From assembly GCA_041690395.1 (NCBI GenBank), contig JAWLHJ010000003.1, positions 352,001 to 416,000 on the forward strand: a stretch of DNA of 64,000 nt, written 5' to 3'. The notes below the pieces were generated by a model. It saw only the letters and a program-made list of their open reading frames with translations. It made no database searches and had not been told where the DNA came from. Of the stretch, positions 1 through 64,000 are shown piece after piece; positions within the stretch are counted from its first letter, which is position 1, and each line of letters begins with the position of its first letter. The translations under genes were made by a program, and so were the position numbers. This DNA comes from Longimicrobiales bacterium. GTDB lineage: Bacteria > Gemmatimonadota > Gemmatimonadetes > Longimicrobiales > Gaopeijiaceae.

Positions 1-621
1 CCCGTCTTCCTCATCGGATTCGCGGGCGTGCTCTTCCCGAGGTCACCGACGTCCCCCGACTTCATCCTCCCGTTCATGATCCTGGAGACGAGCCTGCCGG
101 TCGTCGTGGTCGGCCTCTTCTGCGCGGGGGCGCTGTCGGCGTCGATGTCCACGGGCGACGCACTGCTGCATGCGGCGGCCTCGGTGGTCGTGGAGGACGG
201 CGTGGGGCCGTGGAAGCGACTCAGCGACCACCAGCAGCGCATGCTGATGCGGCTCCTCGTGCTCCTGGTCGGCGCGGTCGCGTACTGGGCCGCCCTGGAT
301 CCGGACTCGTCCCTGGTCCTTCTGCTGGCCACGGCGTACGGGGTGATCGCGCAGTTCGCGCCCACCGCGGTGGCGGCGCTCTACTGGCGGCGGGCCACGA
401 CGCCCGGGGCGTTCGCGGGCCTCGTCGCCGGGACGCTCACGGCCGTGTTCTTCTGGATGAACCCCGAGCTTAAACCCTGGGAGATCCATGAAGGCGTGCT
501 CGGCGTGCTGGTGCACGTGCCGGTGCTCGTCGCCGTGAGCCTGGCCACCGCGCCGCAGGACGATGCGCACCTGAGACGCTTCTTCCCGACTCCCCGGCCA
601 CCGCGGCGGGCCGCCGACTAG
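1..621 (+). CDS. Sodium:solute symporter (SSS) family protein, 5'-truncated by the window
   Basis: Open from base 1. SSS motifs 'GALSASMSTGDALL' and 'ALYWRRATTPGAFAG', with several TM segments. Confidence 0.85.
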   Translation, partial: PVFLIGFAGVLFPRSPTSPDFILPFMILETSLPVVVVGLFCAGALSASMSTGDALLHAAASVVVEDGVGPWKRLSDHQQRMLMRLLVLLVGAVAYWAALDPDSSLVLLLATAYGVIAQFAPTAVAALYWRRATTPGAFAGLVAGTLTAVFFWMNPELKPWEIHEGVLGVLVHVPVLVAVSLATAPQDDAHLRRFFPTPRPPRRAAD

Positions 622-831
622 TACACAGGAACGGACGCTCGATGACGTATAGCTCAAGCGACGGCATCGAGGCGTTGAGGGGTCGCAACGGGCCGTGAGC
701 CGGACTCAGCCGAGCGCCCTCGGGAGATGCTGCAGGGCGACGGTCGCGTTGGCGCGACATTGGGATCGATCGGTGTCGCGCTGCCGCATACATCTGCTGC
801 TGAGAAGCGCGTCGCGGTCCGACGATCGCGT

Positions 832-847
832 TGGCCCGGCTCTTGCG
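832..847 (+). promoter_or_regulatory. sigma-54 -24/-12-like promoter
   Basis: TGGCCCGGCTCTTGCG (GG-N10-GC), upstream of ATG 972. An inverted repeat GCGCGACA (752-759) / TGTCGCGC (774-781) lies further upstream. Confidence 0.6.
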
Positions 848-971
848 ATTCCAAGCAGAAACCGAGCCGATCGACCGTTGCCGCGTTCCGGCGACGCCGT
901 GGACACACGTCGGGCAGTTCCTGGGCGAGAACGCCCGAACCAGAGAGGTGACGAGAGTGAGGAACGAGACC

Positions 972-1733
972 ATGCGATCCGCAGCGCATCCGCTGCGTCA
1001 CGCTCAGACGTTCATGCTCCAGAACCTTCGCCGTGCGGCCCACTCCTTCATGGGTGGACCGCTCCGGCAGGCGAGCTTGCGCCGCTCCCTCCTCCGTGCC
1101 GTCGCTGACCCCTCGCGACCGTTGCGTGTGGTCATCGGCGGGGGGTTCAAGCTAGCGCCCCGCGGGTGGCATTTGACGGATGAGCAGATTCTCGACATCA
1201 CACGGCCCGACGCATGGAAGGCGCTGTTCGGAGAACGCTCCCTGGACGCACTCCTGGCCGAGCATGTCTGGGAGCACCTTCCTCCGGATCTCGGGCTGGA
1301 GGCGGCCCGACAATGCCGACGCTTCCTGAAGAAGGGGGGGACCCTGCGCATCGCCGTGCCCGACGGATTGCATCCCCACGACGCATACCGTCAGCACGTC
1401 CGCCCCGGTGGCGTCGGCCCGGGAGCCGCCGACCACAAGGTGCTCCTGACGCACGTGTCGCTGTCCGCCCTTCTGGAGGAAGCAGGCTTCGTCGCCGTTC
1501 CGCTCGAGTATTGGGACGAAGAGGGCCGCTTCCACCACGAGAGTTGGACCGCGGCCGAAGGCGGTGCTATTCGCCGTCGGCCACGCTTTCCGCCGGAAGC
1601 CGGACGCTTCGTGAGGGGACCGGAGTATGCTCAGTTCAACGACGAGAGCATCACTCCCAAACGTCGCCTGACCAGCGCCGTCTGGCCCTACAATTATACC
1701 TCTCTCATCGTGGATGCTCGTAAGGAGGCGTGA
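972..1733 (+). CDS. Class I SAM-dependent methyltransferase-like protein
   Basis: 'LDALLAEHVWEHL...RFLKKGGTLRIAVPD' methyltransferase motifs. Start set at ATG 972, after a purine-rich RBS and downstream of the promoter motif. Confidence 0.7.
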   Translation: MRSAAHPLRHAQTFMLQNLRRAAHSFMGGPLRQASLRRSLLRAVADPSRPLRVVIGGGFKLAPRGWHLTDEQILDITRPDAWKALFGERSLDALLAEHVWEHLPPDLGLEAARQCRRFLKKGGTLRIAVPDGLHPHDAYRQHVRPGGVGPGAADHKVLLTHVSLSALLEEAGFVAVPLEYWDEEGRFHHESWTAAEGGAIRRRPRFPPEAGRFVRGPEYAQFNDESITPKRRLTSAVWPYNYTSLIVDARKEA

Positions 1734-1835
1734 ACGCCGAGGAGGCGGGCCGCTACAGCGAGACCGTGAGGACGTGGACGGCGAGGTGGTGAGCGTCGAG
1801 CGACCGCCGGGACGGTCATGAGCCCGCACCATGGG

Positions 1836-2096
1836 TCAGCCCGGCAGGCCGTGTGCGTCGTATCCGAGGATCTCCTCGGGGGTGCGCGCATCCCGGTCGG
1901 GCAATGCCGCGACGAGGCGCTGAACCTCTGCGACCTCCGCGAGCAGCAGCGTCTCATCCTCGATCTCGTGCCGGGCTTCGGCCCGAACCTGAGGTCGGAG
2001 AGCGTCCGTCACGGCGTCCGTGAGTGTTCTGCCCGAGGCATCGGCCAGGGCTTTGGCGAGGCGATGTGCCTCTTCATTCTAATTATTGAGTGCCAC
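1836..2096 (-). pseudogene. Rv0623-like (VapB-type) antitoxin pseudogene with an in-frame TAG at codon 6
   Basis: Not in the ORF track. AAGGAGG RBS, then GTG: MALNN*NEEAHRLAKALADASGRTLTDAVTDALR...LVAALPDRDARTPEEILGYDAHGLPG. This matches the 'MALNIK...EILGYD..GLP' family pattern. Confidence 0.8.
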
Positions 2097-2118
2097 GCAT
2101 CCTCCTTGGTAGAAACGA

Positions 2119-3315
2119 TCAGGCGTGGTGCTCCTTCGCCACCGCGTCCGCGCCCGCCTCCGACAGGAATCCGGCCTGCACCGCATGATCGGCCATGGTC
2201 CTGGTGTCGTCCGTCAGAATGAGCGCGCTACCGGCCTCTACAAGCTCCCTGGCCAGGTCGCCGATCTCGTTCGCCCGTTTCGTCGACCGGGTCACGTCCC
2301 GGATGTAGACGGCCGCGATGCGGCCCGGGTGCTCACGCACGATCCGGGCATAGACCTCGGGGTCGTGCTGTCCGCTGTCCCCGATGAGGAGCACGGGCAG
2401 GTCCCGGTAGCGGTCCAACATCCCTTCGATGAGATCGCGCTTGTGGTCCTCCGCCCGGCGGGGGAGCGGTCGTTGCAGAGTGAGTCCCCATTCCCGGAGG
2501 AAGAGGACCGGCCCCTCGGGGATCTCCTGGAGACGGAAGAACGTCTCGAGCACCTCGTAGATGCTCCAGGGCGCGCGGGACACGTAGAGCATCGGGTTGA
2601 ACTGCCGGCCGGCCGGACCCTCGTGGAGTCCCCGGTAGAGGGCCGCCACGCCGGGAAAGGCCACGCGGCTCTCCGCGGGCTGGACGAAGAGGCGCCAGAG
2701 CATCTTCAGCTTGTTGGCCACGCCCGTGTGCATGACGGTGTCGTCGATATCGCTGATGACCAGCAGCCGAGCCGCCGGTGGCGGAACGTAGACCATCCCC
2801 TCCGCTGTGGCGGTCTCCCCCCGCCGGCTCGCCTCGAGGTGCACACGGTGCCACCGCTCGTCGGTCTCGAGCCTCTCTTCCGGCCGCAACTCGATGTGGA
2901 AATAGCCATCGCGGTCGGTCGTGAATGAGCGCTCCGCACCCGCCAGACGGGCGGAGACCGTGACGTCGCCCAGCCCGAATCGCGCGAGCCGGCGGAAGAG
3001 ATCGGAGATCTCACGGAATACCGATCCCGGAGCGAGGCCCTCCCCGAAACGCGGCTGCCGGAACACCCGACCCACGAGATAGACCATCTCCGGCGTCCCG
3101 TACCCCCGGTACGGCTGGATCACCACGCCCTTCAGCCCGCGGTCGCGGCGCACGGGCCGGCTGATCACGCGCATCGCGCGCCGGAGCCCGTGGAAGATCC
3201 TCCTGAGGAAGTCGGACACGTGCTCTCCTCGCGGGCGGGCCGGCTCGGGTGGTCGGCTGGCAGTCGGGCGCGGGGTCCGGGCCGCGTCGCGACCCGGACC
3301 CACGCGCTCCGCCAC
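2119..3315 (-). CDS. App1 family phosphatidate phosphatase (DUF2183)
   Basis: 'ISDIDDT', 'YVSRAPW' and 'LIGDSGQHDPEVY' motifs. Alternative GTG start at 3219 with an RBS. Confidence 0.85.
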   Translation of the reverse strand: MAERVGPGRDAARTPRPTASRPPEPARPRGEHVSDFLRRIFHGLRRAMRVISRPVRRDRGLKGVVIQPYRGYGTPEMVYLVGRVFRQPRFGEGLAPGSVFREISDLFRRLARFGLGDVTVSARLAGAERSFTTDRDGYFHIELRPEERLETDERWHRVHLEASRRGETATAEGMVYVPPPAARLLVISDIDDTVMHTGVANKLKMLWRLFVQPAESRVAFPGVAALYRGLHEGPAGRQFNPMLYVSRAPWSIYEVLETFFRLQEIPEGPVLFLREWGLTLQRPLPRRAEDHKRDLIEGMLDRYRDLPVLLIGDSGQHDPEVYARIVREHPGRIAAVYIRDVTRSTKRANEIGDLARELVEAGSALILTDDTRTMADHAVQAGFLSEAGADAVAKEHHA

Positions 3316-4310
3316 TACCCCTTCAGCAGCTCCTCGACGACGCTCCGCTCCTCACGCAGCTCCTCGATGGACGCGTCGATGCGCGTCCGCGCGAAGTCGG
3401 AAAGCTCGAGCCCCTGCACGATCTCGTAATTCCCCTTGCCGTCCGTGCGGACGGGGAAGCTCGAGACGAGTCCCTTCTCGATGCCGTACGAACCGTCGGA
3501 CGGGACCGCCATCGACACCCAATCCCCCTGGGGCGTGGGCGTGCCCGCCAGCCAGTCGCGGACATGGTCCACGAGGGCGCTCGCGGCGGACATCGCCGAC
3601 GACTGGCCGCGCGCCTCGATGATGGCCGCGCCCCGCTTCTGCACGGCCCGGATGAAGTCGCCCTCGAGCCATTCACGGGCGTCGAGGACCTCTGCCGCCG
3701 GCTTGCCGTCGATGCGCGCGTTCTCGAAGTCCGGATACTGCGTCGCGCTGTGGTTCCCCCAGATGCCCACGTTGGTCACCCGGGACACCCCGACGCCGGC
3801 CCGCTCGGCCAGCTGCGCGGCCGCGCGGTTCTGGTCGAGCCGCGTCATCGCCGTGAAGCGCTCCGCGGGAAGGCCCTTGGCGTTCGAGAGCGCGATGAGC
3901 GCGTTCGTGTTCGCCGGGTTGCCGACCACGGCGACCCGCACCGAGTCGTCCGCGACGTCCGCGAGCGCCTCACCCTGCCCCACGAAGATCGGTCCGTTCT
4001 CGCGAATGAGATCGCCTCGCTCCATCCCCTTGCCCCTGGGCTTGGCCCCGACCAGCAGCGCCACGTGGGCTCCAGCGAAGCCCTTACGCGGATCGTCGGC
4101 GAGCTCGACGTCGCGGAGGAGCGGGAACGCGCAGTCGTCCAGCTCCATGGCGACCCCGCGCAGGGCGTCCATCTGACCCGGAATCTCGACCAGCTGGAGG
4201 ATGACCTCCTGGTCGGCCCCGAGCATGTCCCCGGAAGCGATCCGAGGTAGCAGGGCGTATCCGATCTGGCCCGCGGCCCCGGTGACGGCGACTCGCATCG
4301 GCTCTTTCAA
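3315..4310 (-). CDS. mdh: Malate dehydrogenase
   Basis: '[15 protein letters not shown]', 'VVGNPANTN', 'MTRLDQNRA' and '[12 protein letters not shown]'. Confidence 0.97.
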
Positions 4311-4416
4311 CGTTGGTGCTCCTGATCTGTGGTTGCGTTGCCCGGACGCGGGCCACGAACGGCGCGCGCCGGATGCTCAGGACACGACCCCCGAGAGGCG
4401 GTAGTGTTTCGTCGAC

Positions 4417-5034
4417 TCAGTCACGGGGATCTTCCCGCAGCGGAATGCTTTGCTCCTGGGACGGACCGATGGTCCCGGGGTCCAAACGAGCCACGGTGCT
4501 CGCCTGGGGCCCCTTGTCTCCTTCGGCCTCGGCGTAACGCACTTCCGCTCCCACATCGAGGTCGTCGTAGTCGACGTCGACCAGCGCCCCTTCCTGAAAG
4601 TAGATGTGACGACCGTCGCGCGATTCCAGGAAGCCATAGCGGACGCCCGTTGGATCCGTGAGCAGCCGTACGACCCGCCCGTGGGGCGGAAGATCGTGCG
4701 ATTTCACCGCACCCTGTTGGCGATCCTTCTCCTTTTGGAGAAGCCTCCGGCCGATCTTGAACGCGTCGCTGATGGTCTGGTCGACGGCCCTGGGCTCGCC
4801 ATCGGTCGGCGCCGTCTCGTCCACGACGACGGTCTTACCGGGAATGCCGATGTCCAGCCTCGCCCGGTAGCTGTTGCCGCTCTGCCGCGACGGCGTGGTG
4901 TCGGATACCATGACGCGGCAGGAGACGAGTCGTGGATAGACCTCCTCGAGGTCGTCGATGCCGGTGAGAATGAGCTCCTTGAGCGTGTCTGCCGGTTCCA
5001 TGCCTCGGAAGGCGATCTCCGGTGGTACATCCAT
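4417..5034 (-). CDS. HPF/RaiA-like domain fused to a cold-shock domain
   Basis: N-terminal 'PPEIAFRGM...SCRVMV' HPF-like domain. C-terminal 'YGFLESRDGRHIYF...GDKGPQASTV' cold-shock domain. Confidence 0.85.
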   Translation of the reverse strand: MDVPPEIAFRGMEPADTLKELILTGIDDLEEVYPRLVSCRVMVSDTTPSRQSGNSYRARLDIGIPGKTVVVDETAPTDGEPRAVDQTISDAFKIGRRLLQKEKDRQQGAVKSHDLPPHGRVVRLLTDPTGVRYGFLESRDGRHIYFQEGALVDVDYDDLDVGAEVRYAEAEGDKGPQASTVARLDPGTIGPSQEQSIPLREDPRD

Positions 5035-5048
5035 GCTGTTCCTCCTCT

Positions 5049-5870
5049 TCATCCAAGCGCTACGTCGAGAATCATCATGACGATGAAACCCCCGAGCGCG
5101 CTCATGGTGGCCAGGTCGGTGTATCCTTCCTGCTGCGATCCCGGGATCAACTCCTCGATGACGACGTAGAGCATGGCGCCCGCGGCGAACGCGAGCGCGT
5201 AGGGCAAGATGGGCTCGATCATGAGCACCGCGGCCGCCCCGACGACCGCCGAGATGGGCTCCACGATGCCCGACAGCTGACCGTACCAGAAGGACCTGCC
5301 ACGTGAGAGCCCTGCCGCTCTCAGGGGCATGGCGACCGCCACGCCCTCGGGGAAGTTCTGGAGCCCGATGCCCAAGGCCAGCGCGATAGCGGCGTTGAAC
5401 TGTGTCGCACCTTCCGCGAGGGCGGTCGCCGCGCCCCCGAAGACGACACCGACGGCGAGGCCTTCCGGAATGTTGTGCAGGGTGATCGCGAGGACCAGCA
5501 GGGTGGAGCGGCGTAGCTCCGTCTTCGGGCCCTCGCTGTCCTCGATCGGCCTACCGGGATGCAAGTGGGGGACGAATCGGTCCGCGATGCGAAGGAACAC
5601 GCCCCCCATCACGATCCCGATGGCAGCCGGGACCCAGCCGGGAAGTCCCCCTTGTGCCTCCGCGATCTCGATGGCCGGGACGAGCAGCGACCAGAAGCTC
5701 GCGGCGATCATGACGCCGGCCGCGAAGCCGAGCATGGCGGTGAGCAGCGCCCGGTTCACGGTACGCGTGAACAGACACACCGTGGCTCCCAGGGCAGTCA
5801 CGCCCCAGGTGAACAGCCCCGCCAACCCCGCCTGGTAGACCGGGTCGAGGCTCTGGAGCCACGCCGTCAT
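5049..5870 (-). CDS. ZIP family divalent metal transporter (GufA/ZupT-like)
   Basis: '[13 protein letters not shown]', 'QNFPEG' and 'LSGIVEP'. Start at MTAWLQ. Confidence 0.92.
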
Positions 5871-5872
5871 AC

Positions 5873-6364
5873 CTACTCCTCCAGCACGACCCGTTCCGCG
5901 CCCGCGTCGTCCAGAATCCGGCGCGCCAGATCCGCGAGCTCGTCGCTCCGCACCTCGACCACCGCGCTGCCGCCGTCCAGGTCCACATCGCCGAGCTCGT
6001 CCTTCTTCCTCCAGCGCCCCATCCAGATCACGGCTCCGAGCGGAACGCCACCGACCATCCCGATGAGAGCGCCGCGCAGGACCCACGACAGACCGACCAC
6101 CGACCACAGCTCGGACCAGCCGACGTAGACGCCGATCGCGACGATCGCCGCGGCGAAGCCCAGTCCGGCACCCGCGCCCGCGCCCACCAGGGCTCCATGG
6201 AGGACACCCGACTCGTCCTCCACGGGAACGACCCGTTTCGGCTCGCCCTCGGCGTCCATCAGCGTGACGGTAATCTGGTCCGTCGGGACGCTCTTCCCGA
6301 CGAGTCGCTCCACCGCGCGGGTAACCCGCTTCCGGTCGTGGAACACACCGCTCACCTTCATCAT
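5873..6364 (-). CDS. Hypothetical membrane protein, general stress protein-like
   Basis: Ferredoxin-like ends ('VSGVFHD...A', 'VVEVR...[13 protein letters not shown]') around Gly-rich TM helices. Confidence 0.65.
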
Positions 6365-6409
6365 GGTCGTCACCCCGTCTCTGTCATGAGTGCCCCGGAA
6401 GAATAGCAT

Positions 6410-6425
6410 CGCAACAACCACGCCA
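6410..6425 (-). promoter_or_regulatory. sigma-54 -24/-12-like promoter
   Basis: TGGCGTGGTTGTTGCG on the minus strand, about 45 nt upstream of ATG 6364. Confidence 0.6.
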
Positions 6426-6440
6426 ACGCTGGCTCGCCCC

Positions 6441-6887
6441 TCAGGCGGTCTCCTCTTGCCGTGCGTCATCGGTCTTCAAACGCGCGACGTAGCGTAGGGT
6501 CACGAAATTGATGAGCGACGCCACGATCGCGACCTCGTAACGCCGGAAAGCGACCGCCACTCCGATGAGCCCGGTGTTCCAGATGCTGGCCGCGGTAGCC
6601 GTGCCCATGACGCTCCCCTTGCTCTTGAGGATGGCACCTCCGCCGATGAAGCCGATGCCCGTGATGAGGCCCTGGAGCACGCGAGCCTCCGCGTCCGTCG
6701 TGTCGAGGACGGAGATCCCGACCAGCGTATAGCCGCAAGCCGCGACCGCCACGAGCGGGAAGGTCCGCAGTCCCGCGCTACGGCTCTCGAGCTCACGGTC
6801 CCACGCCACGGGCAGGGTCAGGACCCATGCGATCAGCAGTTGGACGAGCTGGACCCACGCCTGCGCCCAAGAGATGCCGATATCCAT
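6441..6887 (-). CDS. MgtC/SapB family protein
   Basis: 'SAGLRTFPLV' and 'GLITGIGFIGGGAIL...GTATAASIW'. Confidence 0.9.
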   Translation of the reverse strand: MDIGISWAQAWVQLVQLLIAWVLTLPVAWDRELESRSAGLRTFPLVAVAACGYTLVGISVLDTTDAEARVLQGLITGIGFIGGGAILKSKGSVMGTATAASIWNTGLIGVAVAFRRYEVAIVASLINFVTLRYVARLKTDDARQEETA

Positions 6888-6897
6888 CAGCCGCCCC

Positions 6898-7347
6898 TCA
6901 CTCGAAGATGTAGGCGATCACCTCGGCCGCCTGATCGAGCGTCTCGACCGTGACGGCGGCGAACGCGTCGAGATCCTTCAGGGCATGCGTGTGCTCTGCG
7001 TCGCGCACGAGGATCACCGGGATGTCGGCAGCGGCCGCAGCGCCGGCGTCGGCCGCGGTGTTCCACTGCTTGTACTTGGGTCCGAAATACGCCACGCACA
7101 GGTCGGCCCGGGCCATCTGGACCCGACGGCGGAGGTTGTTGACCTGCCCGCCGACGAGATCACGGTACCGAGCACTCGGCTGTTCGCCGAGCACGTCCTC
7201 TCCGACATCATCACTCCGGTCGTGCACCTCCTGCGGGCCGACCCAGCTGATCTCGGCGTCCAGATGTTTCGCCCCCACAAGCCGGCGCAGTTCCTCCCGC
7301 CACGGGGCGTGGATCTCTCCGGCGAGATAGATCGTCAGGTCGTTCAT
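6898..7347 (-). CDS. YtoQ family protein (nucleoside 2-deoxyribosyltransferase-like fold)
   Basis: 'IYLAGEIH..WRE', 'FGPKYKQWNTAADAG' and 'HALKD'. GGAGG RBS before ATG 7347. Confidence 0.85.
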   Translation of the reverse strand: MNDLTIYLAGEIHAPWREELRRLVGAKHLDAEISWVGPQEVHDRSDDVGEDVLGEQPSARYRDLVGGQVNNLRRRVQMARADLCVAYFGPKYKQWNTAADAGAAAAADIPVILVRDAEHTHALKDLDAFAAVTVETLDQAAEVIAYIFE

Positions 7348-7576
7348 GGATGCCTCCTGTCTGGTCTCCAACGGTCCGAATGACGAAAGGACGGATGACG
7401 AGGCGACGCAAGCCGCATGGGTCATGGCGTGGTAGTTTCCCTTCGACCGTTCCGACCTGTCCGCCCGCATCGCCCGGGAGCGTTCCCATGGTCCAGCATC
7501 TCAGCGGCTCGCCATCCACCCTCCCCCGGCCAGCAGCCATCACGGGCTCCGCCCCACTCGCACCGGAGGGCGCCTG

Positions 7577-7924
7577 ATGGCCTGGGTGGAGCCGATCGCC
7601 CATGTGCTCGAGGGCGCAGGCGTGGTGATCATCGTCATCGGCGCCATCGTGTCGATGGGGATCTTCGCCGTCGCGGCGATCCGTGAGCAGCAGTTCGAGC
7701 TGATATTCAACCGGTTCCGGGCGAATCTAGGACGGGCCATCCTCCTCGGGTTGGAGTTCCTGATCGCCGGCGACATCATCGCGACCATACTGGTCGAGCC
7801 GACTCTGGAAAGCGTCGGTTCACTCGGACTCATCGTCCTCATCCGGACCTTCCTCAGCTTCTCGCTCGAGGCGGAGATCGAGGGCCAGCTCCCCTGGCGG
7901 CGGCACGAGAAGCGCACGTCCTGA
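7577..7924 (+). CDS. DUF1622 membrane protein
   Basis: 'LGRAILLGLEFLIAGDII.T' and 'IRTFLSFSLE.EIEG.LPW'. Confidence 0.88.
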   Translation: MAWVEPIAHVLEGAGVVIIVIGAIVSMGIFAVAAIREQQFELIFNRFRANLGRAILLGLEFLIAGDIIATILVEPTLESVGSLGLIVLIRTFLSFSLEAEIEGQLPWRRHEKRTS

Positions 7925-7935
7925 CCCGGTGACGG

Positions 7936-9783
7936 TCAGGAGAGGAGCACGGCGAGCCCCACGACGAGCATCACGACCACGCAGGCCACGACCCGCCCGC
8001 CGGCCAGCAGCAGGTCCCGGTCGGCGAGCCGGGAGGCTCCGGTGCGGGCCAGCCTCCATCCCCGCTTCAACGCTTGCGCCCGGAGATCCCGGTGCACGTA
8101 CCAGGCTTCGTCCCGAAGTTTCGCGATTCGCCGGACCAGCGTCTCGAAGGGAAGGAGCAAGTCCCCCGCCGGGACGCGGAGCTTCTGAAGGCCCAGCAGC
8201 AGGGTCGGCCGTCGCGCGACGAGCCAGGCGAGTATGATGCCCACCAGCACGGTTCCGGCAGCCGTGCTCCAAGAAGCGAGAGGGCCGGACGGCCCCGCTC
8301 CGCCGACGTCTGGAACCACCTGGGGCAGCCACCAGGGCCCGGCCAGGCAGACCAGAAGGAGCAGCGCCCAGGGCGCGACCAGCGCGGCGGTCGCTCGAGG
8401 CGTCGGCGCCGCGCCTTCCGGGGCGTCCGGCACTCGCGCGTCTCGACGCTCCATGCGGCGCATCAGCAGGAGCAGGAAGCGAGCCAGCAGGAGCGTCGTT
8501 CCGACCCCTGCCGACGTCAGTACGACCCCCAGCGTGTCGTTCAGGCCGGGCGCGAGCTCGTAAATCGCGTCTTTCAGCGTGGCCTTGGACATCGACCCGG
8601 TCGACCCCGGCGCACCGCTCAGCGCGAGCGCCGGAAGCGCCGCCCCCGCCAGCACCCACGGATTCCAGCTCCCAGTAGCTCCGCCGGACGTACCGTCCGC
8701 CGAGGACCGGTCCACCGGCAACGGTATCCGATCCGCCACACCCACCGACAGGAAGAGCGCCCCCTTGGCCACGGCATGGTGGAGCGCGTACACCACCACC
8801 GCCAGGATCGCGACCGGCACGGCCGCGCCGCCCCGCGCCGCGAGCCCCACACCAAGGGTCATGAAGCCCATCTGGCTCACGCTCGAATAGGCCAGCACGG
8901 TCTTGGGGTCGTCCTGGGCGAGCCCCACCGCGACCCCGTAGAGCGTCGTGAAAGCTCCCAAGGCGATGAGCGCGCCACCGACGGTGGGAAGCGCCGCCTC
9001 GGGCGGCAAGTAGCGGATCCACGCGAGGAGCCCACCCTTGATCATCGCCCCGCTGAGCAGCGCGCTCGCCGCGGTCGGGGCCACGGGGTGCGCGAGGGGC
9101 AGCCACAGGTGGAGGGGCACGAGCCCGGCCTTGATGCCGAATCCGACGACGACCAGCGCCGCGAGGCCCTCAGCATGCCCCGCCTCGGAGACGACGCTCC
9201 AGGCCCGCGCCATGCCGGTGCCGAAGCCCGGCGCTCCGTCCGCCGCCGCGCCCAACATGAACAGCGCCGCCAGCACCGCGATCTCGCCCAGCACCGCCAT
9301 GACGATATAGACCCGCCCCGCCCGGAAGGCCTCTTCGTCCGCGCGGTGCACGATGAGGCCGTAGGCGGCGAAGGTCATCACCGCGAAGAACAGGTAGAAC
9401 GAGAGCCCGTCGGCCGCCACGACGAGACCCAGATTGCCCGCCATGGTCGCCACGAAGAAGCCGAGGAAGCGACTCTTCTTCGGATCGTCCCGATGGTAAC
9501 GTGCCGCGAACGCGCCGACCACGAGCCAGAGCAAGGCGGTCACCACGAGGAACGCGCGCGCCACGCCGTCCACTTCGAAGCGGAGCCCGGTCATGACGCC
9601 GAAGGTGGCCCACGACGCCCCCTCGGCGGTGGGAAGGAGCGCGAGGACGAGGGCCGGTAGCGCCGCCCAGGGCGCCACGCGCTCGAGCAGCGGACGCAGG
9701 CGCGCGACGGGCCAGGACATCGCGACGGCGGCGGGAAGCCCCGGAGTCAGAATCAGGAGCAGATCGGCGAAGTCCAGGCTCAC
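7936..9783 (-). CDS. Proton-conducting membrane subunit, MrpD/A-like (third copy)
   Basis: 'GFGIKAGLVPLHLWLPLAHPVAPTAASALLSG' and 'LAYSSVSQMG'. GTG overlaps the upstream stop (GTGA). Confidence 0.88.
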   Translation of the reverse strand: MSLDFADLLLILTPGLPAAVAMSWPVARLRPLLERVAPWAALPALVLALLPTAEGASWATFGVMTGLRFEVDGVARAFLVVTALLWLVVGAFAARYHRDDPKKSRFLGFFVATMAGNLGLVVAADGLSFYLFFAVMTFAAYGLIVHRADEEAFRAGRVYIVMAVLGEIAVLAALFMLGAAADGAPGFGTGMARAWSVVSEAGHAEGLAALVVVGFGIKAGLVPLHLWLPLAHPVAPTAASALLSGAMIKGGLLAWIRYLPPEAALPTVGGALIALGAFTTLYGVAVGLAQDDPKTVLAYSSVSQMGFMTLGVGLAARGGAAVPVAILAVVVYALHHAVAKGALFLSVGVADRIPLPVDRSSADGTSGGATGSWNPWVLAGAALPALALSGAPGSTGSMSKATLKDAIYELAPGLNDTLGVVLTSAGVGTTLLLARFLLLLMRRMERRDARVPDAPEGAAPTPRATAALVAPWALLLLVCLAGPWWLPQVVPDVGGAGPSGPLASWSTAAGTVLVGIILAWLVARRPTLLLGLQKLRVPAGDLLLPFETLVRRIAKLRDEAWYVHRDLRAQALKRGWRLARTGASRLADRDLLLAGGRVVACVVVMLVVGLAVLLS

Positions 9784-11306
9784 AGCACCCCCCGTTCCAC
9801 GATGAGCCTCGTCCATCCGAGCGGGCTCCAGGGCGCGCCCGCGAACAGCCCCGCACCGAGCGCCAGAGCGGCCGTGACGAGGGCCGGCACCACCAGCTTC
9901 CAGTCCGCCTCGAGCCAGCGGCCCCTGCCCACGTCCTGCCAGGCGGCGTTTCGGTCATCGAACCAGGCGGTGCGCAGGATGGGCAGGAAGTACGCCGCGT
10001 TCAGGGCACTACTGACAAGCAGCACGGGAACCACCCACCATGCCCCGCTGTCCAGCGCGCCGACCCCCAGATACCACTTGCTCGCGAACCCGGCGAGGGG
10101 CGGCAGACCGATCATCCCGAGCGCGCCCACCGAGAACGCCAGCATCGTGAGCGGCATGCGCCGGGCTACGCCACCCATCTCGCTGACCTTCTTGACGTGC
10201 AGCGTCTCGGAGAGGAGCCCGGCGCAGAAAAACAGGGTGATCTTCATGATCCCCTGGTGGACGAGATGTACCACGCCGCCGATGTGTGCCGTCGGCGCGA
10301 GTAGCGCGGCGCCGAGCGCGATGTAGGACAGCTGGCTCACCGTGCTGAACGCGAGCCGCCTCTTGAGGTCGTCCTGCTGGAGTGCGCGCAGCGATCCGTA
10401 GATGATCGTCACGGCGGCGAGTCCGGTCACGAGCTGCGCGAGCCCGAGCTCGGTTGCGACGTCGATCCCGAAGATCGAGTGCAGCAGACGGAGGAGCCCG
10501 AACGCGCCGGCCTTCACGACGGCGACGGCGTGCAGGAGCGCGCTGACCGGAGCCGGGGCGACCATGGCCACCGGCAGCCACCCGTGGAGCGGGAAGAAGG
10601 CGATCTTGACGCCGACTCCCGCCAGGAGCAGCAGAAAGACGAGGGTGTACGCGCCCGGCGCCGCGGCGACCGCCTCGGGCGCCACCATGCCCCCGGCTCG
10701 AAATTCGACCGATCCGGCCAGGACGTTCAACGCCACGGCACCGACCATCAGAAAGGCACCGGCGGTCAGCGTGTAGACGAGATACGTGCGGCCGGCCCGC
10801 ACCGCCTCTACCGTCCCGCGGTGGACGATGAGCGGGTACGTGGTCCACGTCAGCGCCTCGTAGAAGATGACGAAGGTGAAGAGGTCGCCGGCCATGGCGA
10901 GCCCGGTGGTCGCCGTCACACAGAGGCTGAAGAATGAGAAGAAGCGTGTCCGGTTCGGTGACCCCTCGAGGTAGCCCACCGCGTAGATCGTCGTGACGAG
11001 CCACAGACCCGCGGACAGGGTCACGAACAGGAGCGCGAGGGAGTCCCCGACCAGCCTGAGCTCGAAGCCCGGGAGGACCTGGAAGCTCCATTCGTGCCGG
11101 ACTCCGAGCGCGACGCCCCAGAGCATGAGCCCCACCAGGAGGACCTTGAGGACGGCGCCGACCAGGTTCAGTGTCGTCCGGAGCGTATGCTGTTCCTCGC
11201 GCAGCAGCATGATGCACAGCCCCGGCACGAACGAGCTGAGCACGACCAGGAGGGGGAGCGCCGTCCAGCCGGTGGCGACCGAGAGGGCGCCGCGTATCAG
11301 CTCCAT
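9780..11306 (-). CDS. Mrp antiporter subunit D-like (second copy)
   Basis: 'PLHGWLPVAMVAPAPVSALLHAVAVVKAG' and 'LKRRLAFSTVSQLSY'. Confidence 0.9.
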   Translation of the reverse strand: MELIRGALSVATGWTALPLLVVLSSFVPGLCIMLLREEQHTLRTTLNLVGAVLKVLLVGLMLWGVALGVRHEWSFQVLPGFELRLVGDSLALLFVTLSAGLWLVTTIYAVGYLEGSPNRTRFFSFFSLCVTATTGLAMAGDLFTFVIFYEALTWTTYPLIVHRGTVEAVRAGRTYLVYTLTAGAFLMVGAVALNVLAGSVEFRAGGMVAPEAVAAAPGAYTLVFLLLLAGVGVKIAFFPLHGWLPVAMVAPAPVSALLHAVAVVKAGAFGLLRLLHSIFGIDVATELGLAQLVTGLAAVTIIYGSLRALQQDDLKRRLAFSTVSQLSYIALGAALLAPTAHIGGVVHLVHQGIMKITLFFCAGLLSETLHVKKVSEMGGVARRMPLTMLAFSVGALGMIGLPPLAGFASKWYLGVGALDSGAWWVVPVLLVSSALNAAYFLPILRTAWFDDRNAAWQDVGRGRWLEADWKLVVPALVTAALALGAGLFAGAPWSPLGWTRLIVERGVL

Positions 11307-12817
11307 GGACCGACGCCCCCGATCCGGAGCAGTTCCATGATCTCGACGCCGCGCAGACCGAGCAGGACCGCCAGAAGAGCGAGCGCCAGTGCCGTCCACT
11401 CCATCCGACTCGGGACGGCCCTGAAGTCTCCCGGGTCCTCCGGGGCGTCGAACGCCTCCCGGGCGACCATGAGCACGTAGGCGAGCGTCAACAGGCCACC
11501 CACCGCGATGACCACGGCCCAGATCCAGCGCCCGGCCTCGAGCGCGGCTCCGAGCAACAGCCACTTCGCGAGGAAGCCCCCCGACGGAGGGACGCCGGCG
11601 AGGCTCAGCCCGCCGAGTCCGAAGGCCAAGAGGGACATAGGGAGCCTCCGGGCCACGCCCGAGATCGACTCGATGGCGTCATCGGCGACTGCGTAGGTCA
11701 TGTTTCCGGCCGCCAGGAACATGGCGGCCTTCGCCAGCCCATGGCACAGCGCGTGGTAGATCCCTCCGCTCCACGCGTCGAAGCTCCAGGCACCCGGTCC
11801 GGCATCTCCCGTCGGCTGTGCGAGGAGAGGGAACATCACGAACAGGTACCCGAGCTGAGCCACCGTGGAGTAGGCAATCAGGCGCTTGAGGCTCACCTGA
11901 CGGAGGGCCATGACCGACCCCCACACGATGGCTCCCGCTCCGAGCGTGCCCATGAGGACGAGCGCGCCCTGGGCGTCCGCGCCGGGAAGCGTGAGTCCGA
12001 ACACGAACAGCCAGAGCCGCACCATCACGTAGAACGACGACTTCACCACTAGCGCCGAGAGGATGGCGCTGGCCGGGGCCGGCGCGGCGGCGTGGGCCGG
12101 AGGAAGCCAGGCGTGTAGAGGAAAGAGCGCGGTCTTGGCGGCGAGGCCCGCGGTCGTGAGGGCGAGCGCGGAGGCGGAAGCGAGTCCCGAGGGTCGCGCC
12201 AGGGCAAGCTGCTCCAGCGAAAGCGTCCCGTGGACGAGGTACAGGATCGCGATCCCCAGCAGGAACAGCATCGATCCGGAGAGCGAGACGAACAGGTAGC
12301 GCATGCCCGCCTGGGTGGCCTTGCCGGTGACCGCCAGCGTGACGAGCGCAGCCGCGGACAGCCCGACGATCTCCAGCATGACGTAGAGGTTGAAAAGGTC
12401 GCCGGAGAGGAAGACCCCGTTGAGCCCGGCCCACAGGAACAGGCTCAGGGGGGTGAAGTAGCGGGCGCCCCGCGCACCGGGCGCGCTGTAGTCACCGGGT
12501 GGGGCGGTCTCCCCGAAGTAGATACTCGCGTAGACACCGACCGCGGTGCCTACGACGGCGGCGAGAGCGAGGAAGAGCACCGAGAGCCCGTCCACATAGA
12601 GTTCGATGCCGAGCGGACGTCCCCATCCGCCCAGAGCGTGCCGGGCCACGCCGTTGGCGATCACCGTGAGGTAGAGGCCCGCGGCCGCGGTGAGGGAGCC
12701 GGCCGAGCCCAGGGCCAGTCCCGCGAGAATCGACCGGCGACCGCCCACGAGGCTCACCAGCGCCCCGACGACCGGCGCGACGATGGCCAGCGTGCTCCAG
12801 ATCTCGACCGAAATCAC
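11297..12817 (-). CDS. mrpD: Mrp antiporter subunit D
   Basis: 'GGWGRPLGIEL.VDGLS', 'DLFNLYV.LE' and 'LKRLIAYSTVAQLGY'. Confidence 0.9.
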   Translation of the reverse strand: MISVEIWSTLAIVAPVVGALVSLVGGRRSILAGLALGSAGSLTAAAGLYLTVIANGVARHALGGWGRPLGIELYVDGLSVLFLALAAVVGTAVGVYASIYFGETAPPGDYSAPGARGARYFTPLSLFLWAGLNGVFLSGDLFNLYVMLEIVGLSAAALVTLAVTGKATQAGMRYLFVSLSGSMLFLLGIAILYLVHGTLSLEQLALARPSGLASASALALTTAGLAAKTALFPLHAWLPPAHAAAPAPASAILSALVVKSSFYVMVRLWLFVFGLTLPGADAQGALVLMGTLGAGAIVWGSVMALRQVSLKRLIAYSTVAQLGYLFVMFPLLAQPTGDAGPGAWSFDAWSGGIYHALCHGLAKAAMFLAAGNMTYAVADDAIESISGVARRLPMSLLAFGLGGLSLAGVPPSGGFLAKWLLLGAALEAGRWIWAVVIAVGGLLTLAYVLMVAREAFDAPEDPGDFRAVPSRMEWTALALALLAVLLGLRGVEIMELLRIGGVGPWS

Positions 12818-13173
12818 GACTGCGGCCCGGAAGAGTCGCTTTCCGGTCCGGTGCTACCGGCCCCGGAACGGGGGGCGTCCTCGGAGAGAAACGGTCCCCC
12901 CGAGCGAACGACGACACGCAACGCCATGCCGAGCGCGAGCGCCGACGAGGCGGCGGCGACCACGATCCCGGTGAGCACCATGGCCTGGGGCACGGGGTCG
13001 GCACCCTCGCCGGGGAGTCTGGGCGCGGCCGCGATCAGGATCAGGAAGATGCCACTGCCCATGAAGTTGACGCCCAGGACCTTCCAGAAGAGGTGAGCCC
13101 GACCCAGCGTCCCGGCCAGCCCCGCCACGAAGACCGCCGCACCGGCGATGACATAGGCGATCTCGGAGCTCAC
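12814..13173 (-). CDS. mrpC: Mrp antiporter subunit C
   Basis: 'DPVPQAMVLTGIVV'. Confidence 0.92.
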   Translation of the reverse strand: MSSEIAYVIAGAAVFVAGLAGTLGRAHLFWKVLGVNFMGSGIFLILIAAAPRLPGEGADPVPQAMVLTGIVVAAASSALALGMALRVVVRSGGPFLSEDAPRSGAGSTGPESDSSGPQS

Positions 13174-14240
13174 TCGTCTTCCTCCGGACTCCGGATCAGC
13201 GCTCCATCCAGCGTCAGCGTCCGCCCGAGGGGGTCACCCGTCGGATCGACGGTGGCCAGCCGCGGGTCGACCTCGGGAGCCGCCGGCACGTCGATGAAAA
13301 GCTCGAGGAGGATGACCGCGATGGACAGCGTGAGCACGCCCTCCACCACGAGCGTGATCACATAGCCCCAGCCGTCCGGGTAGGCGAGGAAGGCGCCCGT
13401 CCAGGGCATGAGCCCCACGCCGACGAACACGAACAGTCCGAGCCCCATGGTCCCGATGGCCCGCACGGCGGGGGCACCCGACGTGATCGGGCGCATGAGC
13501 CCGCTGGCCGCCAGCAGGACACCGACACCCGCGAGCAGCGCGGCGCCCTGGAATGCGCCTCCCGGGCCGCTCGATCCGGACCAGACCAGATAGACGGCCA
13601 ACACCCCCGCCACCGGTGCGACCAGCCGGGTGAGCGTCTCGAGCACGGGGTCCTCCCGGAGCTCCTTCGGGTCGCGGGCGAAGTTCCGGTTGCCGCGATC
13701 CAGCGACCATACCGCCACCATCGCGACGACCAGCGCGCACACCTCGAAGAGGGTATCGTAGGCGCGAAATCCCAGGAGCACTCCGGTGACCGGGTTGGAC
13801 ACACCCGTATGCTCGAGGGAAGCACGCACCTCCTCGGCGAGCACGGCGTCCCTGAGCGGTATGCCCACCAGGATCGTCATCAGCGTCACGGAGAGCACTC
13901 CCGCCGCGCCGATGCTCACCACGCGCAGCACTCCGGATCCCGAGCCGGGCCCCCGATCGATCACGTGGCCCGGGCCGGCACCCGACGTGCCCGGATCGGT
14001 CCGCGCGAGGCGCTGGAACGCGTTCAGGAACAGGGCCCCCGTCACACCGGCGCCGAGCGCGGCCTCGGCCAGCGCCACGTCCGGCGCGCCCAGCCTGACC
14101 CAGGCGAGCGAGAGCGTCAGGCCGACGGCGATGAACAGCACCACGGCTTCCAGGAGGTCCCTGGTGAGCATGGCGCGCGCCACGAGCGTCACGAGGAGGA
14201 CGGCCACGCTCACGTCGAGGGCCCAGACCAGCGTGCTCAC
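13170..14240 (-). CDS. mrpB: Mrp subunit B with an N-terminal DUF4040 (MrpA C-terminal-like) segment
   Basis: 'APDVALAEAALGAG', 'NPVTGVLLGFRAYDTLFE' and 'PGGAFQG'. Confidence 0.88.
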   Translation of the reverse strand: MSTLVWALDVSVAVLLVTLVARAMLTRDLLEAVVLFIAVGLTLSLAWVRLGAPDVALAEAALGAGVTGALFLNAFQRLARTDPGTSGAGPGHVIDRGPGSGSGVLRVVSIGAAGVLSVTLMTILVGIPLRDAVLAEEVRASLEHTGVSNPVTGVLLGFRAYDTLFEVCALVVAMVAVWSLDRGNRNFARDPKELREDPVLETLTRLVAPVAGVLAVYLVWSGSSGPGGAFQGAALLAGVGVLLAASGLMRPITSGAPAVRAIGTMGLGLFVFVGVGLMPWTGAFLAYPDGWGYVITLVVEGVLTLSIAVILLELFIDVPAAPEVDPRLATVDPTGDPLGRTLTLDGALIRSPEEDE

Positions 14241-14548
14241 CCGCCCTCCCCGGAGTCACCGCGCCACGGCTCGATGCCCTGCCGCAGGGCCGATCGCGCC
14301 AACAGGTGGCAGACGGTCGCGGCCGCCACGAGGACGAGGAACCACGTGAGGACGAGCTGGAGCCGCGTCGACCACGGCATGGGCTGGAGGATGAGCCCGG
14401 CCACCAGCATGCCCAGGCCCAGGTTGTCGGCCTTGGTGAGCGCATGGAGCCGGCAGTAGAAGTCGGGGAAGCGCAGCAGCCCGACGGTGCCGGCGAAGAA
14501 GAAGAAGGCGCCGGCCGTGAGGAGCAGGACGGAGAGGACCGCCGTCAT
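14237..14548 (-). CDS. mrpG: Mrp antiporter subunit G
   Basis: 'GLLRFPDFYCRLHALTKAD'. Confidence 0.92.
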   Translation of the reverse strand: MTAVLSVLLLTAGAFFFFAGTVGLLRFPDFYCRLHALTKADNLGLGMLVAGLILQPMPWSTRLQLVLTWFLVLVAAATVCHLLARSALRQGIEPWRGDSGEGG

Positions 14549-14877
14549 CGGGCTCCTTCGGGCGTGCCCGCCGTCCCCGGCCCGGAGCCGTCCCCGCCCT
14601 CGCGACCGTCCCCGTCCCGGGGCTTCCTGACCCACCCCCGCTTCACGAACGCGACCGACATCACGACGGCCAGCACCGCGAAGACGAGCGCCACGTCACG
14701 GAGCGCGGGCGTATCGGTGGCCGTCGCGAGCACGAGCAGCGTCGCCACCCCGTGGGTCCCGAAGAGCTGGGCCGCGACCATGCGATCGCCCGGCGTCGGG
14801 CCCCGCGCCACACGGATGAGCCCCAGGGCCAGGTTCAGCATGAGGAGCACGGCGATCCCGAAGAGGAACGAAGTCAT
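14545..14877 (-). CDS. mrpF: Mrp antiporter subunit F
   Basis: 'RGPTPGDRMVA' and 'DVALVFAVL'. Confidence 0.9.
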   Translation of the reverse strand: MTSFLFGIAVLLMLNLALGLIRVARGPTPGDRMVAAQLFGTHGVATLLVLATATDTPALRDVALVFAVLAVVMSVAFVKRGWVRKPRDGDGREGGDGSGPGTAGTPEGAR

Positions 14878-15344
14878 CGGTCGCGGCCCCTGAACAGGGT
14901 GGCCACGCGGCGCTCGAGCTCGACCACCCTCGACTCCGACCGCTTCCCGCCGACCAGGAGGTGAACCGTCAGCACGTCGTCCCGAAGGTCCGCCGCGAAC
15001 GTCCCGGGCAGGAGGCTCAACGCGTTGCTCATGAAGACGCGGGCGGAGCTCGAAGGCAGCGAGAGTCGGTGCGTCATGACTCCCGGCGAGATGGGGAGCC
15101 CCGGACTCAACGCCCTACGGCTTACATCCCAGCCGCCGAGCACCGATTGACCGACGAAGTAGAGGCCGAAGCGCGCCAACCGCAGCGGGCGAACCCCGAC
15201 CGGGCTCATTCGGCTGGCATACAGTCGCAGCCCCACCCCGGCCGCAACGGCCACGACGCCCGCCATCCACGAGCCGGGCACCGGTTCCAGGATCCACCAG
15301 ACCAGCGCCAGGAAGGCCGCCCATGCCAAAACTCCGCGGATCAA
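14874..15344 (-). CDS. mrpE: Mrp antiporter subunit E
   Basis: 'ISPG', 'NALSLLPGT' and 'LTVHLL'. Confidence 0.88.
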   Translation of the reverse strand: MIRGVLAWAAFLALVWWILEPVPGSWMAGVVAVAAGVGLRLYASRMSPVGVRPLRLARFGLYFVGQSVLGGWDVSRRALSPGLPISPGVMTHRLSLPSSSARVFMSNALSLLPGTFAADLRDDVLTVHLLVGGKRSESRVVELERRVATLFRGRDR

Positions 15345-15451
15345 TGCGCCCCCCGGCCGATGTGGTGCTTTGCTGCAAGCTCACCGTACGGTATTCAACC
15401 CTCGGCTCGCTTACCAGCTTGGGACGCCCGGGAGCCGCTCCCGCATGGGGG

Positions 15452-17878
15452 TCAATCGACTCCGAGGCGCTCCTCGGCTTCCGCGACCGCCCTCAGCACG
15501 TCGACCACCGAATCCGGATTCACCGATATGGAATCGATCCCGGCCTCCACCAGGAACGCGGCGAAGTCGGGGTAATCGCTCGGAGCCTGGCCACAGATTC
15601 CGACGGGTCGGTCGGCCGCGTGGGCGCGTTCGACGACCATCCGGATCATCTCCTTCACGCCGGGATCCCGCTCGTCGAAGAGATCCCGCAGACGCTCCGA
15701 GTCCCGATCGACACCCAGCACCAGCTGCGTGAGGTCGTTGGACCCGATGGAGAATCCGTCGATGCGCTCCGCGAACTCCGCCGCCCTGAGCACGTTGGAG
15801 GGGATCTCACACATGACGTAGACCTCGAGGCCGTTCTCGCCGCGTCGCAATCCCTCTTCCGCCATCGCCTCGAGCACCCGGTCCGCCTCGTCGGGGGTGC
15901 GACAGAACGGGATCATGGGGATGACGTTCCGGAAGCCCATCTCCTCGCGGACGCGCCGGAGGGCCCGGCACTCCAGCCCGAAGCCCTCCCGGTACTCGTC
16001 GGCGTAGTAGCGGACGGCGCCGCGGAAGCCCAGCATCGGATTCTCCTCCTCGGGCTCGAACTGCGCGCCACCGAGCAGCGCGGCGTACTCGTTGGTCTTG
16101 AAGTCACTGAGACGGACCACCGCGGGATGCGGATGGCAGGACGCCGCGACCCGGGCGATGGCCCGGGCGAGACGGTCGACGAAGAACTCCGTCGGCTCCT
16201 CTCCGTCCAGGCGCTCCTCGATCTTCCGTCGCACCTCCTCGTCATCGAGGCTGTCGAACCGGGTGAGCGCCACGGGGTGGATTCCGATGAGATCGGCCAC
16301 GATGAACTCGATCCGGGCGAGTCCGATGCCCTTCAGCGGCAGCCGCCACCAGCGGAACGCGGTGGCCGGATCGGCGACGATCATCATGATGGGCGTGCGC
16401 ACGTCCGGAAGCCCGTCGAGGTCGACGTCCCGCTCGTCGTAGTCGAGCCGACCCTCGTACACGACGCCCTCGGCCCCTTCCGCGCAGGACACCGTCACCT
16501 CGTCTCCGCTCTGGATGAGCTCGGTCGCTCGGCCGGTGCCGACGATCGCCGGGATGCCGAGCTCGCGGCTCACGATGGCCGCGTGGCTCGTGCGCCCACC
16601 ATGATCGGTGACCACGGCGCTGGCGCTCTCCAGGATCGGGCCCCAGTCGGGGTCCGTGCGGTCGGTGACGAGGACGGCGCCATCCTCGAACCGGTCGATC
16701 TCTTCGGGCGAGTCGAGCCGGATGGCGGTACCCACAGCGATGGCGCTCCCGATGGCGGCGCCCCGCACGACCGGCTCTCCCCGCTCGCGGAGCTCGTAGA
16801 CCTTCAACCGTCCGCCCGCTTCACGGGACCGCACCGTCTCCGGTCGGGCCTGGACGATGAAGATCTCCCCGGTCTCCCCGTCCTTGGCCCATTCGATGTC
16901 CATGGGACGCCCGTAGTGCGCCTCGATGACGACGCCCCACCTCGCCAGACGCAGCACGTCGTCGTCGTCGAGCACGAACCGGCGGCGATCCTCCTCGGTG
17001 ACGTCGACCTCCTTCACGCCGCCCCCGTCGTCTTCGCCATAGACGATCTTCACGTCCTTTCCCCCGCGCCGCTTCTCGATGATCGGAGCCAGACCCTCGT
17101 CTTCGAGGAGCGGCTTGAACACCATGAAGCGGTCCGGGTTGACGATACCCTGCACGACGGATTCGCCGAGACCCCACGCCGCGTCGATGAGGACGACGTC
17201 GGGGAAGCCGCTCTCGGTGTCGAGGGTGAACATCACGCCGGCCCCGCCGAGGTCCGCACGCACCATGCGCTGCACCCCCACGGAGAGGGCGACCTCGAGG
17301 TGATCGAAGCCCTTCTCCTCTCGGTACGAGATCGCCCGGTCGGTGAACAACGAGGCGTAGCAGTTCCGGCAAGCCTCGAGGAGCGCGTCTTCGCCGCGCA
17401 CGTTCAGGAACGTCTCCTGTTGCCCCGCGAACGACGCTTCCGGGAGGTCCTCGGCCGTAGCGCTGCTTCGCACGGCCACGGCGATGGGCTCGTCCCCGTG
17501 TCGGCCCGACAGCTCCCGGTACGCGGTCCTGATCGCCTCGGCCACGTCCTCCGGGAAATCACCCTCCCGGAACATCTTCCGGATGCGACTGCCGACGTCG
17601 CCCACGCGCTCGAGGCTTTCCAGATCGGACAGGGCATCGCGGATGCCCTGCTCCAGACCGTTCTCCTCGACGAAAAGGCGGTAGGCGTCGGCCGTGGTGG
17701 CGAAGCCGCCGGGCACGCGTACGCCCTGCTCGGCGAGAGCGCCGACCATCTCTCCCAACGAAGCGTTCTTCCCTCCCACGAGGGCGACGTCGCCTTGATC
17801 GAGCTCCTGGAGGCGTCGTACCCAGCGGGGGTCGGGCGTGCTCGTCGATTGCTTCGTACCGTCCGTGTCTTCGCTCAT
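15452..17878 (-). CDS. ppsA: Phosphoenolpyruvate synthase
   Basis: 'VGGKNASLGEM', 'VRSSATAEDLP.ASFAGQQET', phospho-His 'GGRTSHAAIVSRELG' and 'FSIGSNDLTQL'. Confidence 0.97.
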   Translation of the reverse strand: MSEDTDGTKQSTSTPDPRWVRRLQELDQGDVALVGGKNASLGEMVGALAEQGVRVPGGFATTADAYRLFVEENGLEQGIRDALSDLESLERVGDVGSRIRKMFREGDFPEDVAEAIRTAYRELSGRHGDEPIAVAVRSSATAEDLPEASFAGQQETFLNVRGEDALLEACRNCYASLFTDRAISYREEKGFDHLEVALSVGVQRMVRADLGGAGVMFTLDTESGFPDVVLIDAAWGLGESVVQGIVNPDRFMVFKPLLEDEGLAPIIEKRRGGKDVKIVYGEDDGGGVKEVDVTEEDRRRFVLDDDDVLRLARWGVVIEAHYGRPMDIEWAKDGETGEIFIVQARPETVRSREAGGRLKVYELRERGEPVVRGAAIGSAIAVGTAIRLDSPEEIDRFEDGAVLVTDRTDPDWGPILESASAVVTDHGGRTSHAAIVSRELGIPAIVGTGRATELIQSGDEVTVSCAEGAEGVVYEGRLDYDERDVDLDGLPDVRTPIMMIVADPATAFRWWRLPLKGIGLARIEFIVADLIGIHPVALTRFDSLDDEEVRRKIEERLDGEEPTEFFVDRLARAIARVAASCHPHPAVVRLSDFKTNEYAALLGGAQFEPEEENPMLGFRGAVRYYADEYREGFGLECRALRRVREEMGFRNVIPMIPFCRTPDEADRVLEAMAEEGLRRGENGLEVYVMCEIPSNVLRAAEFAERIDGFSIGSNDLTQLVLGVDRDSERLRDLFDERDPGVKEMIRMVVERAHAADRPVGICGQAPSDYPDFAAFLVEAGIDSISVNPDSVVDVLRAVAEAEERLGVD

Positions 17879-18011
17879 CGGCCTCCCTCGGTCCCTTCGA
17901 TCGTGCGCTCGTCAGCACAATACCCCCCAACGGTACCCACGGCACGTCGGGGAGGGAGGGATGGCCTCTCGGGGGCCCGCGCGGGCGAGCCGGTGTGGTC
18001 CGGGTCCGGCG

Positions 18012-18215
18012 TCAGCGTCGGGAGCGCGCGAGAACGTGCTCGGGGGCCGTCCGGTTGGGCGTGTGGCCCAGCTCGAGCTCGTCCAGCGCCGGTGCGCGAG
18101 CATCGTCGGGCTCGTCCGCGGGCCGGAACCCGAAGCCCAGCGCGACGAAAGCGCTCCAGAAAGCGACACCGGAGATCACCCAGATTTCGACGGCCGCTCC
18201 CAGTTCGATGCTCAT
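18012..18215 (-). CDS. Small single-TM hypothetical protein (67 aa)
   Basis: ATG 18215 after GGAG. Hydrophobic 'IWVISGVAFWSAFVALGFGF' followed by an acidic tail. Confidence 0.45.
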   Translation of the reverse strand: MSIELGAAVEIWVISGVAFWSAFVALGFGFRPADEPDDARAPALDELELGHTPNRTAPEHVLARSRR

Positions 18216-18451
18216 CTCTGCTCCGTGGACCCTGGTCCTCGCGGTCCTTGCGGTCTGAACGATGCACGGAGAGCCTCTCGGGCACCCCGGTCCTTCGCCA
18301 TCGGCGAGGGATGACCCCATATCGATACAAGATCCGCACCGGACGGATGCCAAATCACATATGTCTCTTTCCTGCAGTAGCTTATGTCGCCATCCCACCG
18401 TCGGAGGTGTCGGCGCGGGCTTCGCAGGACGCCCGTTATTGGGGCCCTGAC

Positions 18452-18487
18452 TGTCACAATATGCGACACCATGTCCGGATTCGGACA
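18452..18487. promoter_or_regulatory. Tandem TGT..ACA palindromes, candidate enhancer-binding-protein sites
   Basis: TGTCACAATATGCGACA (18452-18468) and TGTCCGGATTCGGACA (18472-18487) in a divergent intergenic region. Confidence 0.5.
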
Positions 18488-18631
18488 GCGCGCATCGTGC
18501 GTCCGGCCACACCTCCTCCTGGCCGCTCCGCCTACGCCGGAAGGGTGCCGGTAGCACACGGCAGACCCGCACCCTACCTTGGCCGAACCCCCCTCGGCAT
18601 CCACCAGCATCCATAGGCCGGCTGCAGCTTC

Positions 18632-19780
18632 ATGGAACATATCCCAGAGGACCTCAAGGGATCCGACTTCGTCGCGATTCTCGAGGCGCTCGCGAGCGGG
18701 GTCTCCATCGCGAACGCGGAGGGGCGGATCATCTACTCGAACGGCGCGGCGAACCGTATTCTCGGTACGGCGCGCAGCGACGCCCCACCGTCGGAATGGG
18801 CCGACCACTACGGGGTGTTCGTTCCGGGCACGGACACCCCGTTCCCTGAGAGCGATTACCCATTGGTTCGAGCCCTGAAGGGCGAAGAAGCCGACGACGT
18901 GGAGCTCGTGATCCGCAACCCGGCACACTCCGGCGACGTCACCATCCAGTGCTCGGCCCGCCCCCTCAGGAACGGCGGAGATTCGCTCACCGGCGCCGTC
19001 GTGATCTTCCGCGACGTCACTGCCCTGAAGGAGGCCCTCGCCGACCTGGAGCGCTCCAACGACGAGTTGCACCAGGCGCAGCGGATGAAGGAAGAGCTCA
19101 ACGCATTCATCGTGCACGACCTGAAGAACCCCATCCAGACGGTCCTGGCCCTCGCCGACCTGATGGAGACGGCGGAGGAGATCGATCCGGAACAGGTGCG
19201 CGCCGATGCCGCCGAGACCCGGGCCGCCGCCGAGCGCATGCACCGCATGGTATTGGATCTGCTCGATCTCCAGCTCTCGGAAGACGGACGCCTGGAGGTC
19301 GAGCGCGAGCCGGTACTGGTCCGGGACCTCCTGGAAGAGGCCGCCCAGGCCCTCCGCACCCGGGCGCCGGGCATCACGGTCGGGAGCATCTCACCGGGTC
19401 TGACCCTCGAGATCGACCGCTCGCTGGCCTTCCGGCTGCTGACGAATCTGGTCGACAACTGCGTGAAGTACGGGCCAACCGAGGGGACGATCCTTCTCGA
19501 AGGGTCGGCGACGGGAGACGGATCGGCCATTCTGTCCGTTCAGGACGAGGGACCCGGCGTCCCGGAGGAGCTCAAGGAGCGGATCTTCGACAAGTACGCG
19601 CAGTTGGAGCGCAACCTGGGCCGGCGAGTCGCCGATAGTCGCGGGCTCGGGCTGCGGTTCTGCCGGGTCGTGGCGGAGGCGCACGGAGGGGAGATCTGGG
19701 TCGAGAACGTGCAGCCGACCGGAGCGCGTTTCATCGTGAAGCTGAAGACCCCGTCTGGAGACAACCATGTCGTTCCGTAA
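18632..19780 (+). CDS. PAS-domain sensor histidine kinase (cytoplasmic)
   Basis: N-terminal PAS. H-box 'VHDLKNP', N-box 'NLVDNCVKY', 'DEGPG' and 'GLGL'. Confidence 0.92.
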   Translation: MEHIPEDLKGSDFVAILEALASGVSIANAEGRIIYSNGAANRILGTARSDAPPSEWADHYGVFVPGTDTPFPESDYPLVRALKGEEADDVELVIRNPAHSGDVTIQCSARPLRNGGDSLTGAVVIFRDVTALKEALADLERSNDELHQAQRMKEELNAFIVHDLKNPIQTVLALADLMETAEEIDPEQVRADAAETRAAAERMHRMVLDLLDLQLSEDGRLEVEREPVLVRDLLEEAAQALRTRAPGITVGSISPGLTLEIDRSLAFRLLTNLVDNCVKYGPTEGTILLEGSATGDGSAILSVQDEGPGVPEELKERIFDKYAQLERNLGRRVADSRGLGLRFCRVVAEAHGGEIWVENVQPTGARFIVKLKTPSGDNHVVP

Positions 19781-21995
19781 GGCCCCCTTCGTCGTCGCTA
19801 TCGCATGCGCGGCGCTGGTCGCCGCCCCCGCTCCCGTGTCTGCGCAGGATGGTCCGCGCTTCTCGACCGAGTTCGCGCTCGACGTGCGCTCGCCCCAGAT
19901 CGAAGACGTCACCGACGACGGGAGGCTGGCCGCGATCGTCGTCCGCACCCGCCGGGGTCGCGTGGACGTGGACCACGAGCGCTTCGGCGACCCGACGTAC
20001 GTCGCGCCGAGTCTCGTCACGGCGTTCGTGCTCGACACGCGCTCCGGGGAGCGGACGTGGCTCCACGAGAGCCCGGCCCAGTTGGGGGAGTTCACGTGGT
20101 CACCGGACGGGACCCGGCTCGCGTACCTCCACTACGACGGCGACGTGCATCGCCTGCGCGTGTACGACGCGGGTTCAGGCTCCGCTCGCGAGGTCGAGCT
20201 CGACACCGATCTCCCCGTCGCGTCGTCGTCCCCGTTGGTCTGGTCCCCGGACGGGAGCCAGCTGCTCATGGCCGTGCGCCCCGCCGGATGGGCGGAGCGG
20301 GCGCGCAACGCATTCTACTCCATGACCGAGGCGCCGGTCATCGTCCAGGACTCACGCAACGACTTCCTCGCGTGGGACCGGGTGCGGAACATGGCCGACG
20401 AACAGACCACGGTGCTCGTCTCGGTCGCGGACGGCTCGGTGCGCGAGCTGCTCGGAGAGGTGGTCCCGCAAGACCCGGCGTTCTCGCCCGACGGGGCGCG
20501 CCTGACGTACAGCACCGCCGTGGACACGAAGACGTCGTACACCCGCAGGGACGGCGCCGACTACGCCCTGTACACGATGGATCTCGAGAGTGGCGAAGCC
20601 GCGGAGCTCGTGGCCCCGTCCGAGGACCGCATCCAGGTCGAGTGGAACGACGCGCGGGATGCGTACGCCTTCGTGGAAGAGGGCGCGGTCATGGTCCGGC
20701 GTCTCGGGGAGGACGAGCCCATCGACGTCACCGAGGGACATCGGGACCAACCCGGGGACACCACCGACCTCGACTACGGGCTGGAGCGGTGGAGCCCGGA
20801 CGGCGGGCGCCTCCTCCTGACCGATTCGACGGGATGGCACCTGCTGGACCTGCAGTCCGATGAGCTCCGGACCGTGCTTCCGCTGGAGGAGGACGAAGAC
20901 ACCCGGCCCCGCCGGAGCGTCGAGCAGTGGTCCGACGACGGGCGCTTCCTCTACTTCACGTACTCCGCGCGGGACAGGTGGGAACGTGGCCTGAAGCGCC
21001 TCGACCTCGAGAGCGGCGCCGTGGACGACCTCGTGCTCGACGACGGCGTCTACGGAGACTGGCACGTGAGCGACGACGGGGGCACCGCCGTGTACACGCG
21101 CTCCGACGGTGATCGGCCCGACGAGGTCTGGACGCTCGCCGCCGGATCCGCCCCGACCCGCCTGACCGACCTCAACCCCCAGCTCGAGGACGTGCCCCTC
21201 GCCCGCACCGAGCTCGTCGAATACCTCGACGTCGACGGCAACACGCTCTACGGCATCCTCTACTACCCGATCGGCTACGAGCCGGGACGCTCTTATCCGC
21301 TGGTCGCGGAGATCTACGAGGAGTACTTCGACAACGGGTTCAACGAGAACATGAACCTCGTCACGGCCCGGGGATGGTTCGGTTTCCGGCCATCGGTCCG
21401 GTTCGAGGAGGGATACCCGGGCGAAGCGTGGCTCAAAGCGGTTCCGAACGCCGTGAACGCGCTCATCGAGCGGGCGCTCGTGGATCCGGACCGGGTCGGC
21501 GTCTACGGTCAGAGCTACGGCGGCTACGCCGTGAACCTGCTCATCACCCAGACCGACCGCTTCGCTGCGGCCGCGAACGTCTCCGGCAAGGTGAACATCA
21601 TCTCCTTCCTCGGTGATTCGCCGAAGATCACCACGCGGAACTACGCCGCCGCCGAGGTGGGCCAGGACCGCATCGGCGCGACGCTCTGGGAGCAGCCCCA
21701 CAAGTACATCGCGACCTCGGCGGTCATGTTCGCCGACCGCATCGAGACCCCGCTCCTCATGCTGTCCGGCGAGGGCGACTGGAACGTGCCCGCCACGAAC
21801 CAGCGCGAGATGTACAACGCGCTCCGGCGGCTCGGAAAAGAGGTGGTCTGGGTGCACTACACCGCGGGCGGGCACGGCGCCGGGCGCGCCAGCACGGTGG
21901 CCGACTTCCACGACCACTGGCGGCGGATGCTCGACTGGTTCGGCGAGCACCTGGAGGAAGCGGAGGGCGGAAGCACCGACGGTTCCAGCCAGTAG
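19767..21995 (+). CDS. S9 family (prolyl oligopeptidase-like) peptidase, secreted
   Basis: Signal peptide, beta-propeller repeats ('WSPDG'), nucleophile 'GQSYGG', Asp 'GDWNV' and His 'GGHG'. Confidence 0.92.
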   Translation: MSFRKAPFVVAIACAALVAAPAPVSAQDGPRFSTEFALDVRSPQIEDVTDDGRLAAIVVRTRRGRVDVDHERFGDPTYVAPSLVTAFVLDTRSGERTWLHESPAQLGEFTWSPDGTRLAYLHYDGDVHRLRVYDAGSGSAREVELDTDLPVASSSPLVWSPDGSQLLMAVRPAGWAERARNAFYSMTEAPVIVQDSRNDFLAWDRVRNMADEQTTVLVSVADGSVRELLGEVVPQDPAFSPDGARLTYSTAVDTKTSYTRRDGADYALYTMDLESGEAAELVAPSEDRIQVEWNDARDAYAFVEEGAVMVRRLGEDEPIDVTEGHRDQPGDTTDLDYGLERWSPDGGRLLLTDSTGWHLLDLQSDELRTVLPLEEDEDTRPRRSVEQWSDDGRFLYFTYSARDRWERGLKRLDLESGAVDDLVLDDGVYGDWHVSDDGGTAVYTRSDGDRPDEVWTLAAGSAPTRLTDLNPQLEDVPLARTELVEYLDVDGNTLYGILYYPIGYEPGRSYPLVAEIYEEYFDNGFNENMNLVTARGWFGFRPSVRFEEGYPGEAWLKAVPNAVNALIERALVDPDRVGVYGQSYGGYAVNLLITQTDRFAAAANVSGKVNIISFLGDSPKITTRNYAAAEVGQDRIGATLWEQPHKYIATSAVMFADRIETPLLMLSGEGDWNVPATNQREMYNALRRLGKEVVWVHYTAGGHGAGRASTVADFHDHWRRMLDWFGEHLEEAEGGSTDGSSQ

Positions 21996-22079
21996 AACGT
22001 GGTGGCGCGACACCGCGACACCCGTCGCAATGGAGAACCAGAATCGTCCCCATACGCGGCCATTTCGGCCCGGTGGGCG

Positions 22080-22095
22080 GGGCACGCATCGTGCA
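22080..22095 (+). promoter_or_regulatory. sigma-54 -24/-12-like promoter
   Basis: GGGCACGCATCGTGCA upstream of the flippase. GCGACA/GTCGCA half-sites lie at about 22005-22030. Confidence 0.55.
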
Positions 22096-22301
22096 TTTTG
22101 AGGGCTCACCAGAGCACGCCCCGCGTTCGAGACGTCGAGGCGACGCCCCTCCTCACTCCCGATCTTCAACTGGAACTCGATGCCCTGGAAGGGAGCCGGT
22201 CCCGAGATACGGCGATCACTCGCGCGCGGATGGTCCCACCTGTTGCCCGGCGTGGCTAGTACCTCGTGCATTGTCCGGGCTCTGGCCAACCGTGGTCACA
22301 T

Positions 22302-23858
22302 GTGACCGACCAACCGGGAGTCGCCCAACTAGCAGCCAAGGAATCGTCCGACCGTGTGACCCGAAAGCAGATTCGGGGATCGGGGCTCCTCCTGTCGGGC
22401 CGTGGCGTGGGACAAGGCCTCAAGTTCCTCGCCGAGCTCATGGTGGTCCGCTACCTGAGCACCGAGGGGTACGGAGCGTGGACGTACGCTCTGGCCGCGG
22501 TCACCTTCCTGCGCGGCATGTCCGCCCTCGGTCTCAACCGGGCGCTCAGTCGATACCTCCCCCTGCACCTCGAGCGCGGGGAGTTCCAACAGTTCTATGG
22601 GGTCCTGGTGTTCGTGTTCGGCGCGCTGGTCGCGGCCGGTACGATCGTGGTGGCGGGCTTCTACGCGCTGCCGGAAGAGGTGGCCGCCCTGGCGGGGGTC
22701 TCCTCCGAGCAAGCCCTGGCGCTCCTGTTCATCGTGATCTTCCTGGTACCGGTCGAGATCATCGACATCGGGCTCACCGGCGTGAGCGCGGCGTTCGGCG
22801 ATTCCCGGACGATCTTCGTGCGACGATTCCTCCTCCACCCCGGCCTGCGGATCGCCGTTGCGGGGACCCTGGTCCTCATGAAGGCCGATATCACGCTGCT
22901 CGCATACGGCTACCTGTTCTCGGGCGTGGTGGGAATCGCCTACTACGGGTGGGCCGTGGCCGTCCAGATGCGGGACCGCGGCCTCCTCGATCGTGGTCTC
23001 TTGCGCGGCTTGCGACTACCGGTGCGCAAGGTCCTTTCCTATACGACGCCCGTCATGGCCTCGGACTGGTGCTCCATCTTCATGCTTACGGCAGGTCCCT
23101 TGCTCCTCGGCTACTTCACCGACATGAGCACCGTGGCTCTCTACCAAGTCGTGGTTCCGGTGGCTGCCTTGAACACCCTGGTGGCGCAGAGCTTCACCAT
23201 GCTGTTCGAGCCGTCGGCTTCGCGCCTCCACGCAAGAGGCGATGCGACCGGTCTGAACGATCACTACTGGCGCACGGCGGTCTGGGTGGCGGTGCTCACT
23301 TTCCCGCTGTTCGCGCTGTCGTTTACGGCGTCTATTCCCCTGACGGTCTTGTTGTTCGGGGAGCGCTACGCCGCGGCCGGACCGATCCTCACATTGCTCG
23401 CGTCGGGCCACTTCATCGGTTCGATGGCGGGATTCAATTCCGAGGCGTTGCGCGTGACCGGAAGCCTGCGGTGGCTCATCGCGGTGAACGCCCTTGGAGC
23501 TGCGACCACGGTCGGCTTGAGCGTGCTGCTCATCCCCGGCATGGGTGCCATGGGGGCCGCCATCGGATTCGCGGCAGGACATTTCCTCTACGCGGTACTC
23601 AAGCAGGTCGCCGTCCAGAGGGCCACGGGCGTCAAAGCCTTCGATCTCACCTACAAGGGACCATACATCACCATGGCGGTCGTCGCGCTGCTCTTGCTCG
23701 TGACGAGGTTGACCTGGCCTGCCGAGCCGTGGATCCTGGTGCCGGCCGCGGTTGTCGGGTCGCTCGTTGTGTACTTCAGCGCGCGCGCGAGCTTGTCGGT
23801 GCTGGACACCTTCCCGGAGCTGGGAAGGTCCAAGCTGATGCGAACCATCTTCGGCTGA
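22302..23858 (+). CDS. wzx: Wzx-type polysaccharide flippase
   Basis: Multi-TM MOP-type protein ('RYLSTEGYGAW', 'LLFGERYAAAGPIL.LL') in an EPS context. Start uncertain (22266 or 22302). Confidence 0.85.
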   Translation: MTDQPGVAQLAAKESSDRVTRKQIRGSGLLLSGRGVGQGLKFLAELMVVRYLSTEGYGAWTYALAAVTFLRGMSALGLNRALSRYLPLHLERGEFQQFYGVLVFVFGALVAAGTIVVAGFYALPEEVAALAGVSSEQALALLFIVIFLVPVEIIDIGLTGVSAAFGDSRTIFVRRFLLHPGLRIAVAGTLVLMKADITLLAYGYLFSGVVGIAYYGWAVAVQMRDRGLLDRGLLRGLRLPVRKVLSYTTPVMASDWCSIFMLTAGPLLLGYFTDMSTVALYQVVVPVAALNTLVAQSFTMLFEPSASRLHARGDATGLNDHYWRTAVWVAVLTFPLFALSFTASIPLTVLLFGERYAAAGPILTLLASGHFIGSMAGFNSEALRVTGSLRWLIAVNALGAATTVGLSVLLIPGMGAMGAAIGFAAGHFLYAVLKQVAVQRATGVKAFDLTYKGPYITMAVVALLLLVTRLTWPAEPWILVPAAVVGSLVVYFSARASLSVLDTFPELGRSKLMRTIFG

Positions 23859-24078
23859 GCGGCTTGCTCCTCGTCCGGTTGCATCGGTGTTCGGTAACCG
23901 CGGCGCACCGTCCGAACCGTCGTACGAATCGAACAGTCGTCCCATCAGGGGCACCGCCCGCACTGAACTGCCTAGCGCTCGTGGAAGCCTCGCCGTCGGG
24001 GCGAAAACCGAGGCGCAACAAGGCCGGAGCGAAGCCGCCCGGGTCACCGTGGAGGGGCCGCCTCCGGCACGAGATGGT

Positions 24079-24094
24079 AGGCACGAGGCTTGCG
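24079..24094 (+). promoter_or_regulatory. sigma-54 -24/-12-like promoter
   Basis: AGGCACGAGGCTTGCG, about 60 nt upstream of the GT2 start. Confidence 0.65.
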
Positions 24095-24152
24095 CCCTGC
24101 AGGGTCATTGTCGGCGATCTCCGCCGCTCGGTATCGTTCGAACGGGAGTAAC

Positions 24153-24980
24153 GTGTTGACGGAAGAAAATGACGTGCGACGACCCGACGTCTCCGTGATC
24201 GTACCGGTGAACGCTCAGGGCGATCTCGGGAACGTACGCACCCTACTCGCGGACGTGGGAAAGTACGAAGGCCCCCTGATCGTCGAGACGATCCTCGTCG
24301 TCAACAACTTCCCGGAAGGCGAGATCCCCAGCGAAGCTGATGATCTCGCAGAACTCGCGACGACCGTATTGACCATCCCTGACGTCCGCAAGCCGGGCGA
24401 GGCCGTCGGGTTTTCGGCTCGCATTCCGGGCATCCGGGCGGCATCCTCGCAGTGCTGCGTGCTCTTCGACGCCGACTGTCGGATTCCCGACCCGACCGCG
24501 CTTCTGGACTGGTATCACGAGCAGTTTCAGCGCGGCGCTGATGCCGCCTACACCCATGTGGCCTACCACGACTACGACGACGCGCTGTCCGTACGTGTGT
24601 ACTTCGCCGTGCACCACACCGCTCGATGGGTGAAGCGTCGGCTGCTCGGCATCCCTACGACCCGGGGAAGCAACTACACCGTCCGACGGGACGTTTTGCT
24701 CGAGCTCTACGACCAGGGCCTCCTGGCCGATGAGATGAACGTGGGCCCCACGATGAAGCGCTTGAAGGGCCCGGTCGTCTACGGATCCGACGAGGAGCTG
24801 ACCGTCTATACCTCAGGAAGAATGTTTTCGCCGGGATGGCGAAACTTCATTCCTTACTTCTTCTATAGGTTGCGCTACAACCTGCGGGTCCTCCCTGTGC
24901 GGCCCAACGTGGCCAGCGTGACCGGTCGTGAGAACGACCCGGTCAGGCGGTACGAAGACAATGCGCCGATCAGGGACTAA
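24153..24980 (+). CDS. Glycosyltransferase family 2 (GT-A)
   Basis: 'VSVIVPVN' and DxD 'LFDADC'. GGAG RBS before GTG 24153 / TTG 24156. Confidence 0.8.
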   Translation: MLTEENDVRRPDVSVIVPVNAQGDLGNVRTLLADVGKYEGPLIVETILVVNNFPEGEIPSEADDLAELATTVLTIPDVRKPGEAVGFSARIPGIRAASSQCCVLFDADCRIPDPTALLDWYHEQFQRGADAAYTHVAYHDYDDALSVRVYFAVHHTARWVKRRLLGIPTTRGSNYTVRRDVLLELYDQGLLADEMNVGPTMKRLKGPVVYGSDEELTVYTSGRMFSPGWRNFIPYFFYRLRYNLRVLPVRPNVASVTGRENDPVRRYEDNAPIRD

Positions 24981-25235
24981 CCCTGACGTCGCGCTCGGTT
25001 GACCTGCTCTCTGTGCTTCCTGGCTTCCGCCAGCTTCTCCTTCCGCTCCTGGATCCTGGCCGCGGGATCGCCCTCCCAGTACTCCGCAGGCGGAAGGTAG
25101 CCCAGCGCCGAGTGCCTGCGCCTCGGGTTGAACCAGCCCTCGATGTAGCGGAACACGGCCATGCGCGCCTCGGCGTGGCTCCTGAAGATACGCCGGTCTC
25201 ACTCATGAGGTGTCCACCGAACCGGGTCAACTCCA
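24977..25235 (-). mobile_element. IS3-family remnant: one terminal IR plus the C-terminus of the OrfB integrase
   Basis: Minus strand TGGAGTTGACCCGGTTCGGTGGACAC (25235-25210), then 'DRRIFRSHAEARMAVFRYIEGWFNPRRRHSALGYLPP'. Confidence 0.85.
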
Positions 25236-25385
25236 GTTATAGAAAAGCGGCTCGGGCCATGAGGATCTCATCTCATCACTCGGTGTGAACGCTCACGAAC
25301 ACGCGGAGGAAGAGAAATGGCCCCATGACCCGAAACCGCCGGCCCACCCACGAACCAACTCAGGACAGCTGAACGACCCCCAGGC

Positions 25386-26987
25386 TTAGCGGTGGGTCCA
25401 GCTCGTGTAACCCACGGTACGTCCCGCCCCCGCCACACCATTCATCGGGAACGACTCCCCGTAGGCGTTGTTCACCAGCTGCACCACGTCCCGGGCACGA
25501 TCGCCGTCGAACCAGCGGACGTCGCCCGTTTCCGTGCGCAGGTGCATGAGGTACTCGTGCGTGCGGAGCACCGCGCGGTCCGCGACCTCGAACGCAGGGT
25601 ATCCGGCATTCTCCAGAATGACCGCGGCGGGCACCAAGCCCTCGAGTCCGACCCAGGCATACTGCGTGTACCCCGGTTCCCACTGGTACAGTCCCCCACG
25701 CCGCATGTCACCGACCAACGCCCCGTCGATCCTCCGCACACTGCCGGCGCCGACGCGGCCTGAAGGAACACGCTTGGTGGCTCCGGCCGGATTCACGGCG
25801 CATGGATTCTGGTCGTCGTGCGTCCACCCGTCTCTCACGGGGGGAACGAGATAGATGTTCTCGCGGTCCGGCGCTCCGGGATCGCACACGAAGGTACGAT
25901 ATGCGTCCCATCCCCGCTCCATCGCCCAGTCGTCCTGCAGATAGCCCGCCACAGCCACGTACGCGAAACCCTCCTGAGCGGCCGCGTTGGCGGACGAGTG
26001 GAAGGGACCGAAAGGCCGAAGCTGACTGAGGTTGTTGTTGTCGCTGAGTCGTAGGGTCAGCCATTCGGTGGCCCACTCCTCGAAGCGGGTCCCGGCGCTG
26101 TTCGGGTCACCGTCGGCACGAAGGTCGAGCATGTCGGCTGCGATCATGTACGCTGCCAGGTTCCGACCCACGGCCAGCCAACGTCCGCCCCGCTCGGTGC
26201 CGATGGCGTCGAGCAAGCCTTGCCGCGCCTTCGCGCAGTACTGACCGGTGCGTACGCAGACCAGAGCAGCGGCCATGGTGTAGACGTCGTGGCTCGAGTC
26301 CTGGTCTGCGATATTCGCCGTTCCCGCGTCCCTGCCGGCGTCGCGCAGGAGCCTGTCCCATGCCGCACCCGAGGTGGGCAGGGCCATGATCTCATCCCTG
26401 TCGATCCAGATACCTCGGCTCGGGGATATGTCGTCCCACGAACCCTCCGGTACGTCCGCGTCCACACTGGTGGTACGGCCGACCGCGATATTGGAGTAGT
26501 TGGCGTCGGCCCAGGCAGTGCCTTCGATCCGATACGACATCATCAGGAACTCGTAGTCCGTGTCGGGATCGAGCCCCTCGACGGTGCACGACACGGTCGC
26601 GCCGACTCCCCCGAGCTCAGCGACCGGGTCACAACCAACGGAAGCCTCGCGCCATACGATGGAGGGCCGCGAGTACTTCACGCGGTAACGCGCCGGGTCC
26701 CCGGTGCCATCGTCGATATGCGTCCACGTGAGCTCAATGGACGACTCGTCCGCACGGGACACGGCCAGGTCGGGCACGCCCCCGGGCGTCGGGTACGCGG
26801 CCTCGACCGGAACGACGTCAGTCGGTTCGACGGTGACGGCCGTCGGTGAAGCGTCACCACAGGCCGTAAGAGGGGCCAGAAGGACCATCAGTGGAGCGAG
26901 CACGTTTCTCCCAAGTCCGGGAAGTCGCTCCAACATACCCTTCGACGCTACGGTTGTCCCACTGCGATCAGCAGCCATACCAGGCAT
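25386..26987 (-). CDS. Putative lipoprotein: fibronectin type III domain plus a helical (alginate-lyase-like?) domain
   Basis: Lipobox 'LTAC', Fn3 'IELTW...YRVKY...GLDPDTDYEF', and an aromatic-rich helical C-domain. The lyase-like call is tentative. Confidence 0.6.
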   Translation of the reverse strand: MPGMAADRSGTTVASKGMLERLPGLGRNVLAPLMVLLAPLTACGDASPTAVTVEPTDVVPVEAAYPTPGGVPDLAVSRADESSIELTWTHIDDGTGDPARYRVKYSRPSIVWREASVGCDPVAELGGVGATVSCTVEGLDPDTDYEFLMMSYRIEGTAWADANYSNIAVGRTTSVDADVPEGSWDDISPSRGIWIDRDEIMALPTSGAAWDRLLRDAGRDAGTANIADQDSSHDVYTMAAALVCVRTGQYCAKARQGLLDAIGTERGGRWLAVGRNLAAYMIAADMLDLRADGDPNSAGTRFEEWATEWLTLRLSDNNNLSQLRPFGPFHSSANAAAQEGFAYVAVAGYLQDDWAMERGWDAYRTFVCDPGAPDRENIYLVPPVRDGWTHDDQNPCAVNPAGATKRVPSGRVGAGSVRRIDGALVGDMRRGGLYQWEPGYTQYAWVGLEGLVPAAVILENAGYPAFEVADRAVLRTHEYLMHLRTETGDVRWFDGDRARDVVQLVNNAYGESFPMNGVAGAGRTVGYTSWTHR

Positions 26988-27538
26988 CCTCTGCTCTCAG
27001 GTGTTCGGTTCCGTGAGGTTTCGGCGGGGCGGTGGAATGCCTGTGGATCGCCGTTGGAAGACCCGGCCAGACGTCGCACCATGTTTCCGGTGTCGAGCGC
27101 TGGCGGTCCGGCTGGCGTGATGACCGTCGCGTGACGGCCACGGTAGCCCCGTGACTCTGCGCCACCGTCTTTCAACGGCTTTGCTCTTGGCAGCGTCGTG
27201 CGAAGGCAAGCTCAAGTTGTCGACCCAACGCGTCAAGTGTCGCGCCGACGATACAGGCTCCCCGCCCCAGCCCACTGTTGGAAGCATGAATCGGGCCACT
27301 TTCGCCGCGTCGGCACAACATGTCGCTCCAATAATGTTGCACCCACACGGCAATTCGTAGCTTAGGGGCGAAGTCGAATGGGCCTCACGAGGAACCGCTG
27401 ACGGGATCGATGACCGTTCGTTTTGCGAACAGTCTATGACGCGGGCGATCGACACCGAGGGGGCTGTGGTGGGTGGTGCCTGCGCGGCATGTGAGCATTT
27501 GCGCGGCTCCGAGGGGGGCACGATGCCTACTGTTGCCG

Positions 27539-27554
27539 TGGCGCGCCTCTTGCC
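27539..27554 (+). promoter_or_regulatory. sigma-54 -24/-12-like promoter
   Basis: TGGCGCGCCTCTTGCC, about 70 nt upstream of GTG 27622. Confidence 0.62.
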
Positions 27555-27621
27555 CCTTCAGCTAGACAGACCATCGATCCGGCCGGCAAGACGACCTTCA
27601 CCACACGGAGGAGGCACCTCA

Positions 27622-28326
27622 GTGGAACTACATCTGGATCACCTGAAGCGCTATGGCGTGCGGGCGTGGTTCCTTAGAGGCGCCTGCGGCGTGGCCCATC
27701 GTGCAGTCGGGTTCAAAGCGCTTCGAGGCATGACGCTCGAGCCGGACGACATGGACCCGACCTACCTCGGCGACGCCCCGCCCTTCACGCACAGGGTATG
27801 CGGTGCCGCGGACTTCTCGAGGTTGGACGACGCTCCCAAGCTGGCGTCGGACGAGTTCTACGAGGGCGCGATCGGACGGGGTGACCGTTGCCACTACATG
27901 GCGGACGGGGACCGAGTGGCGAGCTACGGCTGGTACGCCACGGCTCCGGTGCCGGCCTTCGAGGACACGTGGATCCACTTCTCGCCCGAGTACGTCTACA
28001 TGTACAAGGGGTTCACGTCTCCCGAGTACAGAGGGAAGCAGTTACACGCATACGGGATGGCGCACGCGGCGGCGGAAGCACGGACCCTTGGATACCGGGG
28101 TCTCATCAGCTATGTGGAAGTGCAGAACGAGGGGTCGCTGCGCTCTGTCGCGCGGCTGGGCTACCGGTCGTTCGGTACCTGCATCTGCCTGCGCGCCTTC
28201 GGGCGAACGCTGACTTTCAGCTCGCCGGGATGCCGTCCCTACGGCTTCGAGCTTTCGGTATCGCCGGAGCAGACCGCCAGGGCGAGGACAGTACCCTCAG
28301 CGGCCTCGGCTCATCTCGCCGAGTAG
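27622..28326 (+). CDS. GNAT family acyltransferase
   Basis: Motif A 'FTSPEYRGKQL' and 'N.GSLR...RLGY'. GGAGGAGG RBS. Confidence 0.8.
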   Translation: MELHLDHLKRYGVRAWFLRGACGVAHRAVGFKALRGMTLEPDDMDPTYLGDAPPFTHRVCGAADFSRLDDAPKLASDEFYEGAIGRGDRCHYMADGDRVASYGWYATAPVPAFEDTWIHFSPEYVYMYKGFTSPEYRGKQLHAYGMAHAAAEARTLGYRGLISYVEVQNEGSLRSVARLGYRSFGTCICLRAFGRTLTFSSPGCRPYGFELSVSPEQTARARTVPSAASAHLAE

Positions 28327-29619
28327 CTTGCGCGCACCCTGGAGGATGTCGAACTCGGCCTCCACCTTCGCTCGCCCCGCGCGGCCGAAGGCCCGCCGCA
28401 ACTCGGGTTCCCCCACGAATCGCTCCAAGCGGTCGGCGAGTGCCTCCGGATCTCCGGACGGCACGAGATAGCCCGTACCCCCGTCGTCCACCAGCTCGGG
28501 GATACCGCTGAGCGCGCTCGCCACGACGGGTAGCTCGCTCATCATCGCCTCCATCAAAGCCACCGGAATCCCTTCGCGTCTTCCTGACCGCGTGGGGTGG
28601 CTGGCGAGCACGAACACGTCCGCGTCGGCCAGGAGGCGCCCGACGACCGGTCGTGGGACGGCCCCATGAAGGGTCACCCGCCCGCTGAGACCGAGCTCCT
28701 CGACGAGCCCCTCGACGTCGGACCGGAGGGCTCCGTCCCCGACGAGATCGAGATGGACGTCGACGCCCCGCCCGGCGAGTAGGTGGCAGGCGCGGACGAG
28801 GAAGCGATGCCCTTTGACCTCCTCGAGCGAAGCCACGCAGACGACGCGTAGCCTGCGGTCCCCGTCCCCGGTGCTACCGTCCCCCTTCCCCGCGGGCGCG
28901 CTGCCCCCCCGCCGCGCGAAGGCCGACGAGTCCGTTCCGCAGTGGATGACCACGACCCTGTGGCCCCGGTGCTCTCCACACTCCCTCGCGATCAGCTCTG
29001 CGTTATAGGCGGACACTGCGACGACGAACGACGCCGACGCCACCTTCGAGGGGAGCATGGTGCGATCGACGTGCAGGTCGGAGCCGTGCGCGGTGAAGCT
29101 GTAGGGAATGTCGCTCAGCCGGTTCACGATGAGCGCGGCCAACGCCGGGTGACTCGCGAAGTGCGCGTGGACGTGCTCCACGCCCAGCGCCTCCATGCGC
29201 TCGGCGAAAGCCACGCACTTGGGGAAGTAGACCACCGCACCGGCGCAGAACTTCGGGCTTCCGAGCGTGCCGGACACCATCTCCCACCACGTGCGGAAGT
29301 ACCGAGACGGAGCTCCGAACATTCGCTTCGCGTTCGCCCGCACGATCTCCCACGACAGGAAGGGCGTGAAGTGGGCCCTCTCCTCGTAGGCGGCGGCCTC
29401 GGCATGGCGTGGCCCGGGCGGCTCGTGGAGCAGCGGAAACACCTCGACCCGGGCACCCAGCTCCTCGAGCGCCTTCATCTCGTAGAGGACGAACGTTTCC
29501 GTGATCTTCGGGAAGCGGGACATGATATACGCCACCCGTAGCCCCTGCGAGGCCGGAGCGGTGGCCCTATCGGTCGCGGCGGACGTGGCGGACGTGGCGG
29601 ACGTGTCGCGCAGGGTCAC
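28297..29619 (-). CDS. Glycosyltransferase family 4 (WcaL-like)
   Basis: 'RFPKITETF', 'HVHAHFA', 'FTAHGSD' and 'EGIPVALMEAM'. Confidence 0.92.
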   Translation of the reverse strand: MTLRDTSATSATSAATDRATAPASQGLRVAYIMSRFPKITETFVLYEMKALEELGARVEVFPLLHEPPGPRHAEAAAYEERAHFTPFLSWEIVRANAKRMFGAPSRYFRTWWEMVSGTLGSPKFCAGAVVYFPKCVAFAERMEALGVEHVHAHFASHPALAALIVNRLSDIPYSFTAHGSDLHVDRTMLPSKVASASFVVAVSAYNAELIARECGEHRGHRVVVIHCGTDSSAFARRGGSAPAGKGDGSTGDGDRRLRVVCVASLEEVKGHRFLVRACHLLAGRGVDVHLDLVGDGALRSDVEGLVEELGLSGRVTLHGAVPRPVVGRLLADADVFVLASHPTRSGRREGIPVALMEAMMSELPVVASALSGIPELVDDGGTGYLVPSGDPEALADRLERFVGEPELRRAFGRAGRAKVEAEFDILQGARKLLGEMSRGR

Positions 29620-30593
29620 GAAAGAGACTCACGTTCGCTGCGGTGCCGCCATCGATCGATCTCGGCGAACCATGGCAACATCCGCAACGCGAAAATCGGG
29701 ACGGAGGTGCGGCGCGTGATGTTCGTGCGGCGAAGCTGGAATGGATCCGTCTCGCCGAGCTCGTTCAGTCCGTCTTCGCAGGTGAACCCGAGGGTGCAGC
29801 CTTCCTCGCGTGCGATACGACTCACCGTCGCGTCGTAGACGCCATAGGGATAGGCGATGGGCCGAGCGCCGGCTCCGAGTTCCCGCTCGAGGTCCTCCAG
29901 AGATCCGCGGATCTCGCTACGGACACGGATCTCGTCGAGCTTCGTAAGCGCTGCGTGATGGCGCGTGTGTGCCCCGAAGCTGACACCATCCCGCGAAAGC
30001 GCCCTCAATTCGTCCCATGAAAGCACGGGCGACACCTGACGGGAGGGTTCGCGATCGTCGAGGCCGACCTCCCGGCAGGTGCTGTCGACGAAGCGCTCCG
30101 CTTCATCATGGCCCAGGCGCCGCATCAGGGCACGTACCTGGTGGTGATCTTCGATCGGGGGCAGCGTCACGGAATCGATGGACCCTCTCGCGGCCTCCAG
30201 GGCACGGCCCCAGGTCTCATCCTTGGTGCCACGAACCGTCGCCCGGTGAAGGCGATCCCACCAGAGCGCCCGATCTGGATGGTCCGGGTAGGCCGTCGGC
30301 ACGAAGACGGTCACGGGAATCCCGAGCTCGCGCAGGATCGGCCACGCATACTCCGCGAAGTCCCGGTACGCGTCGTCGACCGTCACGTGGACCGCGCTCG
30401 CGGGCAGGGGTCGCCCCCCCTCCGAGCACGCCTCGACGATCTGCTCGAGGGTTACCGGACGATATCGCCTCCGAAGATGCTCCATCTGCCTTCGGAACGT
30501 CTCGGGCGTCGCACTCACGAGGAGGGGGTCCAGATCCGGGGTCTCGTCCGGCTCCGCGATCCGATGGTAGGTCAGGACTCTCAATAGACTCAT
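29616..30593 (-). CDS. Polysaccharide deacetylase (CE4/NodB-like)
   Basis: 'VLTYHRI', 'TVDDAY', 'GAHTRHH' and 'AYPYG'. Confidence 0.9.
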   Translation of the reverse strand: MSLLRVLTYHRIAEPDETPDLDPLLVSATPETFRRQMEHLRRRYRPVTLEQIVEACSEGGRPLPASAVHVTVDDAYRDFAEYAWPILRELGIPVTVFVPTAYPDHPDRALWWDRLHRATVRGTKDETWGRALEAARGSIDSVTLPPIEDHHQVRALMRRLGHDEAERFVDSTCREVGLDDREPSRQVSPVLSWDELRALSRDGVSFGAHTRHHAALTKLDEIRVRSEIRGSLEDLERELGAGARPIAYPYGVYDATVSRIAREEGCTLGFTCEDGLNELGETDPFQLRRTNITRRTSVPIFALRMLPWFAEIDRWRHRSERESLS

Positions 30594-31975
30594 GTCGGTG
30601 CGACCTCCATGTAGTAGGGATCCGCTTCTGCCCCGTACTCCCACACCCAGTCCCTGAGGGTGCCGACCGCCGCCGCCGCCAATGCCACCATGACCCAGTA
30701 GTACCGCTCGTAGGCGAGATGCAGGAAGACTCCCGTGCCCAGATAGGCGAGGAGGACCAACGTGAATCCGGTGGCCAGCCGAGCTAGGTCCGGTCGTGTC
30801 GCGACGAGGGTCAAGCGCAGCCTCCGCAGGTCGAGGAGAAGGAAGAACGGGATCGCCAGGAAGATCAGCAGGCCCACGGTGCCGGTTTCCGCCGCCATCT
30901 CGAGGTAGAGATTGTGCGCTCGGCGTGGCTCGGCGATCTGGCGAAAGCTGAGCTCCGGCAATTCCTGGTATCGGACGGCGTGAAAAGCGATGTACTGCCC
31001 CGGCCCCACCCCCAGCACCGGGTGGTCGGTGTACGCCGCGAGGGCGGAGAGCATGGCCGTCGTGCGTCCCCTCGTCGGTCCGTCGGCCTCGACCTGAGTG
31101 GATCCGAAGAGACCCGCTACGCCTGCCACGCTTTTCGCACGGTCTGCCATCCCCGGCACAGCGGTGAGTGTCACGACGACACCCACGGCCAGCACGCCGA
31201 CCAGTCGACCGGGCCGAATGAGTCGTAGTGGGACCGCGATGACCAGCAGCGCGAACAGCGCGACGAGCGCACCCCGCGAGTAGGTGAGAAGAACACCGCC
31301 GAGCAGCAGCCCGACACAGAGCCAGCCGAGGAGGGCCCCGGCCCGCCGGCCGGCGTTGAGGGCGACCATCACGGAGAGTGCGCCTGCCATCATCAGGACC
31401 TGTGCGAACCGATTCGGTTCGTCCACGGGTCCCCGGGCACGGTGCTCGAGACCGATCTCCTCCCCCGCCGACACCTGACTCGCGGAGGCGCCGAGTCCCT
31501 CGAGGTGCTCGAGGCTCCTCGGCGCGAGACCCATGAACTCCTGGTCGTAGTTCCCCGTCACGGCCTGGAAGACGGTGAGCGCCGCGAGCAGAGTCGCGGC
31601 AGCCACGGTCGCGACGATGGCGACGCGGAGGTCGGGCAAGCCACGAACCGCCTGGCGCACCAGGAACACGATCAGCAGCCCCTCGCTGACGAAGACCAGA
31701 ATGCGCTCGAACGCGACGTCGTACCCCTGGGCGGGCAAGGCCGAGAGAAGAAGAACGGCCAGAAACGACGACATCAGGAGTAGGGTCCGATCGATGACGA
31801 TCGGGCGCCGTCGGATGACGAGCTGATGGACGGCAGCGAGTGCGAGTAGTGCGGGCACGAGCACCACGGACGCGGAGGGTACGATACCCCGCTGCGCCGC
31901 AACGACGGGCCAGTTCGTATAGAGGAGGAACAACCCGAGGGCCATGGCCGGCGCCGAGAAGGTGACTCCGCGCAT
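30590..31975 (-). CDS. O-antigen ligase / Wzy polymerase family protein
   Basis: 'EPNRFA', 'LTYSRG', 'HPVLGVGPG' and 'AHNLYLEMAAETG'. Confidence 0.88.
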   Translation of the reverse strand: MRGVTFSAPAMALGLFLLYTNWPVVAAQRGIVPSASVVLVPALLALAAVHQLVIRRRPIVIDRTLLLMSSFLAVLLLSALPAQGYDVAFERILVFVSEGLLIVFLVRQAVRGLPDLRVAIVATVAAATLLAALTVFQAVTGNYDQEFMGLAPRSLEHLEGLGASASQVSAGEEIGLEHRARGPVDEPNRFAQVLMMAGALSVMVALNAGRRAGALLGWLCVGLLLGGVLLTYSRGALVALFALLVIAVPLRLIRPGRLVGVLAVGVVVTLTAVPGMADRAKSVAGVAGLFGSTQVEADGPTRGRTTAMLSALAAYTDHPVLGVGPGQYIAFHAVRYQELPELSFRQIAEPRRAHNLYLEMAAETGTVGLLIFLAIPFFLLLDLRRLRLTLVATRPDLARLATGFTLVLLAYLGTGVFLHLAYERYYWVMVALAAAAVGTLRDWVWEYGAEADPYYMEVAPT

Positions 31976-31980
31976 TCGCC

Positions 31981-33255
31981 TCACCCTCCCAGAGCGGAAG
32001 ACCACCGTTCCACCGCCGTGGGCCGCCCACCCAGCCCCACCGGCCGGTCGCCCCGCCCCGTGTTCCGCTCGAAGCCCGACCTCCGCCACATGGACAGCAA
32101 GTGGCGCGCGGCGCGGAGCAGATCCGCGAGGAACGGAACGGGGTCGCGCCACGAGAACAGCGCGAACGCGAACCGTCCCCGCCAGGACCGGAGGACAGCG
32201 AAGGGGGAGATGCGTCTCTGGAGCAGAAGGGACGCACAAGCCTGGACGTCGCGCCGAACGTAAATCCACTTCGTCCCCCGGTAGCGTTGCACCCGCTCCG
32301 CGGGCAACGGCGCTCCGACGAGATCGTTGTACATGGTCATGAGAAGCTCGACACCCGCTCGCTCGGCGGCCGTGGCCCGGCCCGTGGGCCGACCGACGTT
32401 CGCCTCGATGACGACGTGCTGCCCGGAGCGGGCATCCCACATCGACTCGACGTAGCCCTGGCCGTGATGGCCCGCCTCCTTGAACAGGCGGATCGCCTGC
32501 TGACGCACCTCCTCGTTCCGGTGCTCCACGCTGATGCAGCCCTGTCCCACCACCGGAGGCCATTGGCGCAGCTTCCGGGACGTGAAGGTCACGAGCGGAG
32601 TCCCGTCGGTCGAGAAGTAGCCGTCGCACGTGTAGTGGTCGGAGGCCTCACCCGGAACGAGCTCCTGGACCACGAACCGGTTCGCCAGTGGTGCGTGCCG
32701 ATCGTAGTGCGCGAGCAGCGCGCTCGGAGTCTCGGCGACGAGTGCCTTCCCGGGCGCATGCCGATCCCACCGTACGGACTTCAGCGCGGGCTTGAGCACG
32801 CAGGGGTAGCGGGTATTACGCGCGGCTCGCTCCGCGTCGGCACGGCTCCGCAGGACGTGGGTCGCCGGAACGGGAATACCGCGTGCCACGGCGAACTCGG
32901 CGAAAGCGGCCTTGTCCATGAGCTGCTCGATGACGACGTGAGAAGGCACCGAGGTGAGGAAATGCTCCCGGAGCGTCACGCCGTGACGAGCCACGCCGAG
33001 AACGGCGAGGTCGGTGCATGGAACGAGGACGGCCGGCTTCTCCAGCTCGCTCGCGAGCTCGAAGAGGGCCGAGGCCATGCTTTCGGGGTCGCGGTCGGCC
33101 CTGATCACCCGGCGGCAGCTCCGCGTTCGGGCGCAAGGGTGCCGCACGTCCGCCGCGATGCCGATGACTTCGATGCCCCTGGCCGCGAACACCCTCGACA
33201 CCTGCAGGCCGGTGGGACCATCGAGCCCCATGACCACGACCGGCGGGCCGCTCAC
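31981..33255 (-). CDS. ATP-grasp carboxylate-amine ligase (D-aspartate ligase-like)
   Basis: 'LVPCTD', 'MDKAAF', 'YPCVLKP', 'VVQELVPG', 'KLRQWP' and 'IEANVGR'. Confidence 0.82.
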   Translation of the reverse strand: MSGPPVVVMGLDGPTGLQVSRVFAARGIEVIGIAADVRHPCARTRSCRRVIRADRDPESMASALFELASELEKPAVLVPCTDLAVLGVARHGVTLREHFLTSVPSHVVIEQLMDKAAFAEFAVARGIPVPATHVLRSRADAERAARNTRYPCVLKPALKSVRWDRHAPGKALVAETPSALLAHYDRHAPLANRFVVQELVPGEASDHYTCDGYFSTDGTPLVTFTSRKLRQWPPVVGQGCISVEHRNEEVRQQAIRLFKEAGHHGQGYVESMWDARSGQHVVIEANVGRPTGRATAAERAGVELLMTMYNDLVGAPLPAERVQRYRGTKWIYVRRDVQACASLLLQRRISPFAVLRSWRGRFAFALFSWRDPVPFLADLLRAARHLLSMWRRSGFERNTGRGDRPVGLGGRPTAVERWSSALGG

Positions 33256-34421
33256 ACGTCACCGCCCTGTGCGGCCGTATGCCTCTGCGGTGTCCAGCGC
33301 TCGATGCGTCTGCCCTGAACCAGATTCCAGAGCGCGGCCGCACCCGCCAGGTTCGCGAGGCAGAAGAAAAACGGGACGTAGAAGATCGGGTTCTTACCGA
33401 CCCGGCTGCCGCGCATGGCCCATCCCAGGATGGCGAGCGAGAGGAAGCCGACCTGGGCCGCCGCGATCGCGAAATGGAACGAGCTGATCGGAGCCAACAG
33501 GAGGCTCACCACGAACAGCGGTGGGAAGAACAGGGGTAGGACGCGCCGCAGAACCTTGCGGGAGGCGAGCGCGACGGCGTAGAACCCATGACGCATCGGG
33601 TTGAGGAGCTCGCGCCGGAGCAGCACGCCGGAAAGCCCGCGCGTCATGAGCCGAACGCGGCGGCGGAACTCCGGGCCGCTGCTGGGCATGGTCTTCTCCA
33701 GGCCCAGGGCGTCACGCTCGAACACGAGGCGCTTGCCCTGAGCGACGACCGCGGTCGAGATCGCGAAGTCGTCGGTCACGGCCGGGTCCTCGACGGGGCG
33801 GAAGAGCTCCCGCCGGATGGCGTACATGCCGCCGTGCGCCGAAACCACGCTTCCTGTCCTGGTCTCGAGGTGCTTGAGCCACGTGTCGTAGCGCCAGTAG
33901 AGGTCCTCGCCTCGACCCGACGACTGCGTGTCGGCGGCCACGACGTACTCGGTCCTCCCCGCCACGCCGCCGACGTCCGGATCGGCGAAGTTGCGGGCCA
34001 TCATGGCCAAGGCGTCCCGGTGGAACATCGTGTTCGCGTCCGTGAACACGAGGACCTCACCCGTGGCCTGCCCCACGGCCGACGCGAGCGCGGCGGCCTT
34101 CCCCTTGCGAGGAAGGTCGAGAACCCGCACCCGCGAAGGATCCACCGCGGAGGCGAGCGCCACGGTGTCGTCGGTCGAGCCATCGGACGCGACCACGACT
34201 TCGATCCTGTCGCCCGGGTAGCGGGACTGGAAGATGTTCTCGAGGCGCGCCTCGATGTCTTCGGCCTCGTCGTATGCAGCGATGACGACGCTCAACCGGG
34301 GCGTCACCGGTCGCTTCCCGACCTTGCGGTCGAGCAGCGCCCCGGCGATCGCGGCCGTCACCGGATATCCGAAGTATCCGTAGGCCACGATGGCGACCAG
34401 GCTCCAGAAGACGATGGTCAT
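33252..34421 (-). CDS. Glycosyltransferase family 2 with TM segments
   Basis: 'VVIAAYDE', 'SDGSTD', 'FTDAN' and 'TDDF'. Confidence 0.9.
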   Translation of the reverse strand: MTIVFWSLVAIVAYGYFGYPVTAAIAGALLDRKVGKRPVTPRLSVVIAAYDEAEDIEARLENIFQSRYPGDRIEVVVASDGSTDDTVALASAVDPSRVRVLDLPRKGKAAALASAVGQATGEVLVFTDANTMFHRDALAMMARNFADPDVGGVAGRTEYVVAADTQSSGRGEDLYWRYDTWLKHLETRTGSVVSAHGGMYAIRRELFRPVEDPAVTDDFAISTAVVAQGKRLVFERDALGLEKTMPSSGPEFRRRVRLMTRGLSGVLLRRELLNPMRHGFYAVALASRKVLRRVLPLFFPPLFVVSLLLAPISSFHFAIAAAQVGFLSLAILGWAMRGSRVGKNPIFYVPFFFCLANLAGAAALWNLVQGRRIERWTPQRHTAAQGGDV

Positions 34422-34434
34422 CGGCGTGCACCCA

Positions 34435-35154
34435 TCATGATGCGCCGCGGCCGCCGAAGACGGCCCCGAACGTCCGGATCAGGATGAGCAGGTCGAGCGT
34501 CAAGCGACGGTTCTCGATGTACGCGATGTCCAGCCGGAGCCGGTCGTCGAAGTCCAGATCCGCTCGTCCGGAAACCTGCCACAGGCCGGTCAAGCCGGGC
34601 TTCACGTCGAGTCGAGCCGTGTGCCAGAGGCTGTACGTATCGGCCGCGAACGATGTCGGACGGGGTCCGACGAGGCTCATGTCCCCGGCGAGCACGTTGA
34701 AGATCTGGGGGAGCTCGTCGAGGCTCGTGCGCCGCAGGAACGCGCCCACGCGGGTCACGCGTGGGTCGTCCTTGATCTTGAAGTCCGGCCAGGTGAGCTG
34801 GTTCAGATGGGCGTACTTCTCCTTCAGCTCGGCCGCGTTCTCGACCATGGTGCGCATCTTGTACATGCGGAACCGTCGGCCATGCCGTCCGGTGCGAAGC
34901 TGGGCGAAGAACGGGGCTCCCGGGGTGTCGATGCGCACGGCCAGGGCGCAGAGCGCGAGCACGGGTATGACCACCGGGAGCGCCACGAGCGAGAGCACGA
35001 CGTCGAGAGCGCGCATGACAGCCAGGTACGTGCGCCGGCTGAGCATGGGTCGGGTCTCGAGCTCGTACCACGCCGGCTCGTGAAGAAGAGGACCCATGGA
35101 AGGCGCTCCTCGCAGCGCCTCGTCGAACGATCGGACGTCGAAGGACATACTCAT
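34435..35154 (-). CDS. Priming sugar transferase (Bac_transf, undecaprenyl-P glycosylphosphotransferase)
   Basis: 'DDPRVTRVGAFLRRTSLDELPQ' and 'KPGLTGLWQVSGR'. Confidence 0.95.
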   Translation of the reverse strand: MSMSFDVRSFDEALRGAPSMGPLLHEPAWYELETRPMLSRRTYLAVMRALDVVLSLVALPVVIPVLALCALAVRIDTPGAPFFAQLRTGRHGRRFRMYKMRTMVENAAELKEKYAHLNQLTWPDFKIKDDPRVTRVGAFLRRTSLDELPQIFNVLAGDMSLVGPRPTSFAADTYSLWHTARLDVKPGLTGLWQVSGRADLDFDDRLRLDIAYIENRRLTLDLLILIRTFGAVFGGRGAS

Positions 35155-35834
35155 TCACTCCCCAGGGCTTCACGGGCGACTTCGGGCGGGGCACCGGTGC
35201 GCGAAGTCCGAGGCCTGGATCGCGCGCGAACCTGGGGAGACGGAAGCTCGCGGGGAGGACGCGCGTCGCCGGATCCCGCCGACGAGGCTCGATCGTCCAC
35301 GCTCTCAGCGCGTTCCAGCGCCGTTTCCTCGAGATCTTCGAGAGTGAGGCCGTCAGCCGGGAAGGACGCGACGCCGGCCACCAGACCGATCTGCAGACGC
35401 CTCCGGAACAACTCCCCCACCCGGATCATGGCCTGCCGCGCCTCTTCGCCATCGGACTGGGGGAGCCCGAGGACGAAGCGACCGGCCATCGGCCGGTAGC
35501 ACACGACATCGCTCTCCCGCAGCGCCTCGCGAAGGCCGAGCGCCGCGAGGAGCGGGAGGACGTCGGGTCCAGCTGGTCCGTCACCATTGGAGCCGGGCCC
35601 GCCGTTCGAGCCGGGCCCGCCTGGGCCTTCCTCGAACCGCACCATGCTCAACACCACGATCGTAACGGCCTGTTCGTAACGACGCGCCCTCGTGAACTCG
35701 CCGACGAGCGTCTCGTCGGAGTCGATGACACGTGTCGGCGGCGGAGCCCCTCGAATGGAGGGCGTCCGCTCCGGCGAGTCGGCGTTGTCGCTGCTGTGAC
35801 CACCGACGATCCGTTTGATCCACTTCATGCTCAT
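35151..35834 (-). CDS. Degenerate GGDEF-fold protein retaining an RxxD site
   Basis: 'EFTRARRYEQAVTIVVL', 'LRESDVVCY...RFVLGLP' and 'GVASFPADG...DL'. No GG(D/E)EF motif. Confidence 0.7.
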   Translation of the reverse strand: MSMKWIKRIVGGHSSDNADSPERTPSIRGAPPPTRVIDSDETLVGEFTRARRYEQAVTIVVLSMVRFEEGPGGPGSNGGPGSNGDGPAGPDVLPLLAALGLREALRESDVVCYRPMAGRFVLGLPQSDGEEARQAMIRVGELFRRRLQIGLVAGVASFPADGLTLEDLEETALERAESVDDRASSAGSGDARPPRELPSPQVRARSRPRTSRTGAPPEVAREALGSE

Positions 35835-38092
35835 CAGACACCTTCAGGTTGGTTGTTCGACCGCGCGACACGGGATGACATGCTTTCGGCGGAACGCGGC
35901 GATCGTGCCGAAGCCGGGGAGGCGTCTTCAGGCGGCGTCGCGTACTCGGCGAAGTAGTCCCCGAAGTCCGGCATACTGCCCTTCTGGAGGTCGTTCACGA
36001 CCACACCCATGAGGTTGGGCACCTCTTCGGGGAGCCGGGCGACGAGGCCCTTCGGCGTCGTATTGCTGCGCACGACGACGACGACACCGTCCACCACGCG
36101 CGACAGCAGCGTCGCGTCGGCGGCGTTGATGAAGAGCGCGGGCGCGTCGACGATGACGAAGTCGTAGCGGGCCTCCGCGTCATGCAGGAGGGAGCTCATT
36201 CCGTGGCCGGCCAGGAGATCCGCCGCACGCGACGTCTCCCCGCCCGACGGAAGCACGTCCAGGCCGTCCGCGACGCCGAACCTGACCGACGCCTTCCAGT
36301 CGGCTCCGCCCTTCAGATGATCGGAGAGCCCGGGACCGGCCGGGATACCGAGAGCCCGGTGGACGGACGGCCTACGAAGGTCCGCGTCGACCAGCAACAC
36401 GCGGCTGCCCAGCTTGGCCAGTGACATGGCGAGGTTCACCGAGATGGTGGTCTTCCCTTCTCCCGCCCTGCAGCTCGACACCAGGATGGACTGCGCTACC
36501 GGTGCGCCGTTCCGGAACAGGACCGCGGTGCGCAGGGCCCCGAACGCGTCGACGATTGCATTGCTGTGCGCGGCTCCCTTCTCGAGCATGTCGAGGCGGA
36601 GCCAGGAGCCCTGTCCGGATCGCCTTCGGACCCTCGGCTCCAGGGCGGAGGGACCCTCGTGCGCGGGAATCATGCCGAGAATCGGCAGCTCCATCCGGCG
36701 CGGAAGGTCGCCCACGGTCTTCAGCGTGTCGTCGAAGAGCTCCTTGACGAACGCGGCGCCGATGCCGAGCACCAGCCCGAGCATGAGCGCGAGCCCCATG
36801 GTCATGGCGAACACCGGGCGGTACGGCTGCAGGGGGGGAACCGCCGGGTCGACCACCGAGAAGTCGGTCGGCCCGATGGCCACCGCGGTCTCCGCGTCGC
36901 GCTGCCGCTCATGGAGCGTGACGTAGAGCGCCCGGTTCGCGAGCACTGCCTGACGGAGGATATGATGTCCTCCGGACTCCGGACCCAGCTCGTTGGCCCG
37001 CTCTTCCTGCTCGTCGATCGCCTGCGCGATCATCCCCTCGCGCTGCAACGCCAGTCGGTACTCGTTCCCGACCCGGCCGGCCACGCGCTCCCGCTCCTGC
37101 GCGATGAGCCCCTCGACGTTCGCGATCTGGTTGAGCACGTCGGCCGTGACCGGATAGTCGTCGGTGAACGTCGACGAGAGCCGGGCGTATTCGCGCCGTA
37201 GCCCGGACAGCTGAGACTCCAGCTCCCTCAGAGCGGCGTCCTCGACGATGTCCACCCCGCCCTGGTCCGCGACGACGTTGTAGAGCGCCTGGTTCTCGTA
37301 CCGCACGCCTTGAGCTTCGGCCAGTCGAGCCCGCAGGTCTCTCAAGCGGGTCCCGATCTCGGAGGTGATGTCCTCCTCCACCAGGTACGGAAGGCCGTTC
37401 TCCTGCGTGTACCGCCGCAGCGCCTCTTCCGACTCCTCGAGCCTCCGTCCCACTTCCTCGACCTGGGCAGCGATACGTTCCGCGCCCTCCTCGCGCATCT
37501 CCGTGCGAAGCGTCGTAAACGACGCGACGATCTCGTTGACGATGAGAGCCGCGAGCTCGGGCGATCCGGCGGAGAAGGTCACGCGTACCAGCCGGCTCTC
37601 GGCGACCGGGTCGATGACGAGACGCTCGAGGAAGCGCGACACCATGCCTTGTCTCGTGGTCTCTTCGTCCGGAGCGAACTCCTCGACCTGCTCCAGCTCG
37701 AGCGTCTCGATGACGCGGTTCGCGAGGGTCTCACTGCGAAGCAGCTCGAAGTTGGTCCGCAGGTGCTCCTCGGTGGGGTCGCCCTCGGCGAAGAGGCTCG
37801 CGACGGAGGGGACACTCCCGTCGCCCCGGCCGATCTCCAGCAGCGCGCTGGCGCGGTAGACGGGCGTCTGGAACAATGTGAACAGGAGCGCGGCCGCGAC
37901 CACGCCGAGAAAGATCCCGCGGATCAGCGACGCGCGGCGACGCAGGATGCCGACCAGCGTTCTGAGGTCGACCTCCATGCCGTCCCGCTCACCCGGCAGG
38001 GGACCGCTTTGCGCCCGGTAGCGCGAAGGGAGAGTTCCACCGTCACCGGGGATGCGCGCGAGCGAACGCCCGTTCCTCGACTCGGGGGCCAT
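35834..38092 (-). CDS. wzc: Polysaccharide co-polymerase / BY-kinase
   Basis: Wzz N-terminus, coiled coil, TM, Walker A 'AGEGKTT', 'LVDADLRRP' and 'VIVDAP'. Confidence 0.92.
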   Translation of the reverse strand: MAPESRNGRSLARIPGDGGTLPSRYRAQSGPLPGERDGMEVDLRTLVGILRRRASLIRGIFLGVVAAALLFTLFQTPVYRASALLEIGRGDGSVPSVASLFAEGDPTEEHLRTNFELLRSETLANRVIETLELEQVEEFAPDEETTRQGMVSRFLERLVIDPVAESRLVRVTFSAGSPELAALIVNEIVASFTTLRTEMREEGAERIAAQVEEVGRRLEESEEALRRYTQENGLPYLVEEDITSEIGTRLRDLRARLAEAQGVRYENQALYNVVADQGGVDIVEDAALRELESQLSGLRREYARLSSTFTDDYPVTADVLNQIANVEGLIAQERERVAGRVGNEYRLALQREGMIAQAIDEQEERANELGPESGGHHILRQAVLANRALYVTLHERQRDAETAVAIGPTDFSVVDPAVPPLQPYRPVFAMTMGLALMLGLVLGIGAAFVKELFDDTLKTVGDLPRRMELPILGMIPAHEGPSALEPRVRRRSGQGSWLRLDMLEKGAAHSNAIVDAFGALRTAVLFRNGAPVAQSILVSSCRAGEGKTTISVNLAMSLAKLGSRVLLVDADLRRPSVHRALGIPAGPGLSDHLKGGADWKASVRFGVADGLDVLPSGGETSRAADLLAGHGMSSLLHDAEARYDFVIVDAPALFINAADATLLSRVVDGVVVVVRSNTTPKGLVARLPEEVPNLMGVVVNDLQKGSMPDFGDYFAEYATPPEDASPASARSPRSAESMSSRVARSNNQPEGV

Positions 38093-39156
38093 CAGTAGAA
38101 CAGTCCCCGGAAGGTGAGCATGCTGACCAGAGCCCCCAGCACGCCCAACCGCCACGCCTTGTTGCGATTGTTCGGAACGAACAACACGTCGCGCGGCATC
38201 AACGCGGGCGGGGCGACTTCACCGTCCAGCATCTTGTCGAGGTGTATGGGGATCTCCTGCCTGGACCCGTCTTCCGCCTGCCGGACGATGACCGCGCGGT
38301 CCGCGGCGGCGGTCCTGCCGAGGCCCTCCGCCATCGCGAGCGCCTGGAGGACGTCGAGCGGAGGACCGGTCGGGATCTGGAAACCACCGGGCTGATTCAC
38401 CTGCCCCGCGACATACACGAGGCCGGCAGGTCGGACCTGCACGATATCCCCCGGAAGCACGTCGAGATTCTCGGACGTCCGCCCGTACGTGAGCAGCGCG
38501 CCGAGATCGACTTCCATGACTTCGCTTCCCGGCGGACCCAGGGACGTCGCGGCCGTGCTGACCGGCATCGTGCCGGAGGTCGCTCCCCCGTGCGCCGGGC
38601 GCACCACGAACACGCTGTTCCCCGCCGTCTCGGTCAGCCCTTCGGCCATCGCGAGGACGTCGAGCAAGGTGCTCCTGCCCATGATCTGGTAGACGCCGGG
38701 CTGGCGCACGGACCCGATCACGGAGACGCCACGGCTCGACACCTCGGAGATCTGGACCGTGACATGCGGGTTGCGCATGTAGGTCTCACGGAGCTTCTCC
38801 GCGATGGAGTCTTCGAGCTCCCTCGCCGTCAGGCTGGCCGCCTCGACCGCGCCGAGCAGCGGGAGCGCGATCTCTCCGCTCTCCTCGACCTGGAACGTGC
38901 CGTTGAACGTCTCGACGCCGAACACGTCGATCTGGACCTGATCCCGTGCGCCGATCCGGTACTCGCTCGACACCCTCGCCGAGTCGGTCCGGGTTTCTGC
39001 GTTCGCCGTCAGGATTCGGCGATTCGCCTCCGCGATCCGCATGGTGTCGGCTTCCATGGGCGGAAGCGTTCCCGCGTCGTAGTTCGATCCGCCGCCCGAC
39101 GCACAGCCGGCGGTAAGGAGCAGGACGAAAAGGAAGGTTGTCCGAGCCATGGTCAT
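38092..39156 (-). CDS. wza: Polysaccharide export lipoprotein (Poly_export plus SLBB)
   Basis: Lipobox 'LTAGC', 'YRIGARD', 'GEIALPLLG' and two SLBB repeats. Confidence 0.9.
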   Translation of the reverse strand: MTMARTTFLFVLLLTAGCASGGGSNYDAGTLPPMEADTMRIAEANRRILTANAETRTDSARVSSEYRIGARDQVQIDVFGVETFNGTFQVEESGEIALPLLGAVEAASLTARELEDSIAEKLRETYMRNPHVTVQISEVSSRGVSVIGSVRQPGVYQIMGRSTLLDVLAMAEGLTETAGNSVFVVRPAHGGATSGTMPVSTAATSLGPPGSEVMEVDLGALLTYGRTSENLDVLPGDIVQVRPAGLVYVAGQVNQPGGFQIPTGPPLDVLQALAMAEGLGRTAAADRAVIVRQAEDGSRQEIPIHLDKMLDGEVAPPALMPRDVLFVPNNRNKAWRLGVLGALVSMLTFRGLFY

Positions 39157-39160
39157 GGTC

Positions 39161-40180
39161 CTATCGCGCATTGGCGACAGCGGGTTGTTGCATCGTGCGG
39201 CTCCGGCGGCGGGCCGGCCGGGCCTCGGGGTGTTCCGTGTGATACCAGTCGGCGAATCGCTCGAGGCCTGTCGCGAACGGGGTGGCCGGCCGGTAGCCGA
39301 ACAGTCTCTCGGCCTTGGACACGTCCGCGTACGTCCTGCGGACGTCGCCGGCCTGGTCGGGCATCTTCGAGATGTGGGGCTTGGCATCCATCGCGACGCC
39401 GACCTGGTCGATCATCTCGCGCAGGGAGATGGTGCGGGCGCCGCCGAGGTTTACGACATCGTAGATCTCCGGACTCCTGCCGAGCAGTCCGAGAGCTCCC
39501 TCGATGCCATCCAGGATGTCGTCGATATAGGTGTAGTCCCGCTCGGACCCACCGTCGCCGAACATCGGGATCGCTTCGCCCGCCGACATCATGCGGGCGA
39601 ACTTGTGGATCGCGAGATCCGGACGCTGCCGGGGCCCGTATACGGTGAAGAAGCGCAAGCAGAGAGCCCCGATGCCGAAGAGGTGCGCATGCGCATGGAC
39701 CAGGAGCTCACCGGCCCGCTTCGTCGCGGCGTAGGGGGAGATCGGCCGATCGCCGGGGTCGTCCTCGGAGAACGGAACCGACGCCGCGTCTCCGTATACG
39801 CTGGACGACGAGCCGAAGAGCAGACGACGGATGCCGCGCTCACGCATGAAGTCGAGCAACAGGATCGTGCCCCTGAGGTTCACGTCGACGTAGAGGTGAG
39901 GGTCGTCGATGGAGGGACGTACGCCCGCGCGCGCCGCGAGATGAACGACGGTGTCGATGTCCTCCGGGAGTCGCGCGTAGACCCCGGGATCGCGAATGTC
40001 GCCACGCACGTCCGTGAACGTCCCGAAGGCCCGGCACCTCGCCAGGTTCCGTTCCTTGATGGCCGGATCGTAGAAGGTGTCGTAGCTGTCGAGCGACACG
40101 ACGTGATGCCCTTTTCCGAGGAGACGCTCGCTCAGGTGGGATCCGATGAAGCCCGCGGCTCCGGTGATCAGAACCTTCAC
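39161..40180 (-). CDS. NAD-dependent epimerase (UDP-glucuronate 4-epimerase-like)
   Basis: 'TGAAGFIG', 'HLAARAGVR', 'YAATK' and 'RFFTVYGPRQRPDLA'. Confidence 0.92.
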   Translation of the reverse strand: MKVLITGAAGFIGSHLSERLLGKGHHVVSLDSYDTFYDPAIKERNLARCRAFGTFTDVRGDIRDPGVYARLPEDIDTVVHLAARAGVRPSIDDPHLYVDVNLRGTILLLDFMRERGIRRLLFGSSSSVYGDAASVPFSEDDPGDRPISPYAATKRAGELLVHAHAHLFGIGALCLRFFTVYGPRQRPDLAIHKFARMMSAGEAIPMFGDGGSERDYTYIDDILDGIEGALGLLGRSPEIYDVVNLGGARTISLREMIDQVGVAMDAKPHISKMPDQAGDVRRTYADVSKAERLFGYRPATPFATGLERFADWYHTEHPEARPARRRSRTMQQPAVANAR

Positions 40181-40303
40181 GCCCGGTCCCTCCTGTTGCT
40201 CTGCCTACGACACGATGCCGGCATTCTTCCCCCTCTGGCTGACTGGACCACCGTCTCCCCGTCGTAGACGGAGATCCGAAGCGGTGGTGGACAGCCCAAG
40301 AGT

Positions 40304-40319
40304 TGCACGGCTCGTGCCC
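40304..40319 (-). promoter_or_regulatory. sigma-54 -24/-12-like promoter of the main EPS operon
   Basis: GGGCACGAGCCGTGCA on the minus strand, about 125 nt upstream of GTG 40180. Confidence 0.6.
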
Positions 40320-40575
40320 GGGATGGACACGGGTTGGGCGTGAGACCCGTGGACGCTGGAACCGCAGACGCGAAGCCATATCGAGGCGTCCCGGAGGGCG
40401 AAAGTCCCAACCCGGAAGCAGACGGGACATGGGTAGGAACCGCGACACTGGCGCGTACTCGCGCCAACGGGAAATCAGGCTGCGGATAACAAGCGCCACG
40501 CGCCCGACCTCGGACGGTCGCGCGCGTGGCGGATAAGAACTGCGCCTGCACCGGGAGGGTGGAGGGATCCTGGGG

Positions 40576-40725
40576 CTACAGCACCTTTCGGCCCTGGAGG
40601 AGCTGAACGATGACCACGATGATCGCGATGACGAGCAGGATGTGGATCAGTCCTCCGGCGGTGTAGGATGTGGCCAGTCCGAGAGCCCAGAGGACCAGAA
40701 GGATCATGAAGATCGTCCACAACAT
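40576..40725 (-). CDS. lmo0937-family small membrane protein (49 aa)
   Basis: Not in the ORF track. MLWTIFMILLVLWALGLATSYTAGGLIHILLVIAIIVVIVQLLQGRKVL, with a GGGAGA RBS. Confidence 0.9.
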   Translation of the reverse strand: MLWTIFMILLVLWALGLATSYTAGGLIHILLVIAIIVVIVQLLQGRKVL

Positions 40726-40895
40726 GGTATGTCTCCCATCAAGGGGGGGCTGAGGCGTTCACTACCATGAGAGCAACCTTCGTGCTAGAACTCAAAACCC
40801 TATCTGACAAGGGCTTAGGTCAGACGACATACGGAGCCAACCGTCGCTCGAGGGCGACATGGGGCTCCGTCTCGACGCCTGGGACCCCGGCTCCC

Positions 40896-42413
40896 TCAGA
40901 GCTCGGGCGGCGGTGCGACCGAGCCTCCGGGGCTCCGTTCGAAGAACTCGACCCTGCCGTGGCCCTTCCGCTTCGCCTCGTACATCGCGGTGTCGGCATC
41001 GCGTATCACGTCCTCGGGCTCATGGTATCGGGCATCGCTGAGCGCGACTCCGATGCTCGACGTGACGATCAGACTGTGGCCCTGGATCTCGAAGGGCGCG
41101 GCCATGCGCTCCTGGACCCGGTCGGCGACGAGGGTGACGTCCCGAACGTCCGTCACCGCATGGAGCAGCATGACGAACTCGTCGCCACCGAACCGGGCCA
41201 ACGCGTCACCGGGCCGGATAGCGCCCTCGAGCCGGCGAGCCGCGGATGCCAGCAACTGATCGCCCAGAACATGACCGTATTCGTCGTTTACCGCCTTGAA
41301 GCCATCCATGTCCAGGAACAGGACCGCGAAGCGATAGTCCGGCCGCTCGCCGGCCCGAGCGATGGACAGTCGGATCCGCTTCTCGAGCACGTCGCGGGTC
41401 GGAAGACCGGTGAGGGCGTCCCGGTCGGCACGTCTCAATGCCTGGCGGTCGCTCCGCTCCTTCGTGATGTCCCTCTGGATGGAGACGAAGTGCTGGGCCC
41501 GCCCGTCCGACTCGACGATCGGCGACGCGTGCCACTCCATCAGGAACTCGCGCCCGTCCCTACGATAGGCGACCAACTCCGCATAGGACGCTATGCCCTT
41601 CCGGAATCTCTCGTGGATCGCCTGCAGCGCGGCCCGGCTCGTCTTGGCCCCCGCGAGGAGGCTGAAGCTCTGGCCGAGGGCCTCCATCTCGAGGTAGCCC
41701 GTCATCCGAGTGAACGCGGCGTTCACATAGAGTATGGTCGGTGCGCGACCGAGCGTCCCGGTGGTCGACACGACGATCGCGTCCCGCACATGCGCGGCTG
41801 CGGCGCCGTGGAGACGGAACTCCTCGGCCGTGGCCCGCCGCTCCCTCATCCGAGGTACGACCGCGAGGTGCGATCCACGTTTCCTCTCGAGCGAGTGCCC
41901 CCAATCCGTGGCCACATGGTCCAGAACGGTCAAAAGGTCCTCGTCGATTCCATGCGGCTCCGGGCAGAAGAATTCGAGCACGAAGCTCACGTCGCCACCC
42001 ACGGAGACCGGTACCGCGACCGCCGCTCGCACGGGCGGGTCACCCGCCAGGTCGACTCCGGTGAAGCGCCGCTGAAGCGTGAGGTCGTCCGTCCATCGTG
42101 GACCTCGGCTCATCAACGCCGAGCCGGGGAGATCGTCGCCGGGGCCGAGGGAGACGGCGACCGCGGCGTCGAAGAGCGTGGGGTGCAGCCCCGGTCGACG
42201 CTCGTGGCGAGCCGTCGTGGGCACCAGAAGGTCCCTGGCCCGATCGAAGCGATACGCATGGCCTACCGGCCATCCGGTGTACCGGCACACGGCGGCAAGA
42301 ATCCACTCGGTGGCCTGCGGCCGGTCGTCCATACCCGCCAGTCGGACGTCGTTCAGGAGGCGCACCAGCGCCGCGTGCCGCCCCCCAGCGGGATCGTTCG
42401 GCGCCTCCGACAC
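40896..42413 (-). CDS. Diguanylate cyclase (GAF-PAS-GGDEF)
   Basis: 'DALTGLP', 'DMDGFKAVNDEYGH..GD' and 'RPGDALARFGGDEF'. PAS 'YVNAAFTRMTGY'. Confidence 0.92.
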   Translation of the reverse strand: MSEAPNDPAGGRHAALVRLLNDVRLAGMDDRPQATEWILAAVCRYTGWPVGHAYRFDRARDLLVPTTARHERRPGLHPTLFDAAVAVSLGPGDDLPGSALMSRGPRWTDDLTLQRRFTGVDLAGDPPVRAAVAVPVSVGGDVSFVLEFFCPEPHGIDEDLLTVLDHVATDWGHSLERKRGSHLAVVPRMRERRATAEEFRLHGAAAAHVRDAIVVSTTGTLGRAPTILYVNAAFTRMTGYLEMEALGQSFSLLAGAKTSRAALQAIHERFRKGIASYAELVAYRRDGREFLMEWHASPIVESDGRAQHFVSIQRDITKERSDRQALRRADRDALTGLPTRDVLEKRIRLSIARAGERPDYRFAVLFLDMDGFKAVNDEYGHVLGDQLLASAARRLEGAIRPGDALARFGGDEFVMLLHAVTDVRDVTLVADRVQERMAAPFEIQGHSLIVTSSIGVALSDARYHEPEDVIRDADTAMYEAKRKGHGRVEFFERSPGGSVAPPPEL

Positions 42414-42438
42414 GAGGAATCTCCCGTTCAGCTCACGT

Positions 42439-43953
42439 TCAGTCCAGAACGTCGCCCTTGGTGAGGCCGTGGCGCTCCAGGAGGCGATACAGCGTGGCAC
42501 GATTCACCCCGGCCACGCGCGCGGCTTCCGAGACGTTTCCGCCGGTTTCCTGAAGCACCTGTGAGAGATAGTCCATCTCGAAGCGGGTCATGACCCGCTC
42601 ACGCGTCTCGTGGTAGGGTCCGGTCGGCGTGCCCGGCTCAGGTGCGTAGGGCTGGGGGCCGGAGCGAGCGAAGTGTGCCTGACCCGCGACGTGCAGATCG
42701 GATTCCTCGATCACGTCACGGTCTTCGGCGAGCACGATCGCGTGCTCGATGACGTTCTGCAGCTCCCGCACGTTCCCCTTCCACGGCCGTTGTTGGAGCT
42801 GTCGCACGGCGTCGTCCGAAAGGACCGGCGGCGGGCGGCGGGTGCCGCGGTGACGCGGCCAGTACTCGTCGAGGAAGTGCTTGGCCAACAACGGGATGTC
42901 CTCCACACGCTCGCGGAGAGGAGGGACGTGGATCGGCACCACCGCCAATCTGTAGTAGAGGTCCTCTCTGAGCCGTCCGTCATCGATGGCTTCACTCGGG
43001 TCGCCGTTCGTGGCCGCGATGAAACGGACGTTGACGACCGCATCCGTACGGGACGACCCGACGCGCCGCACGACGCCGTCCTGCACGACGCGCAGGAGCT
43101 TCGCCTGGGTCATCGGCGCGAGCTCCACGAGCTCGTCGAGGAACAGCGTGCCCCCGTTGGCTGCCTCCATAAGCCCCGCCTTGTCCCGCGTCGCACCGGT
43201 GAAGGCGCCCTTCACGTGCCCGAACATCTCCGATTCGAGTAGCGGTTCCGGAAGGGCGGCGCAGTTGAGCGCGACCATCTCCCGACTCCTGCGACGGCTC
43301 ATCTTGTGGATGAACTGCGCCACCATCTCCTTACCGGTTCCCGACTCTCCCGTGATGAACACGGACGCGTCGGTCGGCGCGACCTTTCGTGCGAGAGCCA
43401 CGACCTCCCGGAAGATCGGGGACGTACCGAGGATCATGGCGTCGTCCGCCTTCGACACGCTCTCCTCCGCCTCCTGCTCACGGGCCTCGCGCGACACGAT
43501 GACGGTATGCGCCGCGCGGCCTACCAGGATCTCGAGCTGGGGCGCGGAGAAGGGCTTGGGCAGGTAGTCCCATGCTCCCTTGCGCAGGACCTCGATGCTC
43601 GACTCGACGGACGGCCTGCCCGTGATCAGGATGACCACCACGTCGGGGCGCGCCTTGATGGCGGTGGCGAGGAGGTCCAGACCGGAAATGCCGGACATGT
43701 AGAGGTCGATCAAGGCGACGTCCACGGTCCCCTCGCGGAGGATGGCCTCGGCGTCCGGGCCCCGGCTCGCGCTCCGCACCTGGTAGCCGTTGTGCTCCAG
43801 AATGTTGACGGAACTCTCGAGGATGGTGTCCTCGTCGTCCACGACCAGAACGCTGATCGAGCCCTTTTGCTCCTCGGTGAGAGGGAGCTCGATCAGCGTC
43901 GCATCGTCGCGGCGGCTGACCAGGCGGGCTTCTGAGTCGTTCTGGTGTCTCAC
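42439..43953 (-). CDS. sigma-54-dependent response regulator (NtrC family)
   Basis: REC domain, Walker A 'GESGTGKE', intact 'GAFTGA' and Fis-type HTH 'NVSEAARVAGVNRATLYR'. Confidence 0.95.
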   Translation of the reverse strand: MRHQNDSEARLVSRRDDATLIELPLTEEQKGSISVLVVDDEDTILESSVNILEHNGYQVRSASRGPDAEAILREGTVDVALIDLYMSGISGLDLLATAIKARPDVVVILITGRPSVESSIEVLRKGAWDYLPKPFSAPQLEILVGRAAHTVIVSREAREQEAEESVSKADDAMILGTSPIFREVVALARKVAPTDASVFITGESGTGKEMVAQFIHKMSRRRSREMVALNCAALPEPLLESEMFGHVKGAFTGATRDKAGLMEAANGGTLFLDELVELAPMTQAKLLRVVQDGVVRRVGSSRTDAVVNVRFIAATNGDPSEAIDDGRLREDLYYRLAVVPIHVPPLRERVEDIPLLAKHFLDEYWPRHRGTRRPPPVLSDDAVRQLQQRPWKGNVRELQNVIEHAIVLAEDRDVIEESDLHVAGQAHFARSGPQPYAPEPGTPTGPYHETRERVMTRFEMDYLSQVLQETGGNVSEAARVAGVNRATLYRLLERHGLTKGDVLD

Positions 43954-44026
43954 TTCGGGCTCCTTGGGGATCGCCGTATCACCATACGATCGAAGTAGCG
44001 CTCCGGCCAGTCGGTTAGTAGGGTCA

Positions 44027-45139
44027 TCACCGCGCCTTGCCGCCGGAGCCCGAGAGCAGAGTCGTCGAGTCGAGCGCCGATTGCACTCGATAGGAGCTCC
44101 GGGTCACGCCGCGCCCCGCGGCACGAACGAGCGCCCCGATCTTCGAGCCACGTGACCAGGCCCGGGTATGGTCGAGCGCATTGTTGACGGCGCGGAGGGT
44201 GGCGTTGGTACTCACCGACGCCACCGACATGTCGAAGGAGCCCGACGCGGCCCTCAGCTTGTAGCGTTCCTCACCGGCACCGAGGTCGATGCGCTGGATG
44301 CCACGGTCGGCGGCCGCGCGGGCGAGCTCCATCAGGGCCAGAAGCCCGGGGGAGTAGCGCCCCAGCTCGTGGTTGTAGGCTGGAATCCAGTAGTGGAGGA
44401 CCCGCCGCGTCCGGATGCCGAAGTGGGCCGCGGCCAGCGTGTCACCGACCCAGAGCGCGGAAAGCACGCCCGCGAATCCCTCGCCATCGAGTCGGCGGAG
44501 TCGCTGGATGAAGGCGCGCGCCCATCCGAGATCCAGGATGTTCGGCGTCCCCGTGGCCTTCCGCTGGGCGGCCTTCCACGACAACAGCGTATCGAAGACG
44601 GTGTCGTCGTCCGTGTGCCACTCGAAACGCCAGGGTCCGACGTCCCGAGTCAGTCCCCGACCCTTGCGCTCGATCTGACTCATCATGCTCGACCCCGAAT
44701 CGATTCTCTGCTGTCGGTAGGCCGCGAAGCCGTCCGACAGGTCGAGCACCGGAGCCGCCACGCCGTCGCTCTGGAAGCGCTGGAAGGCCTTCATGGAAGC
44801 GGGCACTCCCGGCAGCCTGAGCGTCCGGAGGCCCGCGCCCCTGACGAGCTCCTCGGGACTCCAGGGAACGTCGGGCTTCACGAAGGCCCCGGCCACGTCA
44901 CACAGACGTGAGCCGACCGGCCCCCCGACGCCGAAACGCGATCGCTGAAACGGGAGGAACCCGACCACCTCGTCACCGCGCGTGATCACGCCGACCTCGA
45001 CGTCGTCGCGCACCAGCCCAGCCGTGCGTGCATAGGCCGGATGAAGGAAGGGTCCGCTGAGACCCTCGTCCGCGTCGTGCATCTCCTCCCAGAGCGCGAA
45101 GAGCTCCGGGGAGAGTGTGCCTACGGGCTCGGAATGCAT
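44027..45139 (-). CDS. GNAT-fold protein, CelD/BcsL-like
   Basis: 'PFLHP', 'YSPGLL.L' and 'IDLGAGEERYK'. Confidence 0.85.
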   Translation of the reverse strand: MHSEPVGTLSPELFALWEEMHDADEGLSGPFLHPAYARTAGLVRDDVEVGVITRGDEVVGFLPFQRSRFGVGGPVGSRLCDVAGAFVKPDVPWSPEELVRGAGLRTLRLPGVPASMKAFQRFQSDGVAAPVLDLSDGFAAYRQQRIDSGSSMMSQIERKGRGLTRDVGPWRFEWHTDDDTVFDTLLSWKAAQRKATGTPNILDLGWARAFIQRLRRLDGEGFAGVLSALWVGDTLAAAHFGIRTRRVLHYWIPAYNHELGRYSPGLLALMELARAAADRGIQRIDLGAGEERYKLRAASGSFDMSVASVSTNATLRAVNNALDHTRAWSRGSKIGALVRAAGRGVTRSSYRVQSALDSTTLLSGSGGKAR

Positions 45140-45167
45140 GCCGCTCGCTCCAGGATCGGGATCAGAA

Positions 45168-46415
45168 TCAGTAACCGAAGTGCAGCCATCCTTCGCCCTC
45201 CAACCGACTGAGGAAGACGTTCGATGTGGCGAACGCGTGCTCGACGCGCCGGTTCGACGTCTGCAGGAGCATCCAGGTACGACCGGGACGGATGCGGCAT
45301 GAAGTAGTCTTGAACGCTGAGCTCCAGGCCGGATCGGACTGGCCGGTCACCGCGACGTTCCCCTCGCTCAGGGCGTCCGCGAACAGGTGTTTCAGAACCC
45401 GTTCCTGCGCCTCCGGCGCGGCCCCCAGCTGCAGTACGCGGCCGACGCCTCCGGTGCGCGAGTAGTACACGTACCAGCCCACGATCTCGCCCGACGCCCG
45501 GACGGCGGCGACCCTGAGGCTCTGTTCACGCCGGGTCCTGCGCAGGACCTCGAGTAGCCAGGCGAAGGTTTCCTCCGTATAGACCGGCCTGAGCGACAGA
45601 TGCTCCGTGAGTCGGCCCATGATCTGGACGAGCGCTCTCGCGTCCAGGGGCTCGGGCCGGTCGGCGGAAGCACTTCGGGTCCGTGAGATCGACAGCGCCC
45701 GTGCGATCGAGCCGGGTAGGGCCGAAAGACCGGCCAGGGCACGGTGGACGGCGTGAGGGGCCTTCCACCCCGTCAGCACCTCGTCGATGAGGTGGACACC
45801 GAGTCCGACTGGGCGGAGGACTCGGAACCACCGATTCGAACGGGACAGCAGCGTCCTGGCACCGAGCGCCTCGGAGATCTTGCGAGCCGTGGCGTTTCCG
45901 TCCGCCAGCGTCAAGTCGGGTGCTCCGGACATCAACGCGCGCATAAGTTGGATGGCCGCGAGGCCGTCGCGCTGGCCGGGAGCAACGATGAAGTTGTGCG
46001 AGACGACGGCGCGGATCGGCTCGCCGCCCAGAACCATGGGCCTCGGCATCGACCCCAGGCATCCTACGAGGTCGCCTGTCTTGCTGACGTATGCCCAGGA
46101 CGGAAGCGAGTCGTCGAGCCACGGATGGCCGAAGAAGACATCGCTCAGGAAGGTTCGCAGCTCCTCGCGGGGCGCACCCTCTCCGAAGCCCTGGCGATGC
46201 AACTCGACCACCTGGTCCATGTCGTCGGGTGTGAGCGGCCTGACGTGGGCCTTCGCGACGGCACTCCGGCGGTTTGCTCCCCCAGGGAGGGCGCTGTCGA
46301 TGGTTGGACGTAACAGGTGCGAACTCCTTCGAGGGGCGTAGGCGCGGACGGGACCGGACAACAGTATTGAGCGCAAGCTCCGTACCGCCCGCTCGTTGGC
46401 CGGAAATGCTCTCAC
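45168..46415 (-). CDS. Tandem GNAT-fold protein (start uncertain)
   Basis: 'VRPLTPDDM..V..L', 'HNFIVAP.QR' and 'GWYVYY'. The true start is probably downstream of 46360. Confidence 0.7.
   Translation of the reverse strand: MRAFPANERAVRSLRSILLSGPVRAYAPRRSSHLLRPTIDSALPGGANRRSAVAKAHVRPLTPDDMDQVVELHRQGFGEGAPREELRTFLSDVFFGHPWLDDSLPSWAYVSKTGDLVGCLGSMPRPMVLGGEPIRAVVSHNFIVAPGQRDGLAAIQLMRALMSGAPDLTLADGNATARKISEALGARTLLSRSNRWFRVLRPVGLGVHLIDEVLTGWKAPHAVHRALAGLSALPGSIARALSISRTRSASADRPEPLDARALVQIMGRLTEHLSLRPVYTEETFAWLLEVLRRTRREQSLRVAAVRASGEIVGWYVYYSRTGGVGRVLQLGAAPEAQERVLKHLFADALSEGNVAVTGQSDPAWSSAFKTTSCRIRPGRTWMLLQTSNRRVEHAFATSNVFLSRLEGEGWLHFGY
46372..46387 (-). promoter_or_regulatory. sigma-54 -24/-12-like promoter (GNAT-GNAT-ntrC-DGC unit)
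   Basis: CGGTACGGAGCTTGCG on the minus strand. Confidence 0.58.
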
Positions 46416-46565
46416 GCCATTGGCTTATCACCCCGAGAACCCCCGCGGATAGTGTCTCGCATACGCGTCACCCGCCAGGGACCGTCGCTCGCCTGCGGCA
46501 CCTGACAACCCTTGTAACACGCCGTCAACCACGCACACGCACCCTCGCCGGAAGTCGTTCCCCGG

Positions 46566-46581
46566 TGGCCCGGATCGTGCA
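46566..46581 (+). promoter_or_regulatory. sigma-54 -24/-12-like promoter (adenylation-gvp unit)
   Basis: TGGCCCGGATCGTGCA, about 46 nt upstream of ATG 46628. Confidence 0.6.
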
Positions 46582-46627
46582 CCCATAGGCCTGGTGGACC
46601 ACGCGCTTATCGCATTCGGAGTCGGGC

Positions 46628-48283
46628 ATGACTTTCATAGAAGGTGGAGACTACGGGACCGGTCTTCTGCACGACTGCGTGAGCGAGGTCGCTCGCTCGC
46701 GCCCCGACGCGCGCGCCGTGATCGGCGAGGACCGCACCTTCACTTACGCCGACCTCGACGACTATTCGAATCGCGTCGCATCGGTGCTTCGGGCCCACGG
46801 GTGCGAGCGAGGGCATAGGGTCGCGCTCCTCATGCCCAACTCGGCTCGTGCGGTCGCGACGCTCGTCGGCGTGCTCAAAGCCGGGTGCGCGTACGTTCCT
46901 CTCGACCCGGCCGGTGGCATGAGCCGGATCGGGGACATGCTTCGCCAATGCGAGCCGAAGGTTCTGCTCGCCAACGGCTGCAGACCGGAGGTCGTGGCGG
47001 ACCTCGATACCCGAGGTGTGGTGACGGGCTGGCTCGGACCCGACCCGGCCCCACCGCGGACGGACTTCACTCTGGCCGACATCCGCGCCACGGCGCCGCA
47101 TCCGCCCGAGAGTGACGTGGGCCCGGACGATCTCGCGTATATCCTGTTCACCTCGGGAACGACGGGCTCGCCCAAGGGCGTTCCCATTCTGCACGGAAGC
47201 GCGCGGGCGTTCACCGACTGGGCCACCAGGCAGTTCGAGTTGGGTCCCGACGACAGGATTTCGGGGCACACCGCCCTGACGTTCGACCTGTCGATCTTCG
47301 ACATCTTCGTGTCCTTCCGAGCCGGAGCGGAGCTCCATCTGGTGCCGAAGCGGGTCCGCTTGCTTCCCCACGAAGTCGCTCGCTTCATCGAGGAGCGGAA
47401 GCTCACGCTCTGGTTCTCGGTACCGTCGCAACTGGCGTACGTGGCCCGTTTCGACGCCCTGGGGAAGGAGGACCTCGGCTCGCTCCGCCATGTGGCCTGG
47501 TGCGGCGACGTCCTCACCACTCCGAGCCTTCTCTACTGGAAGCGGAGGTTGCCCGGCGTCACGTTCACGAACCTCTACGGGCCGACTGAAACCACGGTCG
47601 CGAGCAGCTACTACGTGGTTCCAGAGAGCTTCGACGACCCGACGGCCACCATTCCCATCGGCACGGCATGCGCCGGGGAGGAGTTGCTGGTGCTCGACGA
47701 GCGCCTCGCGTCCGTCCCGGAGGGATCGGTCGGCGACATCTACATCGGCGGGGTCGGCCTCAGCCCGGGATACTGGAGGGACCCCGCGCGCACTGGAGAG
47801 GCCTTCATTCAGGATCCCAGGTCGCCCAACGGACCGGAGCGACTCTACCGCACCGGCGACCGCGGCAGGCTCGGGCCCGGCGGCACGGTGGATTTCCTAG
47901 GTCGGGCCGACTTCCAGATCAAGACCGCGGGGTACCGGGTCGAGCCCGCCGAGGTCGAGGGCGCCGTCCTGGCGCTGCCGGAGGTGGCGGCTTGCGTGGT
48001 CGTCGCCGTGACGGTGGACGACTTCAGCGGAAGCGCCGTCGGATGCGCGTACGTTCCGTCACCCGGAACGGCCCCGCGCGCCGGTGAGATGAAGAAGCGC
48101 CTGGGCGACACCCTCCCCGCCTTCATGGTGCCCTCGAGATGGCTCGCCCTCGACGAGCTCCCTCTCGACGGCCGTGGCAAGATCGATCGCGTTCGGGCCA
48201 GGTCGCTCCTGGAAGCCCCGCCGGACCCGGCCGACGGGTCGACCGGCGGCCACCGTCCACTCGACCAGCTTCAGCGCATATGA
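46628..48283 (+). CDS. Stand-alone amino acid adenylation enzyme (DltA-like)
   Basis: 'AYILFTSGTTGSPKGV', 'FDLSIFD', 'WCGD', 'NLYGPTETTVA', 'LYRTGD' and 'GKIDR'. Confidence 0.92.
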   Translation: MTFIEGGDYGTGLLHDCVSEVARSRPDARAVIGEDRTFTYADLDDYSNRVASVLRAHGCERGHRVALLMPNSARAVATLVGVLKAGCAYVPLDPAGGMSRIGDMLRQCEPKVLLANGCRPEVVADLDTRGVVTGWLGPDPAPPRTDFTLADIRATAPHPPESDVGPDDLAYILFTSGTTGSPKGVPILHGSARAFTDWATRQFELGPDDRISGHTALTFDLSIFDIFVSFRAGAELHLVPKRVRLLPHEVARFIEERKLTLWFSVPSQLAYVARFDALGKEDLGSLRHVAWCGDVLTTPSLLYWKRRLPGVTFTNLYGPTETTVASSYYVVPESFDDPTATIPIGTACAGEELLVLDERLASVPEGSVGDIYIGGVGLSPGYWRDPARTGEAFIQDPRSPNGPERLYRTGDRGRLGPGGTVDFLGRADFQIKTAGYRVEPAEVEGAVLALPEVAACVVVAVTVDDFSGSAVGCAYVPSPGTAPRAGEMKKRLGDTLPAFMVPSRWLALDELPLDGRGKIDRVRARSLLEAPPDPADGSTGGHRPLDQLQRI

Positions 48284-48561
48284 TCACCCCATCGCAAGAA
48301 CGCCGCGCTCCTCCGCAGCACGCGGGGGTGGAGGCGACCGTCCACCGGATCTTCCGCGACAGCCTCGAGCTCGACGTGGAGGTGGATACGGACGTGATCT
48401 CCGGCGGTATGCTCGACTCGTTGGCGTTCGTTCAACTCCTGCTCGCGCTCGAGGAGGAGTTCGGGGTCAAGGTCGACCTTTCGGACCTCGAGCTCGAGGA
48501 CTTCAGCTCCGTGGCCAATGTCGCTCGCCTGGTGACGGCCAGCGCGGAGGGGGCGGCATGA
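48280..48561 (+). CDS. Carrier protein (ACP/DltC-like)
   Basis: Ppant site 'GMLDSLAFVQLLLALEEEFG'. ATGA overlap with the A-domain stop. Confidence 0.9.
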   Translation: MITPSQERRAPPQHAGVEATVHRIFRDSLELDVEVDTDVISGGMLDSLAFVQLLLALEEEFGVKVDLSDLELEDFSSVANVARLVTASAEGAA

Positions 48562-57696: not shown

Positions 57697-59421
57697 ATGG
57701 GCGGGTCGGTGACGGCCCGCCTGCTGTTCGCCCTGGCCCCGCTCGCGTTCGTCGCGGTCGGGGCTTCGGCGCAGGATCTCGCGGGGAGCCTGGCCGCCTG
57801 TGAAGGAAGGGTCGTCTCGGAGATCGTCGTCACGGCTCGGGAGCCCGTGCTGCCACGGCTCCCGTCCAGGCTCGGTTGGCTGACGGACGCGGTGGGAAGC
57901 CTGCACACCACGACGAAGCAGGAGGTGGTCGAACGCTTCCTCCTTCTGAGCCCGGGTGAGCCGTGCACGGAAAGACGCAGGGCCGAATCGGAGCGCATCC
58001 TCCGGCTGCAGCCCTTCCTGGCCGAAGCCACGGTCCGCGCGGTTCCCGACCTCATCGGAGGGACCACGCGTATCGAGGTCGAGACGACGGACGAGATCTC
58101 GCCCGTGCTCGATGTGCGCTTCCACGGCGCACGACCCTCCTCGGTGCGTCTCGGCAGCGGGAACGTGGCCGGCCAGGGACTCGCCGTCGTGGCGGGCGTG
58201 GAGCGAGGGTTCGCGTACCGGACGGGTTTCCGCCTGCACGGCACGGCTTACCAGGTGTTCGGGCGTCCCTACACCCTGGCCTTCACCCTGGACCAGGCCC
58301 CGCTCGGGCGCACGCGCAGCCTGTCGCTCGGATATCCCTTCCTCACCGACCTGCAGCGCAACGCCTGGTACATGGGGTACGACGAGTTGCAAGCGTACAC
58401 GTCCTTCGCCCGTCCGGGCCTCGCGGACCTGTCGCTCGAGGTCCGCCGACGCTTCTGGGGGCTCGGAGGAGTCCGACGGCTCGGGATCGGCCGCGAGAGC
58501 GCCTTCATCGGTGCGCTCGTCACCCACGAGGACATGGCTCCCGCGCCCTCCGCCGTGATCATCTCCGATTCGGGCCTGGTCGCCGACACGACCGACGCCC
58601 TCGGCGGTGCGCCCCCCTCGTACCGGAACGTACGCTTCAACGCGGTCCTGGGTGCGCGCATCCTGTCGTTCACCCAGGCCCGTGGGCTCGACGCGCTCCT
58701 GGCCGGTCAGGACATCGCGACGGGCATCCAGCTCGGCCTCCTGGTGGGCAGGGGAATTCCGCGCCTGGGCTCCGCGGCGGATGACGTGTTCGTCTCGGCC
58801 GACATCTACGCCGGGCTCGGCTCTCCCCGGTCGTTCGCTTCCATGCGCATCGGATTGGAGGCACGCCGCGACCAGAGGCCGGACCGCTGGGACTCGGTGG
58901 TCGGGAGCGGGCGGGTCGCGTGGTATGCCAAGCCCGCCGAAGCGCACCTCGTGATCTCGAGCTTCGAGATGGCCGGAGGATGGCGAAGCCGGGTGCCGTT
59001 CCAACTGCGGTTGGGAGACCCGGAGGGAGGCGTGCGCGGGTACGCGGCGTCTCGGGCGGGTGGTGCGGTTCGGGGCCTGAGCCGGCTGGAGCATCGTTGG
59101 CTGTTGGGCGAGGTCGCTGACCGCGCCGCCTTCGCGTGGGCGACGTTCATGGACGTTGGTCAGGTTTGGGCCGGGGATGCTCCCATCGGCCTCGACAGCG
59201 GAGCGCGCGTGGGCGTCGGAGCGGGCCTGCTGGTGGCGTTCCCTCCGGAGTCGCATCGGACGTGGCGCCTGGACGTGGCCATACCCCTCGGGTCCGACCC
59301 CGACGCGCGCTGGGAGGTGCGGTTGACCGGCACACGGGTGCGCCCCTTCTGGCGCGAGCCGTACGACGTGGCACGGGCGCGGGCGGATGCTTCGCCGGCG
59401 ACGATCTTCACCTGGTGGTGA
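57697..59421 (+). CDS. Omp85/BamA-TamA-like outer membrane protein
   Basis: Signal peptide, POTRA-like 'ESERILR.QPFL', barrel motif 'VRGY', 'F.DVG.VW' and an aromatic C-terminus. Confidence 0.75.
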   Translation: MGGSVTARLLFALAPLAFVAVGASAQDLAGSLAACEGRVVSEIVVTAREPVLPRLPSRLGWLTDAVGSLHTTTKQEVVERFLLLSPGEPCTERRRAESERILRLQPFLAEATVRAVPDLIGGTTRIEVETTDEISPVLDVRFHGARPSSVRLGSGNVAGQGLAVVAGVERGFAYRTGFRLHGTAYQVFGRPYTLAFTLDQAPLGRTRSLSLGYPFLTDLQRNAWYMGYDELQAYTSFARPGLADLSLEVRRRFWGLGGVRRLGIGRESAFIGALVTHEDMAPAPSAVIISDSGLVADTTDALGGAPPSYRNVRFNAVLGARILSFTQARGLDALLAGQDIATGIQLGLLVGRGIPRLGSAADDVFVSADIYAGLGSPRSFASMRIGLEARRDQRPDRWDSVVGSGRVAWYAKPAEAHLVISSFEMAGGWRSRVPFQLRLGDPEGGVRGYAASRAGGAVRGLSRLEHRWLLGEVADRAAFAWATFMDVGQVWAGDAPIGLDSGARVGVGAGLLVAFPPESHRTWRLDVAIPLGSDPDARWEVRLTGTRVRPFWREPYDVARARADASPATIFTWW

Positions 59422-59431
59422 AGTCCCGGTG

Positions 59432-59447
59432 CGGCCCCCGACTTGCA
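59432..59447 (+). promoter_or_regulatory. sigma-54 -24/-12-like promoter
   Basis: CGGCCCCCGACTTGCA upstream of GTG 59588. Confidence 0.45.
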
Positions 59448-59587
59448 TCTGATGTAGGGCGAGGACCCTCGATCCCTTCTGCTCCGGAACCACGACCATC
59501 GAGACCGCCGCGACCACACGACGCCCGGCCTCGGCCACCGCCGACGCGGCGCTCGAGGGAGGACGGGACACCCGGGCGAGGACGCCC

Positions 59588-60694
59588 GTGACCGCCCCCG
59601 GGGCCGACGGCATCGACTTCGGTGTCGCGGGCGTGCTGCGGGTGGGCGTCCAGGGCGACGGTCGGGACGATCGGGTTGCTGTGGCACGCGACGTCGGCAG
59701 GACGGACGCCGTGGGCGACCGCATCCCCGACGTGACGATCCGCTTCGTGGACGAGATTTCGCCGGTGCACCTCCGCGTGTTGGACGGCGGATGGACCGGA
59801 TACGGCGATGACGGCGTGTACTTCCTCGATCCGTCGACGCACGCACCACTGGCCACCGTGTCACAGGGGGAGCGTTGGGGCGAGGCGCGGATCGTCTGCC
59901 GACGAGGGCTCGGACGCGTTCCGTTTCTGTCGTCGGCATTGGACCTCGCGGCCCTGTTCCACCAGTGGGCTCCCGTACACGGCTCCGGGTGGGTCACGCC
60001 CGAGGGAAAGGGCGTGCTCGTGACCGGATGGGCCCATAGCGGCAAGACGGGTGCACTGCTGTCTGCCTGTGAGGGTGGCGCCCTGCCCGTCGGTGACGAC
60101 CGGATTCTGCTGTCGCGAACGGGGTCGCGCATGATCGGCATGGGCCGCCCCGTTGGAGTGAAGGACTGGCACATGGCCCAACTCCCGCTCGCTTCGCTCG
60201 GGCGGAGACCCGTTCGCCGGGCGCTCGCGCGGATGGCGCCGGCCTTCGGCGCATGGACGGACGGGGCCATGCGCGGCCCGGGCCTCCGGTTGGCCGGCAG
60301 GGCCATCGACCGGCTCCGGCGCGGGCTGGAGCTGGAGCTTCCGCCCGAGCGCCTCGGGGCGCCCCCGGCCGATGCTCGGGTCGATGTCCTGGTCATCCTG
60401 GAGACACACCCGCACGCGTCGATCGTGGCCGAGCCCGCGGCCCCCGGCTGCGCCGCCCGGTGCGTGGCTGCCCAGACCGAAGGCGAGCTGCTGTCGGCCC
60501 TCCGGGCGCAGCTGGCCTTCACGTACGCCCTCCCTGGCGGTGGCTGGACGGGCGTGGGGCGAGCGCCAGCCGAAGCCCGGAGCATTCTCGAAGATTCGAC
60601 TCGTGGCGTGCCGACCTACGTCGTGCGCCACCCCTACCCTTGCCCTCTCGAAGCGCTCGACGCCGTCATCGCCGGTGTCGTGGCCGAGGTCTGA
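59588..60694 (+). CDS. HPr-kinase-related P-loop protein
   Basis: 'VHGS...GVLVTGWAHSGKT...GDD'. Confidence 0.7.
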   Translation: MTAPGADGIDFGVAGVLRVGVQGDGRDDRVAVARDVGRTDAVGDRIPDVTIRFVDEISPVHLRVLDGGWTGYGDDGVYFLDPSTHAPLATVSQGERWGEARIVCRRGLGRVPFLSSALDLAALFHQWAPVHGSGWVTPEGKGVLVTGWAHSGKTGALLSACEGGALPVGDDRILLSRTGSRMIGMGRPVGVKDWHMAQLPLASLGRRPVRRALARMAPAFGAWTDGAMRGPGLRLAGRAIDRLRRGLELELPPERLGAPPADARVDVLVILETHPHASIVAEPAAPGCAARCVAAQTEGELLSALRAQLAFTYALPGGGWTGVGRAPAEARSILEDSTRGVPTYVVRHPYPCPLEALDAVIAGVVAEV

Positions 60695-60695
60695 C

Positions 60696-62399
60696 ATGAT
60701 GGCTACGCCAGGACGAATCCTTACACTGGTCGGCGCCGACGGCGCGGGAAAGTCGACACAGGCCAAGCGGCTGTGCTCCACGTTGAACGGGTCGGCCAGG
60801 TACATCTACATGGGGTCGAACCCTTCAGCCTCCACGCACACCCTTCCCACCACGAGGGCGTGGGCCCGCATCAAAGGCGCGATGGGCAGGAATGTCCACC
60901 ATTCCGGCCCACCCGAGGAGCGGACGACGCGCCGTCCGGAGAGCGCGCTCGCGCGCGGTGCCCAACACCTCAAGTCGCTGGCCGCGTTGGGGCTTCGCGT
61001 GAGCGAGGACCTGTACCGGCTGCTGGTGGCGGCCACCTACGCTCGCACGGGCCACACGGTGATCATGGATCGGCATCCGTACCCCGACTACTACACCCGA
61101 CGCGTGCGGGATACCGGCGCGTGGCTTCGGTGGGGCGACCGCATCCATGGATTCCTCCTTCGGCACGTCTATCCTCGTCCGAGCAACCTCGTCATCCTCG
61201 ACGCTCCGGCAGAGGTCCTCCACGCCCGGAAGCCCGAAGGCTCCCTGGCCGCCCTCGAGGCCCGACGACGGGAATACCTGGACATGATCGGGACCGGCCC
61301 CGATGCAAGCGTCACCGTGATCGATGCGTCCCGGCCCGAGGAGTCCGTCTTCCGCGACCTCCTGCGCCTCGCGGAGGCACGCGCGCCGCTCTCCGGCCAT
61401 GGTCCGCGGCCCCACCTGTCGCACGCCCTGGCCCTGCTCGCGGTACCGCTCCTGATGGCGTGCGACGGTTCCTCTTCGACCGACGTGGTGCCGCCCGAAG
61501 CACCCGGCATCGTGACCCTCACGGTCATGACCTACAACATCTTCCACGACGGGGCAGACCCCGGTCGGGGTATCCTGCCGTGGTCCGAGCGCCGAGACGC
61601 GGTGGTCGCCATGATCCGGAGTCGCACGCCCGATGTCGTCGGGCTGCAGGAGGCCGAGGTCTGGCAGGTGGCGTGGCTCCTCGACCAGATGCCCGAGTAC
61701 GAGGCCGTGGCGCGCGGTCCCTACGCAGACGCCGGAGTCCTCGATGCGGAGACGGTCGCCGTGCTGTTCCTGAAAGAGCGGTTCGCGCTCCAGGAATCCG
61801 GCCACTTCTGGTACTCGGAGTCACCCGACCAGCCAGGCTCCTACGGCAGCGCAGCCTTCGGCGGAACAGCCTTCCCCCGTATGGCCACATGGGTTCGTCT
61901 CGTGGAGCGGGATACGCCGCAGGAGTCGGGCTTCTACCTGTTCAACACCCACTTCGTCGCCGAGGAGCACGCCGACGATGCCCAGCTGGCCCGCTTCAAG
62001 AGTGCCGAGCTTCTGGCCGAGCGGATCGCCGACCGTGCCCATGACGATGCCCCGTTCCTGGTGACCGGGGACCTCAACACGGGTCCGGGATCGTGGCCGC
62101 TCAGGTACCTCCTCGGGAGCCGATGCGAGTCAGGGGAGTCCTGCTCCGCGCCCGAGCCGGATCTGCGGATGATCGATGCCTGGGAGACGAACCATCCGGG
62201 AAACACGGAATCGGGGACGCGCTGCAACGCCGAGACGGGTTCGGACGGCCCGCGCGTGGACCACATTCTGGTTTGGGATCCCCCAACCGGGGCGGATAGC
62301 CTCCCGGACGTCTTGACGGCCGACATCCTTGCGGCGCCGGTCGGCTGCCCGTCGGACCACCGGCCCGTGGCGAGCAGGATCGCGCTCCCGGTACCCTGA
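60696..62399 (+). CDS. Fusion ORF: thymidylate-kinase-like domain plus EEP (endonuclease/exonuclease/phosphatase) domain
   Basis: N-terminus 'GADGAGKSTQ', 'IMDR' and 'RKPE'. C-terminus 'MTYNI', 'GLQE', 'TGDLN', 'DHI' and 'SDHRPV'. Confidence 0.8.
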   Translation: MMATPGRILTLVGADGAGKSTQAKRLCSTLNGSARYIYMGSNPSASTHTLPTTRAWARIKGAMGRNVHHSGPPEERTTRRPESALARGAQHLKSLAALGLRVSEDLYRLLVAATYARTGHTVIMDRHPYPDYYTRRVRDTGAWLRWGDRIHGFLLRHVYPRPSNLVILDAPAEVLHARKPEGSLAALEARRREYLDMIGTGPDASVTVIDASRPEESVFRDLLRLAEARAPLSGHGPRPHLSHALALLAVPLLMACDGSSSTDVVPPEAPGIVTLTVMTYNIFHDGADPGRGILPWSERRDAVVAMIRSRTPDVVGLQEAEVWQVAWLLDQMPEYEAVARGPYADAGVLDAETVAVLFLKERFALQESGHFWYSESPDQPGSYGSAAFGGTAFPRMATWVRLVERDTPQESGFYLFNTHFVAEEHADDAQLARFKSAELLAERIADRAHDDAPFLVTGDLNTGPGSWPLRYLLGSRCESGESCSAPEPDLRMIDAWETNHPGNTESGTRCNAETGSDGPRVDHILVWDPPTGADSLPDVLTADILAAPVGCPSDHRPVASRIALPVP

Positions 62400-62519
62400 T
62401 CGGCGAGCGCGACACTGTCGCGCACCTTAGGCAGAAACGACCCCGCCGAGCGCCTCCGCGCGTCCGCCCTGCACCGAGCATTCCGCACCGCGCCTACATC
62501 CATGGGTGACGGGGAAAGC

Positions 62520-62535
62520 TGGTACGGCCCGTGCT
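62520..62535 (+). promoter_or_regulatory. sigma-54 -24/-12-like promoter
   Basis: TGGTACGGCCCGTGCT. The palindrome GCGCGACA-C-TGTCGCGC lies at 62407-62423. Confidence 0.62.
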
Positions 62536-62584
62536 TCGAATAGGAGAGCAGATCCACGAATCCACTCTCAGAATCGGTAGCCGG

Positions 62585-63451
62585 ATGAACCAGATACGAA
62601 TGATTCGACGGGCCCGGAGATGGGCCGCCACGCTGAGCGTGGTCCCGTTCCTCGCCCTCGCCGGGTGCGGGGACGACCCCGTCGGACCCGGGGACGGCGT
62701 CCGCTACCTGGACGAAGTGTTCGACGTCGCTACGGAGACCGATCTCCAGTACGGTCTGGCGATGGACGAGAACGGGGACGAGGAAGTCCTTCTTCTCGAT
62801 CTCTACCAGCCCGAGGACGACACCCTGGATCGGAGGCCCGCCGTCCTCTGGATGCACGGGGGGAGCTTCCAGTTCGGCCACAAGGGCGAGATGACCGAGT
62901 TCGCGCGCAGCTTCGCTCGCCGCGGCATGGTGAGCGTGTCGCTGAACTACCGGCTCCGGGAGAACCAGACGTTCGACTACACGGACCCGGACGATGCCGT
63001 GGGGGAGCAGGCCAAGCGTGACGCCCAGCACGATATCCAGGCCGCGGTGCGTTGGCTGAGGGCGAATGCCGACGACCTGGGCGTCGATCCGGATCTCATC
63101 TATCTGGCCGGATACTCCGCCGGAGGCACGGCGGCGCTCCGCGTCGCCGCCTCGCCCGACGACCCCGGATCGAGTGGTAACCCCGGGCCGTCCTCGAGCG
63201 TCGCCGGTGTGGCCGGCATCTCGGTGAGCATCGAAGAGGGCGTGCTGGAAGCGGCCACGGGCCGAACCCTGCTCATCCACGGAACCGACGATACCAAGGT
63301 GCCGTTCGCCCAGGTGGAGGCGGCATGCGACGCGGCGGCCCGCTGCGAGATCGTCGCCATCGACGGAGGAGTCCACAACATGATCAACTCGGCCAGTGCC
63401 CAGATCATCTCCGAAACCGCGCGCTTCCTGCACGGGGAGGTGGCTCCGTGA
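62585..63451 (+). CDS. Alpha/beta-hydrolase (esterase/lipase) lipoprotein
   Basis: Lipobox 'LAGC', 'HGGSF', 'GYSAGG', 'HGTDD' and 'GVH'. Confidence 0.88.
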   Translation: MNQIRMIRRARRWAATLSVVPFLALAGCGDDPVGPGDGVRYLDEVFDVATETDLQYGLAMDENGDEEVLLLDLYQPEDDTLDRRPAVLWMHGGSFQFGHKGEMTEFARSFARRGMVSVSLNYRLRENQTFDYTDPDDAVGEQAKRDAQHDIQAAVRWLRANADDLGVDPDLIYLAGYSAGGTAALRVAASPDDPGSSGNPGPSSSVAGVAGISVSIEEGVLEAATGRTLLIHGTDDTKVPFAQVEAACDAAARCEIVAIDGGVHNMINSASAQIISETARFLHGEVAP

Positions 63452-63921
63452 AGCGGCTCGCGCTCGGCGCGGTCGTGATCATGGCCGTCCTCCCGTCGGC
63501 CGTCCAGGCCCAGGCCACGCTCGGCCCCGCCATCGCCTACCACGACGACTTCAAGCTGGGCATCGGCGCGGCGCTCAACGTCCCGATCCAGGAGTTCGAC
63601 CAGGGCGTAGGGATCATGGCCGATTTCTTCTACTTCTTCCCGGACGGCAGCGTCAACTACCTCGAGCTCAACGGGAACTTCACCTACTCCTTCGAGCTCG
63701 ATCGGTCACCGGTCACGCCATTCGCGCTGGCCGGGGCCAACGTCTCGAACACGTCGAACGATTTCACCGACACCTCGAGGACGGAGGTCGGAGTCAACCT
63801 CGGCGCCGGGCTCTCGTTCGCGTTGGGCGGGGTTCGGCCCGCGATCGGTGCCAAGGTCGAGATCGGTGGCGGACGGGGATTCGTTGTGTTCGGCCACCTC
63901 CCCTTCGTGATCGGTCGATAG
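63448..63921 (+). CDS. Small outer-membrane beta-barrel protein
   Basis: Signal peptide 'AVQA-Q' and amphipathic strands ('PFALAG', 'GVNLGAG'). Confidence 0.75.
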   Translation: MKRLALGAVVIMAVLPSAVQAQATLGPAIAYHDDFKLGIGAALNVPIQEFDQGVGIMADFFYFFPDGSVNYLELNGNFTYSFELDRSPVTPFALAGANVSNTSNDFTDTSRTEVGVNLGAGLSFALGGVRPAIGAKVEIGGGRGFVVFGHLPFVIGR

Positions 63922-63942
63922 GAAGGTCGCCCCGAGGAGTAC

Positions 63943-64000
63943 ATGAGGAGACAGCTCGCGGTTGCCGTCATGGCCATGGGGTCGATGGGATCGGCCGCAG
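63943..64000 (+). CDS. Secreted protein, N-terminus only (runs off the window)
   Basis: GAGGAG RBS, then MRRQLAVAVMAMGSMGSAA. Confidence 0.55.
   Translation, partial: MRRQLAVAVMAMGSMGSAA

Follow-up and report, generated by a model that had tools for sequence, protein, structure and literature searches.

The DNA analysed here (the window, a stretch of 64,000 nucleotides) belongs to a Gemmatimonadota genome and holds, at 44027..48561, a stand-alone adenylating (A) enzyme and a carrier protein divergent from two GNAT-fold genes, GNAT2 and GNAT1 (Table 1). The A and carrier genes overlap at ATGA and are translationally coupled. GNAT1 lies 28 bp downstream of GNAT2, which possibly starts further upstream, the frame being open to 46415. 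The GNAT pair is about 4 kb from a wzx/wzy locus of EPS genes (22356-40180), with a GGDEF gene and a sigma-54 regulator in between, and a third GNAT, GNAT3, begins within that locus at GTG 27622, after GGAGG. A sequence-only reading had named this enzyme, carrier, divergent GNAT pair and third GNAT, all of which are present; it had also described the window as free of MBOAT, DltD, condensation and thioesterase genes, and genome-wide profile searches (PF00975 for thioesterase) gave no match to any of these in the window.

Table 1. Features of the locus and of the nearby EPS genes (window positions).
Feature	Position	Strand	Basis or remark
A enzyme, stand-alone amino acid adenylation, 551 aa	46628..48283	+	TIGR01733
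Carrier protein, 93 aa	48280..48561	+	PF00550
GNAT2, unnamed tandem GNAT, Eis/NMT-like fold, candidate carrier-dependent transferase	45168..46220	-	weak PF13527 and model
GNAT1, PF13480 (CelD/BcsL-type) protein	44027..45139	-	PF13480, E 8e-36
GNAT3, single-domain GNAT within EPS locus	27622..28326	+	PF00583, E 6e-5
ATP-grasp ligase, EPS locus	31981..33255	-	homologous to domain fused to GNAT2 in P0099
Polysaccharide deacetylase	29616..30593	-	PF01522
Wzy-type polymerase	30590..31975	-	PF04932
Wzx flippase	22356..23858	+	PF01943
Priming glycosyltransferase	34435-35097	-	
Wzc	35834-37978	-	
Wza	38092-39156	-	
Sugar epimerase	39161-40180	-	
gvpA-like gene, receiver domain, gvpL/F gene	48558..50024	+	overlap carrier gene end to end

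The A enzyme, carrier, GNAT1 and GNAT2 genes gave dN/dS values of 0.12-0.22 against two congeners, and are real genes maintained under purifying selection. No sigma-70 promoter or terminator match was found in 43900-50200. The gvpA-like and gvpL/F genes fall outside the conserved cassette described below, and the receiver domain alone recurs in some relatives. Soil metatranscriptome contigs, mostly at 90-95% identity, cover the four genes and leave out 46384-46590; they were not counted as evidence because contigs cannot show transcription and DNA was possibly present.

The A enzyme scores 380 bits with TIGR01733 (cut-off 317) and retains Asp235 and Lys517, while the discrete carrier has an intact phosphopantetheine site at Ser47 in GMLDSL (codon 48418-48420). 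With no condensation domain, these are the features of a stand-alone (type II) NRPS A domain and its carrier. The labels DltA-like and DltC-like used in the sequence-only reading were loose: the A enzyme reaches 272 bits against 560 and 284 against 476 with the DltA models (nine relatives, where listed, 254-307 bits), and the carrier 39 against 68 and 29 against 52 with the DltC models. With these scores far below cut-off and no match to DltD (PF04914) in the 98% complete genome, the locus is not a Dlt system. The pocket residues are D-L-F-F-A-C-L-V-A-K, and by sequence comparison the pocket fits a small substrate, with glycine or D-alanine predicted. The pocket region is closest to PltF, AlmE and 6AKD, followed by DltA; the AlmE structure (4OXI) is second-best for this region and ranks low over the whole enzyme. 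Proline was considered, PltF being the top match for the pocket, and rejected since the family has Cys301/Ala331 and the GPTETNVC motif of the aligned PltF is absent from it.

GNAT2 has a weak match to PF13527 (E 7e-6) and none to any NCBIfam model. Its predicted structure (pLDDT 90) is a tandem GNAT, and a wide VIA search aligned the model over the whole chain, both GNAT domains included, with Eis (3SXN; Z 18.5, rmsd 3.8, 278 aligned) and NMT (Z 18.4). Among the best 50 structural matches these two are the nearest folds, the top solved folds carry acetyltransferase or myristoyltransferase titles, and the near folds include the amino-sugar acylating enzymes Eis, glucosamine N-acetyltransferases and MshD. 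The Fem/LuxI model first offered for the GNATs is not supported, Eis and NMT being nearest; Fem, LuxI and FeeM entries are absent from those 50 matches, beyond which they may still lie. Neither GNAT1 nor GNAT2 matched the PF02388 and TIGR03019 profiles. The GNAT2 family comprises 1340 clusters at 50% identity (E<=1e-30) and has no curated name. Of 143 family representatives, 131 lack the CoA loop Q/R-x-x-G-x-G/A, and an altered loop is a trait of carrier-dependent GNATs according to PMC11685415; the GNAT2 of the window fits the pattern with QRDGLA, and so do 10 of 40 close relatives. Two fusions surfaced in the family search, one to an ATP-grasp domain (P0099; 28% over 371 aa, E 8e-23, to the ATP-grasp of the EPS locus) and one to a PF13480 domain (P0187); 7999 candidates searched for longer fusions yielded none, which is weak evidence. 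GNAT1, for which no close relatives were found in 400 other genomes searched and no solved structure related by sequence was found, is a lineage-specific passenger that possibly acts in a second step.

In 32 orthologous loci the conserved unit consists of an SsuD-like flavin monooxygenase, the A enzyme and the carrier, the monooxygenase adjoining in 25. GNAT2 (10 loci), a small GNAT (16) or a formyltransferase (3) adjoins the A and carrier genes in 28 of the 32, one locus having two of them, and all three share one downstream slot. The CoA-loop match is kept in 8 of 11 small GNATs. A carbamoyltransferase is divergent in nine loci, a FemAB-like gene follows the cassette in L041, and no conserved release or export gene was found in the cassette. 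A monooxygenase at the head of the cassette in most relatives suggests that the donor is often modified and not a plain amino acid; the sequence-only reading had missed both this enzyme and the ATP-grasp ligase of the EPS locus. In the window genome the cassette monooxygenase and a formyltransferase are on contig C1, away from the locus, the monooxygenase at C1:383127-384164. Neither a remnant of a monooxygenase in 46150-46700 nor one of the A gene around the C1 monooxygenase was found; in genome G002 (91% complete) the monooxygenase was not found.

GNAT2 alone among the three GNATs is co-encoded with an adenylating enzyme and a carrier. It lies downstream of the carrier, on the same strand and within 150 bp, in seven loci (L056, L059, L060, L072, L074-L076); in the window it is divergently transcribed, and in two congeners it is 9-10 kb away from the A and carrier genes. 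Of nine GNAT2 places found by profile search only, five are no more than 5.5 kb from a carrier and a sixth has an adjacent ligase; as a background, 37 of 3554 genes (1%) in this genome lie 5 kb or less from a carrier. Four of the nine hold an unrelated asnB-linked cassette (ligase-carrier-asnB-nadE), which also occurs with GNAT2 in four of five rhizobial plasmid records, and at 3 of 13 GNAT2 places the flanking sequence examined has neither carrier nor ligase. The breadth outside Gemmatimonadota comes from plasmids and metagenome contigs, and many of the counted genomes are kin (eight from one genus). The suggestion that the GNATs are carrier-linked transferases is supported for GNAT2, which tracks carriers, and does not extend to GNAT1 or to GNAT3, for which no link to a carrier was found and which is probably an ordinary acetyltransferase.

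The locus resembles DltXABCD in its stand-alone A enzyme and discrete carrier, with Cys at the position equivalent to 301, presumably the residue of DltA as well, but its proteins score far below the DltA and DltC cut-offs and its cassette is without DltB and DltD. PEP-CTERM/exosortase FemAB-like (TIGR03019) and PF13480 CelD/BcsL proteins are GNAT-fold members of EPS loci that have long been suspected of decorating polysaccharides; GNAT1 belongs to PF13480, GNAT2 matched no NCBIfam model and PF13527 weakly, and the TIGR03019 member of this genome is on C1. In Myxococcus, the GNATs ExoG and ExoI have reportedly been proposed to modify the spore-coat glycan, which would lower the novelty of our proposal. 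AlmG of Vibrio cholerae is a lipid acyltransferase and not a GNAT, and no lipid A acyltransferase (AlmG-type) Pfam match was found in the window genes or recurring neighbours scanned. In the AlmEFG system, as may be the case here, glycine is activated in a Dlt-like way and loaded on a carrier, and the host is a diderm without DltB/DltD; the system differs from the locus in that AlmG acylates lipid A and no monooxygenase takes part (PMC12930378). The window A enzyme shares 6 of 10 pocket residues with AlmE, and the family consensus 7 of 10.

Transfer from an adenylating enzyme through a carrier to a GNAT is proven for SbzB/G/C and SbzL/G/I (PMC6331615, available text). These altemicidin systems (SbzB/SbzG(K)/SbzC and SbzL/SbzG/SbzI) are like the locus in gene set and fold, each having a stand-alone adenylating enzyme, a carrier and a GNAT, and their transfer needs the carrier and not CoA, with an altered CoA loop (PMC6331615, PMC11685415). 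SbzC is said there to resemble mycothiol acetyltransferase, a fold ranked 16th for GNAT2 among the matches listed (Z 14.2); on the same accounts the acceptor differs, being a small-molecule antibiotic precursor, and SbzI has a single GNAT domain. GNAT2 homologues (24-34% identity) also accompany the S. meliloti SMb20650/SMb20651 ligase-ACP operon with asnB and nadE, the genes of L044 having been assigned to these tags by inference. The ligase is reported to acylate its ACP, with the product given as unknown in the available text (PMC7232532); it is of another class (TIGR03098-like, 483 bits for L149), and amidotransferases replace the monooxygenase.

The A enzyme probably loads a small amino acid, predicted to be glycine or D-alanine, onto the adjacent carrier. 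We propose that GNAT2 then passes on the carrier-bound unit, perhaps modified, inside the cell and with no MBOAT involved; the acceptor would be the free amine of an amino sugar in a wzx/wzy polysaccharide precursor that is linked to a nucleotide or a lipid. We infer the substrate, the use of the donor and the acceptor, and consider the chances of this proposal evenly balanced. The donor would probably be oxidised or N-capped on the carrier ahead of transfer, since a monooxygenase heads most relatives' operons and a small acetyl-CoA-type GNAT or formyltransferase can occupy the downstream slot; with the monooxygenase and formyltransferase on C1 in this genome, they would act in trans, or the plain amino acid would be used. 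A second unit may come from GNAT1 and the ATP-grasp ligase. The deacetylase has no hydrophobic signal or membrane segment by hydropathy and could expose an amine acceptor in the cytoplasm. The original idea of cytoplasmic aminoacylation of EPS units gains from the carrier-linked GNAT2 and from independence of MBOAT and DltD, but its EPS acceptor is conjectural, clear polysaccharide genes being present at 8 of 23 A-enzyme genome loci, a single such gene at two more, and none at the g74 block.

GNAT2 might instead use acetyl-CoA or another acyl-CoA, capping the carrier-bound amino acid or acetylating a sugar, with the hand-off to the glycan made by the ATP-grasp ligase, GNAT1 or the FemAB-like protein on C1. 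The slot shared with formyltransferases and with small GNATs that mostly keep the CoA loop, the QRDGLA of the window copy, the nearest folds, the two fusions and the FemAB-like gene in L041 all speak for this; we nevertheless find it unlikely, as the loop is lost in most family representatives, GNAT2 is found as well with a cassette in which the donor is no amino acid adenylate of this kind, and L073 carries both a small GNAT and GNAT2. It is likewise improbable, in our judgement, that the product is a small molecule or lipid, made by altemicidin-like or type II NRPS chemistry, and that the cassette is near polysaccharide genes through shared regulation or a variable genomic island. Most loci of genus g74 and 3 of 5 plasmid GNAT2 loci are without polysaccharide genes, the divergent carbamoyltransferase would fit such a product, the same monooxygenase subfamily occurs in halogenase/P450/PPTase clusters, and the proven carrier-GNAT cases, in the texts available, yield small molecules. 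Against this, 7 of the 9 profile-found GNAT2 places have polysaccharide genes on their flanks, as have the copies in S. meliloti and Shinella, and the cassette has no conserved release or export gene.

The sole MBOAT of the genome (C1:431850-433265) is at another locus and is followed downstream by a membrane-anchored SGNH-like protein with GNS and DxxH motifs. That this pair acts as DltB/DltD analogues for the carrier seems very improbable to us, even though both loci are EPS loci and C1 also holds the cassette monooxygenase and formyltransferase: the MBOAT scores 164 against 375 with DltB, and PF04914 has no match. No MBOAT was found in the flanking sequence of the 32 orthologous loci. An MBOAT is present in 2 of 19 genomes carrying the A enzyme, and none was seen in the other 17, three congeners (75-91% complete) with the same or partial gene order included; an MBOAT does lie 4 kb from the related cassette L159, but it is accompanied by a carrier and a ligase of its own. 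These counts support the claim of a route independent of MBOAT and DltD. We give hardly any credence to a decaying, non-working remnant that has lost its monooxygenase; pieces of the cassette have been lost repeatedly (L158, L160 and the second copy in L038), but the low dN/dS holds also against G002, likewise without an adjacent monooxygenase, and Asp235, Lys517 and the carrier serine are intact.

Extended to the family, our proposal of carrier-to-glycan transfer would make the GNAT2 proteins a widespread and unnamed group of glycan acyltransferases that depend on carriers and act in the cytoplasm as a universal last step. Cassettes that can replace one another (monooxygenase-A-carrier here, ligase-carrier-asnB-nadE in rhizobia) would build the donors, and GNAT2 would place tailored amino-acid or amide units, e.g. 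oxidised or N-capped glycyl, on wzx/wzy repeats; we hold this tentatively, as possible but somewhat short of probable. The chemistry has precedents in SbzC/SbzI and AlmEFG, which limits the surprise; our literature searches turned up no case in which it acts on wzx/wzy glycans and no report of the cassette or of GNAT transfer from carrier to polysaccharide, most subscription papers falling outside the search. Amino-acid and amide decorations alter the charge, phage receptors and matrix properties of surface glycans, and to our knowledge few enzymes that install them are known. Two GNAT2 homologues lie on pSymB of S. meliloti 1021, at about 1435600-1436700 and 1439000-1440100 of the record; genetic work and polysaccharide analysis are routine in this organism, and the idea is testable without delay. 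The monooxygenase-A-carrier cassette suggests on-carrier chemistry not described before, and the family-wide reading, if true, would supply an output for the S. meliloti SMb20650/SMb20651 pathway, so far an orphan.

The stand-alone amino acid adenylation (A) enzyme of the window and its coupled carrier belong to a cassette that was found repeatedly: the A enzyme has orthologues in 6 of 61 relatives, 17 of 401 phylum-sampled genomes and 9 of 79 metagenome loci. The 32 loci examined comprised 23 genome loci (window included) and nine metagenome loci, leaving out the genomes G116 and G234 and a degenerate second copy in the relative G001. An SsuD-like luciferase-family monooxygenase gene lies within 300 bp upstream of the A gene in 25 of these; four of the other seven loci end at a contig edge, the rest being the window, G002 and G315. 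The tandem GNAT gene GNAT2, a small RimJ-type GNAT gene or a formyltransferase gene adjoins the A/carrier pair at 28 loci, and a divergent carbamoyltransferase gene is present at nine. No MBOAT gene was found at any of the 32 within the flanking DNA examined, which is short for some loci, and the MBOAT-independent unit proposed by the sequence-only reading is borne out to that extent; the same scan found MBOAT at 13 of 70 more distant A-domain loci.

Features of the window and of compared loci (window coordinates unless a contig or DNA record, L, is named; G000 is the source genome, 4.33 Mb long and 98% complete, in which the window is C3:352001-416000; other G-numbers are compared genomes)
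Feature	Coordinates	Strand	Observations
Mrp-type antiporter operon	7936-17878		full operon, and a PEP synthase gene; ordinary
EPS locus	22356-40180		Wzx, Wzy, Wzc, Wza, priming transferase, three more glycosyltransferases, epimerase, deacetylase, ATP-grasp ligase
GNAT3	27622 (start)		inside EPS locus
GNAT1	44027-45139	minus	PF13480 match
GNAT2	45168-46220	minus	weak PF13527 match
A enzyme	46628-48283	plus	above TIGR01733 cut-off; about half of DltA cut-offs
Carrier	48280-48561	plus	ATGA overlap with A gene; Ser47 in GMLDSL; below both DltC cut-offs
gvpA-like gene, receiver domain, gvpL/F gene	48558-50024		end-to-end overlaps starting from carrier gene; orphan gvp pair coupled to carrier operon, retained in G001 and G002, not called in G006
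Second EPS/exosortase locus	L021-L024 (G000:C1:378001-458000)		interleaved with NRPS/PKS hybrid (one A domain with embedded luciferase-like domain; one glycine-type code DILQLGMIWK); TIGR03019 FemAB-like gene, MBOAT and SGNH-like gene, the cassette's monooxygenase and formyltransferase
GH94/glucoamylase gene, 8.3 kb	L034:2373-10661; L036:3106-11544		between GNAT2 and A gene in two congeners; cyclic beta-1,2-glucan synthase type; cyclic glucans a possible alternative acceptor there
Second A copy, G001	L038:959-2530		without Asp235 and Lys517 equivalents; likely dead
Extended cassette	L058:6101-8978		runs on into FabH-like and 3-hydroxyacyl-CoA dehydrogenase genes, which suggest an N-(3-hydroxyacyl) amino acid as putative donor
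Metagenome contig	L083:177-5314		combines stand-alone A enzyme, MBOAT and formyltransferase
Monooxygenase with A fragment, G308	L158:9192-10522		fragment of 104 residues, behind monooxygenase
Divergent cassette	L159:7605-19900		carbamoyltransferase-monooxygenase-divergent A (code DLHFLCLIAK, closer to AlmE)-carrier-uncharacterised 349 aa protein; faces MBOAT/SGNH operon having its own carrier and ligase
A-less cassette, G228	L160:5331-7124		monooxygenase-GNAT-carrier, A gene gone

A monooxygenase profile matched 17 of the 401 genomes, 15 of which also carry the A enzyme (without G116, counted in the A list alone, and G234, counted in both, the tallies are A enzyme 15, monooxygenase 16, both 14). 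Because the profile was built from A-enzyme neighbours, what is telling is how seldom the monooxygenase occurs by itself; in the two exceptions the gene directly downstream is a divergent A gene (G358) or a fragment of one (G308). In G000 the monooxygenase gene is on contig C1, followed by a formyltransferase gene, as in G001; none was found in G002. The A-gene losses in G308 and G228 are independent. A variant cassette (L050, L052-L055, L057, L070) has two carriers flanking the small GNAT and a divergent carbamoyltransferase, with amtB/glnK next door in its six genome loci and no polysaccharide genes in view. Since the CoA loop match is kept in 8 of 11 small GNATs, a role as an acetyl-CoA capping enzyme, parallel to the formyltransferase, would be fitting. 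Our guess for the monooxygenase reaction is alpha- or N-hydroxylation of a carrier-tethered residue.

At the PheA-numbered pocket positions, the A enzyme of the window has the residues DLFFACLVAK, and most relatives have DLFFLCLIAK; alignments gave DLHLFCLIA for AlmE, DLLYLALVC for PltF and DCFFLALIT for 6AKD. The bulky pocket floor and Cys301 point to glycine or D-alanine as the probable substrate. Whole-protein comparison placed DltA structures below many NRPS domains. By the profile scores tabulated, 'DltA-like' and 'DltC-like' are loose labels.

The two GNAT genes divergent from the A gene differ in their context. GNAT1 has no relative at E<=1e-25 among the other 400 genomes and stands beside the cassette in close kin only. 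A GNAT2 profile located 13 places in 10 of the 401 genomes, four being already known A-enzyme neighbours; of the remaining nine, five lie no more than 5.5 kb from a carrier and one is next to a ligase, with the carrier not in view, while the last three lack both, two of them being second copies with a linked copy in the same genome (background: 37 of 3554 called G000 genes have a carrier domain no more than 5 kb away). The proposed carrier linkage of the GNATs is supported for GNAT2 and not for GNAT1. At four of the nine places the donor cassette is another one, consisting of a TIGR03098-like ligase, a carrier and asnB; at least three of the four also have nadE. Between 99 and 104 plasmid records, almost all rhizobial, contain GNAT2 homologues, and the ligase-carrier-asnB cassette lies within 3 kb in four of the five opened; in Sinorhizobium meliloti 1021, a wzx/wzy locus holds two GNAT2 copies, and such a cassette lies 11-16 kb away from them. 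From replicon and gene content we infer that the genes of record L044 are SMb20650/SMb20651, of which SMb20650 is described as cotranscribed with the ACP SMb20651 and as acylating it (PMC7232532). GNAT2 follows two unrelated carrier-loading systems, hence the family is most simply read as using carrier-bound donors. It comprises 1340 clusters at E<=1e-30 and has no NCBIfam name; among its best 150 members one is fused to a PF13480 domain, just distantly like GNAT1, and one to an ATP-grasp domain with 28% identity over 371 residues to the ATP-grasp ligase of the EPS locus.

We give about even chances to a route in which the A enzyme would load glycine or D-alanine onto the carrier, the monooxygenase and capping enzyme, where present, would tailor the bound unit, and GNAT2 would move it onto a glycan precursor, at an amino sugar whose amine the signal-less deacetylase would supply. 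None of the enzymes named in this route has membrane segments. A diderm host, as proposed, is reasonable given that the closest named relatives of the A enzyme are from Gemmatimonadota (63-84% identity) and that Wza and an outer-membrane barrel are encoded in the window. The acceptor is the least secure step. By hand tallies from the scanned part of the neighbours, polysaccharide genes flank 7 of the 9 GNAT2 places that the profile added and 2 of the 5 plasmid loci, and are clear at only 8 of the 23 A-enzyme genome loci.

It is unlikely that the cassette instead makes a small-molecule product. In favour of that reading, the same monooxygenase subfamily is found on plasmids of Tritonibacter, Rhizobium, Gemmobacter and Streptomyces, in clusters with halogenase, P450, acyl-CoA dehydrogenase and PPTase genes (L064-L067); plasmid relatives of the monooxygenase (40-49% identity) lie in carrier-dependent clusters in all four records opened of seven. 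An acetyl-CoA role for GNAT2 is equally unlikely.

The predicted model of GNAT2 (tandem GNAT, pLDDT 90) has Eis, Eis-like proteins and N-myristoyltransferases as its joint best matches (Z 18-18.5); glucosamine N-acetyltransferases and MshD come next (Z 14-15). The window GNAT2 has the CoA loop pattern, whereas 131 of 143 family representatives and 30 of 40 closer relatives lack it. tRNA-dependent GNATs are not known to have this loop. Its loss is named as typical of carrier-dependent GNATs (PMC11685415).

The absence of DltD, claimed for the window, extends to all of G000, with zero matches; G000 has one MBOAT, outside the window on C1 inside the second EPS/exosortase locus, scoring 164 against a DltB cut-off of 375; the gene downstream encodes a membrane-anchored protein with SGNH-like motifs, as read by eye. 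Two phosphopantetheinyl transferases of G000 are also on C1, and a genome-wide search found condensation domains only within the NRPS/PKS cluster there. Of 19 other genomes carrying the A enzyme, 2 had an MBOAT match (2 of 16 counting near-complete ones), counts that are not independent events, eight of the A-enzyme genomes being of one genus. A route through the C1 MBOAT is very improbable, and there is similarly little to recommend a locus in decay, with dN/dS of 0.12-0.22 for the A enzyme, carrier, GNAT1 and GNAT2 against G002 and G006.

Altemicidin biosynthesis offers a proven case of transfer from A enzyme to carrier to GNAT (PMC6331615), AlmEFG of the diderm Vibrio cholerae is described as glycylating by way of a carrier without DltB/DltD (PMC12930378), and Campylobacter is known to amidate capsule sugars in an ATP-dependent reaction. 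A literature search, with most subscription journals outside its coverage, found no report of a monooxygenase-A-carrier cassette or of carrier-dependent GNAT transfer to wzx/wzy glycans. The window system is not a Dlt member and would work like the altemicidin (Sbz) or Alm systems; its new elements are a GNAT2 transferase family without a name and a monooxygenase cassette without prior description.
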